From a virus (taxonomy: Duplodnaviria > Caudoviricetes): 64,000 nt of DNA. This document shows positions 1 to 64,000 of the stretch, piece after piece. The notes beneath the pieces are model-generated. The model was not told where the DNA came from, made no database searches, and saw only the letters and a program-made list of their open reading frames with translations. The position numbers and the translations under genes were made by a program. Position 1 is the first letter of the stretch, and every line of letters begins with the position of its first letter. The stretch lies in the IMG/VR virus record IMGVR_UViG_3300005259_000074, positions 160,001-224,000 of that record. The stretch is one strand, 5' to 3'.

Positions 1-497
1 CCTTCTTGGACATTGATGAGCTGGTTGATTGCGTTGTCGGCTCCGATGTTGAAGTCGCTGTGCTTCTGAGGGTCGACTTTGCCGTCTGCCTCTTGGAGGA
101 TTGGCCGGAACCTTGAGAAGTGGTGGAGGCCCTCGTGCAAGACTTCGTGCTCGAGGACGAAGAGTTGCATCGGACGACTGAGTGTAGCCAGGAAGTAGTT
201 GTTGATCTCAATCAACAGTTTTTGGCAGTTCACCGCAGCAGTTGGAACACTCGTGGATATCTTCCTATCGAGGCGGCTCAGTGTGTAGCCGTAAAACGGT
301 TTGTTAAGGTAGAGTGATTTGATGAGTTCCGATATGTAGAATGAGTTTATCTCCGACGGTTGTTGGACGTATGGCCTCCCGTTGTAGTAGTCGGGGTTGT
401 TCTGAGTCGCGAGGATGCGCTCGAGGATGGGCTTGGCGTTCCACCGGTCAGCTTCCGCTTGCGTTACGAGCTTGACAGTCTTTGGAAGTTCGTTCAT
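1..497 (-). CDS. DUF2201-N-type putative metallopeptidase (usually fused to vWA); runs off the window edge
   Basis: Hand-translated from ATG 497 (absent from ORF track): MNELPKTV...KPFYGYTLSRL...PTAAVN...FVLEHEVLHEGLHH...FNIGADNAINQLI; HExxH at 135-149. Confidence 0.8.
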   Translation of the reverse strand, partial: MNELPKTVKLVTQAEADRWNAKPILERILATQNNPDYYNGRPYVQQPSEINSFYISELIKSLYLNKPFYGYTLSRLDRKISTSVPTAAVNCQKLLIEINNYFLATLSRPMQLFVLEHEVLHEGLHHFSRFRPILQEADGKVDPQKHSDFNIGADNAINQLINVQE

Positions 498-561
498 GTG
501 AGACCTTTCGCTTTATGTATAATACAAGATAGGCATTCGTAAATTCTTCTTCTACAGGTCT

Positions 562-589
562 AATATAACCTTCGAACCGAAGATGTAAA
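562..589 (-). promoter_or_regulatory. Early-type promoter TTTACA-N16-TATATT
   Basis: Minus strand reads tttaca-16 nt-tatattagac upstream of the metallopeptidase gene. Confidence 0.7.
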
Positions 590-743
590 ACAGTTCTAAG
601 AAAAAAGTCTCAAAAAAGTAGGGCTCAAGTTTGTGTGAAAATTCTTTCGAATTCCCTTTACATTTACATTTGATGGATTATACGCGTACGCGCGTTTGTA
701 TATGGAATGGAATTAAATGAGTGCATTTTTTCTGAAATTTCCC

Positions 744-776
744 TTTACATCTTTACTTATGGCGTTATATTAGACT
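744..776 (+). promoter_or_regulatory. Early-type promoter TTTACA-N16-TATATT
   Basis: tttaca 744-749, tatatt 766-771; 756-776 is identical to 15799-15819. Confidence 0.75.
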
Positions 777-793
777 CCATTGAGGGAATCACG

Positions 794-961
794 ATGCCTC
801 CTTCACAAATAGATGAAATTGAGATGGCTAAGAAGTTGTCGCGGAAGCAAGCTATGTGGAACGACGTGCTGAAGTCGACGGAGGCTGCGGCAAAAGCTGA
901 GAAGACACCAGAACAATATGCCGTTTTCAAAGCATACCAAGACAAGTGCGGTGCCTTCTGA
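794..961 (+). CDS. Small hypothetical protein
   Basis: Start moved to ATG 794 because the upstream part of ORF 707-961 overlaps the promoter; gaggga precedes it. Confidence 0.55.
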   Translation: MPPSQIDEIEMAKKLSRKQAMWNDVLKSTEAAAKAEKTPEQYAVFKAYQDKCGAF

Positions 962-1012
962 GAAGACTGATAACTTCGAGTCTAAGCACTTTAGAGACGG
1001 AGACCATGACTA

Positions 1013-1282
1013 ATGAAAACATCTGTACCACCGCTGCTAGAAAAGGATGAGGAAACTGACGTCACAATGCCGGATCTACTTCCAGTGATAAGGTCGATGA
1101 CGACCGCCCCGAGAGATGGAACAGTCATCATCCTCTTTACTGACGCGGCGTTCACCTCGACTGCTTATAAAGGTCGCTGGAAAGCAGGCATAGCATGGGA
1201 GATTCCTGGACACGTGACATGGTATAAGGACTGCGCTTTCATCGGCTGGTTGCCCGCAACAGTCGAGAAGATAACTCAGTGA
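1013..1282 (+). CDS. Hypothetical protein
   Basis: 89 aa ORF with upstream ggag. Confidence 0.6.
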   Translation: MKTSVPPLLEKDEETDVTMPDLLPVIRSMTTAPRDGTVIILFTDAAFTSTAYKGRWKAGIAWEIPGHVTWYKDCAFIGWLPATVEKITQ

Positions 1283-1339
1283 ACTTAGATTAAGGAGAAC
1301 ACTACTCTGAAGAAACAATTAAAAAATCTGAAAGTTCCC

Positions 1340-1367
1340 TTTACATTCACTCGATGTGAATTACATT
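1340..1367 (+). promoter_or_regulatory. Early-type promoter TTTACA-N16-TACATT
   Basis: Same ccctttacat context and spacing as the 744 promoter. Confidence 0.65.
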
Positions 1368-1423
1368 AGGTATTATTAACAGCAATCAGAAGTAAAACCT
1401 TCCCAAATCCAAAAGGAGAAAAC

Positions 1424-2575
1424 ATGGCAAGGGTGAACATCTCGAAGTTCAAGGAAATCGTGGCCTTCATCGCGAGGGCAAAGAGAGAACACGGTATCAC
1501 GTGCCCCATCCTCGTGTGGGGGAAGCAAGCAACCGGCAAGACGTCTTCGGTCAGACAGACTGCGGTCGCAATCAACGACATCCTCAAAGCTGCGGGCGGA
1601 GAAGTGACGAGTGCCACGTCCGTGACGCTGAACCTGGCTAACCAGACCCCGGAGGAGCTGCTAGGCTTTCCTAGCAAAGACGAGAAGAGCCAGACTACGA
1701 TCTACTTCCGGCCTTCGTGGATGCTCGACGAACCCAACACCCAAGTCTTCTACTTCTTGGACGAGATCAACAGAGCGCCGAAGTACGTGCTGCAGAGCAT
1801 GTTCAACTTCATCAATGAGGGGCGTCTCCATGATCATTCCATAAAGCCAATCGACATCGTCATCGCGGCGGCGAACCCACCAACGGAAGAATTTGAAGTC
1901 ACCGACTTCGATGACGCAGCGTTCATATCCAGGTTCGCTCACTTCGAGTTGGAACCCGATCTCGAAGAAGTCTTGAAGTACTTTGCTGCCAACAAGGACA
2001 TAGATCCGATCGTTCAAGACGTGATGAAGGAAGCCCCCGCCATCGATTCCGACGTCCCAGCGATCAAGATCGTTCCCGACTTCAGGATGTATGAGAGGGC
2101 TGGTCTCCTCTTGAAGATCATGAAGGAAGCTGAACTGGAGTCTTTCGGAAGTCACCTCATGACAGCAATGCTCGGCCCTGATATCTCTACGCTGATCCTG
2201 CGGAAAGCAAAGGACAGGCTGAAGGACATCAAGGCCGAAGACCTCCTCACCGGCAAGGTGAAGTTGTCGAGCATCCCACTCGACCGCATAGACGTGATCA
2301 CTGTGCTCAACGCGAACATTGCGAGGTACTTCAAGTCGAAAGGGTGGGCATTCCCCGACAAGAATGGGAAGATCACCGCGGTAGCTCCGACGTCCGTCCT
2401 GAAGATCATCGCAAGCTATGTCGAATACATCCCCAGAGATTCGGCGATCGCGCTGATCAAGGACTTCAAGATCCAGGGAACTCCTACTAAGGTAGTGAGA
2501 GATTACGTTCTCACGGAACTTAGCAAGAATTTCCTCTATGAGCTCTTGGAGGTTCAAGGATCAGCAAAACGCTGA
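1424..2575 (+). CDS. MoxR/dynein-related AAA+ ATPase (AAA_5-like)
   Basis: Walker A GKQATGKT, Walker B FFLDEINRA, AAANP, D.AFISRF. Confidence 0.85.
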   Translation: MARVNISKFKEIVAFIARAKREHGITCPILVWGKQATGKTSSVRQTAVAINDILKAAGGEVTSATSVTLNLANQTPEELLGFPSKDEKSQTTIYFRPSWMLDEPNTQVFYFLDEINRAPKYVLQSMFNFINEGRLHDHSIKPIDIVIAAANPPTEEFEVTDFDDAAFISRFAHFELEPDLEEVLKYFAANKDIDPIVQDVMKEAPAIDSDVPAIKIVPDFRMYERAGLLLKIMKEAELESFGSHLMTAMLGPDISTLILRKAKDRLKDIKAEDLLTGKVKLSSIPLDRIDVITVLNANIARYFKSKGWAFPDKNGKITAVAPTSVLKIIASYVEYIPRDSAIALIKDFKIQGTPTKVVRDYVLTELSKNFLYELLEVQGSAKR

Positions 2576-2620
2576 TCACATTAGGGTGTCTTCGGACACC
2601 CACATATTTCAGGAGACAAA

Positions 2621-3316
2621 GTGATGGGAAAGTGTTGGAGTGCACTGTCATCAGCTGCCGAAGCCATGCAAAATGTAGGCAGTGGTTTGACCGTGATAGT
2701 TCCACGCAGAACTCCAGATGCATGGTGGAAAGATGACAGTTATGCCGATGCGGTGTTAGAGCTCTCTGATCTGAAATACGGATTCCCAGTGATCAGAGCT
2801 GAATTTCACCCAGTGATCTCAGATACTCAGTATTCCGTGATCATAGGAGTACCGTTCAGTATCGATGAAACTAATGTCATGGCGGTCATTAAAAATCTTT
2901 ATTTCGAGCAGACTTATCTATGTGATGATGTTGTCAACACTCGGATAGTGAGTGCGGCTGTCATTGCAGTATTGGAGCGCGTCAGAGATTCTGGATTGCT
3001 CGGAAAGTTGAAAGCAAAGATATCTGAAGAATGTGAGAAGATCATCAATGTAGCGAAAGTCAGCGTAGAAGACGTGAGGTTTTTTCCCGTGTTCGATGGG
3101 TTATCCTTCACCAATAGAAGAGGAAACCCCATCGGAATTGTGATGAAACATAAGAAGTATAACATATCTGCGACTTTCATGACTAACGGAAAGATTCTAG
3201 TCGAATCTTCGGATGGAAAGTTGTGTCCAGATTCTCACATGCTTCCTGCAGTCTGGCAGTTGATGCTAGACATAGCTGCCAGTAAAAGTGCGAGTTCTAC
3301 AATAGAGAACTTATGA
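2621..3316 (+). CDS. Hypothetical protein
   Basis: 231 aa ORF in operon. Confidence 0.65.
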   Translation: MMGKCWSALSSAAEAMQNVGSGLTVIVPRRTPDAWWKDDSYADAVLELSDLKYGFPVIRAEFHPVISDTQYSVIIGVPFSIDETNVMAVIKNLYFEQTYLCDDVVNTRIVSAAVIAVLERVRDSGLLGKLKAKISEECEKIINVAKVSVEDVRFFPVFDGLSFTNRRGNPIGIVMKHKKYNISATFMTNGKILVESSDGKLCPDSHMLPAVWQLMLDIAASKSASSTIENL

Positions 3317-3621
3317 AGACGAAGAATAGCGATCCTCTTAGTTCCTGCATTGTGTCAGTGATCATCGATAAGACGTACATGCAGAGGGGAGTGTTTGTCA
3401 TGATGCTGTGTGTCATTTCTCTCTTGTTCTGCAATTCAATTATTTTCTTAACAGGATATTTGATAGCAGATGTAGTGTGCTATCACGATTGGATCGCAAT
3501 CTTTCCTACAATATTCGCTGTCGCATCCACATACGTGTACTTTTTGATGCTGTTTCAGTTGTGTCGAGCTGTCGAGAAGGAGCTAGCGGATCGTGTTGAA
3601 GACGCAGTAGAGAAGCTCTAA
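3313..3621 (+). CDS. Hypothetical membrane protein
   Basis: Two hydrophobic segments; ATGA overlap with previous gene. Confidence 0.65.
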   Translation: MKTKNSDPLSSCIVSVIIDKTYMQRGVFVMMLCVISLLFCNSIIFLTGYLIADVVCYHDWIAIFPTIFAVASTYVYFLMLFQLCRAVEKELADRVEDAVEKL

Positions 3622-3634
3622 AACATCCTCCGCG

Positions 3635-3967
3635 GTGTATTTTAAAGAAACGAAAGGACATAATCATATGCAAATGGACTCTGAAGAAGTTCGTAAGACT
3701 ATCTCGGAAGTGTGCGAAGAGCTGAAGAGCATATTGTTGGAGAAGAACAAGGCGTATGGGAACTCAGCGCTCGAACCAGTCAGAGTGTTCTCCCGTGCCA
3801 ACCCGCTCGAGCAGATCAACGTCAGGATCGATGACAAGCTATCTCGTATATCTCGTGGTAGTGAATTCCAAGGAGATGATACAGAGTTCGACCTCATTGG
3901 GTATCTGATTCTCAAGAGAGTCTACAAGAGGATGACTACAAATGAAAATAGAGACGGAAAAGGCTAA
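3635..3967 (+). CDS. DUF1599 / nucleotide-modification-associated domain 1-like protein
   Basis: LLEKNKAYGNS...RIDDKLSRI...D.EFDLIGYLIL signature. Confidence 0.75.
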   Translation: MYFKETKGHNHMQMDSEEVRKTISEVCEELKSILLEKNKAYGNSALEPVRVFSRANPLEQINVRIDDKLSRISRGSEFQGDDTEFDLIGYLILKRVYKRMTTNENRDGKG

Positions 3968-4265
3968 TTTGCGTTATCGTCTCAATTCTTTTTGTCTCGC
4001 TCTAAAGAAGATCTCTGAAGATACAGAAGACTTCGATGATATATTTTGTCTTCCACTGATGAACACAAATGGAAAGTCAAAGACTCTGAAAGAGAGCCGA
4101 GAATTGCAGAAGAAGTGCACTCTCTATCAATCTCATGAATCTGGGTGGTGCAAGTTCTGCATGTCTGTCAGGGACTTCGACGGTGAGGAAGTGTGGTCAG
4201 ACATCTGTAAGAATGATTTCGCCAAAGATAAAGCCGCTATCATCAAAGCACTCGATGACATCTGA
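3942..4265 (+). CDS. Cys-rich hypothetical protein
   Basis: ORF track; ends AAIIKALDDI. Confidence 0.65.
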   Translation: MKIETEKANLRYRLNSFCLALKKISEDTEDFDDIFCLPLMNTNGKSKTLKESRELQKKCTLYQSHESGWCKFCMSVRDFDGEEVWSDICKNDFAKDKAAIIKALDDI

Positions 4266-4274
4266 GGAATTCGT

Positions 4275-4505
4275 ATGACCGCTAAAGAGAATTTCTGCTC
4301 AGTCAGTACAGTCGACGTGGCTTTTGTATGCGGATGGCCTCACCAAGGAGATAAGGTTCCTTCTAAATGCAAATTTTTTATCAGAGCGAGACCGTGGAAC
4401 CTCAATGTTTGTAAGTGGTTCCAAGGTAGGACGCGCCCTAATTCTTGTTGCTGCGAAGAAGCTCAAGATGAAGCGATCATCGTCATGAAGATAGGTGACA
4501 TATGA
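4275..4505 (+). CDS. Cys-rich hypothetical protein
   Basis: ORF track; ends IVMKIGDI. Confidence 0.65.
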   Translation: MTAKENFCSVSTVDVAFVCGWPHQGDKVPSKCKFFIRARPWNLNVCKWFQGRTRPNSCCCEEAQDEAIIVMKIGDI

Positions 4506-4804
4506 AGAAGACGTTCTGGGGAACTATGGATGGCGCTAAGAAGTTCAATCTGGCAGTGTACAGAGACCTTGATAAGTACGGCAGGCCAAACTCCAACTTA
4601 GTTCAGAGGGTCACCGAGAGAATTCTTCCCCGGTGTTCAGATGAATGTGAACGTGGAGATTGTTGCAGTTATCTTGAAGTAGAAGAGTTGGATGATTGTT
4701 ATTTTGCTTTTGAAGACAACACGATATCTTATTATTGCTCTAAGATTGGAGCGTATAAGCGCGCGGTAGATGCTGATCTTCTCAGGAAAATCGAGAACAT
4801 ATGA
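4502..4804 (+). CDS. Cys-rich hypothetical protein
   Basis: ORF track; ends LLRKIENI. Confidence 0.65.
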   Translation: MKKTFWGTMDGAKKFNLAVYRDLDKYGRPNSNLVQRVTERILPRCSDECERGDCCSYLEVEELDDCYFAFEDNTISYYCSKIGAYKRAVDADLLRKIENI

Positions 4805-5064
4805 ATGATCGTTTGTTTGCGGGAACACTGAATAAGAGTATAAAAAGATTTGGAGAGGTTCTTCCTGCTTGTACAAATGGTGGGAATATATGGTGCTCTT
4901 ACTTTAAGTACGAGAAGAATGAACTATACTGCATACATGTACAGTTCTTGTCTCATAGTGAACAATTTGAAGAACACGCGTCATGTGGATATTTCTGCAG
5001 GCATGTGAATGCCTTTTGCCTCGCACAAGAGGCTGACTCTATAAGGAAATTGGAAGAGATTTGA
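4801..5064 (+). CDS. Cys-rich hypothetical protein
   Basis: ORF track; ends SIRKLEEI. Confidence 0.65.
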   Translation: MNDRLFAGTLNKSIKRFGEVLPACTNGGNIWCSYFKYEKNELYCIHVQFLSHSEQFEEHASCGYFCRHVNAFCLAQEADSIRKLEEI

Positions 5065-5591
5065 AAGTCATCAATTTTTTCGGGGCTTCTGGAGTAGGTA
5101 AGAGCACTCTCGCAGCGGGCCTCTTCCACATGATGAAGATGAATGGCCAGCGGGTCGAGTTGGTCACTGAGGTCGCTAAAGACTTAGTGTGGGCCGGTAG
5201 GAAGAAGTGTCTGTCGGACCAGATGTACGTCATAGCGATGCAGAATCATCGTCTAGAAGTCCTTAGAGATCAAGTGGACTACGTTGTCACTGACTCCCCT
5301 ATACCGCTGGGCATAGTCTACGCACCAACGAAGTACTTCAAGTCGTTTCCAGTGTTGATCATGGAGATCTTCAACAGCTACGAGAACCAAAATTTCTACG
5401 TCACTAGGAGGAATTTCGACTACGTCCGCGATGGACGTAAAGAGACGGAACAAGAATCCGATGCCAAAGGAAAGACCATCCTCCGCCTGCTAGAAGACCA
5501 ACACGTTCCTTATGAACACATAAGAGGGGACACTAAAGTGCTGTCCACTGTGTATATTGAGGTTGTCGGAGCAACACCAAAGGTAGTTTAA
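5061..5591 (+). CDS. P-loop NTPase/kinase (AAA_28/NadR-like)
   Basis: GASGVGKST, ELVTEVAKDLVW, VVTDSPI. Confidence 0.75.
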   Translation: MKVINFFGASGVGKSTLAAGLFHMMKMNGQRVELVTEVAKDLVWAGRKKCLSDQMYVIAMQNHRLEVLRDQVDYVVTDSPIPLGIVYAPTKYFKSFPVLIMEIFNSYENQNFYVTRRNFDYVRDGRKETEQESDAKGKTILRLLEDQHVPYEHIRGDTKVLSTVYIEVVGATPKVV

Positions 5592-5783
5592 ATGTTCATG
5601 AAAAGAGACAAAGCTGAGAAGTTAGTAGATGAACTGATAGAAGAAGCTCGAAAACACAAGAGCTTTGGCGTCAGCAGACTCGACGTTCTCAGACGAGTTG
5701 TGATCGATGAGTTGGCTGAACCCAACTGGATCGACACTGCGAATCTATTTCCGGATGATAAAGAAGAGAATGAAGATCATTAA
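5592..5783 (+). CDS. Hypothetical protein
   Basis: 63 aa ORF filling the gap before thyX. Confidence 0.55.
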   Translation: MFMKRDKAEKLVDELIEEARKHKSFGVSRLDVLRRVVIDELAEPNWIDTANLFPDDKEENEDH

Positions 5784-6399
5784 CCAGTCTCACGAGATCC
5801 TTCCACCATTTCCAGAACAGGCTACTAGAGCTATAGAAGTAGCTGCGAGGACGTGTTACAAGTCAGAACGGCTCATCGATCACGATGAAGAGTCTGACGT
5901 AGAACTCTGCAATAAGTTGATCATCAGAGATCACACTGCTATGCTAGAGTTCGCTGATATCACCGTCAGATTCATCACCGACCGCGGTGTCACCCATGAG
6001 TTAGTCCGTCACAGAGTCTGTAGCTTCGCACAGGAGAGCACTCGGTACGTGAGGTACGACGGGAGCATGGAGTTCGTCAGGCCTGTGTGGTTCAAAGAGT
6101 GCCAAGTAGAAGGTGCAGTCAACCCGTCTACTATCTGGTTCGACGCCTGTCTAGCATCTGAGAACGCTTATCACTCGATGATCGAGTGTGGTTCGACACC
6201 TCAGGAAGCAAGGCAAGTCTTGAACAACAGCGTCAAGACGGAGATATGCATGAAGGCGAACGTCAGAGAGTGGAGACACATATTCAAACTCAGGACGTCT
6301 AAAGCAGCTCACCCGCAGATGAGGGCGTTGATGATGCCCCTGCTCGAAGAGTTGAAGTCCAGACTTCCGGTGTTGTTCTCAGACATCATTCCCAAGTAG
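5770..6399 (+). CDS. thyX: FAD-dependent thymidylate synthase
   Basis: RGVTHELVRHRVCSFAQESTRY, WRHIFKLR...AHPQMR; start set to MKIIN at 5770. Confidence 0.93.
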   Translation: MKIINQSHEILPPFPEQATRAIEVAARTCYKSERLIDHDEESDVELCNKLIIRDHTAMLEFADITVRFITDRGVTHELVRHRVCSFAQESTRYVRYDGSMEFVRPVWFKECQVEGAVNPSTIWFDACLASENAYHSMIECGSTPQEARQVLNNSVKTEICMKANVREWRHIFKLRTSKAAHPQMRALMMPLLEELKSRLPVLFSDIIPK

Positions 6400-6460
6400 A
6401 CCACCGCTACTGCTACCATATAGTCCTAGATGAAATGCCTAGGTCGGTGGACGTATTTCT

Positions 6461-6494
6461 ACCGTCGGGAGGTCATTTTTCCGACGGTTTTTTC
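6461..6494 (+). terminator. Rho-independent terminator
   Basis: accgtcgg...ccgacggt stem followed by a T tract. Confidence 0.75.
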
Positions 6495-6502
6495 TATAAA
6501 TA
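6495..6502 (+). promoter_or_regulatory. T4-type late promoter TATAAATA
   Basis: Exact T4 gp55 consensus ~40 nt upstream of the kamA-like gene. Confidence 0.65.
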
Positions 6503-6541
6503 ACGATCGTATTAAAACTCGAAAGGACTACGTTTTAAATC

Positions 6542-7642
6542 ATGTCGAACTCTGACGCTGGGTCTGTGGAAGCAGATCAACCTCCCTTGCCTAAGAATGA
6601 AAACTGCTGGAGATGGCAGTTAGCTAACAGGATAACCACAGCAGCTCAGCTGTCTGATATCATAGAACTAACCGAAGACGAACGATCTGCAATAGACCAC
6701 ACTGGTCTTCCCTTCGCGATAACTCCTTATTACGCGAAGCTGATATCAAACCCTCATATAAGAAAGTGCGTAGTGCCGAGCACTCATGAGATGACACACA
6801 GCGTCGGAGAAGACGCGGACCCACTCGGAGAAGAGTCTCACTCGAACGGCACGTGCGTAGTCCACCGGTACCCTGATCGCTGTCTGTTCATGGTGACTAA
6901 ATTCTGCTCGACGTTCTGCCGGTACTGCACTCGTTCTAGACTGGTTAGTGAAGGTGAGTGCATCTCAGATACTGACATAGAGGCAGGCATAGCTTATATC
7001 AGAGACCACGCGAAGATCAGAGATGTGATAGTGTCGGGTGGAGACCCTCTGACACTGTCTACAGATAAGTTAGACCGCATACTGACTGCGATAAGAAGCA
7101 TTTCACACGTGGAAGTCATCAGAATAGGTACTAAGGTTCCTGTGGTCCTTCCTCAGCGGATCGATCAAGAATTATGCCACATGTTAATGAAACACCACCC
7201 ACTGTTCGTTAATATACACTTCACTCACCTTGCGGAGCTGACACCTGAATGTGTTTCAGCGTGTTCTAAGCTTGCCAATTCTGGGATACCATTGGGATCT
7301 CAAACAGTGCTACTGAAAGGCGTCAACGATGATGCAACAACTATGAGACAGCTGTTTCAGGGACTGTTGAAGGCTCGGGTGATACCGCGATACTTGTACC
7401 AGTGCGACCCGGTGTTCGGTTCGTCTCACTTCCGGACTGACACGTCAGTGGGGTTAGACATCATCAGGTCTCTCAGAGGGTGGACTAGTGGGATGGCATG
7501 TCCCAGGTACGTCATTGACGCGCCTGGTGGTGGAGGAAAGATATGTCTAGAGCCGAACAGCGTGGTTGAAGACAATAGTGAAAAAATCACCATGAAGAAC
7601 TTCAGAGGAGAACTATACTCCTATCCGAAATTAGCGTCGTGA
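6542..7642 (+). CDS. kamA: KamA-family radical SAM lysine 2,3-aminomutase-like enzyme
   Basis: VHRYPDR, CSTFCRYCTR, SGGDPL, RIGTKVPVVLPQR, QTVLLKGVND, PGGGGKI (PLP Lys). Confidence 0.9.
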   Translation: MSNSDAGSVEADQPPLPKNENCWRWQLANRITTAAQLSDIIELTEDERSAIDHTGLPFAITPYYAKLISNPHIRKCVVPSTHEMTHSVGEDADPLGEESHSNGTCVVHRYPDRCLFMVTKFCSTFCRYCTRSRLVSEGECISDTDIEAGIAYIRDHAKIRDVIVSGGDPLTLSTDKLDRILTAIRSISHVEVIRIGTKVPVVLPQRIDQELCHMLMKHHPLFVNIHFTHLAELTPECVSACSKLANSGIPLGSQTVLLKGVNDDATTMRQLFQGLLKARVIPRYLYQCDPVFGSSHFRTDTSVGLDIIRSLRGWTSGMACPRYVIDAPGGGGKICLEPNSVVEDNSEKITMKNFRGELYSYPKLAS

Positions 7643-8050
7643 TCACATATTTTCTATAATTTTCTCTGATACTGACTTAAGTCTCTCCTCAGCCACATTC
7701 GTAGACATGAGAGGTTCTTCTGTTCTCCACGAGGTGCGAGTGCTCATCCAACCTTTCCACGATTCTTCTGAATCAAAATAAGTCGCACTCTTGATCATCT
7801 CCGCGACGACGTCTTCGTAGCTAGCTTCTTCAGCTTCCCAACTATCACAACCAGAGCAAGAACCATATGAATACTCGTAGCTGAACACTCTTCCATCAGA
7901 GAGGAGCGCTGAGATGTCGACATTTCCTTGATAGTCAGATACATAATTTAAAAAGAGGAGCCTAACGGCGTGAACTTGTCTGAGTGCTTCACCGAGCTGG
8001 TGACAGTACCTGCAGTCTTCGACTATTTCTTCTATGTGGTCGTAGAACAC
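7643..8050 (-). CDS. Hypothetical protein (GSCSGCD motif)
   Basis: 135 aa ORF, YEYSYGSCSGCDSWE. Confidence 0.7.
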   Translation of the reverse strand: MFYDHIEEIVEDCRYCHQLGEALRQVHAVRLLFLNYVSDYQGNVDISALLSDGRVFSYEYSYGSCSGCDSWEAEEASYEDVVAEMIKSATYFDSEESWKGWMSTRTSWRTEEPLMSTNVAEERLKSVSEKIIENM

Positions 8051-8241
8051 ATTTTGTCCTTCCTTTTAGACCTTAACAATCGACATATCTCGCAGTCACA
8101 TTCTTCGACTGACACGTCAGATATGTCGATGTGATCATAGAGCGTGTTACCGATCCTCTCCCAACAAAGAGGACAATACACATCGCCTTCAAATCCTCGA
8201 CATACTTCTTCGAGTTTGTTGAGACAAGATGGACACATCAT
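8032..8241 (-). CDS. Small Zn-finger-like protein
   Basis: CPSC, CPLC and CDCEIC motifs. Confidence 0.6.
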   Translation of the reverse strand: MMCPSCLNKLEEVCRGFEGDVYCPLCWERIGNTLYDHIDISDVSVEECDCEICRLLRSKRKDKMCSTTT

Positions 8242-8633
8242 CGGAAATCATCGTCATCGATCTTCGCGTTTGTGACACCTATGGCTTTAAAGAACGCCCC
8301 CATGTCGAAGTTGTCGACTACGGTGAATCCTCTGATCTTTCCTAGGTCTTCGTCAAAAGATATACTCCACGGATCGTACCATCCAAATTCTTCGCTGATC
8401 TGACCGTCTGATTCTCCGCTGAAAAACTGTTCTTTGATCTCTCCGCAGTCCGCCATGTTAGCGATTATGATCAGTTCTTCAAGAGGTTTGTCATGGGTGT
8501 CGGAGGCCGTCATCAGAGCGGCGATGTCGCAGTGCTTGTCTATAGCAGCAACCTGTGTGTCCGTGAGATCGCGGATGTTCACCACGAACGACGAACAAGA
8601 ACTGTTGCTGACGAACCCTACTCGAAGTTTCAT
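8238..8633 (-). CDS. GFVSNSSSSSF-family protein
   Basis: N-terminus MKLRVGFVSNSSCSSF. Confidence 0.75.
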   Translation of the reverse strand: MKLRVGFVSNSSCSSFVVNIRDLTDTQVAAIDKHCDIAALMTASDTHDKPLEELIIIANMADCGEIKEQFFSGESDGQISEEFGWYDPWSISFDEDLGKIRGFTVVDNFDMGAFFKAIGVTNAKIDDDDFR

Positions 8634-8640
8634 TGCTGCG

Positions 8641-9042
8641 TCAGCACGTAGTGAATGGGATCACTAACGGCTCTTCTTTGAAGTTCTTTCGGAATGTTTT
8701 GACGCACTCCTTGAAGTTGTCTTCGAAATCTGAGATAGATTCTTCTCCGCCGTTCTCTACGTCTGCGACAGTCAGACCGAGTATGAATCGCTCGAAACAT
8801 TCATCACTGTTGATCTCGACGTCTTTGATCTTCATCTTGTCGAACGCCTCTAGGATGATCTCTTGGATCTCTCCTGGATCTTCTTCATCTATGTCCTCAG
8901 CTACTGCGGCGTACGTCTCTTTGAATTTATCGAGGTTTTTGTTGAGGAATTTCACGAGGTCTCCAATTTCTTCAAAAGACTTTCCAACGATGAGAAAGCT
9001 CGAAGAACTGCTGTTAGACACGAATCCCGCTCTGATCTTCAT
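8641..9042 (-). CDS. GFVSNSSSSSF-family protein
   Basis: N-terminus MKIRAGFVSNSSSSSF. Confidence 0.75.
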   Translation of the reverse strand: MKIRAGFVSNSSSSSFLIVGKSFEEIGDLVKFLNKNLDKFKETYAAVAEDIDEEDPGEIQEIILEAFDKMKIKDVEINSDECFERFILGLTVADVENGGEESISDFEDNFKECVKTFRKNFKEEPLVIPFTTC

Positions 9043-9054
9043 CTTCTACCCCTT

Positions 9055-9354
9055 TCAGTATGTTTCTTGCAATATGTCGATCTTCATCTCTCTCAACATG
9101 AAACCCAAAAGAATGCTCACGTGTTGGTCAGTTGTGAGATGGTATGCTGAGAGTCCCTTGCACTTCCCATCGGAGATCTTCTTCTTACTCTCTTCATTGA
9201 GGTCCCAATCAGTCTCGTCTAGATCGTGTACTGAAGAATCGAACTCCGTTTCAGCTTTGCACATCCTCTTCATGAAACCCAGCTGATCTTTGTCAGCTAG
9301 TACTATGAAGCTAGATGAACTGCTGTTAGACACAAAACCATCTCTGCACTTCAC
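9055..9354 (-). CDS. GFVSNSSSSSF-family protein
   Basis: N-terminus MKCRDGFVSNSSSSSF. Confidence 0.75.
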   Translation of the reverse strand: MKCRDGFVSNSSSSSFIVLADKDQLGFMKRMCKAETEFDSSVHDLDETDWDLNEESKKKISDGKCKGLSAYHLTTDQHVSILLGFMLREMKIDILQETY

Positions 9355-9584
9355 TTTGACCTCTTACTGTTTTACCATGAATGAACCGAAGATTATGATC
9401 GACCATATCCCGACTATCGTGAAGAAGATGTAGTCCATCAATGACATTCACTTGCTGTCGAAATAGACAGCTACGCTGACGACGAGCAACACTGCTAGAA
9501 AAATGAGGATTATGACTGACACTTGACACCTCTTTGACAATTCACGTTTGAACCTAGACTAGTATACTTGCTACTGATTAACTG

Positions 9585-9890
9585 TCATAGGTTCGATAAT
9601 TCATTATCTGTTTCATTTGCTATTTCAGCGAGGATTTCTGCGTGGCAATATTTTGGAGAGCACCAACATCCCAAGATCTTGTCTTTCAATTCACATCTTA
9701 CTTTTTCTCTCAGTTCTATGTTCTCATTCAGCCATTTTTTGAACTTGAGGATCACTTCATTCCGATTTCCATCTTTTCCAATCTCGAACGGATTTCCGAA
9801 TGGACTTGGCCGTCCCACATAAACATCATATGTCGTCTTTTTGCAGTGCACGACATACTTAGCGTATTTTCTCTTGGAAGATTTTGACAT
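9585..9890 (-). CDS. DUF4326 family protein
   Basis: YDVYVGRPSPFGNPF...LGCWCSPKYCHAEILA. Confidence 0.85.
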   Translation of the reverse strand: MSKSSKRKYAKYVVHCKKTTYDVYVGRPSPFGNPFEIGKDGNRNEVILKFKKWLNENIELREKVRCELKDKILGCWCSPKYCHAEILAEIANETDNELSNL

Positions 9891-9897
9891 ATGAAGT

Positions 9898-9969
9898 AGC
9901 CCAAAATCGGTGCCGACCCGATGACCTCGTCCTTACCAAGGACGTGCTCTACCGCTGAGCTACTTGGGC
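9898..9969 (-). tRNA. tRNA-Thr(GGT), no encoded CCA
   Basis: Cloverleaf; CGTCC-TT GGT AA-GGACG. Confidence 0.85.
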
Positions 9970-9975
9970 ATATGT

Positions 9976-10049
9976 TGGTGCGGTTAGGGAATTACGATAT
10001 CCCGATTGCTGTCTGGCAGGCAGCCGTCTTTCCTCTAGACTATAACCGC
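9976..10049 (-). tRNA. tRNA-Gly(GCC)
   Basis: GCTGC-CT GCC AG-ACAGC; CCA end. Confidence 0.85.
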
Positions 10050-10060
10050 AATGTAATTAT

Positions 10061-10453
10061 TTACCCTCTCAGGCAGCTTCCACAAGCTCCAGAAGGTTTG
10101 CAGTCTTCTGGACACCTTGTCATATCTTCTTCGTCTCTGTACTTCTCGATCATTGTCTTAGCTGTGAAGATCAACGCGCGATTTCTAGCGCCTTTCATCG
10201 TCTTGGAGTATGGAGTGACCTCTAAAAATCCTTTCCACGTGACGAATCCCCTATAAGTCTTACCCACGCTGAACACGTGGACTCTGACATCTTTCGCTGG
10301 GTCACAGTGATATCTGTTATCTCGCTCTTTCACCCACTTAGCTTTCTTGAAGACCTGCAATCGTTCTTTCACGTCGAACAGAGTTGGATGATACTTGACA
10401 TCGTCTTCTGAGAACGATATGTCTATCTTCTGCATGATCGTGAAATTGTCCAT
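10061..10453 (-). CDS. Hypothetical protein
   Basis: 130 aa ORF with a Cys-rich tail. Confidence 0.6.
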   Translation of the reverse strand: MDNFTIMQKIDISFSEDDVKYHPTLFDVKERLQVFKKAKWVKERDNRYHCDPAKDVRVHVFSVGKTYRGFVTWKGFLEVTPYSKTMKGARNRALIFTAKTMIEKYRDEEDMTRCPEDCKPSGACGSCLRG

Positions 10454-10454
10454 G

Positions 10455-10649
10455 TCATCTTCTCACTTCTGGTATTGGAAGTCCTTCTTCTCTCAGCATT
10501 TCTATCCCATCATCGATAGCTTCTTCTAGAATCTCTAGAGCTTTCACTTGGTCTCTATCAATACCCGACAGATGAGGAAAATCTTTGCACACGGCGATGA
10601 ACTCACCGTGTTCTTCGTCGTACACAATGATCTTGTTGTAGTGTGACAT
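10455..10649 (-). CDS. HicB-like antitoxin N-terminal domain only
   Basis: YDEEHGEFIAVCKDFPHLSG...ALEILEEAI...LREEGLPIP matches the HicB partial RNase H fold pattern; no DNA-binding domain. Confidence 0.75.
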   Translation of the reverse strand: MSHYNKIIVYDEEHGEFIAVCKDFPHLSGIDRDQVKALEILEEAIDDGIEMLREEGLPIPEVRR

Positions 10650-10724
10650 TGGTATCCTCTGTAGGTAACGAGCCTACGACCTTCGCGATGTGAACGCGAT
10701 GCTCTACAACTGAGCTAAGAGGAC
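10650..10724 (-). tRNA. tRNA-Val(CAC)
   Basis: TCGCG-TT CAC AT-CGCGA; CCA end. Confidence 0.85.
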
Positions 10725-10735
10725 AAGAAACTTCA

Positions 10736-11041
10736 TCATTTCCACAATTTGTACCAAGAGAACGGCTTCGGCCACTGATCGTTAGGCCTTGGACAGAACA
10801 CCAACGCAGTCTCAGCACCACCAAGTCCCGACTCGGTCATCAACACGTATTTGTCGAACTTCTTGGCGTTCTCAAATTCTCTGTCGTTGAGCTTACAGAT
10901 GCACTTCCTGAAAGACTTGTCTAGCCATAGGTCGTAGTCTGCGTCTTTCCCAGAGAACTGCCTGTCGGCCGCTAACACTCCGTGCCCGACGGCCAGCATA
11001 GCGTGTCCTATGTCGATAGACTCTCTGACCAAGATGTACAT
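10736..11041 (-). CDS. Pth2-family peptidyl-tRNA hydrolase
   Basis: MYILVR...GHAMLAVGHG...WL...FRKCICK...ESG...ETALVFCP pattern. Confidence 0.7.
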   Translation of the reverse strand: MYILVRESIDIGHAMLAVGHGVLAADRQFSGKDADYDLWLDKSFRKCICKLNDREFENAKKFDKYVLMTESGLGGAETALVFCPRPNDQWPKPFSWYKLWK

Positions 11042-11054
11042 CCTGGTGCTGCAC

Positions 11055-11240
11055 TCAGTCGAAGTCGTCGTACTCACTGTACTTGTCCATTTCTACGTCA
11101 TCTAGGAGTTCTTCGATGAGCTTCTTCTCAGACACTCGTTTTTCGTTGCGGTTCTTCATCGTCTTCTCTTGTGGGTTGACTTCCCACATTTTGCGTGTCA
11201 ATTTGTAGGACGGCGTCTTCTGGTGCTTCTTAGAGCTCAT
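11055..11240 (-). CDS. Small hypothetical protein
   Basis: 61 aa ORF. Confidence 0.55.
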   Translation of the reverse strand: MSSKKHQKTPSYKLTRKMWEVNPQEKTMKNRNEKRVSEKKLIEELLDDVEMDKYSEYDDFD

Positions 11241-11398
11241 TTCATCTTTCTCTTCTTGATAACTGTACTGCGTCTAGCTCTCTTCCAGAATTCCTCAGTG
11301 AGTTCTGGAATGTCTGAATAGTCTATTTCAGAATCTTTCATCGCCCTGAGTCTGTCGATGTCATCTTGTTTTATCTTTCGTGTAGAGCGATCTACCAT
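11237..11398 (-). CDS. BrnA-antitoxin-like N-terminal peptide (53 aa)
   Basis: Hand-translated: MVDRSTRKIKQDDIDRLRAMKDSEIDYSDIPELTEEFWKRARRSTVIKKRKMK. Confidence 0.7.
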   Translation of the reverse strand: MVDRSTRKIKQDDIDRLRAMKDSEIDYSDIPELTEEFWKRARRSTVIKKRKMK

Positions 11399-11553
11399 TC
11401 TGTGATAGTCTTTCTGAAATCTTCTTTCGGAAGATTCTTATACCTGCGAACTTTCTTCTTGCAGTAAGGACAGCGTTCTCCTTCGCTCACGAGTGCGTGA
11501 TCGCAACATGGACACCAAGAATGCCTGTATCTGTGTAAAGGGCCGCGCTTCAT
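11392..11553 (-). CDS. Small Zn-ribbon protein
   Basis: CPCC...CPYC; start moved to MKRGP so it does not overlap the tRNA. Confidence 0.6.
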   Translation of the reverse strand: MKRGPLHRYRHSWCPCCDHALVSEGERCPYCKKKVRRYKNLPKEDFRKTITEW

Positions 11554-11556
11554 AAT

Positions 11557-11631
11557 TGGTAGGAGTAGAGGAAATCGAATCCCCATAGCCGACGTGTAGA
11601 GTCGGTGCACTTACCGTTGTGCTATACTCCC
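11557..11631 (-). tRNA. tRNA-Val(TAC) with C33
   Basis: CCGAC-TC TAC AC-GTCGG; CCA end. Confidence 0.75.
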
Positions 11632-11639
11632 ATAACAAA

Positions 11640-11740
11640 GTCTAGATCGAGCAAGTTTGGAGCGGTCCGGACATTTTACTGCAGCAATCTGTCCAAACAT
11701 CCTAAAGCATCTAATTATATATTTCTTGCTCGACCTAGAC
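11640..11740 (-). ncRNA. Candidate ~100 nt structured RNA
   Basis: 16-bp terminal stem GTCTAGGTCGAGCAAG/CTTGCTCGATCTAGAC plus an internal GGACA/TGTCC hairpin. Confidence 0.5.
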
Positions 11741-11752
11741 CCATAAATCATC

Positions 11753-11887
11753 TGGTGCCTATAACCGGTCTCACGACCAGTAACCCTCCCGACTCCTCGA
11801 CTGTTGGTCTAGCAGATTTACCATGGCACTCTGCTATACTCTGTCGCACCCTCGTTCGCGTGAAAGCAATCGATTGCTTTCCTAGGC
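11753..11887 (-). ncRNA. Multi-arm tRNA-like RNA ending in ACCA
   Basis: Acceptor GCCTAGG/TATAGGC-A-CCA with a T-arm-like hairpin and extra hairpins. Confidence 0.55.
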
Positions 11888-11908
11888 TGGCGCTTGACGT
11901 ATCAAGCG
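11888..11908 (-). ncRNA. CCA-tailed microhelix
   Basis: CGCTTGA-TACG-TCAAGCG-CCA. Confidence 0.45.
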
Positions 11909-11912
11909 TAAA

Positions 11913-11986
11913 TGGTCCCTCCAGCAGATCTCGAAACTGCGTCTCGGGCTTATGAAACCCGCGTTCTTCCTGTGAACTATAGAGGG
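11913..11986 (-). tRNA. tRNA-Met/Ile2(CAT)
   Basis: CGGGT-TT CAT AA-GCCCG; CCA end. Confidence 0.8.
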
Positions 11987-11996
11987 ATAATGCACG

Positions 11997-12070
11997 TGGT
12001 ACTCCTTGAGGGTTCGAAACCTCGACCTCTTCCATGTCACGGAAGTGCTCTACAACTGAGCTAAAGGAGC
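11997..12070 (-). tRNA. tRNA-Val(GAC)
   Basis: CTTCC-GT GAC AT-GGAAG; 5' end overlaps the NADAR stop codon. Confidence 0.85.
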
Positions 12071-12501
12071 ATGAGATCGTTCTTGACTGTCCTTCTGATG
12101 TTCTTCCTTATCAGCATGATCATCTTACCTAGTACGTTCTTCCCAGTGCCTTTGCACTGGCTGCAATAACATACTCCCCAGCAGCGGTCGTGCCACGTGT
12201 TGCCTTCTTCGAGGTACTGATCGCCTGTGTCTAGCAACTTCTGCCTCAACACTGGGTCTCTGAACTTGTAGACCAGAAGTCGGTACATCACTCGGTACTT
12301 CTTGACTTCCCAGTCTGGAACCATTGAACAGACTTGACCTGCTCTCTTGGCTTGCCCTGGAGATGGGAGGTGAGCGATGTACTTCCTAGTCGAGGGACTA
12401 GATGCTTTCGCAGCTTGGTAGTAGTGCTCGATAGTCTTTCCGTTCGGGAACTTCGAAAAATTGGAGAGCCAACGAGTGTCGCCGCGAAATTCCTTGATCA
12501 T
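12061..12501 (-). CDS. NADAR (YbiA/DUF1768) family protein
   Basis: WLSNF, EHYYQAAK, M..L...KF....L...LL.TG...L.EGN.WHD..WG....GKNVLGK. Confidence 0.9.
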   Translation of the reverse strand: MIKEFRGDTRWLSNFSKFPNGKTIEHYYQAAKASSPSTRKYIAHLPSPGQAKRAGQVCSMVPDWEVKKYRVMYRLLVYKFRDPVLRQKLLDTGDQYLEEGNTWHDRCWGVCYCSQCKGTGKNVLGKMIMLIRKNIRRTVKNDLMLL

Positions 12502-12608
12502 CTCATCCTCTTCGTTTGAATTTTCCCGAGCTCCTTCGCGTCTATCCGGTCCTGGCAGGCGGCGACGTGTAGTGCCGCTCTTCGAGTCGAAGAAGGGACC
12601 CTCGAGAA

Positions 12609-12682
12609 TGGAGCACTGTGGGAATTCTGACATCCCAACTGCAACTTGGGAAGTTGCGGTCTTTCCTTTAGACTAACAGTGC
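12609..12682 (-). tRNA. tRNA-Gly(CCC)
   Basis: GCAAC-TT CCC AA-GTTGC; CCA end. Confidence 0.85.
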
Positions 12683-12685
12683 AGA

Positions 12686-12759
12686 TGGTGCGAGTAGAGA
12701 ATTCCGACATCTCGTCGCTAGTTTGGAAAACTAGGGTCCTTCCTCTGAACGATACTCGC
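12686..12759 (-). tRNA. tRNA-Gly(TCC)
   Basis: CTAGT-TT TCC AA-ACTAG; CCA end. Confidence 0.85.
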
Positions 12760-12891
12760 ATTAACACTCGGACTACTGATCCCTCTCCGGTCTCGACTAT
12801 ACGGTGACCTCGAGTGGATCCTTCATCCGAATCTGGCTCGGATAGATGTGGAGAGCGTCTATACGGTTCTTCACGTCTATTCGAAAACTTC

Positions 12892-12967
12892 TGGCGCATC
12901 CAAGGAGTGCTGACCTCCTGACCTGCGGATCGACAATCCGCTGCACTAACCGTTGTGCTATGGATGC
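12892..12967 (-). tRNA. tRNA-Asp(GTC)
   Basis: GCGGA-TT GTC GA-TCCGC; G73, CCA end. Confidence 0.85.
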
Positions 12968-12982
12968 ATGATCTAATATACT

Positions 12983-13056
12983 TGGTACTCCATAGCGGTG
13001 TTGATCCGCTTCCTCATGGCTGAGAACCATGTGGTCTACCGTTAACCTAATGGAGC
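12983..13056 (-). tRNA. tRNA-Glu(CTC)
   Basis: CATGG-TT CTC AG-CCATG; CCA end. Confidence 0.85.
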
Positions 13057-13064
13057 ATGAATTC

Positions 13065-13140
13065 TGGTGGACGCAGTGGTAATCGAAACCACATTCTCCG
13101 GGTGCAAACCGAAAGTAATAAACCGTTATACTATGCGCCC
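13065..13140 (-). tRNA. tRNA-Ala(TGC)
   Basis: TT TGC AC loop; G3.U70; CCA end. Confidence 0.88.
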
Positions 13141-13296
13141 TGTTGAATCTCTAAAGATTCATAAAGATAAATCAAACTGCCGCTCCTGTCAATGAAGACC
13201 AATTGAATCTTCACGAGAGCGATCTTCTCTCATTGCAACGCACTGAGATCTATCCGGACTACAACCGGAGTTCGATAGGCGGACGTCTCCGCTTTC

Positions 13297-13372
13297 TGGT
13301 GGATACGGGAGGTGATCGAAACCTCTCTTGCAAGATGCGAACCTGCCGTGCAGCCATCTACACTACCGACCC
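13297..13372 (-). tRNA. tRNA-Ala(CGC)
   Basis: GCAGG-TT CGC AT-CTTGC; G3.U70; bulged acceptor; CCA end. Confidence 0.8.
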
Positions 13373-13393
13373 ATAATAATGATGCATCTGACT

Positions 13394-13469
13394 TGGAGCC
13401 TACGGGCAAGGATTTGAACCGCCATCCATCGGGTACAGACCGATGATTCTACCTTTGAACTACGCAGGC
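13394..13469 (-). tRNA. tRNA-Thr(TGT) with C33
   Basis: ATCGG-TC TGT AC-CCGAT; CCA end. Confidence 0.75.
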
Positions 13470-13478
13470 ATGAAAAAC

Positions 13479-13562
13479 TGTAACAGAGGTGGAGAGTTGA
13501 ACCCACAATGCGTTTCCGCCTGGGTTATGAGCCCAGTTAGCCTACCGAGGCTCGTCTCTGTA
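13479..13562 (-). tRNA. Initiator-like tRNA-Met(CAT) with long variable arm
   Basis: TGGG-CT CAT AA-CCCA, 1:72 mismatch, GCGGAAACGC variable hairpin. Confidence 0.7.
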
Positions 13563-13565
13563 ATC

Positions 13566-13654
13566 TGGTGGAGAGGGAACGATTCGAACGTCCGACACAG
13601 AGCCCTAATTCAAACATCAGTTGGCTCCTGCTCTACCGCTGAGCTACCTACTCC
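13566..13654 (-). tRNA. Atypical tRNA with extended anticodon arm (identity unclear)
   Basis: Normal D and T arms and CCA, but 20 nt lie between the GGAGC and GCTCT stem strands. Confidence 0.65.
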
Positions 13655-13671
13655 ATTATTTCTATGAAGAG

Positions 13672-13745
13672 CTCCTGTGGCATGGCTCGAACATGCGACT
13701 TGGAGATTAACAATCTCCCGTTCATACCGACTGAACTACACAGGA
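13672..13745 (-). tRNA. tRNA-Asn(GTT), CCA-less, acceptor extended by 14 bp
   Basis: GGAGA-TT GTT AA-TCTCC; flanks 13659-13672 and 13746-13759 are complementary. Confidence 0.85.
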
Positions 13746-13761
13746 GCTCTTCATAGAAAGT

Positions 13762-13837
13762 TGGCTCACTTGGCTTGATTCGAACAAGCATGTTCAGAGT
13801 TAACAGCTCTGCCTACTGCCAATTGTAGTACAAGTGA
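13762..13837 (-). tRNA. tRNA-Asn(GTT)
   Basis: CAGAG-CT GTT AA-CTCTG; G73, CCA end. Confidence 0.88.
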
Positions 13838-13975
13838 ATAAGAAATTAGACTGGTCGCTCTTCCGCTGAGCTATCGTGTACATTCTACTTCGTTAGCTGG
13901 ACTCAGTAGAAGTAGGTCCTCCGCGTGCACTCATCAGACCACTCACGAGTCGGATTTGAACCGACGTCTTCCAGT
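13838..13975 (-). tRNA. Circularly permuted tRNA-like gene C (3' half 13975-13941, then 5' half 13880-13838)
   Basis: CCAGT/ACTGG anticodon stem and CACGA/TCGTG acceptor pair only in permuted order; canonical D and T arms. Confidence 0.7.
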
Positions 13976-13996
13976 TGATGGTGTCTCTAGGGCACC
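13976..13996 (-). ncRNA. Minihelix ending A-TCA (CCA-like)
   Basis: GGTGCCCTAGAGACACC-A-TCA; near-identical hairpin recurs at ~14590-14606. Confidence 0.4.
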
Positions 13997-14080
13997 TTAA
14001 TGAGTGCGAGTGTTCTACCATTAAACTACCAGCAAGGTATTTCACTCGCCAGCTTGGAATCGAACCAAGACCTCTCGCTT
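13997..14080 (-). tRNA. Circularly permuted tRNA-like gene B (3' half 14080-14045, then 5' half 14035-13997)
   Basis: CTCGC/GCGAG anticodon stem; TTGCTGG/CTGGCGA acceptor; G73; 9-nt linker. Confidence 0.72.
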
Positions 14081-14114
14081 TGGTGGAACGCCGCTCTTTT
14101 CATAACCGCGCCCC
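14081..14114 (-). ncRNA. 34-nt Ala-type minihelix with ACCA end
   Basis: GGGGCGC...GCGTTCC-A-CCA with G3.U70 and A73. Confidence 0.55.
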
Positions 14115-14305
14115 ATAAATGCCTCGACACATTAGCCGCTATGCTACTAGTGCCAACAAATCCACTGAAAAGCATGGTTGTGTTGCAACACAGTTCTCTC
14201 CTAGAAGAGAACGCTCGTCAGTTTCATTGAGGTGTCGAAACGCGGTTGCAATCCGCTTTACGACCTATTGCACAAGTTGGGATTTGAACCCAACTCTTCG
14301 AGGGT
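14115..14305 (-). tRNA. Circularly permuted tRNA-like gene A (3' half 14305-14269, then 5' half 14153-14115)
   Basis: TCGAGG/CCTCGA anticodon stem; GCACTAG/CTTGTGC acceptor; 115-nt structured linker. Confidence 0.72.
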
Positions 14306-14381
14306 TGGTGGTGTCGGCGGGCAATGATCCCACAACTTTCCGGGTAAGAGCCGGATACTCTGCCAATTGAGTTACGACACC
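14306..14381 (-). tRNA. tRNA-Lys(CTT)
   Basis: TCCGG-CT CTT AC-CCGGA; CCA end. Confidence 0.88.
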
Positions 14382-14388
14382 TTGAATC

Positions 14389-14512
14389 TGGTAACGGACC
14401 TACATTTAGTAGTGCCTCATGGGCTATGTTGCCCAGCGTGCTGCCCCGCCAAATGTTTCTATCCGGGGCGAGGTGACGCAGTGATGGTTCTGCGCCTTTA
14501 CACCATTCCGTA
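14389..14512 (-). ncRNA. Multi-arm tRNA-like RNA ending in ACCA
   Basis: ACGGA/TCCGT acceptor, D-arm-like 5' TGGTGTAAAGG, three internal hairpins, degenerate T arm. Confidence 0.55.
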
Positions 14513-14520
14513 ATAAACTG

Positions 14521-14588
14521 TAGCGGAGCTGGATTCGATACCAGATCACCAGGTTATGAGCCTAGTATGCTACTTACACCACCCCGCA
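14521..14588 (-). tRNA. Initiator-like tRNA-Met(CAT)
   Basis: TGCGGGG/CTCCGCT with 1:72 mismatch; CTAGG-CT CAT AA-CCTGG. Confidence 0.72.
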
Positions 14589-14940
14589 TGTTGGTGTCTC
14601 TAGGACACCATAAAGAGTCATCAGTTGACGCTCTCCGAGCGATCATCAGAGGTGGAGAAGTTTCTTAGACAGAGATGAATCTTGACGGGACCATTTGAGT
14701 TGGGTAAAAACCCACGTGAGGTCCTTCGTGGCACATGTCTGTCAGACGCCGGCTGCTCAGCAACCGACATCGCTCCTCCACCTCGGATGACCACTGGAAA
14801 GCGATCACCTGAGAATAATCCTCATTTTCAAAGAACGGTGCATGAGCTTTAGTAGCACGCATATCTCTCAGTCTGTTCAGCTAGCGACTTGCGCCTCTAG
14901 CATCTGAAAGCTCTCGCGACTCATGCTGAGTCCATTTTGT
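14589..14940 (-). ncRNA. Candidate ~350 nt structured RNA of unknown class
   Basis: TCATCCGAGGTGGAG/CTCCACCTCTGATGA long-range helix plus several local hairpins. Confidence 0.5.
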
Positions 14941-14942
14941 CT

Positions 14943-15017
14943 TGGTGCGCTCGGAGAATTTTGAAATCTCGACTCTCTGGTTAAAAGCCAGATACTCTGC
15001 CTCTGAGTTACGAGCGC
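14943..15017 (-). tRNA. tRNA-Lys(TTT)
   Basis: TCTGG-CT TTT AA-CCAGA; CCA end. Confidence 0.9.
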
Positions 15018-15055
15018 ATATTTCTAATCAGCACCTGAGACTTTCACATCTCATT

Positions 15056-15132
15056 TGGTGGGAGAACCGGGTTTCGATTCCGGATATCCTGCTCTTCAGG
15101 CAGGAGCTCTTGACCGTTTGAGCTATTCTCCC
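15056..15132 (-). tRNA. tRNA-Phe(GAA)
   Basis: CCTGC-CT GAA GA-GCAGG; CCA end. Confidence 0.88.
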
Positions 15133-15141
15133 ATAAACTTC

Positions 15142-15216
15142 TGGTATCCCGTGTCGGTATCGATCCGACTTCCCCTGGATGAAGGCCAGGCATCCTAGCC
15201 AGTAGACGAACGGGAC
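15142..15216 (-). tRNA. tRNA-Glu(TTC) with C33
   Basis: CCTGG-CC TTC AT-CCAGG; CCA end. Confidence 0.82.
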
Positions 15217-15379
15217 AAATGTGAATGAGATGTCTCGCGACATACCAGTTGCAAGCAACTGTCTCACTCATATTCAATGATCACCGGCTTCCGATCTCTC
15301 GTCCGCCTAATCCAATTATACACCACGTGGTGAAAATTGTAATAGGACTTTCGAAAAATCTTCGACCTTTCTTTCGAAC

Positions 15380-15454
15380 TGGAGCTGGTTCCCGGTGACG
15401 ATCCGAGGTCTGTGGGATACGAATCCACTGCTCTACCATTTGAGCTAAACCAGC
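15380..15454 (-). tRNA. tRNA-Thr(CGT)
   Basis: TT CGT AT loop; CCA end. Confidence 0.82.
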
Positions 15455-15625
15455 ATCATCTTCTAAAACTAAGAAGCCCTGCTTTTCTGCAGGGCCCGTT
15501 CTAATCTTCATCTTTGATTTCGAACAGACCCTATGACGTGACTCCTTCAGCCGCATCAAACATTGCGGTTTCATTTTTCTTATCTGTCATCACGTTCATC
15601 ATACGAATCATTCCTCTTCACAGTC

Positions 15626-15633
15626 TATTTATA
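15626..15633 (-). promoter_or_regulatory. T4-type late promoter TATAAATA heading the tRNA cluster
   Basis: Exact consensus on the minus strand. Confidence 0.6.
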
Positions 15634-15786
15634 CTGTGTGCTATGAAGTTTTTGAACTGTCTGCCGAGAAAATGTGAAAATTCTTTTACCCCTATATAAG
15701 GTATAAATGAAGAAATGAAGTTATCGCAGGATGTTGTTCATTACCAACGAGTTATAAGAAAAATGAAAGAAAATGATGAATTCTGC

Positions 15787-15819
15787 TGTACATCCTCCCT
15801 TATGGCGTTATATTAGACT
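15787..15819 (+). promoter_or_regulatory. Early-type promoter TGTACA-N16-TATATT
   Basis: 21-bp identity with 756-776. Confidence 0.72.
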
Positions 15820-15863
15820 ACATAGGGAAACCAACAACGGCAACCCACAAATGGAGAACAGCG

Positions 15864-16022
15864 ATGAAAAAGAATCCGATTGCAAAGAAGCCTGTTAAAC
15901 AGAAGACACCTTCTCTTTCAAAGTTACAGAAGATCAATGACAAGCGCATACACGATGCGTGCGAGATGGATCCCGCTCTATGTGATGATGCATTCTGGGA
16001 TAATCTCTGCAAGACATTATAA
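15864..16022 (+). CDS. Small protein, possibly BrnA-N-like (52 aa)
   Basis: Hand-translated MKKNPIAKKPVKQKTPSLSKLQKINDKRIHDACEMDPALCDDAFWDNLCKTL; ggaga SD. Confidence 0.55.
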   Translation: MKKNPIAKKPVKQKTPSLSKLQKINDKRIHDACEMDPALCDDAFWDNLCKTL

Positions 16023-16038
16023 TAAGTGAGGAAACTCC

Positions 16039-16461
16039 ATGAAGACGACGGTCGTCAAATACGGCCTCCAAGACATAGAGACCGGCAAGATAGTGGGAGT
16101 CACTGAACGTACCGCGTCGACTCCCGAGGAGGGGAACAGCATCGAGTACCAGCTTGACACTCACGGAGGAGAGCGAGAGTGGCTAGTCGACTCAGCGGAG
16201 CACGCTGAGTGGGTGCGTCTCAACGACACCGCGTATTACAATTCAGGTTACGACACTCCTCAGCACATGGGATTGCGCCCCGAGCAGTTGAGAGTCATCA
16301 GAGTCAAGAAGGTTGTCGAGGTCACACCCGTCGAGGTGAAGATACCGACGAAGCTCGAACTCTACCGTAAGGTGTACGAAGAGGGCGTGACGATAAGGCC
16401 GGGCGGCTTCCTCATAGCGCCGACGGGCTGGGTCACCTCGCTATGTTGGAAGCTAACATAG
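16039..16461 (+). CDS. Hypothetical protein (possible -1 frameshift near 16386)
   Basis: ORF track; the -1 frame stays open to 16529. Confidence 0.6.
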   Translation: MKTTVVKYGLQDIETGKIVGVTERTASTPEEGNSIEYQLDTHGGEREWLVDSAEHAEWVRLNDTAYYNSGYDTPQHMGLRPEQLRVIRVKKVVEVTPVEVKIPTKLELYRKVYEEGVTIRPGGFLIAPTGWVTSLCWKLT

Positions 16462-16531
16462 ACGATTACGAGCCGTTGTACTGGGACTATGTGCAGTACT
16501 ATAGAGACGTCGAAAAGAAGAGGATCTGAAC

Positions 16532-16852
16532 ATGCTGAAGAAACTCAGTAGAAAGAAGATTACATCTGGTTCGATCAGCGAAGTTGCAGATATCTTGACT
16601 GAATTCGCTGGAAAATATCCGAAATTCCAGAAAGAGTTAGACGATTTCATCTGGTCAAGGGGATCTTACCAGACACCTGATGTCGCAGATGACGATCCTG
16701 CTCTGATAGATGAGACCAAGAAGACCAACAGAGAAACTATAGTCAGGCGCATTTCAGAACTGACGTCGGCAGAAGACAGCGAGAGATTCCGCACTGCGCT
16801 AGCGAAATACATCGCGAATAAGAAATCACACGAAGGACTAGAGGAAAGTTGA
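16532..16852 (+). CDS. Hypothetical protein
   Basis: 106 aa; resembles the next gene (KYP.L/FQK.L..F). Confidence 0.65.
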   Translation: MLKKLSRKKITSGSISEVADILTEFAGKYPKFQKELDDFIWSRGSYQTPDVADDDPALIDETKKTNRETIVRRISELTSAEDSERFRTALAKYIANKKSHEGLEES

Positions 16853-16853
16853 T

Positions 16854-17219
16854 ATGTTGGAAGAAAAGTGGGTTGAATTCCTTTACAAGTTGTACGAGAA
16901 ATATCCACAACTATCAAAAGATCTCCACGAGTTTGTTGTGCCGAAGGGACATTTTGATGATCGGATAGCGGCTGCTGGTCAAGATCTCGATAAAATGACA
17001 GCCGCAAAGAAAGCGAACCAAGAGGATTTCGTCAATTTTCTCGCATCAAAGACGTCACAGGATGAAGCGGAAGAATTCAGGAGGATCTTAGAAGAATGCC
17101 GCGCAGCTAAGAAAGTCCAGAAGGAACTCTTTGAGAAAAAGTGGGAAGATGAAAAGGAAAAGAGAAGCCACTGCTACAAGGCTGATGACTACATGAAAAC
17201 GATAGGACGAGATGAATAA
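16854..17219 (+). CDS. Hypothetical protein, paralog of 16532-16852
   Basis: KYPQLSKDLHEF...KK.NQE...S.E.AEEFR. Confidence 0.65.
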   Translation: MLEEKWVEFLYKLYEKYPQLSKDLHEFVVPKGHFDDRIAAAGQDLDKMTAAKKANQEDFVNFLASKTSQDEAEEFRRILEECRAAKKVQKELFEKKWEDEKEKRSHCYKADDYMKTIGRDE

Positions 17220-17430
17220 CCGATGAGCAATCACCCAAGACGACGAGAACGGTGTCGCGTCATTATGCGACAACTGGCCTATATTGGGAGAAAGATCAGA
17301 TAAAAAGTGCTACTATTTTGAAGAGTCCGGTGATTTAATTCACTGTGAATACGAAGGGAAAGGATGCTCTTGCCTCCATGAGAAAGCGCTGAAAGAAGCG
17401 CTTGCGATGCACAGAATGAACGTGATATGA
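17212..17430 (+). pseudogene. Cys-rich family member with in-frame TGA at codon 5
   Basis: MNNR*AITQDDENGVASLCD...AMHRMNVI aligns to MFRGVISEDINGGREVLCD (19207). Confidence 0.5.
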
Positions 17431-17448
17431 ACTGCGAAAGAACTTCAA

Positions 17449-17649
17449 ATGATCATCACGACTGAAGAAGAGTACGAAGCTGCATTGAAGAGAGTCGAGA
17501 GCCTGTGGGTTGCCGAAGATGGCTCCTCTGAGGCCGACGAACTACACTCTCTCGTCCTCGCGATAGAGGAGTGGGATGACGAACACTATCCCATAGATCC
17601 ACCTACAGCCGAAGCGGCGATTGAGTTCAGGAGAGAACAAGAGAAGTGA
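17449..17649 (+). CDS. HigA-like antitoxin N-terminal domain only
   Basis: TEEEYEAALKRVESLW...EADELHSLVLAIEEWDDEHYPIDPPTAEAAIEFRREQ; stops where the HTH would start. Confidence 0.8.
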   Translation: MIITTEEEYEAALKRVESLWVAEDGSSEADELHSLVLAIEEWDDEHYPIDPPTAEAAIEFRREQEK

Positions 17650-17945
17650 ACTTGGAAGTGGTTTCTTCTCCAGTTGAATATTCGAAGCCGTCGTGGAATG
17701 ACACGGTTATCCGGGATTCTAACGGTATGTACTGGATCATCGATAGTACAGCCCCGGGGAATTCTTTTTGTAAGCAGCGCCAATGTAAGGATGATGGGAC
17801 GGAATTTGATAAGTCGACTATCGCTCGGACGGGGTTTGCGCGCCCGACGCACGAACTTTTAGCTGATCTGGGAAGAGGAAGAATTATGATTTGTGAGAAG
17901 TTGACGGCGGAACTCAGATTGCTGAAGAAGATAGATGGAGTCTGA
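17646..17945 (+). CDS. Hypothetical protein
   Basis: ends LLKKIDGV. Confidence 0.65.
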   Translation: MNLEVVSSPVEYSKPSWNDTVIRDSNGMYWIIDSTAPGNSFCKQRQCKDDGTEFDKSTIARTGFARPTHELLADLGRGRIMICEKLTAELRLLKKIDGV

Positions 17946-17948
17946 TAG

Positions 17949-18380
17949 ATGCGTATGAAATTGAGATTCTTACGCGAGTGGCAGAGCATCAATGACGCAA
18001 AAAGAAGTCTCTTAAATCAGTTACGACATAACTGGGAACCCTCTAAATGGCCAGAAGGAGTCGAGGAAGCCGTCCTCGAGAAGCTCAAGAAGTTTCCAAA
18101 CTGCGACGGTTGGATCACCATGTATTTCCTCTCGACGGCGTTCTTCGTTGTATGCGCTCTGATATTCTCAGTGCCTTTTCTCATTGGCGTCCCAGTGCGG
18201 TCAGGAGCGGATCGCATGACAGTTGTCTTCTTCATTGTAACGTTGACGACTATATCAATCTTCATCGTCAGCTCTATATTCATGATCGTGAAGAACACCC
18301 GGGCTGGCCAACAGATGTTGAATCAAGCACGCGAAAATCTACAAGACGGATTGTTAGATCATAAATTAGAGGAACTATGA
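17949..18380 (+). CDS. Membrane protein
   Basis: Two TM segments; ends DHKLEEL. Confidence 0.65.
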   Translation: MRMKLRFLREWQSINDAKRSLLNQLRHNWEPSKWPEGVEEAVLEKLKKFPNCDGWITMYFLSTAFFVVCALIFSVPFLIGVPVRSGADRMTVVFFIVTLTTISIFIVSSIFMIVKNTRAGQQMLNQARENLQDGLLDHKLEEL

Positions 18381-18670
18381 ACAACAAAGTCTTCAGAGGC
18401 GTTAAGACCGAGATGCTAGAAAAGAAATTTCATGCCGAACTGAAGAAGATGAATATAGAAGAAGAATGCATATGTGAGATAGTATTCACAGATATGAAAG
18501 ACCCTCGCTACATATTCATGACAGAATGTTGTGGTTATAGAAACAACAATTTCAGTGGACAGTGTATGTATGTCATCGATGATAGGCTTTCGATGAGGAT
18601 ATGCAATCATCCCAAGCGTGAAAAATTCATGCAAGAGACTTGTCTCTTAGTTGCGATGGAGAGGATATGA
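18377..18670 (+). CDS. Cys-rich hypothetical protein
   Basis: ends LVAMERI. Confidence 0.65.
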   Translation: MNNKVFRGVKTEMLEKKFHAELKKMNIEEECICEIVFTDMKDPRYIFMTECCGYRNNNFSGQCMYVIDDRLSMRICNHPKREKFMQETCLLVAMERI

Positions 18671-18960
18671 ATCATTTTAAATATCCCTGCGGTGTAACAT
18701 TCATAGAAAAAGCGGCGATGAATTCGCGGTGTTCTTTTTCATGTCCTCATGTTGCGTGTGAGAAATATCCTCGTCATAATGAATGTAATTCAAAGGCGTG
18801 GTTAAATTGGATCATGACATCAAGGTTAGAAGAAGAACTTCCAGGAGCCGACTATTTCATCGGCGTAGATAAGTGCGGACATCCGTTAAACGAGAAAGTG
18901 AAAAGACATTCTCTACTTCTGTATGAGAATCTGGTGAAGAATACTGCGAGACAGAAATGA
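18667..18960 (+). CDS. Cys-rich hypothetical protein
   Basis: Start at the ATGA overlap (18667). Confidence 0.6.
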   Translation: MNHFKYPCGVTFIEKAAMNSRCSFSCPHVACEKYPRHNECNSKAWLNWIMTSRLEEELPGADYFIGVDKCGHPLNEKVKRHSLLLYENLVKNTARQK

Positions 18961-19205
18961 AGAATGCTGTAAGACATTATGAGACACACTCAGTATCATG
19001 CAAGTCTAGTGTTGACTGTTTCGTGTGCAATTATAATGTCATTGGAGAGTGTCTCTATAGAAAAGAAGATAGTAAACACAGATGTCAGTATGTTGGAAAG
19101 TGGTTCTTCAACAGAGGAGAGTGTTACAACAAGAGTGCAATAAATGAGGCTTTTAAAGAGAAAGCCACTGAGGTAAAAGTGTTGAGACAGATGGAGAAAA
19201 TCTGA
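18957..19205 (+). CDS. Cys-rich hypothetical protein
   Basis: ends LRQMEKI. Confidence 0.65.
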   Translation: MKNAVRHYETHSVSCKSSVDCFVCNYNVIGECLYRKEDSKHRCQYVGKWFFNRGECYNKSAINEAFKEKATEVKVLRQMEKI

Positions 19206-19206
19206 T

Positions 19207-19458
19207 ATGTTTAGAGGTGTGATAAGTGAAGACATCAACGGCGGGAGGGAAGTCCTCTGCGACGGAGAAGCTTTCACCGAAGATGATCCTCGCTACTTCA
19301 TGTCTCAAGAACAGTGCGGCTACTTTGAGGAGAACCGTGAAGGTGATTGTTTCCACAGGTACAGGAAGGACCCAGGTGATTGGTGGACGTGCATCCACCC
19401 TCTCCACCGCTCGCTCGCTGAGGATACTCTGATCGAGATACGACTGGAGGGGATATAG
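19207..19458 (+). CDS. Cys-rich hypothetical protein
   Basis: MFRGVI...LCD...DDPR...WWTCIH; ends IRLEGI. Confidence 0.7.
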   Translation: MFRGVISEDINGGREVLCDGEAFTEDDPRYFMSQEQCGYFEENREGDCFHRYRKDPGDWWTCIHPLHRSLAEDTLIEIRLEGI

Positions 19459-19748
19459 TGTTTAAAGGCGTCATAGATCTGAGCATCAATAGTGAGAGGA
19501 AAGTATTCTGTGATAGCAATGCATTCTCTGGAGATGACCCTCGTTCTAAGTATCCCGAATCTTCGACTCTGTGCAGCCACTATAACGCGGGACCCGGGTT
19601 TGGCATTTCTTCTAAAGGATCTTGGACATGCATTCATCGAATCCAACGCTGCGATAAAGGGTGGGGCATGTGCGATCACCCGGATGCTAAAGATCTTGCA
19701 CTGACTACAGAAGAAGCTATACTAGAAGATAAACTGGAGAAGATATAG
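19458..19748 (+). CDS. Cys-rich hypothetical protein, paralog of 19207
   Basis: MFKGVI...FCD...DDPR...SWTCIH; ends DKLEKI. Confidence 0.7.
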   Translation: MFKGVIDLSINSERKVFCDSNAFSGDDPRSKYPESSTLCSHYNAGPGFGISSKGSWTCIHRIQRCDKGWGMCDHPDAKDLALTTEEAILEDKLEKI

Positions 19749-20068
19749 TGTTCAAAGGGACTCTCGATCTCGACTACACTCACCTCAGCAGTAAAGAAAT
19801 AGATGAAATAACTTCGTTGGCGTCGCCAGTCTTGTGCGACAGGTATTTGTTTGTTGGGGTTGACCTTAGGTCACAACTGATGGACCATGAGTGCGAGTGT
19901 TATGAATCAATGATGTCTCCTCAAGGATCAGTAAGTTGTCGTCATTTAAAGAAAATTGAATCTAAAATAACAGGCCCGTGGCGAACGTGCACTCGACACG
20001 ATGCACGACAGCTAGCTAAACATCAAGACGACGAGTGGAAAATCTTACTGAAATTGGAGAACATATGA
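19748..20068 (+). CDS. Cys-rich hypothetical protein, paralog
   Basis: MFKGT...LCD...WRTC; ends LKLENI. Confidence 0.7.
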   Translation: MFKGTLDLDYTHLSSKEIDEITSLASPVLCDRYLFVGVDLRSQLMDHECECYESMMSPQGSVSCRHLKKIESKITGPWRTCTRHDARQLAKHQDDEWKILLKLENI

Positions 20069-20343
20069 AACCTCCTTATGTTCCGATGTTAGAAGTTGAC
20101 ACTATCGTCGATGTCGGTTATTCACTCAGAAGATCGGGAGGATATTTCATGGTGACGAGTATAATAGGAAGTCACTATGAATTCAGGCGGTGCACTAAGT
20201 CCGGCAACAGATTTTTCAAGTATCTGATGGAACACGAATGTGAAGTAGTCGACCGCTTGATCGTCGACGGAGACAATCTATTGCACGTGATGGAAGAAGA
20301 GACGAACGAGTACAGACTCAACAAGAGGCTCCAATCGCTGTGA
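20065..20343 (+). CDS. Hypothetical protein
   Basis: Start at the ATGA overlap; ends KRLQSL. Confidence 0.6.
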   Translation: MKPPYVPMLEVDTIVDVGYSLRRSGGYFMVTSIIGSHYEFRRCTKSGNRFFKYLMEHECEVVDRLIVDGDNLLHVMEEETNEYRLNKRLQSL

Positions 20344-20630
20344 AGATAGAACACAACATGGTGGTGAAGTGCGTCAGAGGAGGGGGCGGCCAGAGCGAAT
20401 GGAAGAACTGGGGCACTGCACTGTATGTAGTGAAATTGACGAAAGAGAAAGGACACTGCTTTCTCGAGAAATGTGAGAGTAAGTTTAAGAAAAATTTCAA
20501 GATAAAAAGTTGTCGAAGTTATAATCTCAAGGTGAAAACTGTAGAGAAGTTCATAACCGAAGGTTCTTTCATTGTAGAAGAGAAGCTGTCAGCTGACTAC
20601 AAAATCTTCTTAGAACTGGAGAAGTTGTGA
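20340..20630 (+). CDS. Hypothetical protein
   Basis: ends LELEKL. Confidence 0.6.
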   Translation: MKIEHNMVVKCVRGGGGQSEWKNWGTALYVVKLTKEKGHCFLEKCESKFKKNFKIKSCRSYNLKVKTVEKFITEGSFIVEEKLSADYKIFLELEKL

Positions 20631-21073
20631 CTGTATTTGAACACAACAAAGAAGCAAAGAGGGTTAGAGATAGAGCTATCACACTCATGAAAGAATGTGA
20701 AGAAGCTTGGGAGGATAATCTCTTGTCAGCGCAAATAGCCATGTACATCTTAAACTATCTGTTAAAATACCTCAAACAAGAATCGGCTCTTGTCGCTGAA
20801 GTCAAAGACTGCATTATCATGAGCGCGATATTCACCGTGCAGATACTCAACTTATTGACGATCATCTATCCTAGTTCATATGATAGTGTTTCCTTTTACA
20901 TTTTTAACACGTTGCAAGTAGTATTGTTGATAATCTTGATGAAGTATTCTACAAAATACAGTCAAACACTGCTCGTGTTGAAGACTGTGACATCTGAGAA
21001 TGATGACAAACTGAACGAAATCACAAGCAGTATGAGAGACATAATAGCAGAAAATAAAATAGAGAGAATATGA
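20627..21073 (+). CDS. Membrane protein
   Basis: TM segments; ends NKIERI. Confidence 0.6.
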   Translation: MTVFEHNKEAKRVRDRAITLMKECEEAWEDNLLSAQIAMYILNYLLKYLKQESALVAEVKDCIIMSAIFTVQILNLLTIIYPSSYDSVSFYIFNTLQVVLLIILMKYSTKYSQTLLVLKTVTSENDDKLNEITSSMRDIIAENKIERI

Positions 21074-21165
21074 ACTCAATGAATGAAAACATATTACAAA
21101 TACAGGAGACGTATGATATAATATAATACTTGTGAATTGAACTATGAAATAAAAAATCAGGAGAG

Positions 21166-22017
21166 ATGATGCCAAAGAAATTGAAGTACGATAGGAACAA
21201 ACAATCGGACATAGTTCAGTCTCAACACGCGTACAATCCTATCGACATATATGTCGAACAGATTGATAGACTCACTAGTTCTGAAGACTTGATCGAGAAG
21301 AATTTAAGATTCGCGCTGAAAGAAGCTCACAAATACAAGAACAACGGCATGGATCTCGAAGATCTTATTCAAGAAGCGAACAAGGGTCTCGTCGTCGCAG
21401 CCGAAAAGTACGATGCGTCGAAAGGTCCTTTCCTGCACTACGCGAAGTTCTACATCCGTAAGTTCATCTTAGCCACATTGACCACGACGAATGGTTCTGT
21501 GTCTGAAGCATCGGGCCACAAGTACGCGGTGCGGATGATAAAGCGGACTAGGCAGAACTTGGTAGAAGCGGGGAATCTAAATCCGTCGATCAGCGATATC
21601 GCAGCTGCCTGTGGAAAGTCAGAACGCCAAGTGAAGTTCGCACTATCGGGCCAAGTGCAGGGTATAGTTAGGCTTGACATGCCGGTCGATCATCACAGCG
21701 GTGACTGTAATAGAGACACCCACGAAGTCATATCTCTAGACAATCTCGATGCCAATGCCGACGGATATGGCTACAGCAGCTCTCCGGAGATGACCGCGAT
21801 GGCAGCCGACCGAAGGGCAATCCTTACTAAGATGTTCTCAGAGTTGCCGGACCAGGAACGAGACGCCGTCATCAAACGCCTCATCGAGGGAAAGACTCTT
21901 CAAGAGATAGCGGAAGAACACGGTATGACAACGACTGGAGTCAAGGGTATCGTGGAACGAGCGGTATGTATGCTCATGGATGCGGCTGAGAAGTACAAAC
22001 AAGAGATGATAGCGTAG
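21166..22017 (+). CDS. Sigma-70 family RNA polymerase sigma factor
   Basis: Region 2 NLRF...DLEDLIQEANKGL..AAEKYD...F..YA; region 4 LPDQER..I......TLQEIA..HGMT. Confidence 0.88.
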   Translation: MMPKKLKYDRNKQSDIVQSQHAYNPIDIYVEQIDRLTSSEDLIEKNLRFALKEAHKYKNNGMDLEDLIQEANKGLVVAAEKYDASKGPFLHYAKFYIRKFILATLTTTNGSVSEASGHKYAVRMIKRTRQNLVEAGNLNPSISDIAAACGKSERQVKFALSGQVQGIVRLDMPVDHHSGDCNRDTHEVISLDNLDANADGYGYSSSPEMTAMAADRRAILTKMFSELPDQERDAVIKRLIEGKTLQEIAEEHGMTTTGVKGIVERAVCMLMDAAEKYKQEMIA

Positions 22018-22045
22018 AACCTAAATAATAGGAAGGACATCTAAG

Positions 22046-22582
22046 ATGGGTAAGACTTACGAGAAGGCTCAGGAGAGGGACATCAAGATTATCGACGACG
22101 TCATGACGAGGAAGTATCCAGACCTCGCGTCTCACAAACTCAAGGTTGGATTCCTCTTCGTATACGGCATCGAAGGAGAAGAAGGGGTCAAGCCCCCTCT
22201 AACCAAGGATGGCGTAGCTCTTGCTGCGACTATCAGGAACTTGACTCTCAAAGACCGCCTCGCTAAAGGTTACGACGTTGAGATCGTCGCTGACGGCGAT
22301 CACTGGGTTGAGATCAACGACAAGAGAAAAGAAGCGCTGATCTACCATGAACTCGGCCACCTGAAGATCAAGAGGAAAGCCGTCAAGAACAAGAAAACTA
22401 AGGAGATCACTGAGGAAGTCGTGTACGATGACCTCGGGAGGCCGTGCTTGAAGATGCTCCGCCACGACCTCAATTTCGGCGGCTTCCGCCACGTCATGGA
22501 GGAGTACGGTGAGGACTGCGAGGAGTACCAGCTCTTCCAGCAGACCGCACAGCGAGTCAAAGACATAGTCAAGAAGACTTGA
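22046..22582 (+). CDS. Phage putative metallopeptidase
   Basis: EALIYHELGH plus downstream HD. Confidence 0.72.
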   Translation: MGKTYEKAQERDIKIIDDVMTRKYPDLASHKLKVGFLFVYGIEGEEGVKPPLTKDGVALAATIRNLTLKDRLAKGYDVEIVADGDHWVEINDKRKEALIYHELGHLKIKRKAVKNKKTKEITEEVVYDDLGRPCLKMLRHDLNFGGFRHVMEEYGEDCEEYQLFQQTAQRVKDIVKKT

Positions 22583-22594
22583 TCGATTTAATTC

Positions 22595-22634
22595 GCCGCT
22601 CGCTGGAGAACAACCCTCGTCTCCAGCGAGCGGC
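22595..22634. terminator. Strong hairpin, probable terminator
   Basis: 14-bp perfect stem GCCGCTCGCTGGAG/CTCCAGCGAGCGGC. Confidence 0.55.
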
Positions 22635-22643
22635 TGATCCCAT

Positions 22644-23462
22644 TTGGAATCTCACATGAGAATGATGCACTTGTCAGATTTGCACATCGGAGCTGCTCCT
22701 CGGCCTAACGCGCTGAACAGCTGTTCTCCTGTTGTTCCGAGAGTGAAGAAACACGTAGCCGAGGAGAAGCCCGATGTCGTAGTGATATCCGGAGACATCT
22801 TCGAGTATGATGTTCCCATGGAGTCTCGAATCTTCACACTCAAACACATGTTCGGTGACATTCCGACAGTATTCTGCTTGGGCAACCACGAGTTCTTCTA
22901 TAGGAACGTCCCAGATGCGCTAGACATGCAGTACGCGTATGATAAAGTCCCAGGATTGTACTGTCTAGACACCTGCGGACACGTTGATATCAGTGGAGTC
23001 AGATTCGTCGGTAACGTACTCTGGTACGATGGAAAGCACAAGCTTCCAGGTCAGGTGATGGAAGAATGGGCTGATGGATGCTGGGCTGACCGTCTGATCG
23101 AGGATCACGCTTCTTCTTGGTGGTTGTTCAATGCAGCATGCATAAAGCAGATAACAGACAACATTGGTAATTCTGACAAAAAGAAAGTGTTGGTGACTCA
23201 CTGTGTCCCACACAGTGATCTCAATGCTTTCAACAAGCAGAAGCCGTCGTCTGACTTCAACGCATACAGCAGCACTGACATCATCGGCAAAGATGATGCG
23301 CTGTACGACGTCTTCGACTACGCTTTGTGCGGTCACACTCACAACCCAGTCAGAATGCAGATAGGAAAGACGCAGTGCTATTGCTCACGTCAAGACTACT
23401 TTAGGTACACGGGAGTCGTAGAGTATGATATCATCGAACTTCTTGATGCAAGTCGAGAATGA
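22644..23462 (+). CDS. Calcineurin-like metallophosphoesterase
   Basis: SDLH, SGD, GNHE, THCVP, GHTH. Confidence 0.88.
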   Translation: MESHMRMMHLSDLHIGAAPRPNALNSCSPVVPRVKKHVAEEKPDVVVISGDIFEYDVPMESRIFTLKHMFGDIPTVFCLGNHEFFYRNVPDALDMQYAYDKVPGLYCLDTCGHVDISGVRFVGNVLWYDGKHKLPGQVMEEWADGCWADRLIEDHASSWWLFNAACIKQITDNIGNSDKKKVLVTHCVPHSDLNAFNKQKPSSDFNAYSSTDIIGKDDALYDVFDYALCGHTHNPVRMQIGKTQCYCSRQDYFRYTGVVEYDIIELLDASRE

Positions 23463-23631
23463 ATCACTGAGCAACACACTGACTAAATTTTTAAACGGTG
23501 AACTGTCAGTGGAAGACTCCCGAGCAATCATCAGCACATCCGGCCTTTCTGAAGAAGCAAAGATGAATTACAACTTACTGCTAGATGTCGCTCTATCGAA
23601 GAAATGCGATAAGAAAATGGAAGAAATATGA
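23425..23631 (+). CDS. Hypothetical protein
   Basis: ends KKMEEI; start uncertain. Confidence 0.5.
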   Translation: MISSNFLMQVENESLSNTLTKFLNGELSVEDSRAIISTSGLSEEAKMNYNLLLDVALSKKCDKKMEEI

Positions 23632-23641
23632 AAGAGTTTCC

Positions 23642-23669
23642 TTTACATTCTTCATTTAGAGATTAATGT
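23642..23669 (+). promoter_or_regulatory. Early-type promoter TTTACA-N16-TAATGT
   Basis: cctttacatt context as at 744 and 1340. Confidence 0.55.
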
Positions 23670-23691
23670 ATCTTACAAGAGAGGGAACCTC

Positions 23692-23967
23692 ATGAGCGAG
23701 AGTAGAGTCAAACACAAAGGAAAGTACTACAAGATAGATGTTGATTGTGTGTTCGAGAAGACGCGAGAAGGCATGATAGGAAATTGGGAAGTGGCAAAAG
23801 AGATGTGTGAATTCTATCAGCCGCTGTTTAGTACGAGAATCGTGTGTAAGCACGCGTATTTCACTCGCTTGAGGAAGACGTGGAAACCTATCAAGTGTCA
23901 CGATCGCAGACGAAAAAAAGCGCAAATACGCGACTATGAGATAGCTGTTGCACTAGAAGAGGTGTGA
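23692..23967 (+). CDS. Hypothetical protein
   Basis: ends VALEEV. Confidence 0.6.
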   Translation: MSESRVKHKGKYYKIDVDCVFEKTREGMIGNWEVAKEMCEFYQPLFSTRIVCKHAYFTRLRKTWKPIKCHDRRRKKAQIRDYEIAVALEEV

Positions 23968-23968
23968 A

Positions 23969-24538
23969 GTGTCAAATTCGTTCATGTCTGAAGAAACTGA
24001 CGCAGTGATAGAAAAGACCGTTGAACTTGGAAGAGATATGTTGAAGACTAATGATATCTCCAAATTCTGTGAAGCTGAAGGCGGTCCTGACAAAGTCATC
24101 GAATTTTTGTCTGCAGCTGAGTCTATTTCCACCATATCATCAGTGGTGTCAACTTCTCAGAAAATCCTCAGATTCATCAATTCTTTTTTTAGAATCGTTC
24201 GGTTAGTGTTAATCACTGTTCTTACTGCTTGTTTTTTCTGGGTGTCTCCTCCGGTGACTTCGCTGTGGTGCGCAGTGGTTATGACGATCATTTTATTGGC
24301 AGCTTTTGTTGCGTTCGTAATAGCGCCGATTGTGATCTACTATTGCGAAGACAAGTTAGAAATCATAAATCCAAAAGTAGAGTTCTACGACACATTGTCT
24401 GCTGAGTGCAAGACAGTGTTAAACAATTTTGGGGGTAAAGAAGTTATCATAGCTTATATTGTGAGGACATATCCCATCACTACTGACAGAGTAGATGTCA
24501 TTATAGAAGAACTATATAAGAAATGGGGCGTCAAATGA
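23969..24538 (+). CDS. Membrane protein
   Basis: Two TM segments. Confidence 0.6.
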   Translation: MSNSFMSEETDAVIEKTVELGRDMLKTNDISKFCEAEGGPDKVIEFLSAAESISTISSVVSTSQKILRFINSFFRIVRLVLITVLTACFFWVSPPVTSLWCAVVMTIILLAAFVAFVIAPIVIYYCEDKLEIINPKVEFYDTLSAECKTVLNNFGGKEVIIAYIVRTYPITTDRVDVIIEELYKKWGVK

Positions 24539-24671
24539 TTAACATTCTTTTGGGAACGTTAGGAGCTTTCTCTATCGTCTTTACAATCACAATGATCTTT
24601 GGGTGGATGTTAAATGGTCTGTCTTTGAACAGACCACGGCATCGTACGAAGATCAGATACGTGAGTGCTAG

Positions 24672-24914
24672 ATGAACGAAGAACAGCCACTTAAAATTAT
24701 AACGGCATCCAATCCACAAGCTAAGAAGTTGTTTTGGACTGGCAAAGGTTGGTCATCACTATTCAAAGAAGCAAAAGCTTTTTCTGCAGATGACAACGTG
24801 ACAGCTGAATCATTCCTTGAAGTCATAAAGTTACATCCTCTTCTCCAACCACACTTCATAGTATCCCTTAAGTTGGCAGTCGAAGCCGCGGATCTCGGAG
24901 ACTCTAGACAATGA
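24672..24914 (+). CDS. Hypothetical protein
   Basis: 80 aa ORF. Confidence 0.55.
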   Translation: MNEEQPLKIITASNPQAKKLFWTGKGWSSLFKEAKAFSADDNVTAESFLEVIKLHPLLQPHFIVSLKLAVEAADLGDSRQ

Positions 24915-25717
24915 AACCGATTATCTTAGTGACGGCTCATGTGTCTGAGGAACACCTCGGAGAATTCTCGCTGTTGCAGAGATTAGGAGATGCACTGTTT
25001 AAGCAGCTGCCGAAGATCAGAAGTAGTGTCACACGTCTAGGCGTCAGAGTGGAGTACATCAGCGCAATAGAAGAAGCTGGCGGCATACCACTGATCGTGT
25101 CTCCATCTAATTCGACTGTCCGAGACGCTAGAGAACTGATGAAATCAGTAGACGGATTGCTGCTGACAGGAGGTCCACACTGGCCACCACAGACTTACAC
25201 TGACGATTTAGAAGTGATTTCTTCAGTCAGAGCAGAAGATTGTGTGTCGATGGATAAGTATAATGCCGATATCGCTCTTTTGAGGGAGGCTGAAGCCCTC
25301 AAAATTCCAATCCTCGGTATCTGCGCTGGTCAACAACTGATGGCTGTCAACAGAGGTGGAAAGCTTGAGAATGAATTCCACAACTTTGAAGTGCACAATG
25401 GGAATCTTCATGTTGTGTCGGTAATTCCCGGTTCTAATCTAAACCAGATGCTAGACGAGGAAATGTTGATCGTGAATTCGAACCACGTGCAGCGAGTCGA
25501 CCTAGATTCGCTGACAACGTGTGAATCTCTTAATCCAGTTGCATACAGCATAAATGACAAGACAGTAGAAGCGGTAGAAGATCCAACGAGAGATTTTTAT
25601 ATCGGTGTTCAGTGGCATCCCGAGAGGGATAGGAGCGAAGCTAACAGGAAGTTGTTCGCATCGTTTACCAGAGCTTGCATCAGGCGGCGGACAAGCCGCT
25701 CACTCGTTGAGCAGTGA
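24911..25717 (+). CDS. Peptidase C26 / gamma-glutamyl-GABA hydrolase (PuuD-like class I amidotransferase)
   Basis: EEAGGIP, DGLLLTGG, LGICAGQQL, VNSNH.Q, GVQWHPE. Confidence 0.88.
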   Translation: MKPIILVTAHVSEEHLGEFSLLQRLGDALFKQLPKIRSSVTRLGVRVEYISAIEEAGGIPLIVSPSNSTVRDARELMKSVDGLLLTGGPHWPPQTYTDDLEVISSVRAEDCVSMDKYNADIALLREAEALKIPILGICAGQQLMAVNRGGKLENEFHNFEVHNGNLHVVSVIPGSNLNQMLDEEMLIVNSNHVQRVDLDSLTTCESLNPVAYSINDKTVEAVEDPTRDFYIGVQWHPERDRSEANRKLFASFTRACIRRRTSRSLVEQ

Positions 25718-25921
25718 CGCCGTCCATTGACCGCAATAGTCGACGTGTGGCATGCCTATCACTGGGAACTTAGAACCGATCTTCTGAACTTTATGACCCA
25801 TGTCATCTAAGACTAGAGACACAACAGGGATTGGTGGATTCAACCTGCAGAAAGAATTGCGCTGATCGAAGTGCGCACAATTCTCGCAGTGACGGTCTAT
25901 TTGGTCATCGTAGTTGGTCAC
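25700..25921 (-). CDS. Small Cys-rich protein
   Basis: CENCAHF...CRLNPP...CGQW. Confidence 0.65.
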   Translation of the reverse strand: MTNYDDQIDRHCENCAHFDQRNSFCRLNPPIPVVSLVLDDMGHKVQKIGSKFPVIGMPHVDYCGQWTASLLNE

Positions 25922-25927
25922 AGATTA

Positions 25928-26347
25928 TCAGTCTTCTAGTTCATCTTCTTCATCGTCGAGATGAGGACCCTCACCTGGAGTCGAGACTGGCTTCAAGGGC
26001 TCATCGACGCCTGCTTTGCTGTTGGCGTTGAACGCCGCTGCTGGGACTATCGGATCAGTGACTCTGTTTCCGTCGACCGTCGCATCTAAGACGGCTTCTG
26101 GCTCAGACTTTGTTGGATTCGGTTTGGACGCGTCGATGTCATCGGCTGGGACATCGACTAACTTGCCGCCGTCCATCTTCTTATTGAACTCTTCGCCGCA
26201 GTTAGGGCAAGCTGACGGATAACTTCCTGGGTACTTCGGAAGGACGAATCCGCACTCGCACTTAGACCTGATTCTTCCTTGAGTTGCCAGGGCTCTCATG
26301 AGACCCTTGGTGAGGATGGCCTCGCAGATATTCTCAAAATTCTTCAT
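25928..26347 (-). CDS. Zn-ribbon protein with acidic tail
   Basis: CECG...CPNCG. Confidence 0.6.
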   Translation of the reverse strand: MKNFENICEAILTKGLMRALATQGRIRSKCECGFVLPKYPGSYPSACPNCGEEFNKKMDGGKLVDVPADDIDASKPNPTKSEPEAVLDATVDGNRVTDPIVPAAAFNANSKAGVDEPLKPVSTPGEGPHLDDEEDELED

Positions 26348-26388
26348 GATGTTCCTAGCTCCAGTTGACTGGAACTATTTACACCCGC

Positions 26389-26580
26389 TCAGGACAAAAG
26401 TATGTCACCGGACGTTTTTTCGCCATTGCCGTTCAACAATCTGGCTTCTTGAGCGAGTTTTTTCAGGCGAGTCGCCTCCCAAGCTGGGAGTTCTGACTCT
26501 CGGACGACTTTGCCGTCTATCATGAAGTCCTTCGTCTCTGGAATGTAAACGATGTTCTGATCTCTCATTCTGCTCTCCAC
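26389..26580 (-). CDS. Hypothetical protein
   Basis: 63 aa ORF. Confidence 0.5.
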   Translation of the reverse strand: MESRMRDQNIVYIPETKDFMIDGKVVRESELPAWEATRLKKLAQEARLLNGNGEKTSGDILLS

Positions 26581-26792
26581 ACCATGGGTTCTGTGCTCTC
26601 GACTATCCTGATCATGACGACATCCCAGTCTTCCATCTGTTTGACAGTGCAGTAGTCGACATCGTCCTCTCCGTCATCGCTGTCTATCATGTAGTCGTAC
26701 GTCTGACCGTCGACGTCGAACGGTCCTCTCCTGAAAATTACGCCGGTCTCGTCTTTGAAGGCGGTGATCTTGTCGTTGTTCCAGAACTTCAT
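26565..26792 (-). CDS. Hypothetical protein
   Basis: 75 aa ORF. Confidence 0.55.
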   Translation of the reverse strand: MKFWNNDKITAFKDETGVIFRRGPFDVDGQTYDYMIDSDDGEDDVDYCTVKQMEDWDVVMIRIVESTEPMVWRAE

Positions 26793-26961
26793 CGTTCGGT
26801 CCTCTTTGCCGTTGAGTTCATTGGTACTTCAGCACCAATGTCAAGATTCCTAATATGATGATCATCACGATCACCGGTCCTACAAAATCTTTAGATTGGT
26901 GTTTCATAATGGTATTTATCTTCCACTGAAGTCAAAAAATCATCTTTAAGAGATAAAATAG

Positions 26962-27006
26962 AACCCATCGTCAGGTGAAAAGGAGAAAATCACCTGACGA
27001 TGGGTT
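26962..27006 (-). terminator. Rho-independent terminator
   Basis: 17-bp stem AACCCATCGTCAGGTGA/TCACCTGACGATGGGTT followed by a T-rich run on the minus strand. Confidence 0.75.
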
Positions 27007-27014
27007 ATCCGAAA

Positions 27015-27212
27015 CTACTTCGCCTTTGCTTCAGCTACACTGAGTTTCCTGTACTCGGTGACGAGCTTCTTGAGCGAGTTTATGGCTTTCCTAGCACGAG
27101 CAGAAGCGGCTCTGTTGCCAGCAGCACCCTTCTCGTGGTCGACAGCGAACTCGGCCCATAGTGCATTCATCTCAGCAAAAACGACCCCAGTTGTTCTCTC
27201 CATGACCCTCAC
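27015..27212 (-). CDS. Histone H1-like (Hc1-family) protein
   Basis: EKGAAGNRAASARARKAINSLKKLVTEYRKLSV. Confidence 0.75.
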   Translation of the reverse strand: MRVMERTTGVVFAEMNALWAEFAVDHEKGAAGNRAASARARKAINSLKKLVTEYRKLSVAEAKAK

Positions 27213-27243
27213 ACTTACCTTTCACTTTGTTTGTCGCAGTCTC

Positions 27244-27672
27244 TCACCTGCGCATCTTCTTTATGTTTGCCAGGATAGCATCCTGATTTGAGAGCGATTC
27301 CCTGAATGTTAATATACCCGTCGGTGTGTTGAATTCTTTCTTATCAGAAGGAGCAACCGTTGAATTAGGAGTATCTTCTGAAATTATTGCATCAGATTTA
27401 GCAACGATAGGGATTCCTCCGTTCATCATCTGTCGATAAGCGTCGCAGAGACCTTTTGCTTCTTTCTTCTGTGCGATTACGGCTGCTTTCTGCTTTTCAA
27501 CATTCTCTTTCATGTTACCGGTGAGTTTAGACGTGTCGACTGATTTATCGAGGATAGAACCTCCTGAATTCTTAGTAGTCGCACCTGTCAACGGATCTAT
27601 CTTGACATCTTTAACACCCGCCATTGCTGCTATTATAGACAGCGCAGCATTCTTTCCATCGACTTTATTCAC
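27244..27672 (-). CDS. Hypothetical protein, possibly late
   Basis: Preceded by AATAAATA (27691-27698). Confidence 0.6.
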   Translation of the reverse strand: MNKVDGKNAALSIIAAMAGVKDVKIDPLTGATTKNSGGSILDKSVDTSKLTGNMKENVEKQKAAVIAQKKEAKGLCDAYRQMMNGGIPIVAKSDAIISEDTPNSTVAPSDKKEFNTPTGILTFRESLSNQDAILANIKKMRR

Positions 27673-27689
27673 AAATCACCTCTTTAATT

Positions 27690-28436
27690 CTATTTATTGT
27701 GATTAGTGAACCAGTGCATTTCTCTCTCGTAGTGGGTCATCATCAGGTCATTATAGAACGAATCGGAAAGGACGACCCCACTCTCTACGTTATGCGCTGT
27801 CGAAAAAGCTCCACCACAGTGTGTGGCTTTTCGGGGGACAGCGTAAGCCAGTTCTTTTCCAGAAGCGAGGAATTTCTTTGACATACAAGAATCTAGTGCA
27901 CCTCCCCATTCTTTTTCGACGAAGTATCCTCCAGCATTCTCCAAAAAATCTCGTCGTAGAACCCATATCCCACCGTTTATGATGTCTGTGGACACGTATT
28001 TCTGTCCTCTGAATTCTTTTTCTTCGCCTTTCAGACCAGAATTTAAGATGTCTTTCAGCTCTCCTCTTTGGCACAAGAAATAGCTGGCTACTCCGATGTT
28101 TTTACTGTCCAACAAACTTAATAGTGGACAGAGCCAGTCTTCCCACACGAAGATGTCTCCGTCTAACTTGACTATCACATCTCCTCTAGCTACTTCTATG
28201 CCTCGTCTGAAGTACTCAGGCGTACGAGTGATATCGTGCACACCTCGTTCATTAGTGAGCGATATCAGAGAAGAAATGGGTTTGTGAGCTAAAGACTCAT
28301 CTAACCCATCTTCCGAACCGGCATCTACGCCTATTATCTCGCAATCAGTCAAGTCTGTGTGAGCCAACACTGACTCCAGACATATCTCAGACAGTCGTTT
28401 TCTGTTCTTGAACAGCACTACGATAGAGCACTTCAT
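27690..28436 (-). CDS. GT2 glycosyltransferase
   Basis: SIVV..KNR, VDAGSEDG, VKLDGD. Confidence 0.85.
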   Translation of the reverse strand: MKCSIVVLFKNRKRLSEICLESVLAHTDLTDCEIIGVDAGSEDGLDESLAHKPISSLISLTNERGVHDITRTPEYFRRGIEVARGDVIVKLDGDIFVWEDWLCPLLSLLDSKNIGVASYFLCQRGELKDILNSGLKGEEKEFRGQKYVSTDIINGGIWVLRRDFLENAGGYFVEKEWGGALDSCMSKKFLASGKELAYAVPRKATHCGGAFSTAHNVESGVVLSDSFYNDLMMTHYEREMHWFTNHNK

Positions 28437-28463
28437 CTTAGAAATTTCCTAATTTTACAAGAT

Positions 28464-29156
28464 TCAACTTATCGGCTTTCTTGGCAACTTGAACGCAGAG
28501 TTGACATCTGTGTTCTTTCTCAAACCAAATGCTGAAGAATATCCAGTCAATTTCACTCTGTACATCAAAAGATCATCGATGTCACCCCAGGGGTAGGCGA
28601 ACGAATCACACGTGACGCCGAGCTGACGTTCTATCATTTGTTTAGGCACTATCAATTCGCAAAAGACTCGTTGGCTGAACTCAGCGTCAGTCTCCACTCG
28701 TCCCCTGAGGGCGTCGTACTCTCTATTCACTAATCCATTTTTGAAACATCCACCTATGTTTTTCCGTCCTAGCAGAGCTCGTGGATCTTTTTCGAGCTCA
28801 TTCACATGACTAGTCGCTACTTTAGAGTGTGTCAGAGAGTGCGCGCCGACGTCGAATACGTCTAGGTTTCTTCTCCAGAAATTCCAGTCGACTATTAGAG
28901 AGGACATGTTGGGATTCATTGTTATCAAGAACGTTAGAGCTCTGATCTTCTTCTTTCGCAAGAACGCTGGAATGTCTGGATACCGTTGCTCAAAACCGTC
29001 ATCAAAAGTCATCAGCGCGCATGCTGAGTTAAGAGAGGAGGCAATGTACGTCTTGTAGTCTACGAACGTCAGAGAGTTCTCAGCAGCATCAGCTAACGCG
29101 CACTCTATCTTAGAGTTCCAATCATCTTTGACGTGAATGCAGTATGCGCATTTCAT
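28464..29156 (-). CDS. Polysaccharide deacetylase (NodB-like)
   Basis: MTFDDG, GAHSLTH, FAYPWG. Confidence 0.85.
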   Translation of the reverse strand: MKCAYCIHVKDDWNSKIECALADAAENSLTFVDYKTYIASSLNSACALMTFDDGFEQRYPDIPAFLRKKKIRALTFLITMNPNMSSLIVDWNFWRRNLDVFDVGAHSLTHSKVATSHVNELEKDPRALLGRKNIGGCFKNGLVNREYDALRGRVETDAEFSQRVFCELIVPKQMIERQLGVTCDSFAYPWGDIDDLLMYRVKLTGYSSAFGLRKNTDVNSAFKLPRKPIS

Positions 29157-29761
29157 TTTTCGACGACGAAAAGGTCGCTCCTGAAGTTGTCAATGCTCAC
29201 TGGAATGTGTTCAACTGTCGAGAATACACTTGCAAGTTCTCTGAGCATTTGTTCTCTGCTAAATTTCCAGACGTTCCCAAAAGAGTCAGCGTTCTTCTTC
29301 AAGTGCGTTGCGTTGTCAGTTACTGGTATCTCCATGAACGCAAGACCTCGTTCTCTCAGCACTGATTCGACGTTCGTCAGCGCTAATTCGTAGTCTTCGA
29401 TCTCTTCGAGCACGTGTTGGAACAGCACTACGTCAAAGCGATTAGGCCCAAAGTGTTCTTTCAAATTTTCCATGCCGACACATTCGTCTACGAAAGCCAC
29501 ATACCTGTGGTCAACTGGATTTCCAGTCTTCCACTTGTCGACACACTTGTACTCGCTTCGGAAGTTGTCTTTGAGCCATTTTCCGAACACCCATTCGTTC
29601 AACGGAGCTATTTCGAGGATAGACCCACCAGTGTTCAAGCGGACAGCTAACACTTCACTCAGGAATCTCTGTCTCTCCATAGCGCCACAGACGCAGCAGA
29701 CTCTCTTAGGTCTGTCTAGAGTCCCGTCGAATTTGTCAGAACCACAGATGAAGCAGCTCAT
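29153..29761 (-). CDS. SAM-dependent methyltransferase with N-terminal CxxC
   Basis: CFIC...CCVCGAMERQR, LEIAP, FDVVLFQHVLEEI. Confidence 0.8.
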   Translation of the reverse strand: MSCFICGSDKFDGTLDRPKRVCCVCGAMERQRFLSEVLAVRLNTGGSILEIAPLNEWVFGKWLKDNFRSEYKCVDKWKTGNPVDHRYVAFVDECVGMENLKEHFGPNRFDVVLFQHVLEEIEDYELALTNVESVLRERGLAFMEIPVTDNATHLKKNADSFGNVWKFSREQMLRELASVFSTVEHIPVSIDNFRSDLFVVEK

Positions 29762-30519
29762 GTCAGTTTGTGTTTCCTTTTGAATACAATCATATTTTCT
29801 TCTTGCATCCGTCTGACTTCTTCTTCACCAAACACAGATTTGAAAGTTGTTCGATGGTGATGTAGTACATACGATGATGGAACAAAAGCTATTTTTCGTC
29901 CAACTTTCGTCATTCTAGCGCAAAAATCATCATCATCTCCCAATCCGCTCTTGAACACTTCGTCTAGCATGCCGAGTTCGTTGAACACTCCTCTGTCGAA
30001 CATAGTGCAGAAAAACGCTACCATAGATACTCGGCGGATTACGTCGTCGTAACGTTCTTTTAACACTCCAGATGCCGAGTCAATTGACATTCTAGATAGG
30101 TCTGGTATGTCTTTGAACATGTTGTTCTTGACATTCTGCCATCCTTGCCAGCTTCCCGATGTATTCGTCATCGGTCCGCTCGCGCTGTAACCTGTCGACA
30201 GAGGTTTTTTCAGCCTGTCCATCCACCCCGGAGTGACTTCGGTGTCGTTGTTCTGCAGCACCAAGTACTCAGAATCTCCAGCTGATATCCCTATGTTAGT
30301 CGCTTTGACGAAACCTAAATTCTTCTCCAACCAAATTGAGACGTAGTCGTGTCTAATTATTTCAGCTAATACCGTCTTTCGAGATTCTTCAGAAGAACCG
30401 TTGTCAACCCACACTATGCGGTAATCATCTTTCGGTGTGTGCTTTCTGATGCTTTCTAAGCACTTGACGGTGAAGTTCTCTTGGTTGAAAGTTGGAATGA
30501 CGATGTCCGTCTTCATCAC
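29758..30519 (-). CDS. GT2 glycosyltransferase
   Basis: IVIPTFNQ, VDNGS, N.GFVKATN.G, QNNDT, DDDDF. Confidence 0.9.
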   Translation of the reverse strand: MMKTDIVIPTFNQENFTVKCLESIRKHTPKDDYRIVWVDNGSSEESRKTVLAEIIRHDYVSIWLEKNLGFVKATNIGISAGDSEYLVLQNNDTEVTPGWMDRLKKPLSTGYSASGPMTNTSGSWQGWQNVKNNMFKDIPDLSRMSIDSASGVLKERYDDVIRRVSMVAFFCTMFDRGVFNELGMLDEVFKSGLGDDDDFCARMTKVGRKIAFVPSSYVLHHHRTTFKSVFGEEEVRRMQEENMIVFKRKHKLT

Positions 30520-31655
30520 TTTCCACCATGTTTCTTTTTCACCGCGTTAGAAGCTTCCTGCCACGATATGCTGTTCTTCGTGATGCCATCTTCTCGATCA
30601 AGAGCAGTGAATAAGTATTCGTCTATCCACCGTCCAGTCTTTCCTCGTTCATTCATTGTCAAGAACATGTCCCAATCTTGGAGCCTCTTTAAATTCTCGT
30701 CGAATTCGACTAAGTCTCTAGCCTTCACCAGCGACATTGTAGAGCAGAAGTTCTTCTTTTTAAGGATAGATGGATCAAACTCAAAGAACTTATGACGCTT
30801 GTTCCCTACTTTGAAATTGCAATACACCCATGAATCTTCTGGATGATCATGCATAGTTTGCACCATCTTCGCGAAAATCGTTTGGTTTAACTTCACATCT
30901 GAGTCACAGAAAAATACAAATTCTCCTTTAGCTAACTTAATTCCAGCATTTCTCGCAGCTGATGCACCCTTGTTAGTCCCCATCGACACAGAGACTTTTA
31001 AACCATGCTGTTCTAACACTTCATCCAACCTGTCTCTGTCAGAAGAACCATCATCTACTACAATTATTTCGAAATGGTTGTACAGCTGACTCTTCAGAGA
31101 ATTCAGTGTGTCAGCGATGAAAGAACTAGAATTGAAACACGGTATGACTACAGATATGAGGCCGGGAGAGAATGTCTTATCATCATTTAGTGATTTCAAT
31201 TCATCCTTCTTTTGAGATTCTATCTTTTCGTATGTGAACGCACAGTAAAGTTCGCCGTTCTTGATATTTCCATTTACAAACATTACTTCTGAAGAATGTG
31301 TGCGAGTTCCCCACTTACAAGTCACAGACGAACCTATGACACCGTTGCTTGTCGTGATCTTGATGAAGTACTTATCCCCTAGTCTCAACGAAGAGTTACA
31401 CTGGAACTTGGTGAACGCGTTGTCGACAAAGGCGTTTCCAGATGCGTTCTTGATAAAGACTCGTTTATTGTCGATGTCCAGTATCTCGACAATGATGTTG
31501 GCTGCGATCCACTTCTTCTTAAAAGTCGCAAAATTGACTGACAGTGTTTTAAGTTTGTCGCCGATCGCTGTGAAAGATTGCAACACAGCCCCTCCTGTCA
31601 CTAGCTCACCGGTTGTGCCGGAGGCGCCCCCATAGACCTCTTCATTAACTTGCAT
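30516..31655 (-). CDS. GT2 glycosyltransferase with extra N-terminal beta-rich domain
   Basis: ISVVIPCFN, VDDGS, GASAARNAG, FCDSD, QDWD. Confidence 0.88.
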   Translation of the reverse strand: MQVNEEVYGGASGTTGELVTGGAVLQSFTAIGDKLKTLSVNFATFKKKWIAANIIVEILDIDNKRVFIKNASGNAFVDNAFTKFQCNSSLRLGDKYFIKITTSNGVIGSSVTCKWGTRTHSSEVMFVNGNIKNGELYCAFTYEKIESQKKDELKSLNDDKTFSPGLISVVIPCFNSSSFIADTLNSLKSQLYNHFEIIVVDDGSSDRDRLDEVLEQHGLKVSVSMGTNKGASAARNAGIKLAKGEFVFFCDSDVKLNQTIFAKMVQTMHDHPEDSWVYCNFKVGNKRHKFFEFDPSILKKKNFCSTMSLVKARDLVEFDENLKRLQDWDMFLTMNERGKTGRWIDEYLFTALDREDGITKNSISWQEASNAVKKKHGGK

Positions 31656-31661
31656 TTTCTC

Positions 31662-32690
31662 TCACTTTGTCAATTTCATTTCCATCAGCGCCCTCGCCCC
31701 ATTGAACACTCTAGACTCGAGGAACTTTGAGTCACTAAAGAACAGATTGTCCTTTTGATTGATGACGTATTCGTTCACATCTTTCTCGACTATGCCTCTC
31801 GGCCAGATGAACACTTTCTGCTTGATGTGGTTCTTACATATCTTCTCGAGTTCTTCTCTAGCTGCGGAGTCGACCCAATTGTTGTCCAACATTATGACAG
31901 GGGTGCATAATTTCTTCGAGAGTAAGTCGACTTGCTTATCTGTTAGTGTCACTCCACCCACGGCGACTCCATTCTTCACCCATACTGCATCTAGAGCTCC
32001 CTCTAAACAGAACACGTATTGGAAGTCTTCGTCTATGTTGTCGTAGTTGAACACGTCTTTGTCTCTGTCGACAGCGCCTTTGTACTTGGGTTGCTGTCCA
32101 TCTCTGACAGCCCTTCCTTGCCAGAACACCAGCTCTCCGGCTCGTCTCCACGGAATCACGATCCTGTTGTCTTCGGTGTCAAAGAACAGTTCGAACCCAT
32201 TCTTCGGAAGGTTCGGCGCCGACATGATCTTTCGGTCTTTCACTATCTTAGCTATGTCCTCAGGTAGAGGAACCCAGCTGTCTTGTAGTTCAGCCGGGAT
32301 TTCTGACATCTCTTTCTTCCGTTTTGCTTCTTCTTCCATTTGGACGAACAACTTCTCTTGCGCTCTCTTGTACTGGTCGACAAGATGGGGATTCTTCCTC
32401 AGAGACTTAAAGAACTCACTCTTGACTGCAGCGGGAGTGCTAGATGTGATGAAAGCAACTAGTTCAACGCCAGACACGCTACCGTTAGCAGGACACCCGG
32501 CGTTAAAGCAGTGATAGCTGTCAGTGGCGATGTAGTACCAACCGCGTTTCATCCTACGATTTTTGTGGCTGTCCCCGCAGATGGGACACCTGAAGTTCCA
32601 CGAAGTCCTTCCCATCTTAATCTTAGTGATGTTCTCGCGTATCTTGTCTTGTATGAAGAACTTTATATCTTCGTTGACCTGGTTGAACAT
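31662..32690 (-). CDS. DNA primase (T4 gp61-like)
   Basis: CPICGDS...HCFNAGC zinc ribbon; TOPRIM EGALDA, LDN. Confidence 0.9.
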   Translation of the reverse strand: MFNQVNEDIKFFIQDKIRENITKIKMGRTSWNFRCPICGDSHKNRRMKRGWYYIATDSYHCFNAGCPANGSVSGVELVAFITSSTPAAVKSEFFKSLRKNPHLVDQYKRAQEKLFVQMEEEAKRKKEMSEIPAELQDSWVPLPEDIAKIVKDRKIMSAPNLPKNGFELFFDTEDNRIVIPWRRAGELVFWQGRAVRDGQQPKYKGAVDRDKDVFNYDNIDEDFQYVFCLEGALDAVWVKNGVAVGGVTLTDKQVDLLSKKLCTPVIMLDNNWVDSAAREELEKICKNHIKQKVFIWPRGIVEKDVNEYVINQKDNLFFSDSKFLESRVFNGARALMEMKLTK

Positions 32691-32693
32691 CTG

Positions 32694-32918
32694 TCAGTCC
32701 TCGTAGTAAAAGACTTCATCTGGATTGAGCGTAGGTATAGCTTGCTCTTGGTTGCACTTGGAGCACTTATACAATTCTTCTTCCGGGGTCACTATATCTA
32801 CAGTACCGCATTTACAACAGACGGCTTTCAGCTCTCCTAAGACGAGCATCTCGTACACGTCGTCATCATTAGTGCCTTTTGGAAAAGCACTGTAATGATC
32901 AAATTCATCTTCGTTCAT
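32694..32918 (-). CDS. Small Zn-ribbon protein
   Basis: CCKCG...CSKC. Confidence 0.6.
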   Translation of the reverse strand: MNEDEFDHYSAFPKGTNDDDVYEMLVLGELKAVCCKCGTVDIVTPEEELYKCSKCNQEQAIPTLNPDEVFYYED

Positions 32919-33196
32919 TCTTTCACCTCTTCAAAACAAGTGGGTAGTTCTTTCCAGTCCGCTGTGAATTTCTGCCCGTTGACCAGCGTGACTTCATATA
33001 ATGATATAGATTTGTGTTTGGAGATGTTCTCGTGCATTTTGACCGTATCAATCTTTCCAGTAGATGGTTCACTACTAGCAACAGCAATCATCGCTAGATC
33101 TTCATCTGAGATGTTTTGAGGAGTCTGTTTACACACTGACGCAATTGCTGTCATCGAGACTAATGTTGTTTCATCTATTCTAAGAAAATGCTTCAT
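32915..33196 (-). CDS. Hypothetical protein
   Basis: ORF in operon. Confidence 0.55.
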   Translation of the reverse strand: MKHFLRIDETTLVSMTAIASVCKQTPQNISDEDLAMIAVASSEPSTGKIDTVKMHENISKHKSISLYEVTLVNGQKFTADWKELPTCFEEVKE

Positions 33197-33447
33197 CTGC
33201 GTTTGGCCTCGAGTTTTTCTAGAGCTTCCCAGAGTTCTGATATTGGGATGTCTATGATGTACTCTTTTTTATGGTTCCCTTCGGCGACTGTCACAAGACA
33301 AGACTTCGTTTTGGTATAGTTGTTTTCAGATTCAACGGCGGAAATCACATAGTCGAAATTGAGTATCACACTTTCGTACCGAGGGTTCGTCCTTTGAAGC
33401 GAATCATTCCAGAAGTCTACTCTATTCTTCAGCAGCAATCTTGTCAT
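33193..33447 (-). CDS. Hypothetical protein
   Basis: ORF in operon. Confidence 0.55.
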   Translation of the reverse strand: MTRLLLKNRVDFWNDSLQRTNPRYESVILNFDYVISAVESENNYTKTKSCLVTVAEGNHKKEYIIDIPISELWEALEKLEAKRR

Positions 33448-33613
33448 CGGTGTTTTCCTTCTTATTGTCTAAGGATACACCTTTCAGATCTTTTTTCCGC
33501 TTCTTGGACTTTTTTCGAAAGATGTCTTCGTAGGACTGCCTGAAAGCGTTCCAGTCTCCTACTTTATCTCCCTCATGAGTCCCATCGTGAGTCATCTTCT
33601 TGATCGTTCCCAT
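33422..33613 (-). CDS. Small basic protein
   Basis: ORF in operon. Confidence 0.5.
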   Translation of the reverse strand: MGTIKKMTHDGTHEGDKVGDWNAFRQSYEDIFRKKSKKRKKDLKGVSLDNKKENTDDKIAAEE

Positions 33614-33625
33614 CTCAACCTCCTA

Positions 33626-36097
33626 TTACGAACACTTACTCCAACCACATGACGGACACATCACGCACCCGTCTTTGTATACTAACTGATCACCACACGT
33701 CTCGCACGCGCCACCAGCTTTTTCACCGTCTCTTATGTACTTCTTGATGATCCTAGCGATGCACCTCTCCAAAGAGAACATGTTGACTTCAGCGCCGTCT
33801 TTCATCAGCTGCTCGCAGATGTACTTGATGGGGACACCATGTCGCATCGCCATACTGATCAGCCTAGTGTAAGAACCAGCATCTGCGCTGAACGATGAAG
33901 CGATGTCTTTTATGATCATGCGCTCTTCCGTGTCTTCTAGAGTCCCGAGATAGAGATCGTAAGACCTCCTAGAGACGCCGTTCTTGTCTTTGATCCGGCC
34001 GTTCTTCTTGATCCAGCCTTTCTTGTACTTCTTCGGAATCTCTATGATAGTCTTTTTACCGCCGAACACGTCGTAAGGCATTCCGTCGAGGAGACCCACG
34101 AAGAACACCCACTGGTTGCCGTTGATGTTGGAGTAGTGTATGTCACACTCCAAGACTTCTGGTCGGTGAGGAGCTTGGTTCAGCTGGATATGGGCTTTCT
34201 TCTCGTCTTTGATGAGAATGCCATCTCTGCACCCATCTCTGTAGACGGTGATGCCTTTGCACCCAGACTTCCAAGCTTCTATGTAAGCTTCTTCAATCTC
34301 CTGGACAGTCGCGGTCGCAGGAAAGTTGATCGTCGAACTTATGCTATGCGTCGTATAACGCTGCATAATAGCTTGAAGGTGAATGCGCTGTTTGATATCT
34401 ATCTCGTTAGACTGAGAGCCCCAGTAAGGACTGTCTTTCTCTGTCTTTCCTGGGTTGTCTCTCAGCCAGTCGATCAACTTGGGATGTGTCACTTCAAAAG
34501 AAGTCCACTCAATTCCGTCACTGTCGACGCTGTTTGCTTTCACACCGCGATCTTTGTCTCCCTGAGTCATCTTCTTGCGGCGGACATACTTGCGCAGGAA
34601 GATTGGCTCTACTCCGCTAGAAGTCCTAGTGAGCATTGACACCGATCCAGCCGGTGAGCAAGTTGTCATACTGATGTTGCGACGGCCGTGCTTCTTTATG
34701 TCATCTTGGAGTGATTGCGGAAGTATCTTGATGTAAGATACGTCTTTCTCCTTGTCCCAGTTCCATATCGGAAATGTGCCTCTCTCTTTCGCGAGGGTCA
34801 CTTGTTCCATCATAACAGACTCATGAAATGCTCCGAATATCTTTTCAGCATTTTTGAGAGATTCTGCTGACCCGTACTTGATGTTCTGCGCGGCAAAACA
34901 GTCGGCGAGGGCTGTTATCCCAAGTCCGACTCGACGACCTTTTCTGTATGTCTCTTTAATTTTCTTCCAGAGATCGAGTTCTCTGCATTTGATATCCATG
35001 TCTTCATCATCAGCTTTGATCTTATCTATGATCTTATCTACTTTCTCAATTTCAAGATCTACCATATCGTCTATCAATCTTGTAGCTAGACGCACTTCTT
35101 CTTCGAACTTAGAGAAATTGAACTTTCCCTCTTTGACAAACGAGAAGAGGTTGACAAGCATCAGAATGCAACTGCCGTACTCAGACAGAGGGAGTTCAGC
35201 ACACGGGTTCGTGCTGACAGTCCTGAAACCGTCAGAAGCATAACCGTCGCTGAGAGAGTTTCCGAGGAACTTGTCCCAGAAGAGCAGCCCCGGCTCAGCG
35301 CCTTCCCAGTTAGCTTGGACTAGTCTTTTCCAGATATCTTTAGCTCTGACAGTGCGCTTGATCTTAGCGTCTTCGTGTGAAGCATTCACCGGCCAGCGAA
35401 GTTCAAATTCTTTGTCTTCAATGGCAGCTTTCATGAACTCGTCACTCACTTTGACAGATATGTTAGCTCCAGTGACCTTCTTTTTGTCTCGCTTGATATC
35501 TATGAACTTCTCGATGTCCGGGCTTCTAACATCTATGCTCATCATTAGGGCCCCGCGCCTGCCACCTTGCGCCACTTCTTTAGTCGTGTTGGAGAACCTC
35601 TCCATGAAACACGTGATACCATCAGATGTCCTAGCTGCGTTGTTCACACCCATGCCAGATGGACGGAGGTTAGATATGTCTATTCCCGCTCCTCCGCGGC
35701 GCTTCATTATCTGAGCTATCTCCTCGTCAGTCTTGAGAATTCCACCGTAGGAGTCCTTAGGTGATCCGACGACAAAGCAGTTGGCGATCGAACTGATCTG
35801 GTGATCATTCCCTATGCCAAACATAGCAGAGCCCTGGGGGACGATGTACTTAAAATTCTTCATCGACTCGAGGATCCGCTTCTTCGACACTGAGTTCTTG
35901 TACTTCGACTCGACCCTCGCGAATTCTGAAGCTATCCTATCGATCATCTGCTCTGGTGACTTCTCGAGGAAATTTCCTTGTTTGTCTCTGAGGAGATACT
36001 TATCTACAGCGACTTTAGCTGCTAGATCGTTACCATCGAAATACGCCAGAGATGCCTCTATCGCCTGAGCGCTAGTATAGACTTGCTTATCAACCAT
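33626..36097 (-). CDS. nrdJ: Class II (B12-dependent) ribonucleotide reductase
   Basis: SIANCF, RRGGGAG, RRGALM, TNPCAE, PAGS, SISSTIN; C-terminal CxxC...CxxC; no beta subunit nearby. Confidence 0.9.
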   Translation of the reverse strand: MVDKQVYTSAQAIEASLAYFDGNDLAAKVAVDKYLLRDKQGNFLEKSPEQMIDRIASEFARVESKYKNSVSKKRILESMKNFKYIVPQGSAMFGIGNDHQISSIANCFVVGSPKDSYGGILKTDEEIAQIMKRRGGAGIDISNLRPSGMGVNNAARTSDGITCFMERFSNTTKEVAQGGRRGALMMSIDVRSPDIEKFIDIKRDKKKVTGANISVKVSDEFMKAAIEDKEFELRWPVNASHEDAKIKRTVRAKDIWKRLVQANWEGAEPGLLFWDKFLGNSLSDGYASDGFRTVSTNPCAELPLSEYGSCILMLVNLFSFVKEGKFNFSKFEEEVRLATRLIDDMVDLEIEKVDKIIDKIKADDEDMDIKCRELDLWKKIKETYRKGRRVGLGITALADCFAAQNIKYGSAESLKNAEKIFGAFHESVMMEQVTLAKERGTFPIWNWDKEKDVSYIKILPQSLQDDIKKHGRRNISMTTCSPAGSVSMLTRTSSGVEPIFLRKYVRRKKMTQGDKDRGVKANSVDSDGIEWTSFEVTHPKLIDWLRDNPGKTEKDSPYWGSQSNEIDIKQRIHLQAIMQRYTTHSISSTINFPATATVQEIEEAYIEAWKSGCKGITVYRDGCRDGILIKDEKKAHIQLNQAPHRPEVLECDIHYSNINGNQWVFFVGLLDGMPYDVFGGKKTIIEIPKKYKKGWIKKNGRIKDKNGVSRRSYDLYLGTLEDTEERMIIKDIASSFSADAGSYTRLISMAMRHGVPIKYICEQLMKDGAEVNMFSLERCIARIIKKYIRDGEKAGGACETCGDQLVYKDGCVMCPSCGWSKCS

Positions 36098-36118
36098 TGT
36101 GTACTACTCTTTTCTTTG

Positions 36119-36589
36119 TTACTTGTCCGAGAAGTCCAGTTTCCTGTACTTCGGCATATAGTGCAAATTTCTTCTGTACCAAACTACAAATTCCTTACGC
36201 TGCATTAACTTAGCGACTGGAACAAAACCACAGATAACGTAAGCATCTAGTGAAATGCAGCGAAACTGATTCATCATGAGATCCCACACTATTAAGAGCT
36301 TACGTTGTCTGTACCAGTTGGGACCTCTCCGGTGTCTAGGTTTCTTCCATTTAAAGTACTTCCTGACGACTGGCGAGCTGATCATCCTCCAGTTGGCTGT
36401 CGCCAACATGTGACGATCAAACTTCATGTGGCCTCGCTCCCTGTTCTTGATGTACCACGGAGGTTTTATGCGGCGCTTGAACGTCAGCTCTACCACGTTC
36501 TCGTGGAAGATAGTCTCCAGCGTCCGGCGAGGTATGCCAGTCTTCTTTGGGACTTTGTTGTCTTTGAGCAGCAGAGGACTTCTTCTCAT
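36119..36589 (-). CDS. SH3/WYL_2-like protein
   Basis: VVELTFKRR...RHMLAT.N...LIVWDL...FRCISLD. Confidence 0.55.
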   Translation of the reverse strand: MRRSPLLLKDNKVPKKTGIPRRTLETIFHENVVELTFKRRIKPPWYIKNRERGHMKFDRHMLATANWRMISSPVVRKYFKWKKPRHRRGPNWYRQRKLLIVWDLMMNQFRCISLDAYVICGFVPVAKLMQRKEFVVWYRRNLHYMPKYRKLDFSDK

Positions 36590-37164
36590 CTGTCGAACAT
36601 CCTGAGCAACTGCTCGTGAGTCTTCTTTTTCTGAAGATCTCTAAAGAACTTAGCGAACTGCTTCTTCTGAGATATAGTAATCAGAGGATGATACGCTACG
36701 ACTCTGAAGTTGTCTAGAGATATGTGTCGCCAGTCTTTTCTTATGAGATCGTACGTTATGATGAGATCGTGCTGGTTGTACCACTTCGTAGTGCGCGGAG
36801 CTATGCCCATAGGCGGTTGATAACCTGTCATATCAGCGTACTCTTCCAAGAAGTTCCACTGGGAAGAGCAGAGCATGCGCCTGACCTGGCTCTTATGACC
36901 TGAAACCGTGTTGGAGAACGGCCAGATGCGCCTGACGAACACCACCTCTATAGCGCCCTGCACTATCATCTTACGAGGAAATGTGTTCGGAATGACGATT
37001 GGACGATCGTTGCGGATGAACAGAGGATTCTCCGGCAGTTCTATCTCAGAGGGGTCTTTCTTTTCAGACTTATCCAGGAGTCTCTTCTTGACACTCTCGA
37101 ACATCGGAGAGAACTCTATGGGAAATTGAAGATCGTCGAACTGCACTGTGTTACCTCTTATCAC
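36586..37164 (-). CDS. SH3/WYL_2-like protein, paralog
   Basis: IEVVFVRR...RRMLCS...IITYDL...WRHISLD. Confidence 0.55.
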   Translation of the reverse strand: MIRGNTVQFDDLQFPIEFSPMFESVKKRLLDKSEKKDPSEIELPENPLFIRNDRPIVIPNTFPRKMIVQGAIEVVFVRRIWPFSNTVSGHKSQVRRMLCSSQWNFLEEYADMTGYQPPMGIAPRTTKWYNQHDLIITYDLIRKDWRHISLDNFRVVAYHPLITISQKKQFAKFFRDLQKKKTHEQLLRMFDR

Positions 37165-37175
37165 TGATTGGCGGA

Positions 37176-37499
37176 TTATTTATCCGTTGTCAGTGAGGAG
37201 GTTGGAAGAAATTGATTTTCTTTCAACATTCCAGTCAACAGAGAAATGACGCACTCCATAGATTCTGTCTTTATGCGCGTCTCAGCGCGAGAAGTAGACA
37301 CCTTGAAGTGAAAATCAGCCGGAGATTTCTTAAAGCACGTGATGACTAACGTCGTCTTCTCTGGATCTACTACGACTACCCATTTTCTCTCATCATCACA
37401 CGCGAACCTGATGTCTACAGATCTGCATACAATGCCTTCGTCACGGAGTCTCTTCAGAAAGTAAGATTTAGTGTAGAGTCTGTTCTTAGGATTCATCAT
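37176..37499 (-). CDS. Hypothetical protein
   Basis: 107 aa ORF. Confidence 0.6.
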   Translation of the reverse strand: MMNPKNRLYTKSYFLKRLRDEGIVCRSVDIRFACDDERKWVVVVDPEKTTLVITCFKKSPADFHFKVSTSRAETRIKTESMECVISLLTGMLKENQFLPTSSLTTDK

Positions 37500-37551
37500 T
37501 CTTCCTGTAGTAAAATGTTCACAATATGTGGGTTCCCAAAGGAACCCTAAA

Positions 37552-38295
37552 TCAACCCTTGATCGTAGTGCTGATGAGATACAGCTGTATCTTGCAGCTC
37601 TCGACTTCCTGCTCAGACTTGATCACGAACACCTTCTTGTCGGTGTATGAGACGTTGATCTTATCCGCAGGAATGAGGTTGAACGACTTGAAGTTGTCGA
37701 GTGTGATCGCGACGACTTCCGTCAGATTGCCCTCCATGTCGTGAGCTATCGGGACTGCGATGTTGTTCGCCAGTTTGTTCTTCTTGTCGTCTATCTCGGC
37801 TACGACTTTCTTCCCTGACCTAGAGAAGTACACCTTGCTGTCTGCGTCGTTGACTATGGCGGTGCACTGGAGTGCCCTCTTTATGAGGTCGCTCGACGTA
37901 GTGAAAGAATACACCTCTTCGAGCTTAGCCGTTATGTCATTTGTGACGTACCGTTCGATGATCTCGGGTTTCACCGTCCTGAGTTTGAAGTTGACGTCAG
38001 CTTTGTACTTGACAAAAGCTCCGTCGAACTCTATGTCGGTCGAAGTCTTGTCTTCCACGGCCGCGATGAGTCCTATCGACTTGTGAAGCTTTGATATGTC
38101 CTGAAAGGAGAACTCCCCATCTTCATCAGCCGACAGCGCGTCAGTCGTCAAGAACGCTCTGATCGTCTGCGACTCGTTGATCATCTTCAGATTGCAATTG
38201 CCCTTCGAGAAGATGAACTTCCCATCTGGCACTATCCTCATCGCCGCGGCCATGAATGAGTTGGCCGCGGCGATGTTCTTAATTGTGATCTTCAT
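37552..38295 (-). CDS. Sliding clamp (T4 gp45-like)
   Basis: 247 aa clamp-like pattern, next to the SSB. Confidence 0.7.
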   Translation of the reverse strand: MKITIKNIAAANSFMAAAMRIVPDGKFIFSKGNCNLKMINESQTIRAFLTTDALSADEDGEFSFQDISKLHKSIGLIAAVEDKTSTDIEFDGAFVKYKADVNFKLRTVKPEIIERYVTNDITAKLEEVYSFTTSSDLIKRALQCTAIVNDADSKVYFSRSGKKVVAEIDDKKNKLANNIAVPIAHDMEGNLTEVVAITLDNFKSFNLIPADKINVSYTDKKVFVIKSEQEVESCKIQLYLISTTIKG

Positions 38296-38313
38296 CTACT
38301 ATAGTCTCCTGAC

Positions 38314-39309
38314 TCAGAATTTACCGTTTTTGACGTCGTTGAGAATCTTCTCGATGTCGACATCGTCGCCTTTAGAAGTCTCTGCGGGAGCAGTAGCGGC
38401 CTCTTTCTGCTCTTCAGCTACTGAGACTGATGGAGCAGTGGGAGCTCCACCCATCGGTATCTCGTCGTGATCTTCGACCACATGCTGGACCGGCTCCGGC
38501 TTGTCTTCATCAGCCCCGAGGATGTACTTCTTCTTGAACTCGAAGATCTCCTCTTTAGTGGAATGGGTGAAGAACCTATCATCGAACTTAAGAGCCTTCA
38601 CCTGCTCGGCGATCTCGGCTTCAGTGATGTTCACTTTCGTCGCTTTGCGGGCGAACGAGCACGCGTAGTCGTTGTACTCCCTGTTATCGGCTTTCTTAGA
38701 ACCGACCGTGATCACCAAGTCGTAGCCGTCTTCGAGCTTGAACGCGTTGATGCCTATCGTGTCTTCGATGACCATCTGGTTGTTAGTCAGGTCCACGCCG
38801 AAGACTTCCTTCTTGAGGAAGCGGTTGATAGTCACCCCGTACCTCATGATCTTGACTTTGCCCTCGAACTCCTTGTTAGATGGGCAACTGACGACGTATG
38901 CCAATGCGAAACCGTTGAACTTGCGCCTGAACGTCTCGTAGAGAGCTTTGGCCGAAGTGGAACCGGCTTCTTTCTCCTTGTAGAACTTAGAAGTGTCACC
39001 GCACACCTCGCACTCTTTGAACCCGGCGTTGTCGGAGATGTACTCTGAAGTCGGGCACACTATCTCCTGCAGCTTGTTGCTGGGCCTGGTGTCGTCCCAG
39101 AAGGTGTGAGTGTAGCGGTTGATGAACGGCATCTTCCTCTTAGAGCCCTCTGGAATGTGGAAGACGAGGCGCAGCTTGTATGTGTTTCCCGATTTGAACT
39201 CGATGAACGAGTCGTCGGTGTTGAACTTCTTGTTGGCCTTGTCGTTGAGTTTCTTGGCCTCTTTCTTCTTGAGGTCGTCGAACATGTTCTGTAGATCGAA
39301 TGCACCCAT
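38314..39309 (-). CDS. Single-stranded DNA-binding protein (T4 gp32-like)
   Basis: CPT...CEVC, EGKVKI.RYG, GYDL, acidic tail DDVDIEKIL. Confidence 0.85.
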   Translation of the reverse strand: MGAFDLQNMFDDLKKKEAKKLNDKANKKFNTDDSFIEFKSGNTYKLRLVFHIPEGSKRKMPFINRYTHTFWDDTRPSNKLQEIVCPTSEYISDNAGFKECEVCGDTSKFYKEKEAGSTSAKALYETFRRKFNGFALAYVVSCPSNKEFEGKVKIMRYGVTINRFLKKEVFGVDLTNNQMVIEDTIGINAFKLEDGYDLVITVGSKKADNREYNDYACSFARKATKVNITEAEIAEQVKALKFDDRFFTHSTKEEIFEFKKKYILGADEDKPEPVQHVVEDHDEIPMGGAPTAPSVSVAEEQKEAATAPAETSKGDDVDIEKILNDVKNGKF

Positions 39310-39349
39310 TGTAGTCCTTGTACCTTTCTTAGTTTCTTCTAGTGTTAGA

Positions 39350-39727
39350 TTACCCTCTGCGGCGCTTCTGCCCGCCGGGTTGTCTCGCTTGATTTGACTT
39401 CTTCATCTGGTTAGTCTTTCTCGCGAGTTCATCGTTCTTCGGTGTCTCCACTTGCTTCTCGTTCTTAGTCTCCGGTGCGTTCTCCTCGTTCTTACTGTCT
39501 CCTGTCCCCGTCATCTTCTCGACTGCGGAGATTATGATGTCTACTGCACTGTTGAAATTCAACTTCAACTTACCCTTCGGCGCCAACACGATAGTCGCGA
39601 TCTCCTCTTCTTTGGACTTGACCGTCGCCGTCATCTTGTTCATCTGAGAGTAGAATTCTATCTTGACGTCTCCAGCTTCCGCGGAGCCGATGTCTAGAAA
39701 AGGCTGTAAGTTCTTCTTGAATGCCAT
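39350..39727 (-). CDS. Hypothetical protein
   Basis: 125 aa ORF. Confidence 0.55.
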   Translation of the reverse strand: MAFKKNLQPFLDIGSAEAGDVKIEFYSQMNKMTATVKSKEEEIATIVLAPKGKLKLNFNSAVDIIISAVEKMTGTGDSKNEENAPETKNEKQVETPKNDELARKTNQMKKSNQARQPGGQKRRRG

Positions 39728-41028
39728 CAGATGTTCCTCTTTTCAGTGTATAAGTGCTTCATTATCGGGAATCTCAGAGACAATTTTCCGTCTCTGTCCT
39801 TAGACTCGGCGAAATACTTGACAGTGATCGTCTTCCCTATCAGCTCTTCTGGATGACTGAAGTACTTCAGTCGCTGTTCATCAGACCACCCAGAGCCGAC
39901 AGACACCTCGTTTCCCTTGTGAGATATCTTGACTGCCGCGAGACACATGGTGTCCTGCATCTTCCCAGCGACCAGCATCGGTTTGATGCCCATCTCGACG
40001 TCTTCGATCACGTATTCATCGTCGTGGAACTCTTTCACCTTCAGCATGTCTTTGCTGCGTTTTCCCACGTAGCCCACGTCAGCCCTGCGCAAGATCAGTC
40101 CCTCCCACCCGTTGGATTTCGCCTCTTCGAGCATCTTCTGCATCGACTCCTCAGTCAAGAGGGTCTGCTCTAGGACGTTAAGTTGGGAAATCCCTTTGGG
40201 GATGATAGAATTGAGCTCGGCATGCCGTTCGAAGAGGGTCCTCGTAGACTTTTTGGAGAAGAACTCCTCGTTAGTCAGACAGTCGAACAGCTTGTAGACT
40301 GGACGTTCGATAGTCGAGTTCTTGCGTTTGATCTCACCGACGACTGCGGTGAAGTCTTCTAAACCATTCTCGTCTACGATGCACATCTCTCCATCGAACA
40401 CTTTTCCTACGATCGATTCTCCCAATTTTTCAAAAGCTTCTCTAACTCTCTGGAGAGTCATGAACTCGTGTCCAGCTCGCGAGTAGAATCTTATGTCTTT
40501 GAGTGAATTCACGACTGTTATACAGCGGACGCCATCAAGCTTCCGACTAACGACGAATGACCCATCAAATGCGACTTTAGATTTCTCGGGATCATACTTA
40601 TCAGCCAGGGCGACATCGAACGTGGGAATGAGGTTGGGAAACACTTTGTTGATAGCTTTAGCGTCGATGCGGCACTTTATATCGCGGTCCAACACTCGCC
40701 AGAACATTTCGGCGGTGTCTGGAAAGTTGTCGGCGAACGAATTGCACGCGCGGAGTGCGTAATGTCCAGTCGCCTTCCTAGTCCGCAGAGCGTCTAACAG
40801 CTCGTACACGTCGCTGCACATGTCAGTCTCGACGATGTCACAAGTGGTGATGTAAGTGCGCTTCTTGCAGTTCTCTGGAGACACTCCGTACTGGTAGAAG
40901 CTGTTGTAGACGTAGAAGAGGATCTTCTTGCACTCTGGATGCTTTGCGAGGATCTCCAATTTGAGCTTCGACGAGTTAGTCGAATTGAGCTCGGTGGCGA
41001 GGATAGATAAGGCTTCTAGATCGTTCAT
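39727..41028 (-). CDS. ATP-dependent DNA ligase
   Basis: RKLDGVR, FDGE, EGLILR, KRSKDMLKVK, VGSG, LRFP. Confidence 0.95.
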   Translation of the reverse strand: MNDLEALSILATELNSTNSSKLKLEILAKHPECKKILFYVYNSFYQYGVSPENCKKRTYITTCDIVETDMCSDVYELLDALRTRKATGHYALRACNSFADNFPDTAEMFWRVLDRDIKCRIDAKAINKVFPNLIPTFDVALADKYDPEKSKVAFDGSFVVSRKLDGVRCITVVNSLKDIRFYSRAGHEFMTLQRVREAFEKLGESIVGKVFDGEMCIVDENGLEDFTAVVGEIKRKNSTIERPVYKLFDCLTNEEFFSKKSTRTLFERHAELNSIIPKGISQLNVLEQTLLTEESMQKMLEEAKSNGWEGLILRRADVGYVGKRSKDMLKVKEFHDDEYVIEDVEMGIKPMLVAGKMQDTMCLAAVKISHKGNEVSVGSGWSDEQRLKYFSHPEELIGKTITVKYFAESKDRDGKLSLRFPIMKHLYTEKRNI

Positions 41029-41085
41029 CGTGTTCTCCGTTCTGTGGATTTTTTCATGAATTCTTCGTCTGTTTATATTTACACT

Positions 41086-41751
41086 TTAATGTGAATTTTC
41101 TGGAGGTGTCATAGCTATCTTCTCGACTACTTGTGGAAGTACGTCGAACAGCTGTCTGACCTTAGGACTAGTCAGCGACTTAGCGCGCAGCATGTCGACC
41201 TCCTCCAAGAAAGAATGAAAGTAAGTGGCTGTTACGTCGGGGGGATAAGATTTGATGATGTCTACGACGTTTGGAACTATGGAAACGAAGAATTTGGTGA
41301 CAGTTCCAGCCTTGAGCTGCTTCGCCATCGTCGGGATTATGGCCTTCCCTTCGAACAAGTACTCGTCGAAAGTCTTAATGTCTCTGTCTCTCATGTACAC
41401 ACCGACTGTCTTGACGGAAGCGACGATGCCTTTCTCGATGGCGACGACCGTGTCAGTAGCGTTGAGGATAGACACGTAGTTGTTATAGAGTTTGATGCTC
41501 TTGAGAGACCCCAAGTTGACCGGATTGAACCACCCACCGTAGAAGTCGACTTGGGCAGCGATGAACACCTTGTAGTCGATGTTCCCTGCGTTGTTGTTGA
41601 CCATCTTCGCGAAGCGCTCGAAATAAGCCCATTCAGGCTTTTCTTTCTGCTTCGCGAAGTCTCTGACAGCCTTAGGGCAGAAATTCTTCTCTTTCAAGAA
41701 GGTCTGCCTCCTCCACTCGGAGAACACCATCTCTGGAGTCACCTCTTGCAC
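41086..41751 (-). CDS. Hypothetical protein (helicase-loader gp59-like by position only)
   Basis: 221 aa, downstream of the helicase. Confidence 0.5.
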   Translation of the reverse strand: MQEVTPEMVFSEWRRQTFLKEKNFCPKAVRDFAKQKEKPEWAYFERFAKMVNNNAGNIDYKVFIAAQVDFYGGWFNPVNLGSLKSIKLYNNYVSILNATDTVVAIEKGIVASVKTVGVYMRDRDIKTFDEYLFEGKAIIPTMAKQLKAGTVTKFFVSIVPNVVDIIKSYPPDVTATYFHSFLEEVDMLRAKSLTSPKVRQLFDVLPQVVEKIAMTPPENSH

Positions 41752-42116
41752 TTCTTACTCCCAATCTTCATGTGTTCTTGGATGGACTTGACTAGCTGTG
41801 AGTTGAACATCTTAGGATACACGTGGATCAGTATCTCCAAGTAGTCTTTTGCGTCGAGAGCGTAGCGCCTGAGCTGAGCCTTGAAAAAGTCTTTGTCTTT
41901 CAGCGCGCGGCGGAGCTTCGGTTCTACTTCCTCCGGAGTCGCGACTTCGAACTCTCTGACATAGTCGTTGACTATCGATTCGGAGTCTATGTTGACCATC
42001 ATCTCCCGGTCGACGTTGTCTCCTATCGAAAAAGGGTGGTTGTCTGCGTGGATATCGTTCATTAGATGTGTCTTTTCATATAGATCCCAGTCCATCGAAG
42101 ACTGAGTCGACTGCAC
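41739..42116 (-). CDS. Hypothetical protein
   Basis: 125 aa ORF. Confidence 0.55.
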   Translation of the reverse strand: MQSTQSSMDWDLYEKTHLMNDIHADNHPFSIGDNVDREMMVNIDSESIVNDYVREFEVATPEEVEPKLRRALKDKDFFKAQLRRYALDAKDYLEILIHVYPKMFNSQLVKSIQEHMKIGSKKCKR

Positions 42117-43476
42117 TCTTGGCAGTTTCTTCTCGTTTCTCTTCCAGATCTGTCACCCTCAAGTTGGAGTAATTGATGAAGAATTCTAGCACCTTTCCAA
42201 TCTTCCCTCCAAACCTGTTCTTGAGGACTTTCATACATATTCGTCCAGCTTCGGCGTCGCCTTCTTGTTGAAAAAGGGCCCCAATGAAGTCTGACGTGTG
42301 GTTGATGCCCGCGGACTCGCTGACGTCGGCCATTGATACTTCAGCTGTGTCGTAACCCATGCGTCCGACTTGCGAAGCTGAGATGACCGGCACGCCAAAT
42401 ATGTAGCTGAGAGCTCTGAGATCGCGGGTGACATCACCGACTTTCTCGTACATGCTCATGTTGTTGGACTTCGTGTTGGGACAGAGGAGATTGATGTAGT
42501 CTACGATTATGACGTCGGGTTTCTTACCCATCGCGACGAGTTTGTCGATGTAAGACTTTATGTGCTTGCTCGCTATGGTGTTAGGAGGATACTCCTTTAT
42601 GAACAGCTCTGCGTTCTTGTGAAAGTCTTTGAACGACAGTATCTTCTCTCTGACTTTCGGTATCTGCACCTGGATGGAATTGATGTCATTTCCCGACAGC
42701 AGCGCGTCTATCCTCTGCCCGTACACGTCTTCGCTCATCTCCAGCGTGATGATCGCTACTTTAAGGTCTTGCGCGAGATAGTTGACGGCGAGGTTCGACA
42801 TGAACATAGACTTACCTAAGCCGGGTTGGGCTAGGAATGTGACGAGACACTTTCCAGTCTTCCAGAACCCGCCGTTCGTCACGTTATCGAGGTCCGTCAA
42901 CTTCGAGAGGATCTTCGCCTCTGGATTAGCTAGGACGTTGAGGTGGCGCTCCAAGTCTTTGAAGTACTCGAATCCCAGAGATTTGTCCATGCTGATCGTC
43001 ATGACTTTGTTCATCTTGTCGATGACGCACGCGACATCTTTAGACTTCTCTATGTCATCGAGAGAGTCCATTATAGCGTAGTACATCGTCTTGTTCTTGA
43101 TGAACTCGATGAACTTGTCTTTGATGAACGTATCGTCGCCCGATAAGTCCAGTTCTAGAGAGCTGTCGAAAGTAGAAGTCAGAGTCTTGAGGTCTACTTT
43201 GAGGTCTCCAGCTCGTTTCGACAGGAGAGCTTCTAGCACAGCTCTCGAAGGCATCTTTGCGTAAGATGAGTAGAAAGACAGCAGTACTTTGACTACGTCT
43301 CCGACTCGGGAGTTCTCGTCGAAGAACCGTCTGTCGTAGTGCTCGAACAGCTTAGACGCGCAGTCTAAGTCTGTGTACACCTTCTTGAGCACTATCTGCT
43401 CGACAACTCCATCCGGAAGGGTGACATCCTTACTTATGACGGATGGGTTGTTCTTTTTCTCAGCAGGATTGACCAT
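42076..43476 (-). CDS. Replicative DnaB-type helicase (gp41-like)
   Basis: AQPGLGKS, ITLEMSE, IIVDYI, SASQVGR, KNRFG. Confidence 0.93.
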   Translation of the reverse strand: MVNPAEKKNNPSVISKDVTLPDGVVEQIVLKKVYTDLDCASKLFEHYDRRFFDENSRVGDVVKVLLSFYSSYAKMPSRAVLEALLSKRAGDLKVDLKTLTSTFDSSLELDLSGDDTFIKDKFIEFIKNKTMYYAIMDSLDDIEKSKDVACVIDKMNKVMTISMDKSLGFEYFKDLERHLNVLANPEAKILSKLTDLDNVTNGGFWKTGKCLVTFLAQPGLGKSMFMSNLAVNYLAQDLKVAIITLEMSEDVYGQRIDALLSGNDINSIQVQIPKVREKILSFKDFHKNAELFIKEYPPNTIASKHIKSYIDKLVAMGKKPDVIIVDYINLLCPNTKSNNMSMYEKVGDVTRDLRALSYIFGVPVISASQVGRMGYDTAEVSMADVSESAGINHTSDFIGALFQQEGDAEAGRICMKVLKNRFGGKIGKVLEFFINYSNLRVTDLEEKREETAKSAVDSVFDGLGSI

Positions 43477-43484
43477 GAGTTAAT

Positions 43485-44696
43485 TTACTCCACTTCGACC
43501 GTGTCGTTCTCTGTCGAAGTGGGTTCTGATGAAGGAGCGCTTTCTTCACCGCTATTCTCAGTCAGCATCTTCTCGAGGTCAGCTTTGGAGTAAGACATAT
43601 CGGCTTTCGATTTCTCGTTGAAAGCATCCAAGAACGTCGCCCATATCGCGTCGTTAGTCTCGATGTCCTTCCGACGAAGCTTGACATCTCGATAAGATGG
43701 GACTGTGTAGTACGCCCCCTCTTGCTTTATGAAACCGTATGAGATCGCAGCTTCGATCAGGCCGTCGTACTTTGCGATGCCACTGGTGAAGTCGACGTAC
43801 ATCTCAGCCTCGAAGAACGGCTTGACTATCCTGTTCTTCGCGGTGAAGAACCTGAGCATGTTGCCCTTGTACGTAGCTTCATCGCTAGCTTCTTCGGTCT
43901 TCACGAAGCGCCTGTCGCACTGGATGGATATCGTCGGGATGTATTTAGTGCCCTTGCCGCCGCCTTGCTCTTTGATCTTCGAAGGATACATCTGGTTAGT
44001 AGCGTCGTAGATGTGGTTGATGACGAGGATCGGAACATCGGACTTCATCGACGGTATAGTCAGACTCTTGAGGAGTGTGTTGCAGAGCCTCGCCCTAAGA
44101 CCCATGTCCATCACTTGCTTGTCTTTGTCGACCGCGTCAGTGTACACCTTGTTGGTGACCAGAGCGCCGAGTGAGTCGAGGATTATCATGAACTTCGAGT
44201 CTTCGTTTCCAGGTTTTGTCTTGTACTCATCTAGAGCTGACAACACTTTCAACATCTGTTGGGTGGCATTCTCAACGCTCTCGCAGAGAACGTGCTCAAT
44301 CTTATCAGGATCGAGATTGAAACCGGTCATCATGTCAACGAGACCTCCACCCTCGGAGTCGAAGTAGAATATGTGGCTGTACCCGTGTTTGTTCACCGCA
44401 TTTGCGGCGATCCTAGCGGCAATGAGGCTCTTGCCCGACGCAGACTCACCAAACAGCATAGTCACGCGGCCTGCGGGAATGCCACCGTAGATGTCTCCGC
44501 TAACGATGCGGTTGAGAGCGAAACACCCGGTGTCGACGTAGTGAGACACGTGGGAGTACTTCGCATTCTTAAAGCTTGCAGAACCTGTCTCCTTGCGGAT
44601 GCCTTTCAACAAGTCTCCTAGTCCCTTTGATGGAGCTTTCTGCTCTACTTCTGTCTTGTCTTTCTTAGCCATTTGTTCTCCTGATTTTGAGTTCAA
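43485..44696 (-). CDS. RecA-like recombinase (UvsX-like)
   Basis: GESASGKS, FDSEG, ILDSLG, GGGKG.KY. Confidence 0.92.
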   Translation of the reverse strand: MNSKSGEQMAKKDKTEVEQKAPSKGLGDLLKGIRKETGSASFKNAKYSHVSHYVDTGCFALNRIVSGDIYGGIPAGRVTMLFGESASGKSLIAARIAANAVNKHGYSHIFYFDSEGGGLVDMMTGFNLDPDKIEHVLCESVENATQQMLKVLSALDEYKTKPGNEDSKFMIILDSLGALVTNKVYTDAVDKDKQVMDMGLRARLCNTLLKSLTIPSMKSDVPILVINHIYDATNQMYPSKIKEQGGGKGTKYIPTISIQCDRRFVKTEEASDEATYKGNMLRFFTAKNRIVKPFFEAEMYVDFTSGIAKYDGLIEAAISYGFIKQEGAYYTVPSYRDVKLRRKDIETNDAIWATFLDAFNEKSKADMSYSKADLEKMLTENSGEESAPSSEPTSTENDTVEVE

Positions 44697-44718
44697 TCTT
44701 CACAGTCTAATATACATT

Positions 44719-45243
44719 TCAGATGTCTTCGATCTTATTGATGATGAGCTCTTCGCTGATCTTTGGGAATACTTCGAAAATGAACTTCATCAAACTATCT
44801 CCGTCGAACAGTCTAGGCATTTTTCCGATTGCGAAGTTCATCGTCACTTCTAGTGTTTCTTCATCATAACCACCGCGGAGGATGATGATGCTGATGTCTT
44901 TTAGAGTTCCAGTCTTAAGAGCATTCTTGTTCATCTCGCTGACAATGCTCTGTTTTATTGCTAACTTAAGACATAAGTTGAAATTTTCAAGATTGTCGCT
45001 GTCCATGTTGAAATATAAGACCGTCACTCCAGCGCTTCTTAAAGTCTCGATGAATTTTCCGATGTCATCTTGCGCTGGTTGTTTATTCACGATGGCATAA
45101 GAAGTACCAGGGAAACTAACGTAGGCGTTTCCAGAAGGAAATGTAGTGTAGCTGTTAGAGGGAACAGTTATGTAATGAGAGAATATACTACCACTAATTG
45201 CGGAAGTGGTTGTTACCGGAGAAATGTTATTCTGGAGTGCCAT
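44719..45243 (-). CDS. Hypothetical protein
   Basis: ends INKIEDI. Confidence 0.55.
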   Translation of the reverse strand: MALQNNISPVTTTSAISGSIFSHYITVPSNSYTTFPSGNAYVSFPGTSYAIVNKQPAQDDIGKFIETLRSAGVTVLYFNMDSDNLENFNLCLKLAIKQSIVSEMNKNALKTGTLKDISIIILRGGYDEETLEVTMNFAIGKMPRLFDGDSLMKFIFEVFPKISEELIINKIEDI

Positions 45244-45874
45244 CTGGTTTGTTAATCTTTCTGAGAACTCTAGTGACCTTATCTACGTTGTCGTAGCTGA
45301 GTGCTTTGTACAATCTTCTAGTCAACTCTATGTCGAACATCGCATCGTGAGACGCGTTCAACAATTCTTCGTCTGACACTTTCTCGACGATGCCGACCAT
45401 CGAAGCGACGTTGTACACAGTGATGAGCTTGAAGTTCGGCATGTCTTTTCTGATCGATTTCATGAACTCACCAGCCAGGCTCATCACATCTAGCGGAGGA
45501 GTCCATATAAATCTGCCGAAATCTGAGTCGAACTCAGTGAACAACTTACGCATGAACTCGTTGTCGAAACCGACGTTGTATCCGACCAAAAAGTACTTGT
45601 CTCTGCGGTCAGCAGAATCGAGATGACCTTTGAAAATCTTAGTTAGAGCTGCGACGGCGTCTTTCTTAGGTTGATACTTCGATAGGCTCTCGTGGGTTAT
45701 CTTAAAATTCTTTGTCACCCATTCATCGATGAACACGTCTGGACCTGGATCCATCTTGACATCGAACTTCTCCAAGATCTTATCATCTTCTTCGATTATC
45801 CCGGCGACTTGCCAAATACCACATACCGCCCTGTCTGAACCTGTCGTCTCTGTGTCTAGGTGTAAGTACTTCAT
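45227..45874 (-). CDS. DEDDh 3'-5' exonuclease
   Basis: LDTETTG, GYNVGFD, SHDAMFD. Confidence 0.9.
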   Translation of the reverse strand: MKYLHLDTETTGSDRAVCGIWQVAGIIEEDDKILEKFDVKMDPGPDVFIDEWVTKNFKITHESLSKYQPKKDAVAALTKIFKGHLDSADRRDKYFLVGYNVGFDNEFMRKLFTEFDSDFGRFIWTPPLDVMSLAGEFMKSIRKDMPNFKLITVYNVASMVGIVEKVSDEELLNASHDAMFDIELTRRLYKALSYDNVDKVTRVLRKINKPDGTPE

Positions 45875-45887
45875 CGTGTGTTCCTTG

Positions 45888-46739
45888 TCAGTTGTTGTTC
45901 CAGAGCCACTCGAAGAATTTGTCTCTGCTTATCGGCGCTTTTCCTTCAGTCATTCCCGAGATGTCCAAGAAAGGACTCCCGTCAGTGTACACTGGAGGCA
46001 TGTCAATCCTAGGTAGTTCTACGGGGATGAAAGGCTTCTCCAGCATCTTGTTCACTAGGTCAAAATCTCTCTCGTAGATGTGGAGAGACACCGCATGGTG
46101 TGTGTACGATCCCAATTCCAAATCACGATACGACGGAAGCAGCTGTTTCCGCATGACCTGCATCAGGTACAGGAAGAACGGAATGTCAAAACAAGTGCCG
46201 AGCACTGCGTCGTTAGACCTCATGATAGTCGACAAGTTCAACTTGTTGTCTCTGATGTTGAACACCGCATTGAGAGTGCACACGAAGTCTTTGACACCAG
46301 GATAAGATACTTTCGGTTTGTTGAACCTAATGATAGCTTGACGGGTGTCTTTATCGTCCACTAGACTTCTGTACGCCCAAGTCCATTCTGTCAGACCGTG
46401 TTCGTTCTTCTCGTTGAAGATCAATTTACCGTAAGCAGAATTGCAAGTTCCATCTTCGTTGGCTATCTTCTTCCAGAACTTCGAGTACTTCTCGATGAAC
46501 TCTAGGTCATTCCTCCCGGAGAAGTACCAGAGCAACTCGCCTTTCAAGTACTTCATTGGGATAGACCTGACTTCGTTCTCGAAAGAATTGCTCCAGCAGT
46601 CATCTATGTGGATGACGGCATCAGTTATCTCGCGTATCTTCATCCCTCTCGGGGATGTGACGAAATCGGGCTTGTTCATTATCTCATTCAGCGCGCATCC
46701 GTAAGCTTCCGCGAACGTCTTCCCTCTTATCTCTCTCAC
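45888..46739 (-). CDS. Thymidylate-synthase homolog of dCMP-hydroxymethylase type
   Basis: DFVCT (catalytic Cys), MRSNDAVLGTCFD with Asp at the E. coli ThyA N177 position, SLHIYERD. Confidence 0.8.
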   Translation of the reverse strand: MREIRGKTFAEAYGCALNEIMNKPDFVTSPRGMKIREITDAVIHIDDCWSNSFENEVRSIPMKYLKGELLWYFSGRNDLEFIEKYSKFWKKIANEDGTCNSAYGKLIFNEKNEHGLTEWTWAYRSLVDDKDTRQAIIRFNKPKVSYPGVKDFVCTLNAVFNIRDNKLNLSTIMRSNDAVLGTCFDIPFFLYLMQVMRKQLLPSYRDLELGSYTHHAVSLHIYERDFDLVNKMLEKPFIPVELPRIDMPPVYTDGSPFLDISGMTEGKAPISRDKFFEWLWNNN

Positions 46740-47272
46740 CAGCGTTTCTCCTCTGCTATCTGATCGAGTATCGAATCTGCTATGTCACGCGGTGAAGAAC
46801 TTAAGTCAGTTCTCACGGTGCGAAGATAGAACGGGCTGTGCTTGCAGAACACCGAGAATTTGCTCTGTAGTAGATCAATGTCTTTCACTGGAGGAGCAGT
46901 CTCGCCTCGAGATAGATGCCGCTGATGGACTATCTCCGGTTTGCACTCGACAAAGACGAGAGCGATGGGTAGAGATTTCCAGTGTTCTTCCAGACCTCGC
47001 AAATATTCTGGGTACCTATCTCTGTACTTCGGCCCGTACACGTACTCACCGGCCCATGCTCTGTCTAAGACCAAGTTGCCTTCCATGATGTTGATCATCT
47101 CGAACAGCATGTCGAACTGGCCGAACTGGAAGCCGTACTTCTCTTCGACAGAGTTTCCTTTTGGGAAGGCGAAGTGGAACTGCTTTGCGTTCAGCGATCC
47201 GATCAACTCAGAGCAGATCGAGCTCTTACCCGAGCAGTCGACTCCCTCTAACACTATAGTCCTAACAGGCAT
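46736..47272 (-). CDS. dNMP/thymidylate kinase-like
   Basis: LEGVDCSGKS, LDRAWAGEYVYG. Confidence 0.82.
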   Translation of the reverse strand: MPVRTIVLEGVDCSGKSSICSELIGSLNAKQFHFAFPKGNSVEEKYGFQFGQFDMLFEMINIMEGNLVLDRAWAGEYVYGPKYRDRYPEYLRGLEEHWKSLPIALVFVECKPEIVHQRHLSRGETAPPVKDIDLLQSKFSVFCKHSPFYLRTVRTDLSSSPRDIADSILDQIAEEKRW

Positions 47273-47318
47273 TTGAAATCCTCCAGTTCGCTAGATTAGA
47301 ATACCTCTTAGACCCATC

Positions 47319-48548
47319 TCAGAGGTGAGTGATAGGCTGAGAATCGACTATCTTGACGAACTTCTGCCCATCGAATCCCTCTACTGACTTCGTCTCGTCG
47401 TTGTACTTGACAAAAGAATAGTTCGTCATCTCACCTTCACCGCGGATGAACGGCAAGACTGCTGCGACCATGTCTCTAGCAGTGCACGTCGGTACATTCT
47501 GCGCGACCATGTTGATATTCTTGCCGTTGATCTTCACCTTAGGATTGCTGTCAACTCCTGCAAGATTCATGTCATGTGGTAGTCCCATCAAGTGCATCCA
47601 CTCTCTGACATTTATCCAGCGGTCCTTCTTAGGATGGATACCATTCCACAGCACTCGGCCTTGGACTGCGTTGATATGGGAGTTGGGGATAATTATCGTG
47701 TTATCCCAGACACCCTTTCCCTCCGCAAGTTTCATGATGAGGCGTTTGCACATCCTCAGAGTGTCTTTGTCTCCCATCTCCTCGCAAACTTTCATGAGTC
47801 CTGCGACGTAGTCAGGATTCTTGTAGATCATGCTCGTGACAGATTTGCAACCGTCGATATGGTCTCTGAAATTCTTACCGAACTGCTTGACCATCCAGTT
47901 GTAGCTTCCGGACACATCCTCGAGCTTGTCGAATCCGTGTGTGAAGTGCTTTTGGTACGTGGCATTCTTCGGAATGTCTTTCAAATAGGCGGAAAGATCC
48001 GGAGAATCGACGTTAGGCATGACGATGCTCGGGCACTTATTGCTTTTGAAGAACACGTAGAACGTGCGGTGGCGATGCTGTGGTATGCCGTGGAGATATG
48101 TGTCAGTCTTAAGCAGCATCAAAGACCTGTTGTACTTCTTAGCGATGTCCAACAGCGCATTCTGCACTTTGACTCCCGACTGGGTGAACAACCTCGGAGC
48201 GTTCTCCCCCATCGCGACAGTCGCATCGAACCTACCGAGGGCGTCTTCAGCGCTCCTGTACACCCACTTTATCGACTCGTACTCAGCCGAAGACTGAGAA
48301 TTGAGAGAGCTAAGCGCGCTACAAGGCGGGGTCATGACGATTAAATCGTATTTCTCCGATTTTGGAGCTGTCTCAGAATCCAATGACACATATGGGACGT
48401 CTTTCCAATATTCTACGAGATTCGTATCGTGTCCTTGAAATCCATCATATGAGTAGATCATATGAGGTTTTGATCCTATGGCCTTAGATGCGCCGAGGGG
48501 AAATCCTCCTATCAGTGGAATTAGTGGTGCCCATTTGATGCCCTTCAT
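47319..48548 (-). CDS. C5-cytosine methyltransferase-like protein
   Basis: PPC (IV), GENAP (VI), PQHRHR (VIII), VRE...MGLP (IX); motif I deviant (PLIGG). Confidence 0.7.
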   Translation of the reverse strand: MKGIKWAPLIPLIGGFPLGASKAIGSKPHMIYSYDGFQGHDTNLVEYWKDVPYVSLDSETAPKSEKYDLIVMTPPCSALSSLNSQSSAEYESIKWVYRSAEDALGRFDATVAMGENAPRLFTQSGVKVQNALLDIAKKYNRSLMLLKTDTYLHGIPQHRHRTFYVFFKSNKCPSIVMPNVDSPDLSAYLKDIPKNATYQKHFTHGFDKLEDVSGSYNWMVKQFGKNFRDHIDGCKSVTSMIYKNPDYVAGLMKVCEEMGDKDTLRMCKRLIMKLAEGKGVWDNTIIIPNSHINAVQGRVLWNGIHPKKDRWINVREWMHLMGLPHDMNLAGVDSNPKVKINGKNINMVAQNVPTCTARDMVAAVLPFIRGEGEMTNYSFVKYNDETKSVEGFDGQKFVKIVDSQPITHL

Positions 48549-49753
48549 TAATGCTCCTTGGTTATTGAGGCGACGGCTTTCATCACAGTGTCATCGAGAT
48601 GATCGCCGTTGAAATACTTGTCAGCCATGAGGCTGTATATGTGGTCTAATATCTTATCGTACTCATCTTTGTGAGTCTCCAGATGCTCTATCCTATCCCA
48701 CATCTCCTTAGGAGTGTTGACTCTGAGTATCTCGGGAACATCGAACAACTTATCGACATCGTACTTGGGGTGGAAGAACGGGATGATGCCGTAGTACAGC
48801 ATCTTCCAGAATTTCTGCGTCACGAATCCCGGTAGTTTCTTGAAGAACGGTGGAATGAAAGTGTACTTACTGTCCCAGAATATGAACTCGACGTTCTTTA
48901 TAGCGCACTCCTCGAATACGCCCGGCCACTTAGCCGTGAAATCTTTATCCCACTTTCCGTATATCTTCATGCCGTCACGGTGAGAAGGATCATTCAAGAG
49001 CCATTCTTCGACTATGCCTTGACGATCGCCTCCGCCGTTCAACCCCATGACGAACTTCGTAGACTTCTTCATAGTCCTGAAGTCTATCTTCGGTTCATCG
49101 AGTAAGAACACTGTCTCCACTCCGGCGTATTTGAACTTGTTCTCCGCCATGCGGTACTCTTGTGAATCGTACTTTCCTCCGGCTATCCTCCGGTTGTACT
49201 TGGTGATGTTGATCTGAGACAGGATGAATTTCTCGTCGTTCAAGATGTCTCTGGATTTCTTCGGAATATACCGGGGGTCACCATTGATGAGGAAATACGG
49301 AACTCCCGTCATGTTGAGAGTATGATATATCGGAGCTGCATACACTTCGAACATCAACAGGCACTTGGCATCGTGCAGTTCGCCCATCACAGTCTTCGTC
49401 CCGACGCCTGGGACGTTGATTCCACCTTCCGGCCCTTGGTATATGATTCCAGCATCGAACTTTATTCCAGTCTCCTGCACCTTTTTAAGCATCCAGTGGC
49501 ACAGTTCTTTCCGGCAGTCCTTGATCCCCACTGGTATGTCTTTGAACATATCTACGATGTTATCGGGGATGTCTATGCCGGACAGACGAGCTTTCTTGAT
49601 GTCAGACCTGCCGATCAAGAAGAATTTGTCCTCCGGATGTCGGCGCGCTAGCATCGTGTACAGCAGAGGAGCTTCTTCATCTCCTGCGTACATTGACCAC
49701 TTGCGTTTGTCGAAATATATCGAACGGCCGATCTTACCTATCAAGTAATTCAT
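48548..49753 (-). CDS. GT-B glycosyltransferase, T4 beta-glucosyltransferase-like C-terminus
   Basis: KFWKMLYYGIIPF...LRVNTPKEMWDRIEHL resembles the C-terminus of T4 BGT. Confidence 0.6.
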   Translation of the reverse strand: MNYLIGKIGRSIYFDKRKWSMYAGDEEAPLLYTMLARRHPEDKFFLIGRSDIKKARLSGIDIPDNIVDMFKDIPVGIKDCRKELCHWMLKKVQETGIKFDAGIIYQGPEGGINVPGVGTKTVMGELHDAKCLLMFEVYAAPIYHTLNMTGVPYFLINGDPRYIPKKSRDILNDEKFILSQINITKYNRRIAGGKYDSQEYRMAENKFKYAGVETVFLLDEPKIDFRTMKKSTKFVMGLNGGGDRQGIVEEWLLNDPSHRDGMKIYGKWDKDFTAKWPGVFEECAIKNVEFIFWDSKYTFIPPFFKKLPGFVTQKFWKMLYYGIIPFFHPKYDVDKLFDVPEILRVNTPKEMWDRIEHLETHKDEYDKILDHIYSLMADKYFNGDHLDDTVMKAVASITKEH

Positions 49754-51345
49754 ATGAGTCCATCTTTCTTCAGTAATTTTGTCAGCATGTTCTTCCCCAA
49801 ATAATACAGAAACAGGACGTAAGGCCAGTCATGCAGCGCGGCAATATTGAGGTATATGAGAGCTGTGAGGTAGTCAACCTTCTTCACGTCGTATCGGTTG
49901 CTCTTCAACCACTCGTCGAACGCCTTCTCCACTTCAACTAAACGGTGCGGTCTATCGATGTCGATGACTGCATGATTGTCATCGATATTTTTCACCATAA
50001 ATTTCCCCTCGTGCACCGATTTGTGCGGGACTATCAACCCGTGCTTGAACTTCGCGAAGTCGTAGTAAGCGTCGCCAAATTCTCTGTCACCGCAGAAATT
50101 TTGCCGCCAGTCGAGGAGACCTGGTGTCCCATCATCTTTGATGATGATGTTCTCGTTGTGAAAATCTCCGTGGAACCTCGATATGTGATAGTCATTCGTT
50201 AAGAATTTCCAAGGGACTCTGTCTAGAAGATCTTTCGTGTTGTTGCCGTTGGGATCTAAGTCATTTATGATGTCGACTTTATCAGTCATCTCGAAGTTTT
50301 TGTAGAACTCGCTAACCCTCTTGTACGTCTTGATCCTATAGAATTCATCCATGACTTTGTGTTGGTCGACACCAGTGATGCGAGGAGATCTCACATTCCA
50401 CATCTTGTCTTTGACTTCATCGAGAACTTTGATGACGTTGACGTCATTGACGACGTCGGACATGATGGTTCCCTCTATCAATTCATAGGTGTAGCAATAC
50501 TCGTTGTGGGACAGCAGTTGGGGGAGAAGTTCTATCGGAAGATTCAGCATCCTCTCGACTCTGTCGGAAATGAACTTCTTATCGACTGAGAACTTGATGA
50601 CTTTGTCATCATGAAACCAGATGGCTTCTCCGTCTTTCTCCAATATGTTATGCTCAGTGTCTCTGAACTTCTTCTTAGCGGCTTCGAGGGCCAGCACGTT
50701 TCCCGTGTCGTACCATTCTCTGATCTCAACCCCCTTAATGTTGGTCAACGACTTGAGCGCATAAGACTCACCCACAGGCACAGCTTCACTCTCATGCATG
50801 TGCTTCCAGAACAGCTGATAGTCTTTAACACCACAGAGTCCGATGTAAGCGTTGCGGGCGCCAAAAGCGTCTTTGGGATTTATAGAAGCCACGTTCCCGA
50901 CATCATCGAGTGTGATGGTCCGATACTTTGATGCATCGGATTTCGCGTCGAGAACGTAATACGCCATCCAATTGTTGCGAGTTGGATCGAAATCAATCAC
51001 ATCTTTCGCTATAGTGTCATTGGAACAGAATACGAATGGACACTGCAGTTCGCTCTCTGCTGACAAAAGGGTGTAGCCTAGGCCGGACTTAGGTCCTTCG
51101 TAGTCGTCGACTGTGACAAAAGTCTTGTTGACATGGGGGAATATCTGCTCTACTACGGCCTTAACCATGTCACCTTTGTACCCGAGTATGATGACGAACT
51201 CGTCAGCGTGAGGGAAAGACTCGATGATGTGCGCGATGACCGGGATCTGCCCGATAGTCAACAGCGCTTTATTGATGTTCTTCGAGTAGTCTCTGACCCT
51301 CGTCCCAAGACCGGCAGTCGGAATGACGACTTTATACTTACTCAA
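49750..51345 (-). CDS. Nucleotidyltransferase fused to APH/choline-kinase-like domain
   Basis: VVIPTAGLGTR...NKALL; HGDFHNENI...LLDWR. Confidence 0.85.
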   Translation of the reverse strand: MSKYKVVIPTAGLGTRVRDYSKNINKALLTIGQIPVIAHIIESFPHADEFVIILGYKGDMVKAVVEQIFPHVNKTFVTVDDYEGPKSGLGYTLLSAESELQCPFVFCSNDTIAKDVIDFDPTRNNWMAYYVLDAKSDASKYRTITLDDVGNVASINPKDAFGARNAYIGLCGVKDYQLFWKHMHESEAVPVGESYALKSLTNIKGVEIREWYDTGNVLALEAAKKKFRDTEHNILEKDGEAIWFHDDKVIKFSVDKKFISDRVERMLNLPIELLPQLLSHNEYCYTYELIEGTIMSDVVNDVNVIKVLDEVKDKMWNVRSPRITGVDQHKVMDEFYRIKTYKRVSEFYKNFEMTDKVDIINDLDPNGNNTKDLLDRVPWKFLTNDYHISRFHGDFHNENIIIKDDGTPGLLDWRQNFCGDREFGDAYYDFAKFKHGLIVPHKSVHEGKFMVKNIDDNHAVIDIDRPHRLVEVEKAFDEWLKSNRYDVKKVDYLTALIYLNIAALHDWPYVLFLYYLGKNMLTKLLKKDGLI

Positions 51346-52052
51346 AGTGCTTCTCCTATGAGTTTTCTCAAGTTGCAGATATTCTGGTGTATAGTGTTCC
51401 GTCGATCATCTCTGTTAGACGGAAGATTCTTAAAGATTGTCGAGGTCCCACACACGATGTTGTTGAATGCCATATTGGTGATGTCCTTGACAGTAGTAGG
51501 TTTCACCCCACCATCTAGCTGTATCATGTCGAGTTCTTTGCCGAAACGAGCATTCATCTCCCTACCGATAGTTATCGCGTGGAATTCGCGTGAAGTCTGG
51601 ACCAACACGCCCGGGTGTATGCCCATCATGACCAGCATGTTGATCTCGTTAGCTCCGATGACGTAATCGAGATGGTGGTAGTTGGACGTCAAGTTCATTG
51701 CGATGCCGGGTTTCTTTCCTCCAGCGCGGATCCTATCGCACAGCCGATAGGTGTTCTCCTCGTTTCCATCAAAATGGAAATTGATGTACTCGACATTAGC
51801 TATCTTAGTGAATGCATCTATGGCCAGTGTTGGTTCATCGACCATCAGGTGGACATCCATCGGGATATCAGTAGTGTCAGCGATGCGCGATGCGATTTCA
51901 GGATATATCCCGTAACGTGGGACATAGTGTCCGTCCATCACGTCAATGTGCATGTAGTCGACACCAGCGTCGACGCATGTCTTCACGTCTTCACCAAGCG
52001 TCATCGGATCCATGCATATGACTGACACTGATATGAAATTCTTGTCTATCAT
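51342..52052 (-). CDS. rpe: Ribulose-phosphate 3-epimerase
   Basis: HIDVMDGHYVP, DVHLMV, QLDGG. Confidence 0.9.
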   Translation of the reverse strand: MIDKNFISVSVICMDPMTLGEDVKTCVDAGVDYMHIDVMDGHYVPRYGIYPEIASRIADTTDIPMDVHLMVDEPTLAIDAFTKIANVEYINFHFDGNEENTYRLCDRIRAGGKKPGIAMNLTSNYHHLDYVIGANEINMLVMMGIHPGVLVQTSREFHAITIGREMNARFGKELDMIQLDGGVKPTTVKDITNMAFNNIVCGTSTIFKNLPSNRDDRRNTIHQNICNLRKLIGEAL

Positions 52053-52056
52053 CGCA

Positions 52057-52599
52057 TCACTCCAAAATTGAATGGTTGTAGCTGATCCATCTAGCATCAA
52101 GCTGAAGGTCTTTCACTATATCGTGAGCCATAGCGTCGAACAGAACGAATGTGAACTGCTCAAATGCAGTCTTCATCATCTGTTTGGACTTGAAATCACC
52201 ATAAGTGAGACACACTGAAGACAACTTTCCGATCGGTGTGTCGCTCGATGAGCACACCGATATGATCGTCGCTCCAGCATCTTTAGCCTGGGATGCCAGC
52301 AGTGCGATCGTCGGAGTAGATCCGGAAGATGAATTGACGATCACCAAATCACCGGAGCCCACTCGTGGGACTACGGTGTCGCCGATGAACGTCGCATCAT
52401 AACCGATGTGTCCCAACCTCATGATGAAAGCTCTGAGAGAGTAACCCATGCGACCTGCGCCCAGACCGACGATCTTCTTATCGATTCCTTTTCTGATCTT
52501 CAGCTCTCCGATGAAATCCTTGTATTTCACTTCATCCAACGATTCATACAATTCGGTCATCTCGTTGATAGATGTCAGGAAACTGCCTCCGGTGATCAC
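52057..52599 (-). CDS. SIS-domain sugar-phosphate isomerase (HxlB/KdsD-like)
   Basis: GLGAGRMG, DLVIVNSSSGST, FEQ. Confidence 0.85.
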   Translation of the reverse strand: MITGGSFLTSINEMTELYESLDEVKYKDFIGELKIRKGIDKKIVGLGAGRMGYSLRAFIMRLGHIGYDATFIGDTVVPRVGSGDLVIVNSSSGSTPTIALLASQAKDAGATIISVCSSSDTPIGKLSSVCLTYGDFKSKQMMKTAFEQFTFVLFDAMAHDIVKDLQLDARWISYNHSILE

Positions 52600-53093
52600 T
52601 TGTTCATCTCCTTTATTATCATCTGAGCTACATAGAATAACACACCCTCTCCTCCTCCGACTGGAAGTATCTTCACATTAGAAGGAAGATCGATGAATCT
52701 AGTGCGCGACGCCGTGTCTATCAGAGAGTTCTTCGGAGCGAAACCGACCTCACACAACTTCATTGCTTCTACGTCATAATAGCCATCGCCGACAAAAGCT
52801 ACTCCAGAATATGGATCTCCATTGATTATGTCGCTGATGAACTTAATTCTCTCAGATTCAGACACTTGGTGTGATTCTACTTTCATGTCAATAAGACGAC
52901 ACTCAGTGATAGGCCAACCGCGCTTGTCAGCTGATATGGCTATGATGTTGATACCAGCGTTTCTTAACATCTTCACGCCATCAGCGTCATGTGCGCCAAA
53001 TGTCTTTGACTGTTTACCGTCTTTGGTGTAGACGAAACGTCCATCAGTCAGAACACCGTCTACGTCGGTGATCACAGTCTTAATGTGCAGCAT
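52596..53093 (-). CDS. KdsC-like HAD phosphatase
   Basis: DVDGVLTDG, DADG, FVGDGYYD. Confidence 0.88.
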   Translation of the reverse strand: MLHIKTVITDVDGVLTDGRFVYTKDGKQSKTFGAHDADGVKMLRNAGINIIAISADKRGWPITECRLIDMKVESHQVSESERIKFISDIINGDPYSGVAFVGDGYYDVEAMKLCEVGFAPKNSLIDTASRTRFIDLPSNVKILPVGGGEGVLFYVAQMIIKEMNK

Positions 53094-53162
53094 TCAACAT
53101 TCTCCGAGATTCATTGACGAGATTATAATACCTTCAAAACAGCGGATTTGAATAGAAGTCAA

Positions 53163-55757
53163 TCACAAAGAGTTGATATCTGACACTTCTTCTTTAGTCG
53201 GGTCAAAGCTCTTCCAATTGTGGTTCCTCTCGAATCCCTTCAGAGGACTGAGCACGACTTTCTCGAACATGGTCATGTAATCTATCGCAAACATCTCGTC
53301 GAACTCGGTCGGCCACGTGTCTTTCCAACCTATGACCTCTATGCCGTAGTCGTTCCTCTTCACGTAGACGTACCTCAGCCTATCACCTGGCTGTATAGTC
53401 TGGTACTTATGCGCTAAGTTCAACTTCTCAACGAGTTGGTTGTAATATATCGCACCTTTTGCATGAGCTCCCGCGCCCTTCCCAGCTTTCAAGAACCCAA
53501 TGACTTCTTTCTCCGTAGAGTAGTTCTTAATGTATCCCAGGTCTTCAGGCTTCATAGAGGTGAACGCGTTCCACGTCGATGATATGAAATCTCTGTACTG
53601 GGATGAAGTCCATTTTTCAGTCATTCCCCGCTTTATCGCATCTGCTAAGATGCCTTTGACTTTGAACGGCAGTTCGTTCTTCTTGACATCTACACCGACG
53701 AATTTGAACTTGTCGACCGAGAGACCTTCTAGATCTCTCAAGTGGAGGACGTAGTGTTTCTTCGCGATGAAGTCTCCTTCGCTGCACAGAGTCTCCCTTT
53801 TGAACTCGATTCGTTTCAGAGGAGAACCGAATATCTCCTTAGTCACCCTGAAACAGTTCTCATTCATTCTATTGACAAAATTGTCATCCAACTCTCTGCA
53901 TATCTTCTGGATGTTTGTCTTCGTCCATTTGACGTCGCCGGAACCTACTACCTTCTCTGTCATCTTACTTAAGTCAAGATATAGACTGTCCGTGTCGCCA
54001 GCAATGACGATATCTGAAGTAGCACTATACATCTCAGAAAACAACTTGTTAGCATACTCAGCTGATTCTTTGATGATCCTCTGACCGGATAGAGTAACAG
54101 CTTCAGCGTTGTCTAGGTCGTATAGAGGAAAGTGCTCACTACCTACTTGTCCATAGATGCTGTTCAAGAAGACTTTGTACGCGCCTTGAATGATGTCGTG
54201 CTGGTCGGCTTGCTTCTTCAGTTCTTTAATCTGCGTGTCATCTTTAGACATTCCATTCTCGATCAGCGCTTGTGCTTTCTTCTGAAAAGTCTGAGCTTGT
54301 TTTTTATGACTCTTCCTAGAATCATACAGTTTCTCGAGGAAAGATGGAATGATGCCTTTCTTCACATCTGGAAGAATGTAGAGAACTTTGTTGTTTGAGA
54401 TGATCGACTTCGTGCGAAGAGCAGCAAACTCGTCTTTCGACAGTCGCTTGATCTTTCCGTCGGCTTTCTTTATCTCGACGTAACCGTCCATCTCCTGTGT
54501 GACTTTGCCTATCTTGGTCTCAGGAGATATGTTGAGAGTTATCATCGTGTTCGGGTACAGAGAGTTCAAGTCGAGGGATGTCACCCCTTTGTCGAAGAAT
54601 CCGACTTGCGGCTCGAAGACAAATGCGCCTTCGAACCCCTCGTTCTGACCTTTATCATCTCTCGAATCAGATAGCAGTTTCACGCCGTTCTTTCGCGCCT
54701 GGATCGTGAGAGCTCCGTAGATGTAGGGCTGAGACTTGAAGATGTTCTCATATTCGACTAACCCCATGTTGCATATGTATCGAGTCAGATCAATGAATTT
54801 CTTCTTCTTGTCTAACTTCACGCACAACTCTACGTCTCGCACGTTGTACTTGACGAAGAGGTCGAAGTCTTTCTCGGCGAACTCTCTGATAGTGTCGTAT
54901 GGATTCTTTATCTTAGTCACACCCAGTTCATCAGCGCAGATGTCGCCGAGTTTGTACGACTCTTTCGATCCAAGCTCGAACTTCGCTTTGTAGAGGATGT
55001 AGTAGTCGAGGATAGACACTCCAGTCACCTTATAAGACGCTATCGGCATCGAGTCTCCCCGCTGCTCGCGGTAGCTCTTCCTCACTTCTCCGAGGGGGGA
55101 CAAGACGTTGATCGCTCCATCGTCTAGTATCTTGTCGCAGCGGTTGACTAAGTAAGGCAAGTCGAACCGCTCGACGTTCCACCCACTCAGTACGTCCGGA
55201 CAGTTGTCTTTCCACCACGAGAGGAAAGATTTCAACAGTTCTGTCTCGTCGTCAAAGCAGAGCAGTTCTGTCGGCACTTCACTGCCAGACAAGTCGGCTG
55301 TCCCGAGAGTCCACGTGTGATACTTTTCACTCAGCGTGTCAAACACTGTTATCACGTTGACGGGTTCTTTGGCTTCTTCTGGCTCCGGGAATGCGTTCTT
55401 GACTTGCACTTCTATGTCCAGAAAGAACGTCCTGAGGGGGAAAGATGCGAAAGCTGGAGAATCTATCACATTCTCAAACTGCTGGACTAGGAATTCTCTG
55501 GCAGGGGGAAGACACTCGAATATCCTACAATCTGGATTCTGGTTGAGCCACTTGCGGCGCAATGATATGTTGGTGAAGTCTTTCCTGCGCAGCATGGTGC
55601 TGAACATCGATTTCACCGAACCCCTGATGTCTTCGTAATAGAGGTACGAATTGTGGGGGAACACTCTGGTGACGCGGTTGCCGTTCTCGTCCCACGTGAA
55701 CAGCACGATTTCACCCTGGAACGAATCATTGATCCTGTAATGGATGTTTCGGTACAT
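53163..55757 (-). CDS. Family B DNA polymerase (gp43-like)
   Basis: Exo DIE, GWN...FD.PY; pol DLNSLYP, K...NS.YG, GDTDS. Confidence 0.97.
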   Translation of the reverse strand: MYRNIHYRINDSFQGEIVLFTWDENGNRVTRVFPHNSYLYYEDIRGSVKSMFSTMLRRKDFTNISLRRKWLNQNPDCRIFECLPPAREFLVQQFENVIDSPAFASFPLRTFFLDIEVQVKNAFPEPEEAKEPVNVITVFDTLSEKYHTWTLGTADLSGSEVPTELLCFDDETELLKSFLSWWKDNCPDVLSGWNVERFDLPYLVNRCDKILDDGAINVLSPLGEVRKSYREQRGDSMPIASYKVTGVSILDYYILYKAKFELGSKESYKLGDICADELGVTKIKNPYDTIREFAEKDFDLFVKYNVRDVELCVKLDKKKKFIDLTRYICNMGLVEYENIFKSQPYIYGALTIQARKNGVKLLSDSRDDKGQNEGFEGAFVFEPQVGFFDKGVTSLDLNSLYPNTMITLNISPETKIGKVTQEMDGYVEIKKADGKIKRLSKDEFAALRTKSIISNNKVLYILPDVKKGIIPSFLEKLYDSRKSHKKQAQTFQKKAQALIENGMSKDDTQIKELKKQADQHDIIQGAYKVFLNSIYGQVGSEHFPLYDLDNAEAVTLSGQRIIKESAEYANKLFSEMYSATSDIVIAGDTDSLYLDLSKMTEKVVGSGDVKWTKTNIQKICRELDDNFVNRMNENCFRVTKEIFGSPLKRIEFKRETLCSEGDFIAKKHYVLHLRDLEGLSVDKFKFVGVDVKKNELPFKVKGILADAIKRGMTEKWTSSQYRDFISSTWNAFTSMKPEDLGYIKNYSTEKEVIGFLKAGKGAGAHAKGAIYYNQLVEKLNLAHKYQTIQPGDRLRYVYVKRNDYGIEVIGWKDTWPTEFDEMFAIDYMTMFEKVVLSPLKGFERNHNWKSFDPTKEEVSDINSL

Positions 55758-55795
55758 TAACTCTCCTGTTTTCCAGTTAGAATACAGCTAGAAGC

Positions 55796-56638
55796 TCAGA
55801 TGCTGTCGAGGACTTTTCTGATTTCTTCTTCGAAGCGGCATTCCTTCAAAATGCTGACGATCTTGGAGAACTTATCAGATGGAATTCGCTGAAAATCAGT
55901 TGAACCACCGTTGGCGAAATAAGATACGGTGTCAGAAGAAGTAGACAGTCTGAAATAGTTATTGCCTTTCAGGAAGTCTAGGCTGAAATTTATCGACAAC
56001 CCGGATGTATCATTTGCGGCGTTGTCATAACTTATTCCCGGTGGGTTGACGAGGTAGTAGTGCTTGTAGTTCTTTCCTAAGAGGCGCTTGAGCTTCAGGA
56101 GTCCACCCCAGAAATACTCGAGGTCTGGCGGTTCCGTCCAGCCGAACTGACCGTAGTGCTTTGGGTCTTTCCTGAGCAAGTTGGACCTGTACCCGGAGAT
56201 AGACAGGGGGTGGTCAACCCAAACTGGGCGCTTCACGTAGGCATTCACATACGCTATCTTCGGTAAGTAGTCTTTGGTGACGTCGAGGTCTTCGTATTCT
56301 TTGAACAGCTGGATAGACACTATGGCCGCGGTGTTGGGTCCTGTAGCTGGATTCGGCGAGGACATCAGAGCTGATGCTTCGTCGAGCATCTTTCGCGCAA
56401 GATTCTCCCTGTAACCTCTAGCTCGGAATTCGTTGCAGCAGATGAAAAAATAGGCGACTAACGCCTGAGAATATCCTTGCCACATCACGAAAGCGGGATG
56501 TCTTCTCCACGCCTTCTTCTCTCTGTCGAGCAAGAGGTGTATCATCTGATAGCACTCTAGCCGTTGCTTTCCGAGCCTCTTAGTGTCCAGACACCTGACG
56601 CTAGAGAGAAAGTTGTCGTAAGGCATGAATGTATTCAC
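55796..56638 (-). CDS. Pyrimidine-dimer glycosylase/DenV-like domain plus C-terminal extension
   Basis: MNTFMPY...LDTKRLGKQRLE...HPA..MW.GY...SNLLRKDP. Confidence 0.78.
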   Translation of the reverse strand: MNTFMPYDNFLSSVRCLDTKRLGKQRLECYQMIHLLLDREKKAWRRHPAFVMWQGYSQALVAYFFICCNEFRARGYRENLARKMLDEASALMSSPNPATGPNTAAIVSIQLFKEYEDLDVTKDYLPKIAYVNAYVKRPVWVDHPLSISGYRSNLLRKDPKHYGQFGWTEPPDLEYFWGGLLKLKRLLGKNYKHYYLVNPPGISYDNAANDTSGLSINFSLDFLKGNNYFRLSTSSDTVSYFANGGSTDFQRIPSDKFSKIVSILKECRFEEEIRKVLDSI

Positions 56639-57126
56639 AAGTTGAACTTCTCGACTACGACGTTATTCTTTAGCAGCATCTCTTTGACTTCATTGTCGTC
56701 AAAGCCGTATTCAGCTCTACAGTACTCATCGCTGTAGACTATTCTTTTGACTCCAGCTTGGATTAACATCGGAAGACAGCGACAACACGGCTGTAGAGTG
56801 CTAAACATAGTCGAGCCTTCGATCTTCACCCCGTTCTTAGCGGCAGCTAAAATCGTGTTGAGCTCCGAATGTATCTCATTTTTGAGAGACCACTCGTGGT
56901 GTTCTCTCCTCTCTTCATCCATGATGTATCCGGCGTCTTTCCACTGAGGAAACTTGTCGCAGCAGTTGATAGATCCCGCGACAGTCCCGTTGACGCCCAT
57001 AGAGACGACTCTGTCATCTCTGACGAGGATCGCTCCTACCTTTATAGACACACACTTAGACAACTTAGCTGCGGAGAAGGCCATCTCCATGAAAACTCGG
57101 TCTTTAAGAGAGCTCATCGCTCTCAC
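56635..57126 (-). CDS. dCMP deaminase
   Basis: IHSELN, PCCRC. Confidence 0.9.
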   Translation of the reverse strand: MRAMSSLKDRVFMEMAFSAAKLSKCVSIKVGAILVRDDRVVSMGVNGTVAGSINCCDKFPQWKDAGYIMDEERREHHEWSLKNEIHSELNTILAAAKNGVKIEGSTMFSTLQPCCRCLPMLIQAGVKRIVYSDEYCRAEYGFDDNEVKEMLLKNNVVVEKFNL

Positions 57127-57138
57127 CTCACATTGAAT

Positions 57139-57375
57139 TCAGGATTTCTTGATTTCTACCGCTTGATTGTGTCCACTTAGGATTGCAGATGCAGCCGCGA
57201 TCATCTTGTTCAATTGATCGAGTTTGACTTGCTGTTCTCCGTCCTTTTTCGCGAGCTGTTTCAGAGCTTTCTCGAGTTCTTCAGCCTTCTTTTCAGCTGT
57301 CAGCGCGCGTTTTTCAGCGGCGAGGGCCTTCGCCTCTGTTTCTTTGATCTCATTTACGAACTTCTCGACATCCAT
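57139..57375 (-). CDS. Coiled-coil protein
   Basis: Heptad-rich 78 aa. Confidence 0.6.
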   Translation of the reverse strand: MDVEKFVNEIKETEAKALAAEKRALTAEKKAEELEKALKQLAKKDGEQQVKLDQLNKMIAAASAILSGHNQAVEIKKS

Positions 57376-57395
57376 GATATGACTCCTCTTGTTTA

Positions 57396-57962
57396 TTAGG
57401 TGATACCGTTGCCAGTCGAACCAAATCCGTCACTGCCGCGCGTAGATGTGAATGAGTAGAGTTCATTCACACTCGCGATCTCCACTAGTTCTTCGTCATT
57501 TATCGGGATCATCACTAGCTGAATGATCTTCTCCCCTGCTGATATACTTACGGAAGTGTCAGACAAGTTGGCGATAGATATGTGTGCTTCACCTTGGTAA
57601 CCTGCATCTAACAGGTTTGCCATGAACACTATGCCTTTTTTGGAAGACACGCCAGACTTATTGCAAGCGATCAGCGCCCAACCTTTAGGGATGTCAAAAT
57701 GAATCCCTGCTGGTATTTTCACTCTGCCGAGAGGGCCGATCACTATAGATGACACGATTTCATCTTCAGCACTCTCATAGATATTGCATATCTTAGAACG
57801 GAAGGTCACATTGAATGAATCATGAAAATTGAAATTGCCTCGACGCAGATCAGTGGGTACAAACATATCAAAACCTGCGTCAAGGGCATGTCCCCTGACA
57901 GGAGACTTGACGTCTCTTACCTTCGAGAACCTTATCTTAGGATACTTCACACTTTCCTCCAT
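57396..57962 (-). CDS. dut: Trimeric dUTPase-family protein
   Basis: AGFD, NKSG, LLDAGYQG, IQLV, RGSDGFGSTG. Confidence 0.9.
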   Translation of the reverse strand: MEESVKYPKIRFSKVRDVKSPVRGHALDAGFDMFVPTDLRRGNFNFHDSFNVTFRSKICNIYESAEDEIVSSIVIGPLGRVKIPAGIHFDIPKGWALIACNKSGVSSKKGIVFMANLLDAGYQGEAHISIANLSDTSVSISAGEKIIQLVMIPINDEELVEIASVNELYSFTSTRGSDGFGSTGNGIT

Positions 57963-58160
57963 TTAAAGATTGTCTTAATAGTACACCGTTGTCCTCACAT
58001 ATGCATCGAGGTTCTATGAGAGGACAGAGTACTATAAGACTATCTGAGAATGTTACAGCGCACAGATTAATCCTTACCACCAGATCCATTACCACCAGTA
58101 AATCGCTATTTGAGTCGCGATGACTCGACGACGTTCCTACCATAAATAGGGCCTGTTGCA

Positions 58161-58712
58161 ATGACCAGGAGACAACCCATTTTTTTCAAGAAGAAAAACG
58201 CGAGTCTTAAGAAAGAAAGTGCTAAGAAGACGAAACCCGAGCGCGCTGTCAGAGAAGAAGTTGAGAAGAAAAAGAAGAAGCGAGTCCCTCCGACAGACCC
58301 GGAGAAAGCTAAGTACTACATCGACCCAGACGACCTGATGAAAGAACTCCGGAAGTTCAAGAAGACGAAGAAGATATCTGAGACCCTGGGGACTTATCTG
58401 ATGAAGTTGGCGAATAAGTACGCGTCGTCGTGGAAGTTCAACAACTATTCTTACAAAGACGAGTTCATTAGTGATGCTATCTGCAGAATGGTGCAGCAAG
58501 TGGATAAAATTAACTTAGATCACCCAAAGTGCAATCCGTTTGCTTATTTGACCATGATGTGTCACAGAGTGTTTATCTCGAGGATAATGAAAGAGAAACG
58601 CTATCAGCAGACTAAAGAGTCTCTAGCTATCGAGAAGTATGGCCTTAGTGCAGATTTCTTCAACAGAGAGATCTTTGACAATGACAACCCGGACCATCAC
58701 AAAGACGAATAG
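58161..58712 (+). CDS. T4 gp55-like late sigma factor
   Basis: KFNNYSYKDEFISDAI, NPFAYLT, EKRYQQ.K. Confidence 0.85.
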   Translation: MTRRQPIFFKKKNASLKKESAKKTKPERAVREEVEKKKKKRVPPTDPEKAKYYIDPDDLMKELRKFKKTKKISETLGTYLMKLANKYASSWKFNNYSYKDEFISDAICRMVQQVDKINLDHPKCNPFAYLTMMCHRVFISRIMKEKRYQQTKESLAIEKYGLSADFFNREIFDNDNPDHHKDE

Positions 58713-58775
58713 TTCGAGTCTAAAATCTGCTTATAGAGTTGTATAATAAATTGTGTTTGTACAGGGGTTGGCATA

Positions 58776-59915
58776 GTGGAAATCATCGACGTCGCAGAAG
58801 AAAAGATAGCGGTCTTCACGGACATCCACTGGGGTAAGTCTAGAGACAGCATGCTCAAACTCAAGTTGGCGAAAGACTTCGTAGACTACTTCGTACTCGA
58901 GTCTAAAGCCAGAGGTGCTAACATCGCACTCTTCTTAGGCGACTGGTTCGACAACCGGAGCTCTCTCAACGTTCTGACTCTCAACTACGCGAAAGACGCC
59001 GTCGAGAAATTGAGCAAGTCTTTCGACAAAGTCATAATGGTCGTCGGCAACCACGACACCTACTTCAGAGAGCGCAGCGAGATCAACAGCGTAGAGCAGT
59101 ATGAGAGTGTCGACAACGTAGTCGTAGTCAAAGAACCGTCTATCTTGAGGTTCAAACACTCAAAGAAAGACATGCTCCTCTGTCCCTGGCACTGGGAGAA
59201 AACTCACATAGTGACTGATGAACAGCCAGACTACGCCGCAGGACATTTTGAAGTCAACGGTGTGTACTTAGCTGGATCAACGGTGTTCACGAATTCCAAC
59301 GCACCTGACACCAACTCGATAGCGTCTATCGCGAAAGAAATGGTGTTGTCAGGACACTTCCACATCAGAAAAGAGTATCCGTGTAAGAACGGCAAGTTGA
59401 TGATGGTCGGTTCTCCACTCCAGTTAGACTGGGGTGACTACGGCAACGATAAGGGATTCTACATCCTCGAACCAACTGGCAGCAGTCTCGAGTTCATTCA
59501 GAACACCAAATCTCCAGTTTACGTGAAGTTCTCTTGGAAACAGCTGTGCGACGGCACTCAGAAAATAAATCCCGAACGAGTGTCTGGGAACTTCGTGAAG
59601 CTAGTCATCGACGACAAGTACGAGTACAAGAACATCGCTCAGTTGACTGATGCAATAAAAAAGCTCAACCCACTGAGCTTCGAAGAAGACTTCATCTTCA
59701 CCATCGGTGGAAAACTGATGCTCGAAGAGGGTGATTGCGATGGATTGACAGATCGCGGTGGCCTCAAATACACGCACTTGGATTACTGCGTCAAATACGT
59801 TGAGAAAATGAGCAAAGAAGAAGGAATGATAGATGGTGTCAATAGACAGGAGCTGATAGACATGCTCAGACAGTACTACGACTCGGTGATGACTGGTTCG
59901 GAGGACAGAGACTGA
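58776..59915 (+). CDS. Mre11/SbcD-like nuclease (gp47-like)
   Basis: TDIHWG, LGDWFD, VGNHD, GHF, SGHFH. Confidence 0.92.
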   Translation: MEIIDVAEEKIAVFTDIHWGKSRDSMLKLKLAKDFVDYFVLESKARGANIALFLGDWFDNRSSLNVLTLNYAKDAVEKLSKSFDKVIMVVGNHDTYFRERSEINSVEQYESVDNVVVVKEPSILRFKHSKKDMLLCPWHWEKTHIVTDEQPDYAAGHFEVNGVYLAGSTVFTNSNAPDTNSIASIAKEMVLSGHFHIRKEYPCKNGKLMMVGSPLQLDWGDYGNDKGFYILEPTGSSLEFIQNTKSPVYVKFSWKQLCDGTQKINPERVSGNFVKLVIDDKYEYKNIAQLTDAIKKLNPLSFEEDFIFTIGGKLMLEEGDCDGLTDRGGLKYTHLDYCVKYVEKMSKEEGMIDGVNRQELIDMLRQYYDSVMTGSEDRD

Positions 59916-61741
59916 TGAAGCAGAGCTTGAAATTCAAGAAGTTGCGCATACAGAACTTCAAGTCAATAGGGCGCGAGATCGAGTTCGACTTCGAGAAGCA
60001 CGAGGGGCTGAACTACATCTTCGGGACCAACTACGACATCGAAGGGACCAAGAACGGGTGCGGCAAGAGCACCATCTGGGACGGCTTGCTGTTCGCGCTA
60101 TTCGGCAAGACGCTGAAGAACACCAACAACACGTACATTCCAAATAGGACTATGTTAGACCCATCGGCGTGGATCACCTGCCAGTGCGAAGTCGAGCTAG
60201 ACTCTGGAGACCGCTCATTCATAGTGAGATCGTTCATAAAGAAACCTGGGCACTGCGTTAACACTGAAGTGTACGAAGGTGAGGAGAATCTTTCAAAAGC
60301 TAGCGTGCACGAGACGAGGTCTTACATCGAGAAGGAAGTATTGAAGTGCACTTTTGAATTATTCAAGACTAGCATATTCATATCATCTTCGGACAAATTC
60401 AGCTTTTTCGACATGAACGCCGCTAAGAAGCGTGAGTACTTAGAGCAGATATTCAAGCTGACATGTTTTGGGGAGATGCTGAAGAAGATAAGGGCTGATT
60501 ACAACTCTCTTGAGAAGGAGATAGCTCTCCTCCAGCGGGAGATAAAGAGCATCGGAGACAACGTTGAGACGTACGCGAAGAAGTCTAATGAGATGAGTGC
60601 CGAGAATATCAGAAAGATCGACCACCTCAAGAAGAAGATAGAACTCAAACGCGGTCAGATGTCTGAGATCAGAGACGTTGCTAACGACAAAGACAAAGTG
60701 CTGTTCAGAGAAGCCGAATTGGCTGAGAAATGCGCCGAGACTCTAGCCGAATTAAAGAACGCACAAGTGAAAGTCTCCAGTGCTATCTCTGGGATAAAGA
60801 AAGACATCAGCCACTACCTAGCCGAGAAATCAAAGCACTCAGAAGTCTTGAAGATAGTGTGCAATGAGTGTGTGAAAGAGATCAGCGCGAAGTTCTCCCT
60901 AGAGGGGTTGCAAAAAGACATCGACGAAGCTGGAGTAAAAGAAGCTAAACTCGAAGTGAAAAAGACTGAGGTTGACGAAGCTGTCGAGAAGATCAAGCTG
61001 AAGCTGAAGAAGCTGAAACCCCAGATCGAGAAGGCAGCTGAAGTCAAGAAGATTCTCTCGAAGAACAAGTGGATCAAAGACCACCTGGAGAAAGACATAA
61101 AGAACCTCGAGCAGGAGCTCGCAGATTCGAAAGACCCAAAGAACCACTTCAGCGAGCTGCTAGAAGCAGCCAGAGCCGACTTCGACGTCAAGAAGAAGAT
61201 GCTCGATGAATTCTTCAATAAGAAGACTAACTTGGACATCTTACAGAAGATCGTCGGGGAAGATGGCGCGAAGAAATTCATCATCAAAGACTTGGTCGAA
61301 ATGCTCAACGTGAGGATCAGACGGTACTTGGACGAGATGGGAGCTGAATTCACGGTGTACTTTGACGAATCGTTCGACTGCCGCTCGATAACATCGACTG
61401 GAGAGTGCGACTACTCGAGTTTCAGCGCGGGGGAGAGAGCTAGGATAAACTTGGCTATCATGCTGACGTTCAAAGATGTTCTGAACTCTAGCGGCGTCGA
61501 TTCCAACATATTCATACTTGACGAAGTGCTAGACGGTGGGATCGACCAGTACGCACTGAAATCTCTAGTCAACATTCTGAAGAATCAGTGTGAGACATAC
61601 AAGCAAACCATTTACTTGATATCTCACCGTTCAGAGATAATCGATGATGGATGTTTCGACAATGTGATAGAAGTCGTGAAGAAAAATAATGTCTCTTATA
61701 TCAAATCAGACCCACAAGGAGGGACTGAAAATTTAGATTAG
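59915..61741 (+). CDS. Rad50/SbcC-like ATPase (gp46-like)
   Basis: NGCGKS, Zn hook CNEC, FSAGE, ILDE, ISH. Confidence 0.93.
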   Translation: MKQSLKFKKLRIQNFKSIGREIEFDFEKHEGLNYIFGTNYDIEGTKNGCGKSTIWDGLLFALFGKTLKNTNNTYIPNRTMLDPSAWITCQCEVELDSGDRSFIVRSFIKKPGHCVNTEVYEGEENLSKASVHETRSYIEKEVLKCTFELFKTSIFISSSDKFSFFDMNAAKKREYLEQIFKLTCFGEMLKKIRADYNSLEKEIALLQREIKSIGDNVETYAKKSNEMSAENIRKIDHLKKKIELKRGQMSEIRDVANDKDKVLFREAELAEKCAETLAELKNAQVKVSSAISGIKKDISHYLAEKSKHSEVLKIVCNECVKEISAKFSLEGLQKDIDEAGVKEAKLEVKKTEVDEAVEKIKLKLKKLKPQIEKAAEVKKILSKNKWIKDHLEKDIKNLEQELADSKDPKNHFSELLEAARADFDVKKKMLDEFFNKKTNLDILQKIVGEDGAKKFIIKDLVEMLNVRIRRYLDEMGAEFTVYFDESFDCRSITSTGECDYSSFSAGERARINLAIMLTFKDVLNSSGVDSNIFILDEVLDGGIDQYALKSLVNILKNQCETYKQTIYLISHRSEIIDDGCFDNVIEVVKKNNVSYIKSDPQGGTENLD

Positions 61742-61781
61742 ACGTAAATAATTTAGCTAGTGTTAAGGGAAGAACAGCCCA

Positions 61782-62021
61782 ATGATGAATCCAAATGAAC
61801 CACTAGGATTGCCAAAAGGATCTGTCAGAGCTATACTAGCACTCGAAATTGTCACATATTGTCTAGTGTACTTCTGGGTGTTCCGTGAATTTTCTGTTCC
61901 AATCGTATCATTACTGTTCACCGTGACGACGTTCTATTTTGCTTCTAGAGCATTTCCAAATAGAGTTTCAAATGAGTATGAAAGTGATCTTAAAGACAAA
62001 CAAATTGCAGACGAAAAATGA
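61782..62021 (+). CDS. Small two-TM membrane protein
   Basis: PLGLPKGSVRAILAL plus TM segments. Confidence 0.65.
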   Translation: MMNPNEPLGLPKGSVRAILALEIVTYCLVYFWVFREFSVPIVSLLFTVTTFYFASRAFPNRVSNEYESDLKDKQIADEK

Positions 62022-62180
62022 CGATCGTATCGTTCATCTTTGGGTTTCTAGTTGCATGTTGGTGGTTTAGTAGAAGTGAATTAAATAATGTAGTCGTGAT
62101 CATTTTATTCTTAGTGGGAATTTTAGTGACAGCATCCACTCTAGTAAAAGACAAGTGAAAGTTGAGTGTGATTTAGAGAC

Positions 62181-62864
62181 ATGAACATTTACATCATTTC
62201 TTGCACAAAATCTAGCAATAAAGAATTCAATGACACTCCGCTGGGTAAGTCAATAGTGAAATTGAACACTGTCTTGGGTATCAATATCACTCCTCTCGTG
62301 TGTTTCAATAACACGGATGGAATGCCAAAAGTCTACAATGACTTTCTATCGATGACATCTGGAAACGATCGCGTGCTGTTCGTTCACGATGATGTTTACA
62401 TCAACGACATATTCTTAGCTGATAAGTTAGAGGAAGGATTCAAGAATTATGACGTCCTGGGAGTCGCTGGTTCCGATAACTTCTCGATAGCCAGAAATCC
62501 CGTGTGCTGGCACAATTCACCGAGAGACAGTTGGAGTGGGGCTGTTGAACACCCTGTGAAGAACAAGAGCGATGGTCAGACATTCGTGACGTCCTTCGGC
62601 GACTGGCCCAAGCGATGCATAGTGCTGGATGGATTGTTCATTGCAGTCAAGAGCGTAGACATAGCCAAGAAGATAGGCTGGGACGAAGATTTTGAATTCG
62701 ACTTTTACGACGCTTCGTTCTGCTTAAGAGCACACCGAGCGGGGTTTAGACTAGGAACTGTTCCAGTCTCTACGACTCACATGTCGCACGGAGATGGGAT
62801 AAAAAAAGAATCATATAAGATATCCCAAGAACTCTTTATATCTAAGTTCAAAAATAAGCAATGA
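62181..62864 (+). CDS. GT-A glycosyltransferase
   Basis: VLFVHDDV, GVAG, LDGLF, FDFYD. Confidence 0.82.
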   Translation: MNIYIISCTKSSNKEFNDTPLGKSIVKLNTVLGINITPLVCFNNTDGMPKVYNDFLSMTSGNDRVLFVHDDVYINDIFLADKLEEGFKNYDVLGVAGSDNFSIARNPVCWHNSPRDSWSGAVEHPVKNKSDGQTFVTSFGDWPKRCIVLDGLFIAVKSVDIAKKIGWDEDFEFDFYDASFCLRAHRAGFRLGTVPVSTTHMSHGDGIKKESYKISQELFISKFKNKQ

Positions 62865-62881
62865 GAGTGTAGAATAGATCT

Positions 62882-63253
62882 ATGAGTAAATTTCCCTTTG
62901 ACGATCTCAAAAATGAGTTCGGAGAAGCATCTGAAGACAGTGCACTAGCAATAGCGATTCTTGAAGATGTTGAATTTTTGATCGAATTCAACCAACTGTC
63001 TGCTCCTCCCGAGATAAACAGAACTTTCAATGTGTTCCAGTACAAAGTGCTCCTGAAGTATTTTAATGATCACATCAAAAAGGTAGTCAAAGACGACAAC
63101 CATAAGATTTTGTGGTTAGCAGACCACACTGACGCTCTTAAAAAGCTCAGAGATATAGGTAACAAGATTCCTGAAAAAGAAGTCATGACTCTGAGCGACA
63201 CGGATGTTCCGAAGTACGCAGAGAAATTGAGTAAGATAGCAAAGTTACTGTGA
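62882..63253 (+). CDS. Hypothetical protein
   Basis: 123 aa ORF. Confidence 0.6.
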   Translation: MSKFPFDDLKNEFGEASEDSALAIAILEDVEFLIEFNQLSAPPEINRTFNVFQYKVLLKYFNDHIKKVVKDDNHKILWLADHTDALKKLRDIGNKIPEKEVMTLSDTDVPKYAEKLSKIAKLL

Positions 63254-63257
63254 GGTA

Positions 63258-63596
63258 GTGATGTCCGGTGAAACGATAGACGTAGAAGCGATCGTCAGTG
63301 AGAGTGAAGTGATAAAATCCAAAGAACCTCAAGTTCTCGTAGCTTCTCCCAAGAAGAACTGCAAGTACTGCAACGGAAAAGGCACCGTCATCTTACTGAA
63401 ACCCAACACGTTCTCAGTCAGCAAGCTCAACGGCGATAAGAAGACTATATTCAAATCTCCTCGTGAATTGACACCGTGTCACTGCCTCATCAACGCGATG
63501 AACAATGCGACAAGCAAGGACCTCAAGCTGAACAGCTTGAAGAACAAGATGAAGTTCAAGACGACCGACGATGGCGTCTTGACGGTGGTGATGTAG
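63258..63596 (+). CDS. Zn-binding hypothetical protein
   Basis: CKYCNGKG...PCHC. Confidence 0.6.
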   Translation: MMSGETIDVEAIVSESEVIKSKEPQVLVASPKKNCKYCNGKGTVILLKPNTFSVSKLNGDKKTIFKSPRELTPCHCLINAMNNATSKDLKLNSLKNKMKFKTTDDGVLTVVM

Positions 63597-63599
63597 ATC

Positions 63600-64000
63600 A
63601 TGGCACAATTCTATAACATTCTGTTATACCCCGCAGATTCGTCAGGTTGCGGTCACTACCGGATGAAATTTCCAGCATGGGCGATGCAGACTGTCTTCAG
63701 AGACATACGCTTCATCGACTCCATGAAATTGATAGGCGATAAGAATTTCTACAGAGACATCCGTGTCGTCCGTCTTCAGCGACAAGTTGCCGATGCCCAA
63801 GCTGAGTTCTTTTTGAAGTTCTTAAAGCCTCTCTGCGACTCGATGGGTGTTTGGACAATGTACGAGATCGATGACGTCGTCGTGTATGACGATCTTCCCG
63901 CTTACAACTGCGCTAGGGACGCATTCAACAACAAGACATTCTTTAAGAATGTTGGTGACATTCTTGCTGGAGTCGACTTCATCACTGTAACATCAGAGAG
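63600..64000 (+). CDS. Glycosyltransferase (GT-B-like), truncated by window end
   Basis: Hand-translated MAQFYNILLYPADSSGCGHYRMKFP...RLQRQ...YEIDD...DFITVT. Confidence 0.7.
   Translation, partial: MAQFYNILLYPADSSGCGHYRMKFPAWAMQTVFRDIRFIDSMKLIGDKNFYRDIRVVRLQRQVADAQAEFFLKFLKPLCDSMGVWTMYEIDDVVVYDDLPAYNCARDAFNNKTFFKNVGDILAGVDFITVTSE

What the first reader, a model, noticed from the sequence alone, without database searches (positions are those of the whole stretch)
14389..14512. 124-nt tRNA-like RNA with extra arms and an encoded CCA
It has an ACGGA/TCCGT acceptor with A-CCA and a D-arm-like 5' segment (TGGTGTAAAGG). Three hairpins (GCGCAG/CTGCGT, GCCCCG/CGGGGC, TGGGC/GCCCA) replace the anticodon and variable arms, and the T arm is degenerate (CTAC/GTAG). 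It sits in register between two tRNAs and fits no standard tRNA or tmRNA model I can recognise.
Basis: partly seen in the sequence, partly recalled or inferred. Interest (0 to 1): 0.65.

Follow-up and report, generated by a model that had tools for sequence, protein, structure and literature searches.

The report
Initiator-tRNA look-alike with rebuilt elbow
A giant uncultured phage carries, among its tRNA genes, a conserved RNA descended from a start-codon (initiator-type) tRNA that keeps both ends of the tRNA shape but has replaced the corner with two extra hairpins, so it probably cannot read codons and more likely acts as a tRNA mimic; its job is untested.

Summary
Real, minus strand, coordinates exact. 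It lies in the tRNA operon of a 262-kb T4-like phage. Two syntenic homologues (91% and 77% identical) keep the fold: against the distant one, 9 of 9 changed stem pairs still pair, 5 by two-sided change. It is a full cloverleaf: two hairpins (50-52 nt) are inserted in the D loop, the third hairpin is the anticodon arm, and the T loop is cut to AAA. The body derives from an initiator-type tRNA(CAU): 1·72 mismatch, C3-G70, G4-C69, A73, GGG anticodon stem; the closest relatives are the adjacent tRNA(CAU) and an un-inserted phage initiator. A purine at 33, a 7/8-nt loop and CAU/UAU variation argue against decoding. Best guess (0.4): a non-decoding initiator mimic acting as decoy for tRNA-targeting host enzymes. 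No Rfam family or paper found. This scan earlier found a double-hairpin D loop in Caulobacter/Brevundimonas phages; I confirmed that RNA exists but found no homology, so the design probably arose twice. New variant of the T4 RNA C/D kind.

The parts
14389..14512 (-). Whole tRNA-like RNA gene, 124 nt (homologues L192:2607-2730 +, 124 nt; L049:3549-3670 -, 122 nt)
14506..14512 (-). Acceptor stem 5' strand (positions 1-7); U1·U72 and A7·G66 mismatches in all three copies, pairs 2-6 kept
   Evidence: pair 2 A-U to G-C two-sided
14500..14503 (-). D stem 5' strand (10-13), after U8 G9
   Evidence: invariant, so no covariation
14475..14496 (-). Inserted hairpin H1 in the D loop, 7 bp; its first two pairs use the old D-loop G18 G19; loop variable
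   Evidence: 2 two-sided, 1 one-sided change; pair probabilities 0.99-1.0 for 6 of 7 pairs in the window
14444..14473 (-). Inserted hairpin H2 in the D loop; conserved 5-7 bp basal stem, variable distal part
   Evidence: C-G to A-U, U-G to U-A
14438..14443 (-). Rest of D loop (C20 A21) and D stem 3' strand (22-25); G26 at 14437
14419..14436 (-). Anticodon arm: G29 G30 G31 invariant; loop 8 nt here, 7 nt in both homologues; triplet CAU (window, L192) or UAU (L049), then A; purine at 33; C32-G38 can pair
14413..14418 (-). Variable region, 6 nt
14400..14412 (-). Reduced T arm: 4 bp, U53·U61, loop cut to AAA
   Evidence: A-U to G-C two-sided; neighbour tRNA has the same 4 bp + U·U frame with a 6-nt loop
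14389..14399 (-). Acceptor 3' strand, discriminator A73 (14392), encoded CCA (14389-14391)
14518..14588 (-). Upstream tRNA(CAU) with U1·U72 and the same D-stem start: closest relative in the genome, probable sister by tandem duplication
   Evidence: (E 7.6e-5)
14306..14381 (-). Downstream tRNA-Lys(CUU), same position in all three phages
15315..15343 (-). Sigma-70-type promoter-like site (10/12), about 800 nt upstream in all three phages; probable operon promoter

Best explanation
It is a non-decoding mimic of an initiator-type tRNA. Shown by sequence comparison: a tRNA(CAU) gene gained a two-hairpin domain in its D loop, lost the T-loop bases that dock on G18/G19, and had G18/G19 drawn into the first hairpin, so both halves of the elbow contact are gone while the acceptor end and anticodon arm are kept under selection. 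Inferred: it is transcribed with the tRNA operon and cut out by host tRNA-processing enzymes, helped by the flanking tRNAs, with its CCA kept up by the phage's or host's CCA enzyme. Inferred: it does not work on the ribosome. Guessed (least sure step): it presents the two ends of an initiator-like L shape to host enzymes that read those ends, most plausibly tRNA-attacking toxins or defence nucleases of the VapC (anticodon arm) or AtaT (acceptor stem) kind, and soaks them up, while the rebuilt elbow keeps it out of translation. My odds per step: structure about 0.9, non-decoding about 0.8, decoy role about 0.4.
For: Three syntenic copies. Window against L049: 9 changed stem pairs, all still paired, 5 two-sided; 77% identity while both flanking tRNAs are only 53% identical. 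95.8% of cells paired against 30-45% in slid controls. RNAalifold returns the D stem and both D-loop hairpins unprompted. Ancestry: a model of the RNA ranks the upstream tRNA(CAU) next, and an intact viral initiator-type tRNA(CAU) (L008:3624-3710) has the un-inserted D arm and 25-27 of 30 identical 5' bases, 16 of them by construction. Formylation identity elements (unpaired 1·72, A73, C3-G70, G4-C69; PMC9976931) are in all copies, G2-C71 in one; G30 of the 3GC set (PMC5389676) is invariant. Against decoding: purine 33 (53 of 62 called tRNAs of these phages have U33), loop 8 nt in one copy, C34/U34 variation, no T loop. VapC cleaves tRNAfMet in the anticodon stem-loop (PMC7180214); AtaT reads its acceptor stem (PMC7595197). 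The phage encodes a CCA enzyme, RtcB and two RNA ligases, consistent with a host that attacks tRNA.
Against: No expression, end-mapping, charging or binding data. Only three copies, two of them close. The D stem never varies, and single-sequence folding gives it pair probability 0.01-0.04; the cloverleaf is 1.5-4.7 kcal/mol above each sequence's own minimum. The anticodon stem is the least clean helix (80% paired). The host and its toxins are unknown. A decoy for an anticodon nuclease might be expected to keep a more faithful anticodon loop. The decoy idea does not explain why a 50-nt domain is needed rather than a simple T-loop loss.
Confidence: 0.4

Rival explanations
1. Chassis model: the tRNA body only gives processing and stability, and the two-hairpin domain is the working part that binds a phage or host protein.
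For: Insert length is held at 50-52 nt with covarying stems and near-invariant basal pairs. The same D-loop position carries two hairpins in an unrelated phage family, which suggests a favoured display site.
Against: Loops and distal H2 vary in sequence and length. No complementarity between the tips beyond 3-4 nt, unlike the palindromic tips of the Brevundimonas RNA. No Ro60. Initiator identity elements are kept without being needed for this role.
Confidence: 0.27
2. A working, specialised initiator tRNA whose rebuilt elbow hides it from host defences; it is charged with Met, formylated and used in the P site.
For: 1·72 mismatch, A73, CCA, GGG anticodon strand, CAU-A in 2 of 3 copies. This phage's ordinary tRNAs also have non-standard T loops.
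Against: Purine 33, 8-nt loop in the window, UAU in L049 (C34 is a MetRS determinant, PMC9976931), C32-G38, U11-A24 instead of R11-Y24, no T loop, and a 50-nt bulk at the elbow. The phage already has three other CAU tRNA genes.
Confidence: 0.12
3. A punctuation element: a tRNA-shaped spacer whose only role is to direct RNase P / 3' trimming of the polycistronic precursor.
For: It sits in register between two tRNAs with acceptor and CCA kept. CCA-tailed minihelices seem to punctuate the same operon.
Against: Both neighbours are tRNAs that carry their own signals. A minihelix would do; the conserved D stem, insert and anticodon arm would be superfluous.
Confidence: 0.1
4. A pre-tRNA with a D-loop intron that is cut out and sealed by the phage's RtcB or RNA ligases.
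For: Removing the insert restores a normal 7-nt D loop identical to that of L008's tRNA. RtcB and two ligases are encoded.
Against: The spliced core still lacks the T loop and U33, and ARAGORN calls nothing at thresholds 100-85 or in mitochondrial mode. No splicing endonuclease in the genome. No bulge-helix-bulge seen by eye at the junctions. H1 uses the exon's G18 G19.
Confidence: 0.04
5. A decaying tRNA pseudogene with a chance insertion.
For: Anticodon loop and T loop are broken by tRNA standards.
Against: 9 of 9 stem changes keep pairing, 5 two-sided; it is kept where both neighbouring tRNAs diverged to 53%.
Confidence: 0.03

Closest known systems
Phage T4 species 1 and 2 RNAs (rnaC 139 nt, rnaD 119 nt; NC_000866)
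   Same: Oversized RNAs of unknown function (PMC9697503) made from the phage tRNA-cluster transcript (PMC2330249); similar size; tRNA-type 3' ends.
   Different: No match with model R1. rnaC keeps a canonical T arm and folds into other long hairpins; neither shows an initiator-like body or a two-hairpin D loop.
Bacterial initiator tRNA-fMet and phage initiator-type tRNA(CAU) (Rfam RF00005; e.g. L008:3624-3710 and window 14518-14588)
   Same: U8 G9, 1·72 mismatch, C3-G70, G4-C69, A73, CCA, G29-G31, A35 U36 A37; near-identical 5' part once the insert is removed.
   Different: 50-52-nt D-loop insert, G18/G19 paired, T loop reduced to 3 nt, purine 33, G38, loop of 7 or 8 nt, C34 not fixed, U11-A24.
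Double-hairpin D-loop tRNA-like RNA of Dolichocephalovirinae (Kikimora, Marchewka, Kabachok, CcrColossus, CcrPW); unannotated in GenBank, noted earlier by this scan, not found in papers
   Same: 119-126 nt cloverleaf, two tandem hairpins between the D-loop GG and the D-stem 3' strand, GGG/CCC anticodon stem, no U33, variable anticodon, encoded CCA.
   Different: Keeps a canonical T loop, paired 1-72, U73 and another D stem; tips palindromic in Kikimora. Cross-searches find no homology either way.
YrlA-type Y RNAs (Rfam RF02553)
   Same: Non-decoding tRNA mimic found in phage tRNA clusters (own knowledge).
   Different: YrlA is permuted, keeps the D/T elbow and pairs with Ro60 (own knowledge). 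This RNA is colinear, ends in CCA, has lost the elbow, has no YrlA hit, and the genome has no TROVE.

Membership tests
Canonical tRNA (RF00005) | Cloverleaf order: acceptor, D, anticodon, variable, T, NCCA | tested here: met
Canonical tRNA (RF00005) | 7-nt T loop with U54-U55-C56 and free G18 G19 for the elbow | tested here: not met
   T loop is 3 nt; G18 G19 pair in H1 in all copies
Canonical tRNA (RF00005) | 7-nt anticodon loop with U33 and a fixed anticodon | tested here: not met
   A33/A33/G33; 8, 7, 7 nt; CAU/CAU/UAU
Canonical tRNA (RF00005) | Score over the Rfam cut-off or ARAGORN call | tested here: not met
   insert-free core also not called
Canonical tRNA (RF00005) | Aminoacylation and use on the ribosome | not testable with these tools
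   needs biochemistry
Bacterial initiator tRNA-fMet | Unpaired 1·72, A73, C3-G70, G4-C69 | tested here: met
   all three copies; elements from PMC9976931
Bacterial initiator tRNA-fMet | Three G-C pairs in the anticodon stem | tested here: inconclusive
   GGG invariant; 3 G-C in the window, one G·U in each homologue, at 30-40 in L049
Bacterial initiator tRNA-fMet | R11-Y24 pair and invariant CAU | tested here: not met
   U11-A24; UAU in L049
T4 RNA C/D-type phage stable RNAs | Non-coding, tRNA-ended RNA gene inside a phage tRNA operon | tested here: met
T4 RNA C/D-type phage stable RNAs | Sequence or structure homology to rnaC or rnaD | tested here: not met
T4 RNA C/D-type phage stable RNAs | Accumulates as a stable processed RNA in infection | not testable with these tools
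YrlA / Y RNA | Permuted tRNA-like module and Ro60 partner | tested here: not met
   colinear cloverleaf; no TROVE in a 97% complete genome
tmRNA | G3·U70 acceptor, no D stem, tag reading frame | tested here: not met
   C3-G70, D stem present, no ARAGORN or Rfam call
Intron-containing tRNA (BHB type) | Splicing endonuclease and a canonical tRNA after excision | tested here: not met
Dolichocephalovirinae double-hairpin D-loop RNA | Two hairpins inserted in the D loop | tested here: met
Dolichocephalovirinae double-hairpin D-loop RNA | Complementary or palindromic tips, intact T loop, detectable homology | tested here: not met

The most novel reading that the evidence does not exclude
Unrelated jumbo phages have independently converted tRNAs into elbow-replaced mimics by putting a two-hairpin domain in the D loop. 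This copy is an initiator-specific version that can be charged or attacked like tRNA-fMet but cannot enter the ribosome, and so works as an RNA anti-toxin or as a tool to control the host's initiation machinery.
Probability: 0.25. Interest if true: 0.8.

Novelty: new variant of a known kind. Interest (0 to 1): 0.52.

Why it matters
Phage tRNA clusters have been known since T4 RNA C and D to encode tRNA-like RNAs with no assigned job. This one has a traceable ancestor and a clean, matched lesion (D-loop GG sequestered, T-loop docking bases deleted, new domain added), so it gives a sharp test of whether such RNAs are decoys for tRNA-targeting defences or scaffolds. A second, apparently independent origin of the double-hairpin D loop suggests a recurring RNA design that tRNA finders and Rfam miss. 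The limits are real: three copies, an uncultured phage, an unknown host and no expression data.

Tried and rejected
Plus-strand reading: weak fold, and all neighbours are on the minus strand. Alternative D stem closing on the bases just after H1 (the window's own minimum-energy fold): worse than the cloverleaf in all three when constrained as I set it and leaves a conserved 9-nt stretch unexplained. Kissing between H1 and H2 tips, or tips with the anticodon loop: at most 3-4 nt, not conserved. Homology with the Kikimora RNA, suggested by matching basal stem sequences: those sequences are not kept within Kikimora's own family, and models R1 and R2 do not cross-detect; taken as coincidence. More homologues: none in IMG/VR pattern scans (103/107, 130/132), the JGI metagenome scan (47/51), GTDB genomes (123/127), GenBank phages (10, 84), five distant phage records (57), or contigs of more distant protein relatives (44, 119-122, 126). 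These are exact-pattern or low-information searches, so diverged relatives could be missed. Rfam at E up to 10: only noise. The host could not be identified; the nearest cultured phages are only about 31% identical in DNA polymerase.

Full report
Setting. The window is part of a 262,470-bp virus record, 97% complete, with T4-like replication genes and no close cultured relative (DNA polymerase about 31% identical at best). A minus-strand tRNA operon spans about 9.9-15.5 kb of the window. The finding lies on the minus strand, 5 nt downstream of a tRNA(CAU) gene that only Rfam calls (14518-14588) and 7 nt upstream of tRNA-Lys(CUU). A promoter-like site (10/12 match) lies about 800 nt upstream in this phage and both relatives. 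Neither ARAGORN nor Rfam calls the element, and no ORF over 48 aa overlaps it.

Homologues. Following neighbouring proteins gave two related phage contigs that hold the cluster: L049 (ENA, about 77% identical across the cluster) and L192 (JGI). Each has one copy at the same place, between a tRNA(CAU) and tRNA-Lys(CUU): 124 nt at 91% and 122 nt at 77% identity. In L049 both flanking tRNAs are only 53% identical to the window's, so the element is better kept than its neighbours. All wider searches found no further copy (see Tried and rejected).

Structure. The homologues give another parse, which I wrote down after the first homologue (note) and which RNAalifold then returned without constraints: 7-position acceptor, U8 G9, 4-bp D stem, three A, hairpin H1 (7 bp), hairpin H2 (5-7 bp basal stem), C20 A21, D-stem 3' strand, G26, 5-position anticodon stem, 6-nt variable region, 4-bp T stem with U53·U61 and a 3-nt loop, acceptor, A73, CCA. 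On this structure 95.8% of cells pair, against 30-45% for slid controls, with 4 two-sided changes in the MAFFT alignment (8 of 500 shuffles as high, which is not a probability) and 5 after hand registration of H2. Window against L049 gives 9 changed pairs, all still paired. Caveats: the D stem is invariant, single-sequence folding gives it low probability, and the cloverleaf lies 1.5-4.7 kcal/mol above each sequence's own minimum; those minima disagree with one another, and the main alternative D pairing scores worse in all three. The D stem therefore rests on consensus folding, spacing and ancestry, not on covariation.

Ancestry. A covariance model of the three copies ranks the upstream tRNA(CAU) and its L192 orthologue next (26.5 and 30.9 bits), and the insert-free core aligns best to that neighbour among 37 tRNA calls in the genome. 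The neighbour shares U1·U72, the D-stem start and a 4-bp T stem with U53·U61, but has a 6-nt T loop; our RNA lacks the three middle bases of that loop. An unrelated viral contig (L008) holds an intact tRNA(CAU) with a G1·A72 mismatch, three G-C anticodon pairs and exactly the 7-nt D loop obtained by removing our insert; 25-27 of the first 30 bases match, 16 of them because the locus was found by that word. So the gene most likely arose by duplication of an initiator-type tRNA(CAU), insertion of 50-52 nt after G19, and loss of the T-loop core (inference). Formylation identity elements named in PMC9976931 (unpaired 1·72, A73, C3-G70, G4-C69) are in all copies; G30, the key base of the 3GC set (PMC5389676), is invariant.

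What is lost. In normal tRNA G18 and G19 dock on T-loop positions 55 and 56 to make the elbow that the ribosome and RNase P grip (own knowledge). Here both partners are removed together: G18 G19 form the base of H1 and the T loop is three A. The anticodon loop has a purine at 33, a possible C32-G38 pair, 8 nt in the window and 7 in the homologues, and reads CAU or UAU. Of 62 called tRNAs in these three phages 53 have U33 (a few of the rest are mis-registered, a few are real deviants). These changes make decoding unlikely but do not exclude it, because this phage's tRNAs are generally odd in the T loop.

Mechanism. The RNA keeps the two ends of the L shape and swaps the corner. The ends are what synthetases, the formyltransferase and tRNA-attacking toxins read: VapC toxins cut tRNAfMet in the anticodon stem-loop (PMC7180214) and AtaT selects by the acceptor stem (PMC7595197). 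The genome encodes a CCA-adding-type nucleotidyltransferase, RtcB and two RNA ligases, which fits a host that damages tRNA. I therefore favour a non-decoding initiator mimic that acts as a decoy (0.4), ahead of a chassis that displays the hairpins to a protein (0.27), a working specialised initiator (0.12), a processing signal (0.1), an intron-containing tRNA (0.04; no endonuclease; the core is still not a tRNA) and a pseudogene (0.03). Only the structure and ancestry are shown; processing, non-decoding and the decoy role are inferred.

Comparison with known RNAs. It works like, at best, the tRNA-like RNAs of phage tRNA clusters: T4 RNA C and D are co-transcribed with the tRNAs (PMC2330249) and still of unknown function (PMC9697503), but they show no homology to this RNA. 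It is not YrlA (colinear; no TROVE) and not tmRNA. Earlier notes of this scan described a double-hairpin D-loop RNA in Caulobacter and Brevundimonas jumbo phages. I located it myself in Kikimora, Marchewka, Kabachok, CcrColossus and CcrPW, unannotated. It has the same insertion site and a GGG/CCC anticodon stem without U33, but keeps a canonical T loop, a paired 1-72 and U73, and in Kikimora has palindromic tips, whereas our tips are not complementary. Neither family's model detects the other, and a tempting match of basal stem sequences to Kikimora is not kept in that family. I read this as convergence, with remote homology not excluded. No paper on such RNAs was found.

Verdict. A real, conserved, unannotated phage RNA gene; a new variant of a known but unexplained kind.

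Noticed in passing
window 13838-14305 (-): Three tRNA-like units with the 3' half upstream of the 5' half and no proper anticodon loop, separated by CCA-type minihelices; related units in L049 and L192. Seen by eye; already reported by the scan.
   Followed up: no
window 14589-14942 (-): About 350 nt of non-coding, strongly paired sequence between tRNA-Lys(UUU) and the tRNA(CAU), conserved in L049 and L192, no Rfam hit.
   Followed up: no
window 13482-13561 (-): Another CAU tRNA-like gene with a GGG/CCC anticodon stem, short D arm and long variable region; 98% and 96% identical in the two relatives, the most conserved RNA compared.
   Followed up: partly
window 9898-15454 (-): Many tRNAs have rewritten T loops (A or G in place of U54, U53·U61). 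T4 SegB recognises the T-loop motif in tRNA genes (PMC2330249), and L049 carries a DUF559 endonuclease-like gene inserted just after tRNA-Lys, so escape from a homing endonuclease is one possible cause.
   Followed up: no
L324:1129-1207 and L324:1547-1628 (-) (G000 C1 about 254.1 and 254.6 kb): Two CCA-ended tRNA-like genes in the genome's second cluster that seem to lack a D arm and carry extra sequence after the anticodon arm (UAU- and UCU-type loops); not called by ARAGORN.
   Followed up: no
G000 C1 1418-2773, 24879-27076, 246853-247479: tRNA nucleotidyltransferase-type gene, RtcB and two RNA ligases: a full RNA end-repair set.
   Followed up: partly
window 6542-7642 (+) and 12061-12501 (-): Lysine-2,3-aminomutase-like radical SAM gene beside the cluster and a NADAR gene inside it.
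   Followed up: no
window 10736-11077 (-): 113-aa protein inside the tRNA cluster with no Pfam hit but 346 relatives at E up to 0.001; by eye it recalls Pth2-type peptidyl-tRNA hydrolases, untested.
   Followed up: partly
whole genome: ARAGORN finds 29 tRNAs but none for Leu, Ser, Tyr, Trp: no long-variable-arm class II tRNA is called.
   Followed up: no
L008:3624-3710 (+): Viral initiator-type tRNA(CAU) with an unusually long variable region (17 nt).
   Followed up: partly
L325:3160-3400 (-) and L326:4970-5210 (-): About 210-nt unannotated tRNA-shaped RNA (acceptor, T arm, CCA) between tRNA-Ser genes of Brevundimonas phages Kikimora and Marchewka.
   Followed up: no
L316 (CcrColossus about 108.5-109.6 kb, -): Run of tRNA-like units with long paired inserts and a shared motif, scoring under the Rfam cut-off.
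   Followed up: no

Follow-up and report, generated by a model that had tools for sequence, protein, structure and literature searches.

A predicted cytosine hypermodification operon with an unusual methyltransferase-like protein in a T4-like phage genome

A cluster of genes for sugar-phosphate, nucleotide, and DNA-directed enzymes adjoins the DNA polymerase gene in a 262-kb, T4-like phage genome and raises the question of which DNA base is modified, with which sugar, and how the system relates to those of T4 and RB69. The stretch analyzed here (hereafter, the window) comprises 64,000 nucleotides and corresponds to positions 160,001 to 224,000 of the IMG/VR record IMGVR_UViG_3300005259_000074. 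The initial annotation proposed a pathway that adds a pentose to cytosine and resembles the arabinosylation of RB69-like phages. Based on family signatures and gene order, we favor with moderate confidence a cytosine hypermodification in which glycosylated 5-hydroxymethylcytosine (5hmC) would replace cytosine in the phage DNA, using an NDP-sugar made by the phage itself.

Layout and conservation of the operon

The operon lies next to polB, which encodes a family B DNA polymerase (53163-55757, minus strand; PF00136, 6e-33). The eight-gene order originally described after polB was confirmed, with all eight open reading frames present on the minus strand and their coordinates unchanged. Adjacent genes either overlap by 1-4 nt or lie <70 nt apart. 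Genes for UvsX (43485-44696) and a DnaB-like (gp41-like) helicase (42076-43476) flank the cluster, and the layout polB-cluster-uvsX-helicase is the same as in the T4 and RB69 maps.

The genes for the HAD phosphatase, SIS isomerase, Rpe-like epimerase, nucleotidyltransferase/kinase fusion (NTK), glycosyltransferase (GT), and C5-methyltransferase-like (MT-like) protein are collinear in 12 independent IMG/VR contigs at 33-52% amino-acid identity, where they are preceded by the genes for the thymidylate synthase (TS) homolog and dCMP deaminase. This collinearity indicates that the operon association is beyond chance. The core of TS, HAD, NTK, GT, and MT-like genes also occurs in five loci (L019, L022, L027, L115, and L116) and in the cultured Pseudoalteromonas phage XG4. 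In every relative, the NTK and GT genes are interleaved with those for the TS homolog, dCMP deaminase, dUTPase, and the DNA methyltransferase-like protein.

The predicted base and its nucleotide supply

The TS homolog (45888..46739, minus strand; PF00303, 2.9e-21) is the sole ThyA-fold gene product in the genome, has 31% identity to T4 gp42, and is a predicted dCMP hydroxymethylase (5hm-dCMP synthase) of the gp42 type. Alignment to E. coli ThyA, T4 gp42, and RB69 gp48 showed the substitutions L143D and N177D and the retention of C146, W80, and D169, of which W80 and D169 are folate-binding residues in ThyA. The enzyme can be assigned to the dCMP type, as initially annotated, because of the Asp at the ThyA N177 position, and 5hmC is the predicted base because D169 and W80 are kept and L143D is as in T4 gp42. 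The signature L143D/D169/N177D/W80 is identical to that of T4 gp42, unlike that of RB69 gp48, and is shared by every TS homolog encoded next to a member of the MT-like family (≥33% identity). Dcm-type details aside, a dCMP hydroxymethylase is marked by N177D and L143D/E with D169 unchanged. According to the revised chemistry, RB69 makes arabosyl-5-hydroxycytosine, formed via a flavin-dependent TS homolog with D169N, and the determinants of a 5hodCMP synthase are D169N plus N177D and L143E/D; the rule that separates D169N (5-hydroxy) from D169 (5-hydroxymethyl) comes from this one paper (PMC13326640). With D169N absent, the residues predict 5-hydroxymethyl-dCMP, not 5-hydroxy-dCMP, as the product.

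In the pathway suggested by these family signatures, the TS homolog would convert dCMP to 5hm-dCMP with methylene-tetrahydrofolate before replication, the adjacent TMK-like kinase would phosphorylate the product, a host NDP kinase would complete 5hm-dCTP, and the phage family B polymerase would incorporate it. The putative 5hm-dCMP kinase (46736..47272, minus strand) is a TMK-like P-loop nucleotide kinase (PHROG 761 thymidylate kinase, 7.8e-13) that is weakly similar to both RB69 p045 and the TMK gene of Enterococcus phage 9183, which adjoins the TS gene of that phage. Since a tblastn search with T4 gp1 gave no match anywhere in the genome, this kinase is the only candidate found for the step. 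The nucleotide-pool module includes a dCMP deaminase (56635..57126, minus strand; PF00383, 3.5e-21), which in loci L007-L012 is encoded inside the cluster between the TS and HAD genes. The nearby dUTPase-fold enzyme (57396..57962, minus strand; PF00692, 1.5e-14; NF001862, 1.6e-22) has a 70-aa N-terminal extension, may help to supply dCMP, and is a predicted dUTPase that possibly also depletes dCTP; a dUTPase gene adjoins the TS gene in L019, L022, L025, and phage 9183. Genome searches for MazG and PRA-PH enzymes gave no match, which leaves the dUTPase-fold protein as the sole candidate found for a gp56-like dCTPase, and complete replacement of cytosine is therefore not assured. ThyX (5818..6372, plus strand; PF02511, 4.2e-43, above the cut-off) would supply dTMP, freeing the ThyA-fold enzyme for cytosine modification, and together with dCMP deaminase would keep dTMP synthesis separate.

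The T4 glucosyl-5-hydroxymethylcytosine system (gp42, gp1, gp56, and alpha/beta-GT) shares with the operon the gp42-type signature, the BGT-like GT fold, the genomic slot (polB ... gp42, b-gt ... uvsX), and dCMP deaminase. However, the TMK-like kinase takes the place of gp1, ThyX that of td, the genome search found no counterpart of the MazG-type dCTPase gp56, the MT-like gene is added, and the NDP-sugar would be phage-made, whereas T4 uses host UDP-glucose.

Sugar supply and transfer to DNA

Four gene products could make the activated sugar. The Rpe-family ketose-phosphate 3-epimerase (51342..52100, minus strand, with the true start probably at 52052; PF00834, 1.5e-36) scores 136.6 bits on TIGR01163 against a cut-off of 212.6 and matches Rpe (PDB 4nu7, 2.4e-26) better than AlsE (3ct7, 5e-20). 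It keeps the catalytic His/Asp/His/Asp residues for metal binding and acid-base chemistry, while the beta6 substrate loop reads HPGVLxQxS in place of PGFGGQ in the window and seven phage relatives, throughout the phage clade; about 55 of 80 bacterial Rpe loci have PGF(G/A)GQ or PGYGGQ. The single-domain SIS sugar-phosphate isomerase (52057..52599, minus strand; PF01380, 9e-9) is of the PHI/HxlB type, its best family being TIGR03127 (1.7e-31; positions 6-178 of 178; 109.5 bits, below the cut-off of 160), and its PDB relatives are 1vim, 1jeo (MJ1247), and 1m3s (YckF). An arabinose-5P isomerase of the KdsD/GutQ type does not fit, given the E-value of 0.0036 on the KpsF/GutQ profile. The HAD-IIIA phosphatase (52596..53093, minus strand) belongs to the KdsC/YrbI family (TIGR01670, 1.1e-17; 64 bits, cut-off 107), has a DVDGV motif, matches KdsC (PDB 1j8d, 2.3e-14), and may strip the terminal phosphate from a sugar bisphosphate. 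The AfhE-like NTK (49750..51345, minus strand) joins an N-terminal sugar-1-phosphate nucleotidyltransferase with a GLGTRV motif to a C-terminal APH-type anomeric sugar kinase with the loop HGDFHNEN (NTP_transferase, NTP_transf_3, and APH matches; PHROG 4098, 4.7e-17), and has weak homology to RB69 p053 (3e-5), RB69 p052 (0.002), and phage 9183 ORF047 (1e-13).

On the model of the published AfhE/AfhF route, a central ketose phosphate would be converted to an aldose omega-phosphate by the Rpe-like epimerase and PHI-like isomerase. The C-terminal kinase of the fusion would phosphorylate C1, the KdsC-type HAD would cleave off the terminal phosphate, and formation of the NDP-sugar would fall to the N-terminal nucleotidyltransferase. 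The initial annotation placed dephosphorylation before 1-phosphorylation; the published order is the reverse, with a 1,5-bisphosphate formed by the kinase that afterwards loses its 5-phosphate to the HAD phosphatase (PMC13326640). The most economical sugar route would be Xu5P to Ru5P to D-arabinose-5-P; in stereochemical terms, PHI chemistry applied to Ru5P equals the reaction of an arabinose-5-P isomerase. D-arabinose is a possible attached sugar, but as none of the SIS, Rpe-like, and HAD proteins reaches the curated cut-off of its nearest family and the Rpe loop is altered, the arabinose route is only one option; the sugar may be another pentose or a hexose, so that the pentose of the initial annotation is a candidate class only.

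After replication, the sugar would be moved onto the 5hmC hydroxyl in DNA by a GT-B enzyme (48548..49753, minus strand), a predicted DNA 5hmC glycosyltransferase. A Pfam search with this protein gave no clear match, but its AlphaFold model (pLDDT 94) found 1bgt, 1nzd, and 1c3j as top PDB matches in Foldseek (E 4.5e-7 to 1.4e-6). The best of these, 1bgt (4.5e-7), is the T4 beta-glucosyltransferase (BGT), in keeping with the BGT-like fold already noted; T4 BGT is a DNA 5hmC glucosyltransferase. The resemblance is modest (TM 0.5-0.65, 12-13% identity), and other GT-B enzymes rank shortly after. BFVD matches include "DNA beta-glucosyltransferase" (1.4e-26), and Enterococcus phage 9183 and Pseudoalteromonas phage XG4 have homologs at the corresponding place.

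Among the closest known pathways is that of the Afh genes, which form arabinosyl-5-hydroxycytosine in RB69, DLP3, and HY126 (Lee et al., NAR 2026, PMC13326640). If the operon worked in this way, the TS homolog would make 5-hydroxy-dCMP and UDP-arabinofuranose would be linked by an ether-type glycosidic bond directly to the cytosine O5. The position between polB and uvsX and the inventory agree with this (a ThyA-fold enzyme on dCMP, a TMK-like kinase, and a HAD phosphatase, SIS isomerase, and GT-B transferase on DNA as classes), and the fusion shares with AfhE its two-domain architecture and motifs and has RB69 p052 and p053 as distant homologs. Against it, the TS homolog keeps W80 and D169, the nearest match of the GT is the 5hmC-specific T4 BGT, with no detectable sequence similarity to RB69 p046/47, the PHI-like SIS and KdsC-type HAD differ from the GutQ/KdsD-like and AfhF-type enzymes of RB69 and gave no BLAST similarity to p055 (API) and p051, respectively, and the U32-peptidase-like p050 has no counterpart here. 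An Afh-type chemistry consequently appears improbable. The earlier likeness to RB69 holds for the layout but not for base chemistry, SIS type, or HAD type; the operon is very probably distinct from the Afh pathway, and what it shares with RB69 is confined to the fusion, the TMK-like kinase, and the location between polB and uvsX. The kinase fusion is not an addition as previously stated, since RB69, DLP3, and HY126 already have AfhE, but the Rpe gene is, with no Rpe in the RB69 cluster. In Shewanella phage Thanatos, a distant T4-like phage in which LC-MS showed a pentose on cytosine, the gene for an NTase/phosphotransferase fusion (TH1_060) likewise adjoins that for a TS homolog, whereas MT-like, Rpe, and PHI-like genes were not reported for this phage (PMC12838424) and Lee et al. 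class its TS homolog as a D169N 5hodC synthase (PMC13326640). Also improbable, to a slightly greater degree, is that only the TS homolog and kinase concern DNA, while the NDP-sugar and GT are devoted to a glycan elsewhere, on a virion protein, the host envelope, or a small molecule. The Marine virus AG-345-E15 has a related NTase/kinase (35% identity) whose gene is surrounded by those for NDP-sugar epimerases and has no TS, GT, or MT gene nearby, but the best solved structural match of the GT is a DNA glucosyltransferase, and the interleaving with DNA-nucleotide genes extends to every relative. Least probable of all is a thymine target with 5hm-dUMP as the TS product, as in SPO1 or ViI-type hypermodification; dCMP deaminase and dUTPase lie nearby and annotated dUMP hydroxymethylases were found at about 28-38% identity (tblastn), yet the dCMP determinant, Asp at the ThyA N177 position, is present in the window and all relatives, and ThyX would make normal dTMP. 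The earlier assignment of cytosine, not thymine, as the target of a phage with its own NDP-sugar route was supported.

The methyltransferase-like protein

Glycosylated 5hmC, the favored product, does not account for the MT-like gene (47319..48548, minus strand; PF00145, 4.7e-13), whose start overlaps the GT stop by 1 nt and which, as initially annotated, is a real addition absent from the RB69 cluster. 5hmC offers no C5 for a C5-methyltransferase to methylate, and the conserved gene is thus not explained by T4-type logic. The protein is an atypical member of the DNA C5-methyltransferase fold. The PF00145 match spans only profile positions 57-307, and the Pfam and PDB profile matches leave out motifs I-III, while the structural model (pLDDT 91.6) has M.HaeIII (Foldseek, 1.6e-13) and M.HhaI as best folds. 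The family comprises at least 467 clusters and is common to many marine phages. Catalytic motifs IV, VI, VIII, IX, and X are invariant in 94 sequences (here TPPC, ENAP, QHRHR, RE..MGLPHDF, and QNVP), the family-invariant elements being PLIGG, PC, ENAP, QxRxR, and QNVP. In an hhalign alignment, IIPLIGG corresponds to LFAGIGG of Dcm, so that in motif I (FxGxG) the F is invariantly replaced by I and the first G by L; the position of the motif II Glu is variable.

An ordinary SAM-dependent orphan C5-methyltransferase, acting as a site-specific anti-restriction add-on mechanistically separate from glycosylation, would be consistent with the intact catalytic motifs, the fold matches, and the frequency of orphan methyltransferases in phages. 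One family member is also fused to a CXXC zinc finger, a type of domain that recognizes CpG in its unmodified form. We nevertheless consider this explanation doubtful. All 12 loci with enough upstream sequence place the gene in a gp42-type TS operon, where it directly follows a hydroxymethyl-decorating enzyme (a GT or HMUDK-like kinase) across unrelated phage backbones, its start codon often overlapping the stop codon before it; the cofactor motifs depart from the canonical form as described above, and a phage replacing cytosine with 5hmC would leave little substrate.

Two known systems offer parallels. In phage MT-5mYOX(TET)-GT clusters, which serve cytosine hypermodification, the sugar goes onto 5hmC and a C5-methyltransferase-family gene adjoins that of a DNA glycosyltransferase (Burke et al., 2021, PMC8256090; Pyle et al., bioRxiv 10.1101/2023.12.21.572611). 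Here, by contrast, 5hmC would come from the TS homolog before replication and motif I is atypical; a search for a TET/5mYOX dioxygenase gave no match, although its control was also silent. The CmoX/CmoA/CmoY 5-carboxymethylcytosine system of Synechococcus phage S-B43 (PMC12783734; PDB 8yf3) provides a precedent for a phage C5-methyltransferase homolog that uses a non-SAM cofactor to install a handle for further hypermodification, and shares the xPPC catalytic motif. However, the partners there are CmoA and a ligase, here a TS homolog and a GT; no CmoA was found in the phage genome, and 8yf3 is not a closer match to the MT-like family than M.HhaI is.

The conserved neighborhood suggests that the MT-like protein is a core partner of the operon that acts on DNA cytosines after replication. 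Tentatively, it might modify cytosines that escaped replacement, with a cofactor site differing from canonical SAM sites. The CXXC finger of one family member, with its preference for unmodified CpG, would fit such a role as well. The operon resembles the T4 and RB69 systems, and its newest part is this unusual methyltransferase-like enzyme.

Gene organization and conservation of the operon

The source record is a 262,470-bp IMG/VR virus with 97% completeness, of which the window represents bases 160001-224000. Downstream of polB (53163-55757), eight ORFs are encoded on the minus strand and separated by overlaps of 1-4 nt or gaps of <70 nt. These are a HAD phosphatase of the KdsC/YrbI family (52596-53093), a PHI/HxlB-like SIS isomerase (52057-52599), an Rpe-family epimerase (51342-52100, with alignment to relatives suggesting a start at 52052), a 531-aa nucleotidyltransferase/kinase fusion (NTK; 49750-51345) with a GLGTRV motif at the N-terminus and an HGDFHNEN loop in its C-terminal half, a 401-aa BGT-like glycosyltransferase (GT; 48548-49753) with almost no Pfam signal, a 409-aa C5-methyltransferase-like protein (MT-like; PF00145; 47319-48548) with an atypical motif I, a TMK-like P-loop kinase (46736-47272; PHROG 761), and a dCMP-type ThyA-fold protein (TS; 45888-46739). 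The row of genes listed after polB in the initial annotation is therefore present in full and tightly packed. The cluster is followed, in order, by an RNase T-type exonuclease, a 174-aa ORF, UvsX/RecA, and a DnaB-like helicase, and polB is preceded by genes for a DenV-like glycosylase, a dCMP deaminase, and a dUTPase-fold protein. In the DenV-like pyrimidine-dimer glycosylase (55796-56638), PF03013 covers residues 1-82, and about 200 more residues have no family match.

An IMG/VR scan with the fusion protein as the query identified 12 contigs in which TS, dCMP deaminase, HAD, SIS, Rpe, NTK, GT, and MT-like are collinear (33-52% amino acid identity), so that the gene grouping is not due to chance. 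At the level of near-identity, megablast found nothing in the phage collection that matched the 7.2-kb region. The 262-kb T4-like genome is labeled by IMG/VR as a 'provirus' excised from a 313,637-bp contig. Integrated prophages are not expected to carry T4-like replication modules, and thus either this label or the contig join is questionable.

Predicted base, transferase, and donor sugar

The DNA of RB69 and DLP3 contains arabinosylated 5-hydroxycytosine (5hoC) rather than arabinosyl-hmC (Lee et al., PMC13326640), and the ThyA homologs of these phages are flavin-dependent 5hodCMP synthases marked by D169N, N177D, and L143E/D in E. coli numbering (PMC13326640). The window TS was aligned with E. 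coli ThyA, T4 gp42, and RB69 gp48, each from its annotated record. It has L143D, C146, D169, N177D, and W80, exactly as in T4 gp42; in the same alignment, RB69 gp48 has L143E, D169N, and W80A. The gp42-type signature also occurs in the TS of LR756500, Enterococcus phage 9183, Pseudoalteromonas phage XG4, and eleven metagenomic loci. As the window encodes ThyX (5818-6372) and the genome has no second ThyA-fold gene, the TS is not needed for dTMP. Judging from the published signature, with ThyX as the dTMP source, the TS product is predicted to be 5-hydroxymethyl-dCMP. No homolog of T4 gp1 was found in the genome, which leaves the adjoining TMK-like kinase as the only candidate found for a 5hm-dCMP kinase. 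Neither a MazG-type dCTPase nor PRA-PH had a match in the genome, and complete replacement of cytosine is uncertain because no MazG-type dCTPase was found. The dGTP_diPhyd_N search of the genome was likewise silent, as it was for the control genomes, so that absence is not shown.

The GT model (pLDDT 94, from a 50-sequence alignment) is predicted to have a GT-B fold. Its top matches among solved structures are six entries of T4 beta-glucosyltransferase (E-values of 4.5e-7 to 2.6e-6, TM ≤0.65), with GT4-type enzymes behind, and its BFVD matches are phage proteins that include one named DNA beta-glucosyltransferase. GT homologs (28-32% identity) are located at the same position in phages 9183 and XG4 and in the related loci L019, L022, L027, L115, and L116, and no similarity to the RB69 arabinosyltransferase was detectable. 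The predicted complex of GT and MT-like had a score of 0.00, which is evidence neither for nor against binding.

The predicted activation of the sugar resembles that of the arabinosyl-5-hydroxycytosine (Afh) pathway. RB69 p053 and p052 are one gene, the equivalent of AfhE, split by a sequencing error, and the window NTK is a distant homolog of both. In the Afh order, AfhE phosphorylates arabinose-5-P at C1, the HAD phosphatase AfhF takes off the 5-phosphate, and AfhE forms UDP-arabinose (PMC13326640). The resemblance to RB69 arabinosylation proposed in the initial annotation holds at this level, but the operon has neither the D169N mark nor an API-type isomerase nor an AfhF-type phosphatase. 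On the other hand, the operon is predicted to resemble that of T4 at the level of the base and the transferase but shows neither gp1 nor gp56 nor the use of host UDP-glucose, and it is a member of neither system.

The supply enzymes differ from those of RB69. All three score below curated cut-offs, with the SIS matching TIGR03127 over the whole profile (1.7e-31 vs 0.0036 for KpsF/GutQ; PDB 1vim, 1jeo, and 1m3s), the HAD phosphatase falling in the KdsC family, and the Rpe-like protein closer to true Rpe than to AlsE. The Rpe-like clade retains the catalytic His/Asp/His/Asp, and a conserved HPGVLxQxS takes the place of the PGFGGQ loop; of 80 bacterial Rpe sequences that served as a comparison set, most have the canonical loop. 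These 80 loci, retrieved by a contig scan with the Rpe-like alignment, are ordinary, with no SIS, HAD, or NTK neighbors and no clue to the sugar, and a protein atlas gives only generic family names for the Rpe-like protein and the SIS. The longest Rpe-like ORF (51342-52100) has a TTG start and overlaps the SIS gene by 44 nt, and alignment with seven relatives suggests that the ATG at 52052 is the likely start.

Enzymes of the PHI family convert D-arabino-3-hexulose-6-P to fructose-6-P. We infer that arabinose-5-P isomerase carries out the same conversion, with shared stereochemistry, on a substrate one CH2OH shorter, so that D-arabinose-5-P could be formed from Ru5P by a PHI-like enzyme. In such a route, the Rpe-like protein would feed Ru5P from Xu5P, the PHI-like SIS would convert Ru5P to D-arabinose-5-P, and the KdsC-like HAD would handle an arabino-configured terminal phosphate. 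The SIS might equally act on Xu5P to give D-lyxose-5-P, and hexose donor routes are also conceivable. A KDO-type (CMP-ulosonate) reading of the KdsC-like HAD was rejected, as the fusion protein joins a sugar-1-P-type nucleotidyltransferase to an anomeric kinase, and KdsA and KdsB genes are absent from all related clusters. Across the related loci, neither SIS nor Rpe is present in L019, L022, L027, XG4, or phage 9183, which have an AfhF-type small HAD, and L115 and L116 have a HIGH-type cytidylyltransferase instead. The supply of the donor is thus modular, and different subgroups probably use different sugars.

The methyltransferase-like family and its role

Among the proteins of the operon, MT-like was the most unexpected. 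Its model (pLDDT 91.6) is predicted to share the fold of M.HaeIII, M.HhaI, and DNMT1. A single-sequence search against solved structures (phmmer) returned no match, and a family profile and fold search were needed. Motifs IV (PPC), VI (ENAP), VIII (QxRxR), IX, and X are invariant in 94 family members. Motif I is invariantly IIPLIGG, which hhalign places on LFAGIGG of Dcm with Phe replaced by Ile and the first Gly by Leu; the motif II Glu position is variable across the family, and motifs I-III fall outside the regions matched in profile comparisons with Pfam and solved methyltransferases. An exhaustive profile search recovered at least 467 clusters (50% identity) at E≤1e-30, well apart from ordinary C5-methyltransferases. 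Among the best 150 of these, PL[IVL]GG was present within the first 80 residues, the part checked, in 114 of 141 newly returned representatives, and the others may be incomplete. In cyanophages S-TIM5 and S-TIM54, more distant homologs (29% identity) adjoin a dCMP-type ThyA and keep the motif as IIPLVGG. In the metagenomic MT-like protein P0251 (598 aa), the C-terminal fusion partner is a CXXC zinc finger (PF02008, 29.7 bits, above cut-off), a domain that reads unmodified CpG. It is the sole partner with a Pfam match, as the 350-1000-aa extensions of three other fusions (P0212, P0217, and P0235) had none.

At every locus with enough sequence, MT-like is located in a gp42-type TS operon directly after a presumed 5-hydroxymethyl-acting enzyme. 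This enzyme is the BGT-like GT in the window, L007-L018, L019, L022, L027, L115, and L116; in XG4, GT and MT-like are separated by a second GT-like ORF. L011 encodes two tandem MT-like paralogs after GT (10834-13136; 34% and 29% identity to that of the window). In L025 and L026, MT-like follows a 484-aa protein with a 5-hmdU DNA kinase helical domain (PF18723, 6e-7, above cut-off). These two loci (L025:2603-11150; L026, a JGI 3300012952 contig of 241,978 bp), from marine phage with a DnaE polymerase, carry a different gp42-type TS operon in the order TS, DUF6378, dUTPase, a 356-aa ORF, myo-inositol-1-phosphate synthase, Methyltransf_21, a 138-aa ORF, the PF18723 protein, MT-like, and an NAD epimerase/dehydratase. 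This operon possibly represents an undescribed cytosine hypermodification with a phospho- or inositol-type adduct on 5hmC. In the Logan contig L117 (ERR3804376; 4782-12733), MT-like is accompanied by two radical-SAM enzymes, of which one contains a SPASM domain, and by an HbpS-like protein. L117 has no GT or NTase, its TS and MT-like are the closest to those of the window (45% and 40% identity), and its TS-RNaseT-RecA-DnaB backbone is as in the window phage; the operon is a candidate for another hypermodification chemistry.

From these sequence comparisons, we conclude that gp42-type cytosine hypermodification has MT-like as a conserved core partner and that the cofactor site of this protein is non-canonical. 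A phage precedent for a C5-methyltransferase homolog using another cofactor is CmoX with Cx-SAM (PMC12783734), although the MT-like family is at least as distant from CmoX as from M.HhaI, and CmoA had no match in the window-phage genome. Unlike in MT-TET-GT clusters (PMC8256090; bioRxiv 10.1101/2023.12.21.572611), the 5hmC of the window phage is predicted to come from a TS homolog; TET/JBP had no match in the genome, nor in control genomes, so that absence is not shown. No description of the association of TS with MT-like was found in the literature searched, and there is a real chance that the enzyme hides new chemistry.

The role to which we give the most weight, at slightly less than an even chance, is the modification of cytosines that escaped replacement. 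It is unlikely that MT-like does something else, ordinary methylation included, and action on 5hmC itself is the least probable of the three. A more far-reaching reading, which we hold only tentatively and consider rather improbable as a whole, is that MT-like is not a SAM methylase but acts as a second core enzyme in marine-phage cytosine hypermodification systems that form a large class yet to be described. Here, MT-like would use Cys-C6 covalent catalysis on DNA, either adding a hydroxymethyl or other non-methyl group to cytosines that escaped replacement or activating the 5-methylene of 5hmC for substitution. It would partner interchangeable decorating modules, namely a BGT-like GT with an NDP-sugar route, an HMUDK-like kinase with inositol-phosphate synthase, or radical-SAM enzymes. 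The sugar supplied by the PHI-/Rpe-/KdsC-like cassette of the window subgroup would then be one that has not been observed on DNA before, such as D-lyxose or D-xylose (both from Xu5P) or a rare hexose.

Cultured relatives and significance

Enterococcus phage 9183 (MT939241.1, L002:5254-10206), as well as Planchet and TJE4, encodes TMK, TS, dUTPase, a small HAD, an NTase/kinase fusion, and GT. In this group, the TS is gp42-type (L143D, D169, and N177D), the GT belongs to the family of the window, and there is no MT-like gene. Based on these genes, the three phages, which are therapeutic candidates, are predicted to contain undescribed glycosyl-5hmC. Pseudoalteromonas phage vB_Psh_XG4 (PP712099.1, L031:145-6568) encodes TS, a small HAD, NTK, GT, the second GT-like ORF, and MT-like; the phage is isolated with a known host, and its record is unannotated and flagged UNVERIFIED_ORG. 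The presence of the core module in this cultured phage provides a ready experimental model in which the prediction is directly testable.

Hypermodification lets phage DNA withstand cleavage by restriction enzymes and by CRISPR nucleases, and biotechnology draws DNA-modifying enzymes from such phages. The operon predicts glycosyl-5hmC made via a phage-encoded sugar route, unlike that of T4, which uses host UDP-glucose, and that of RB69, which uses API, AfhF, and 5hoC. Moreover, the family of C5-methyltransferase-fold proteins with a remodeled cofactor site comprises at least 467 clusters and is tied to gp42-type operons in marine phages, both T4-like and other.
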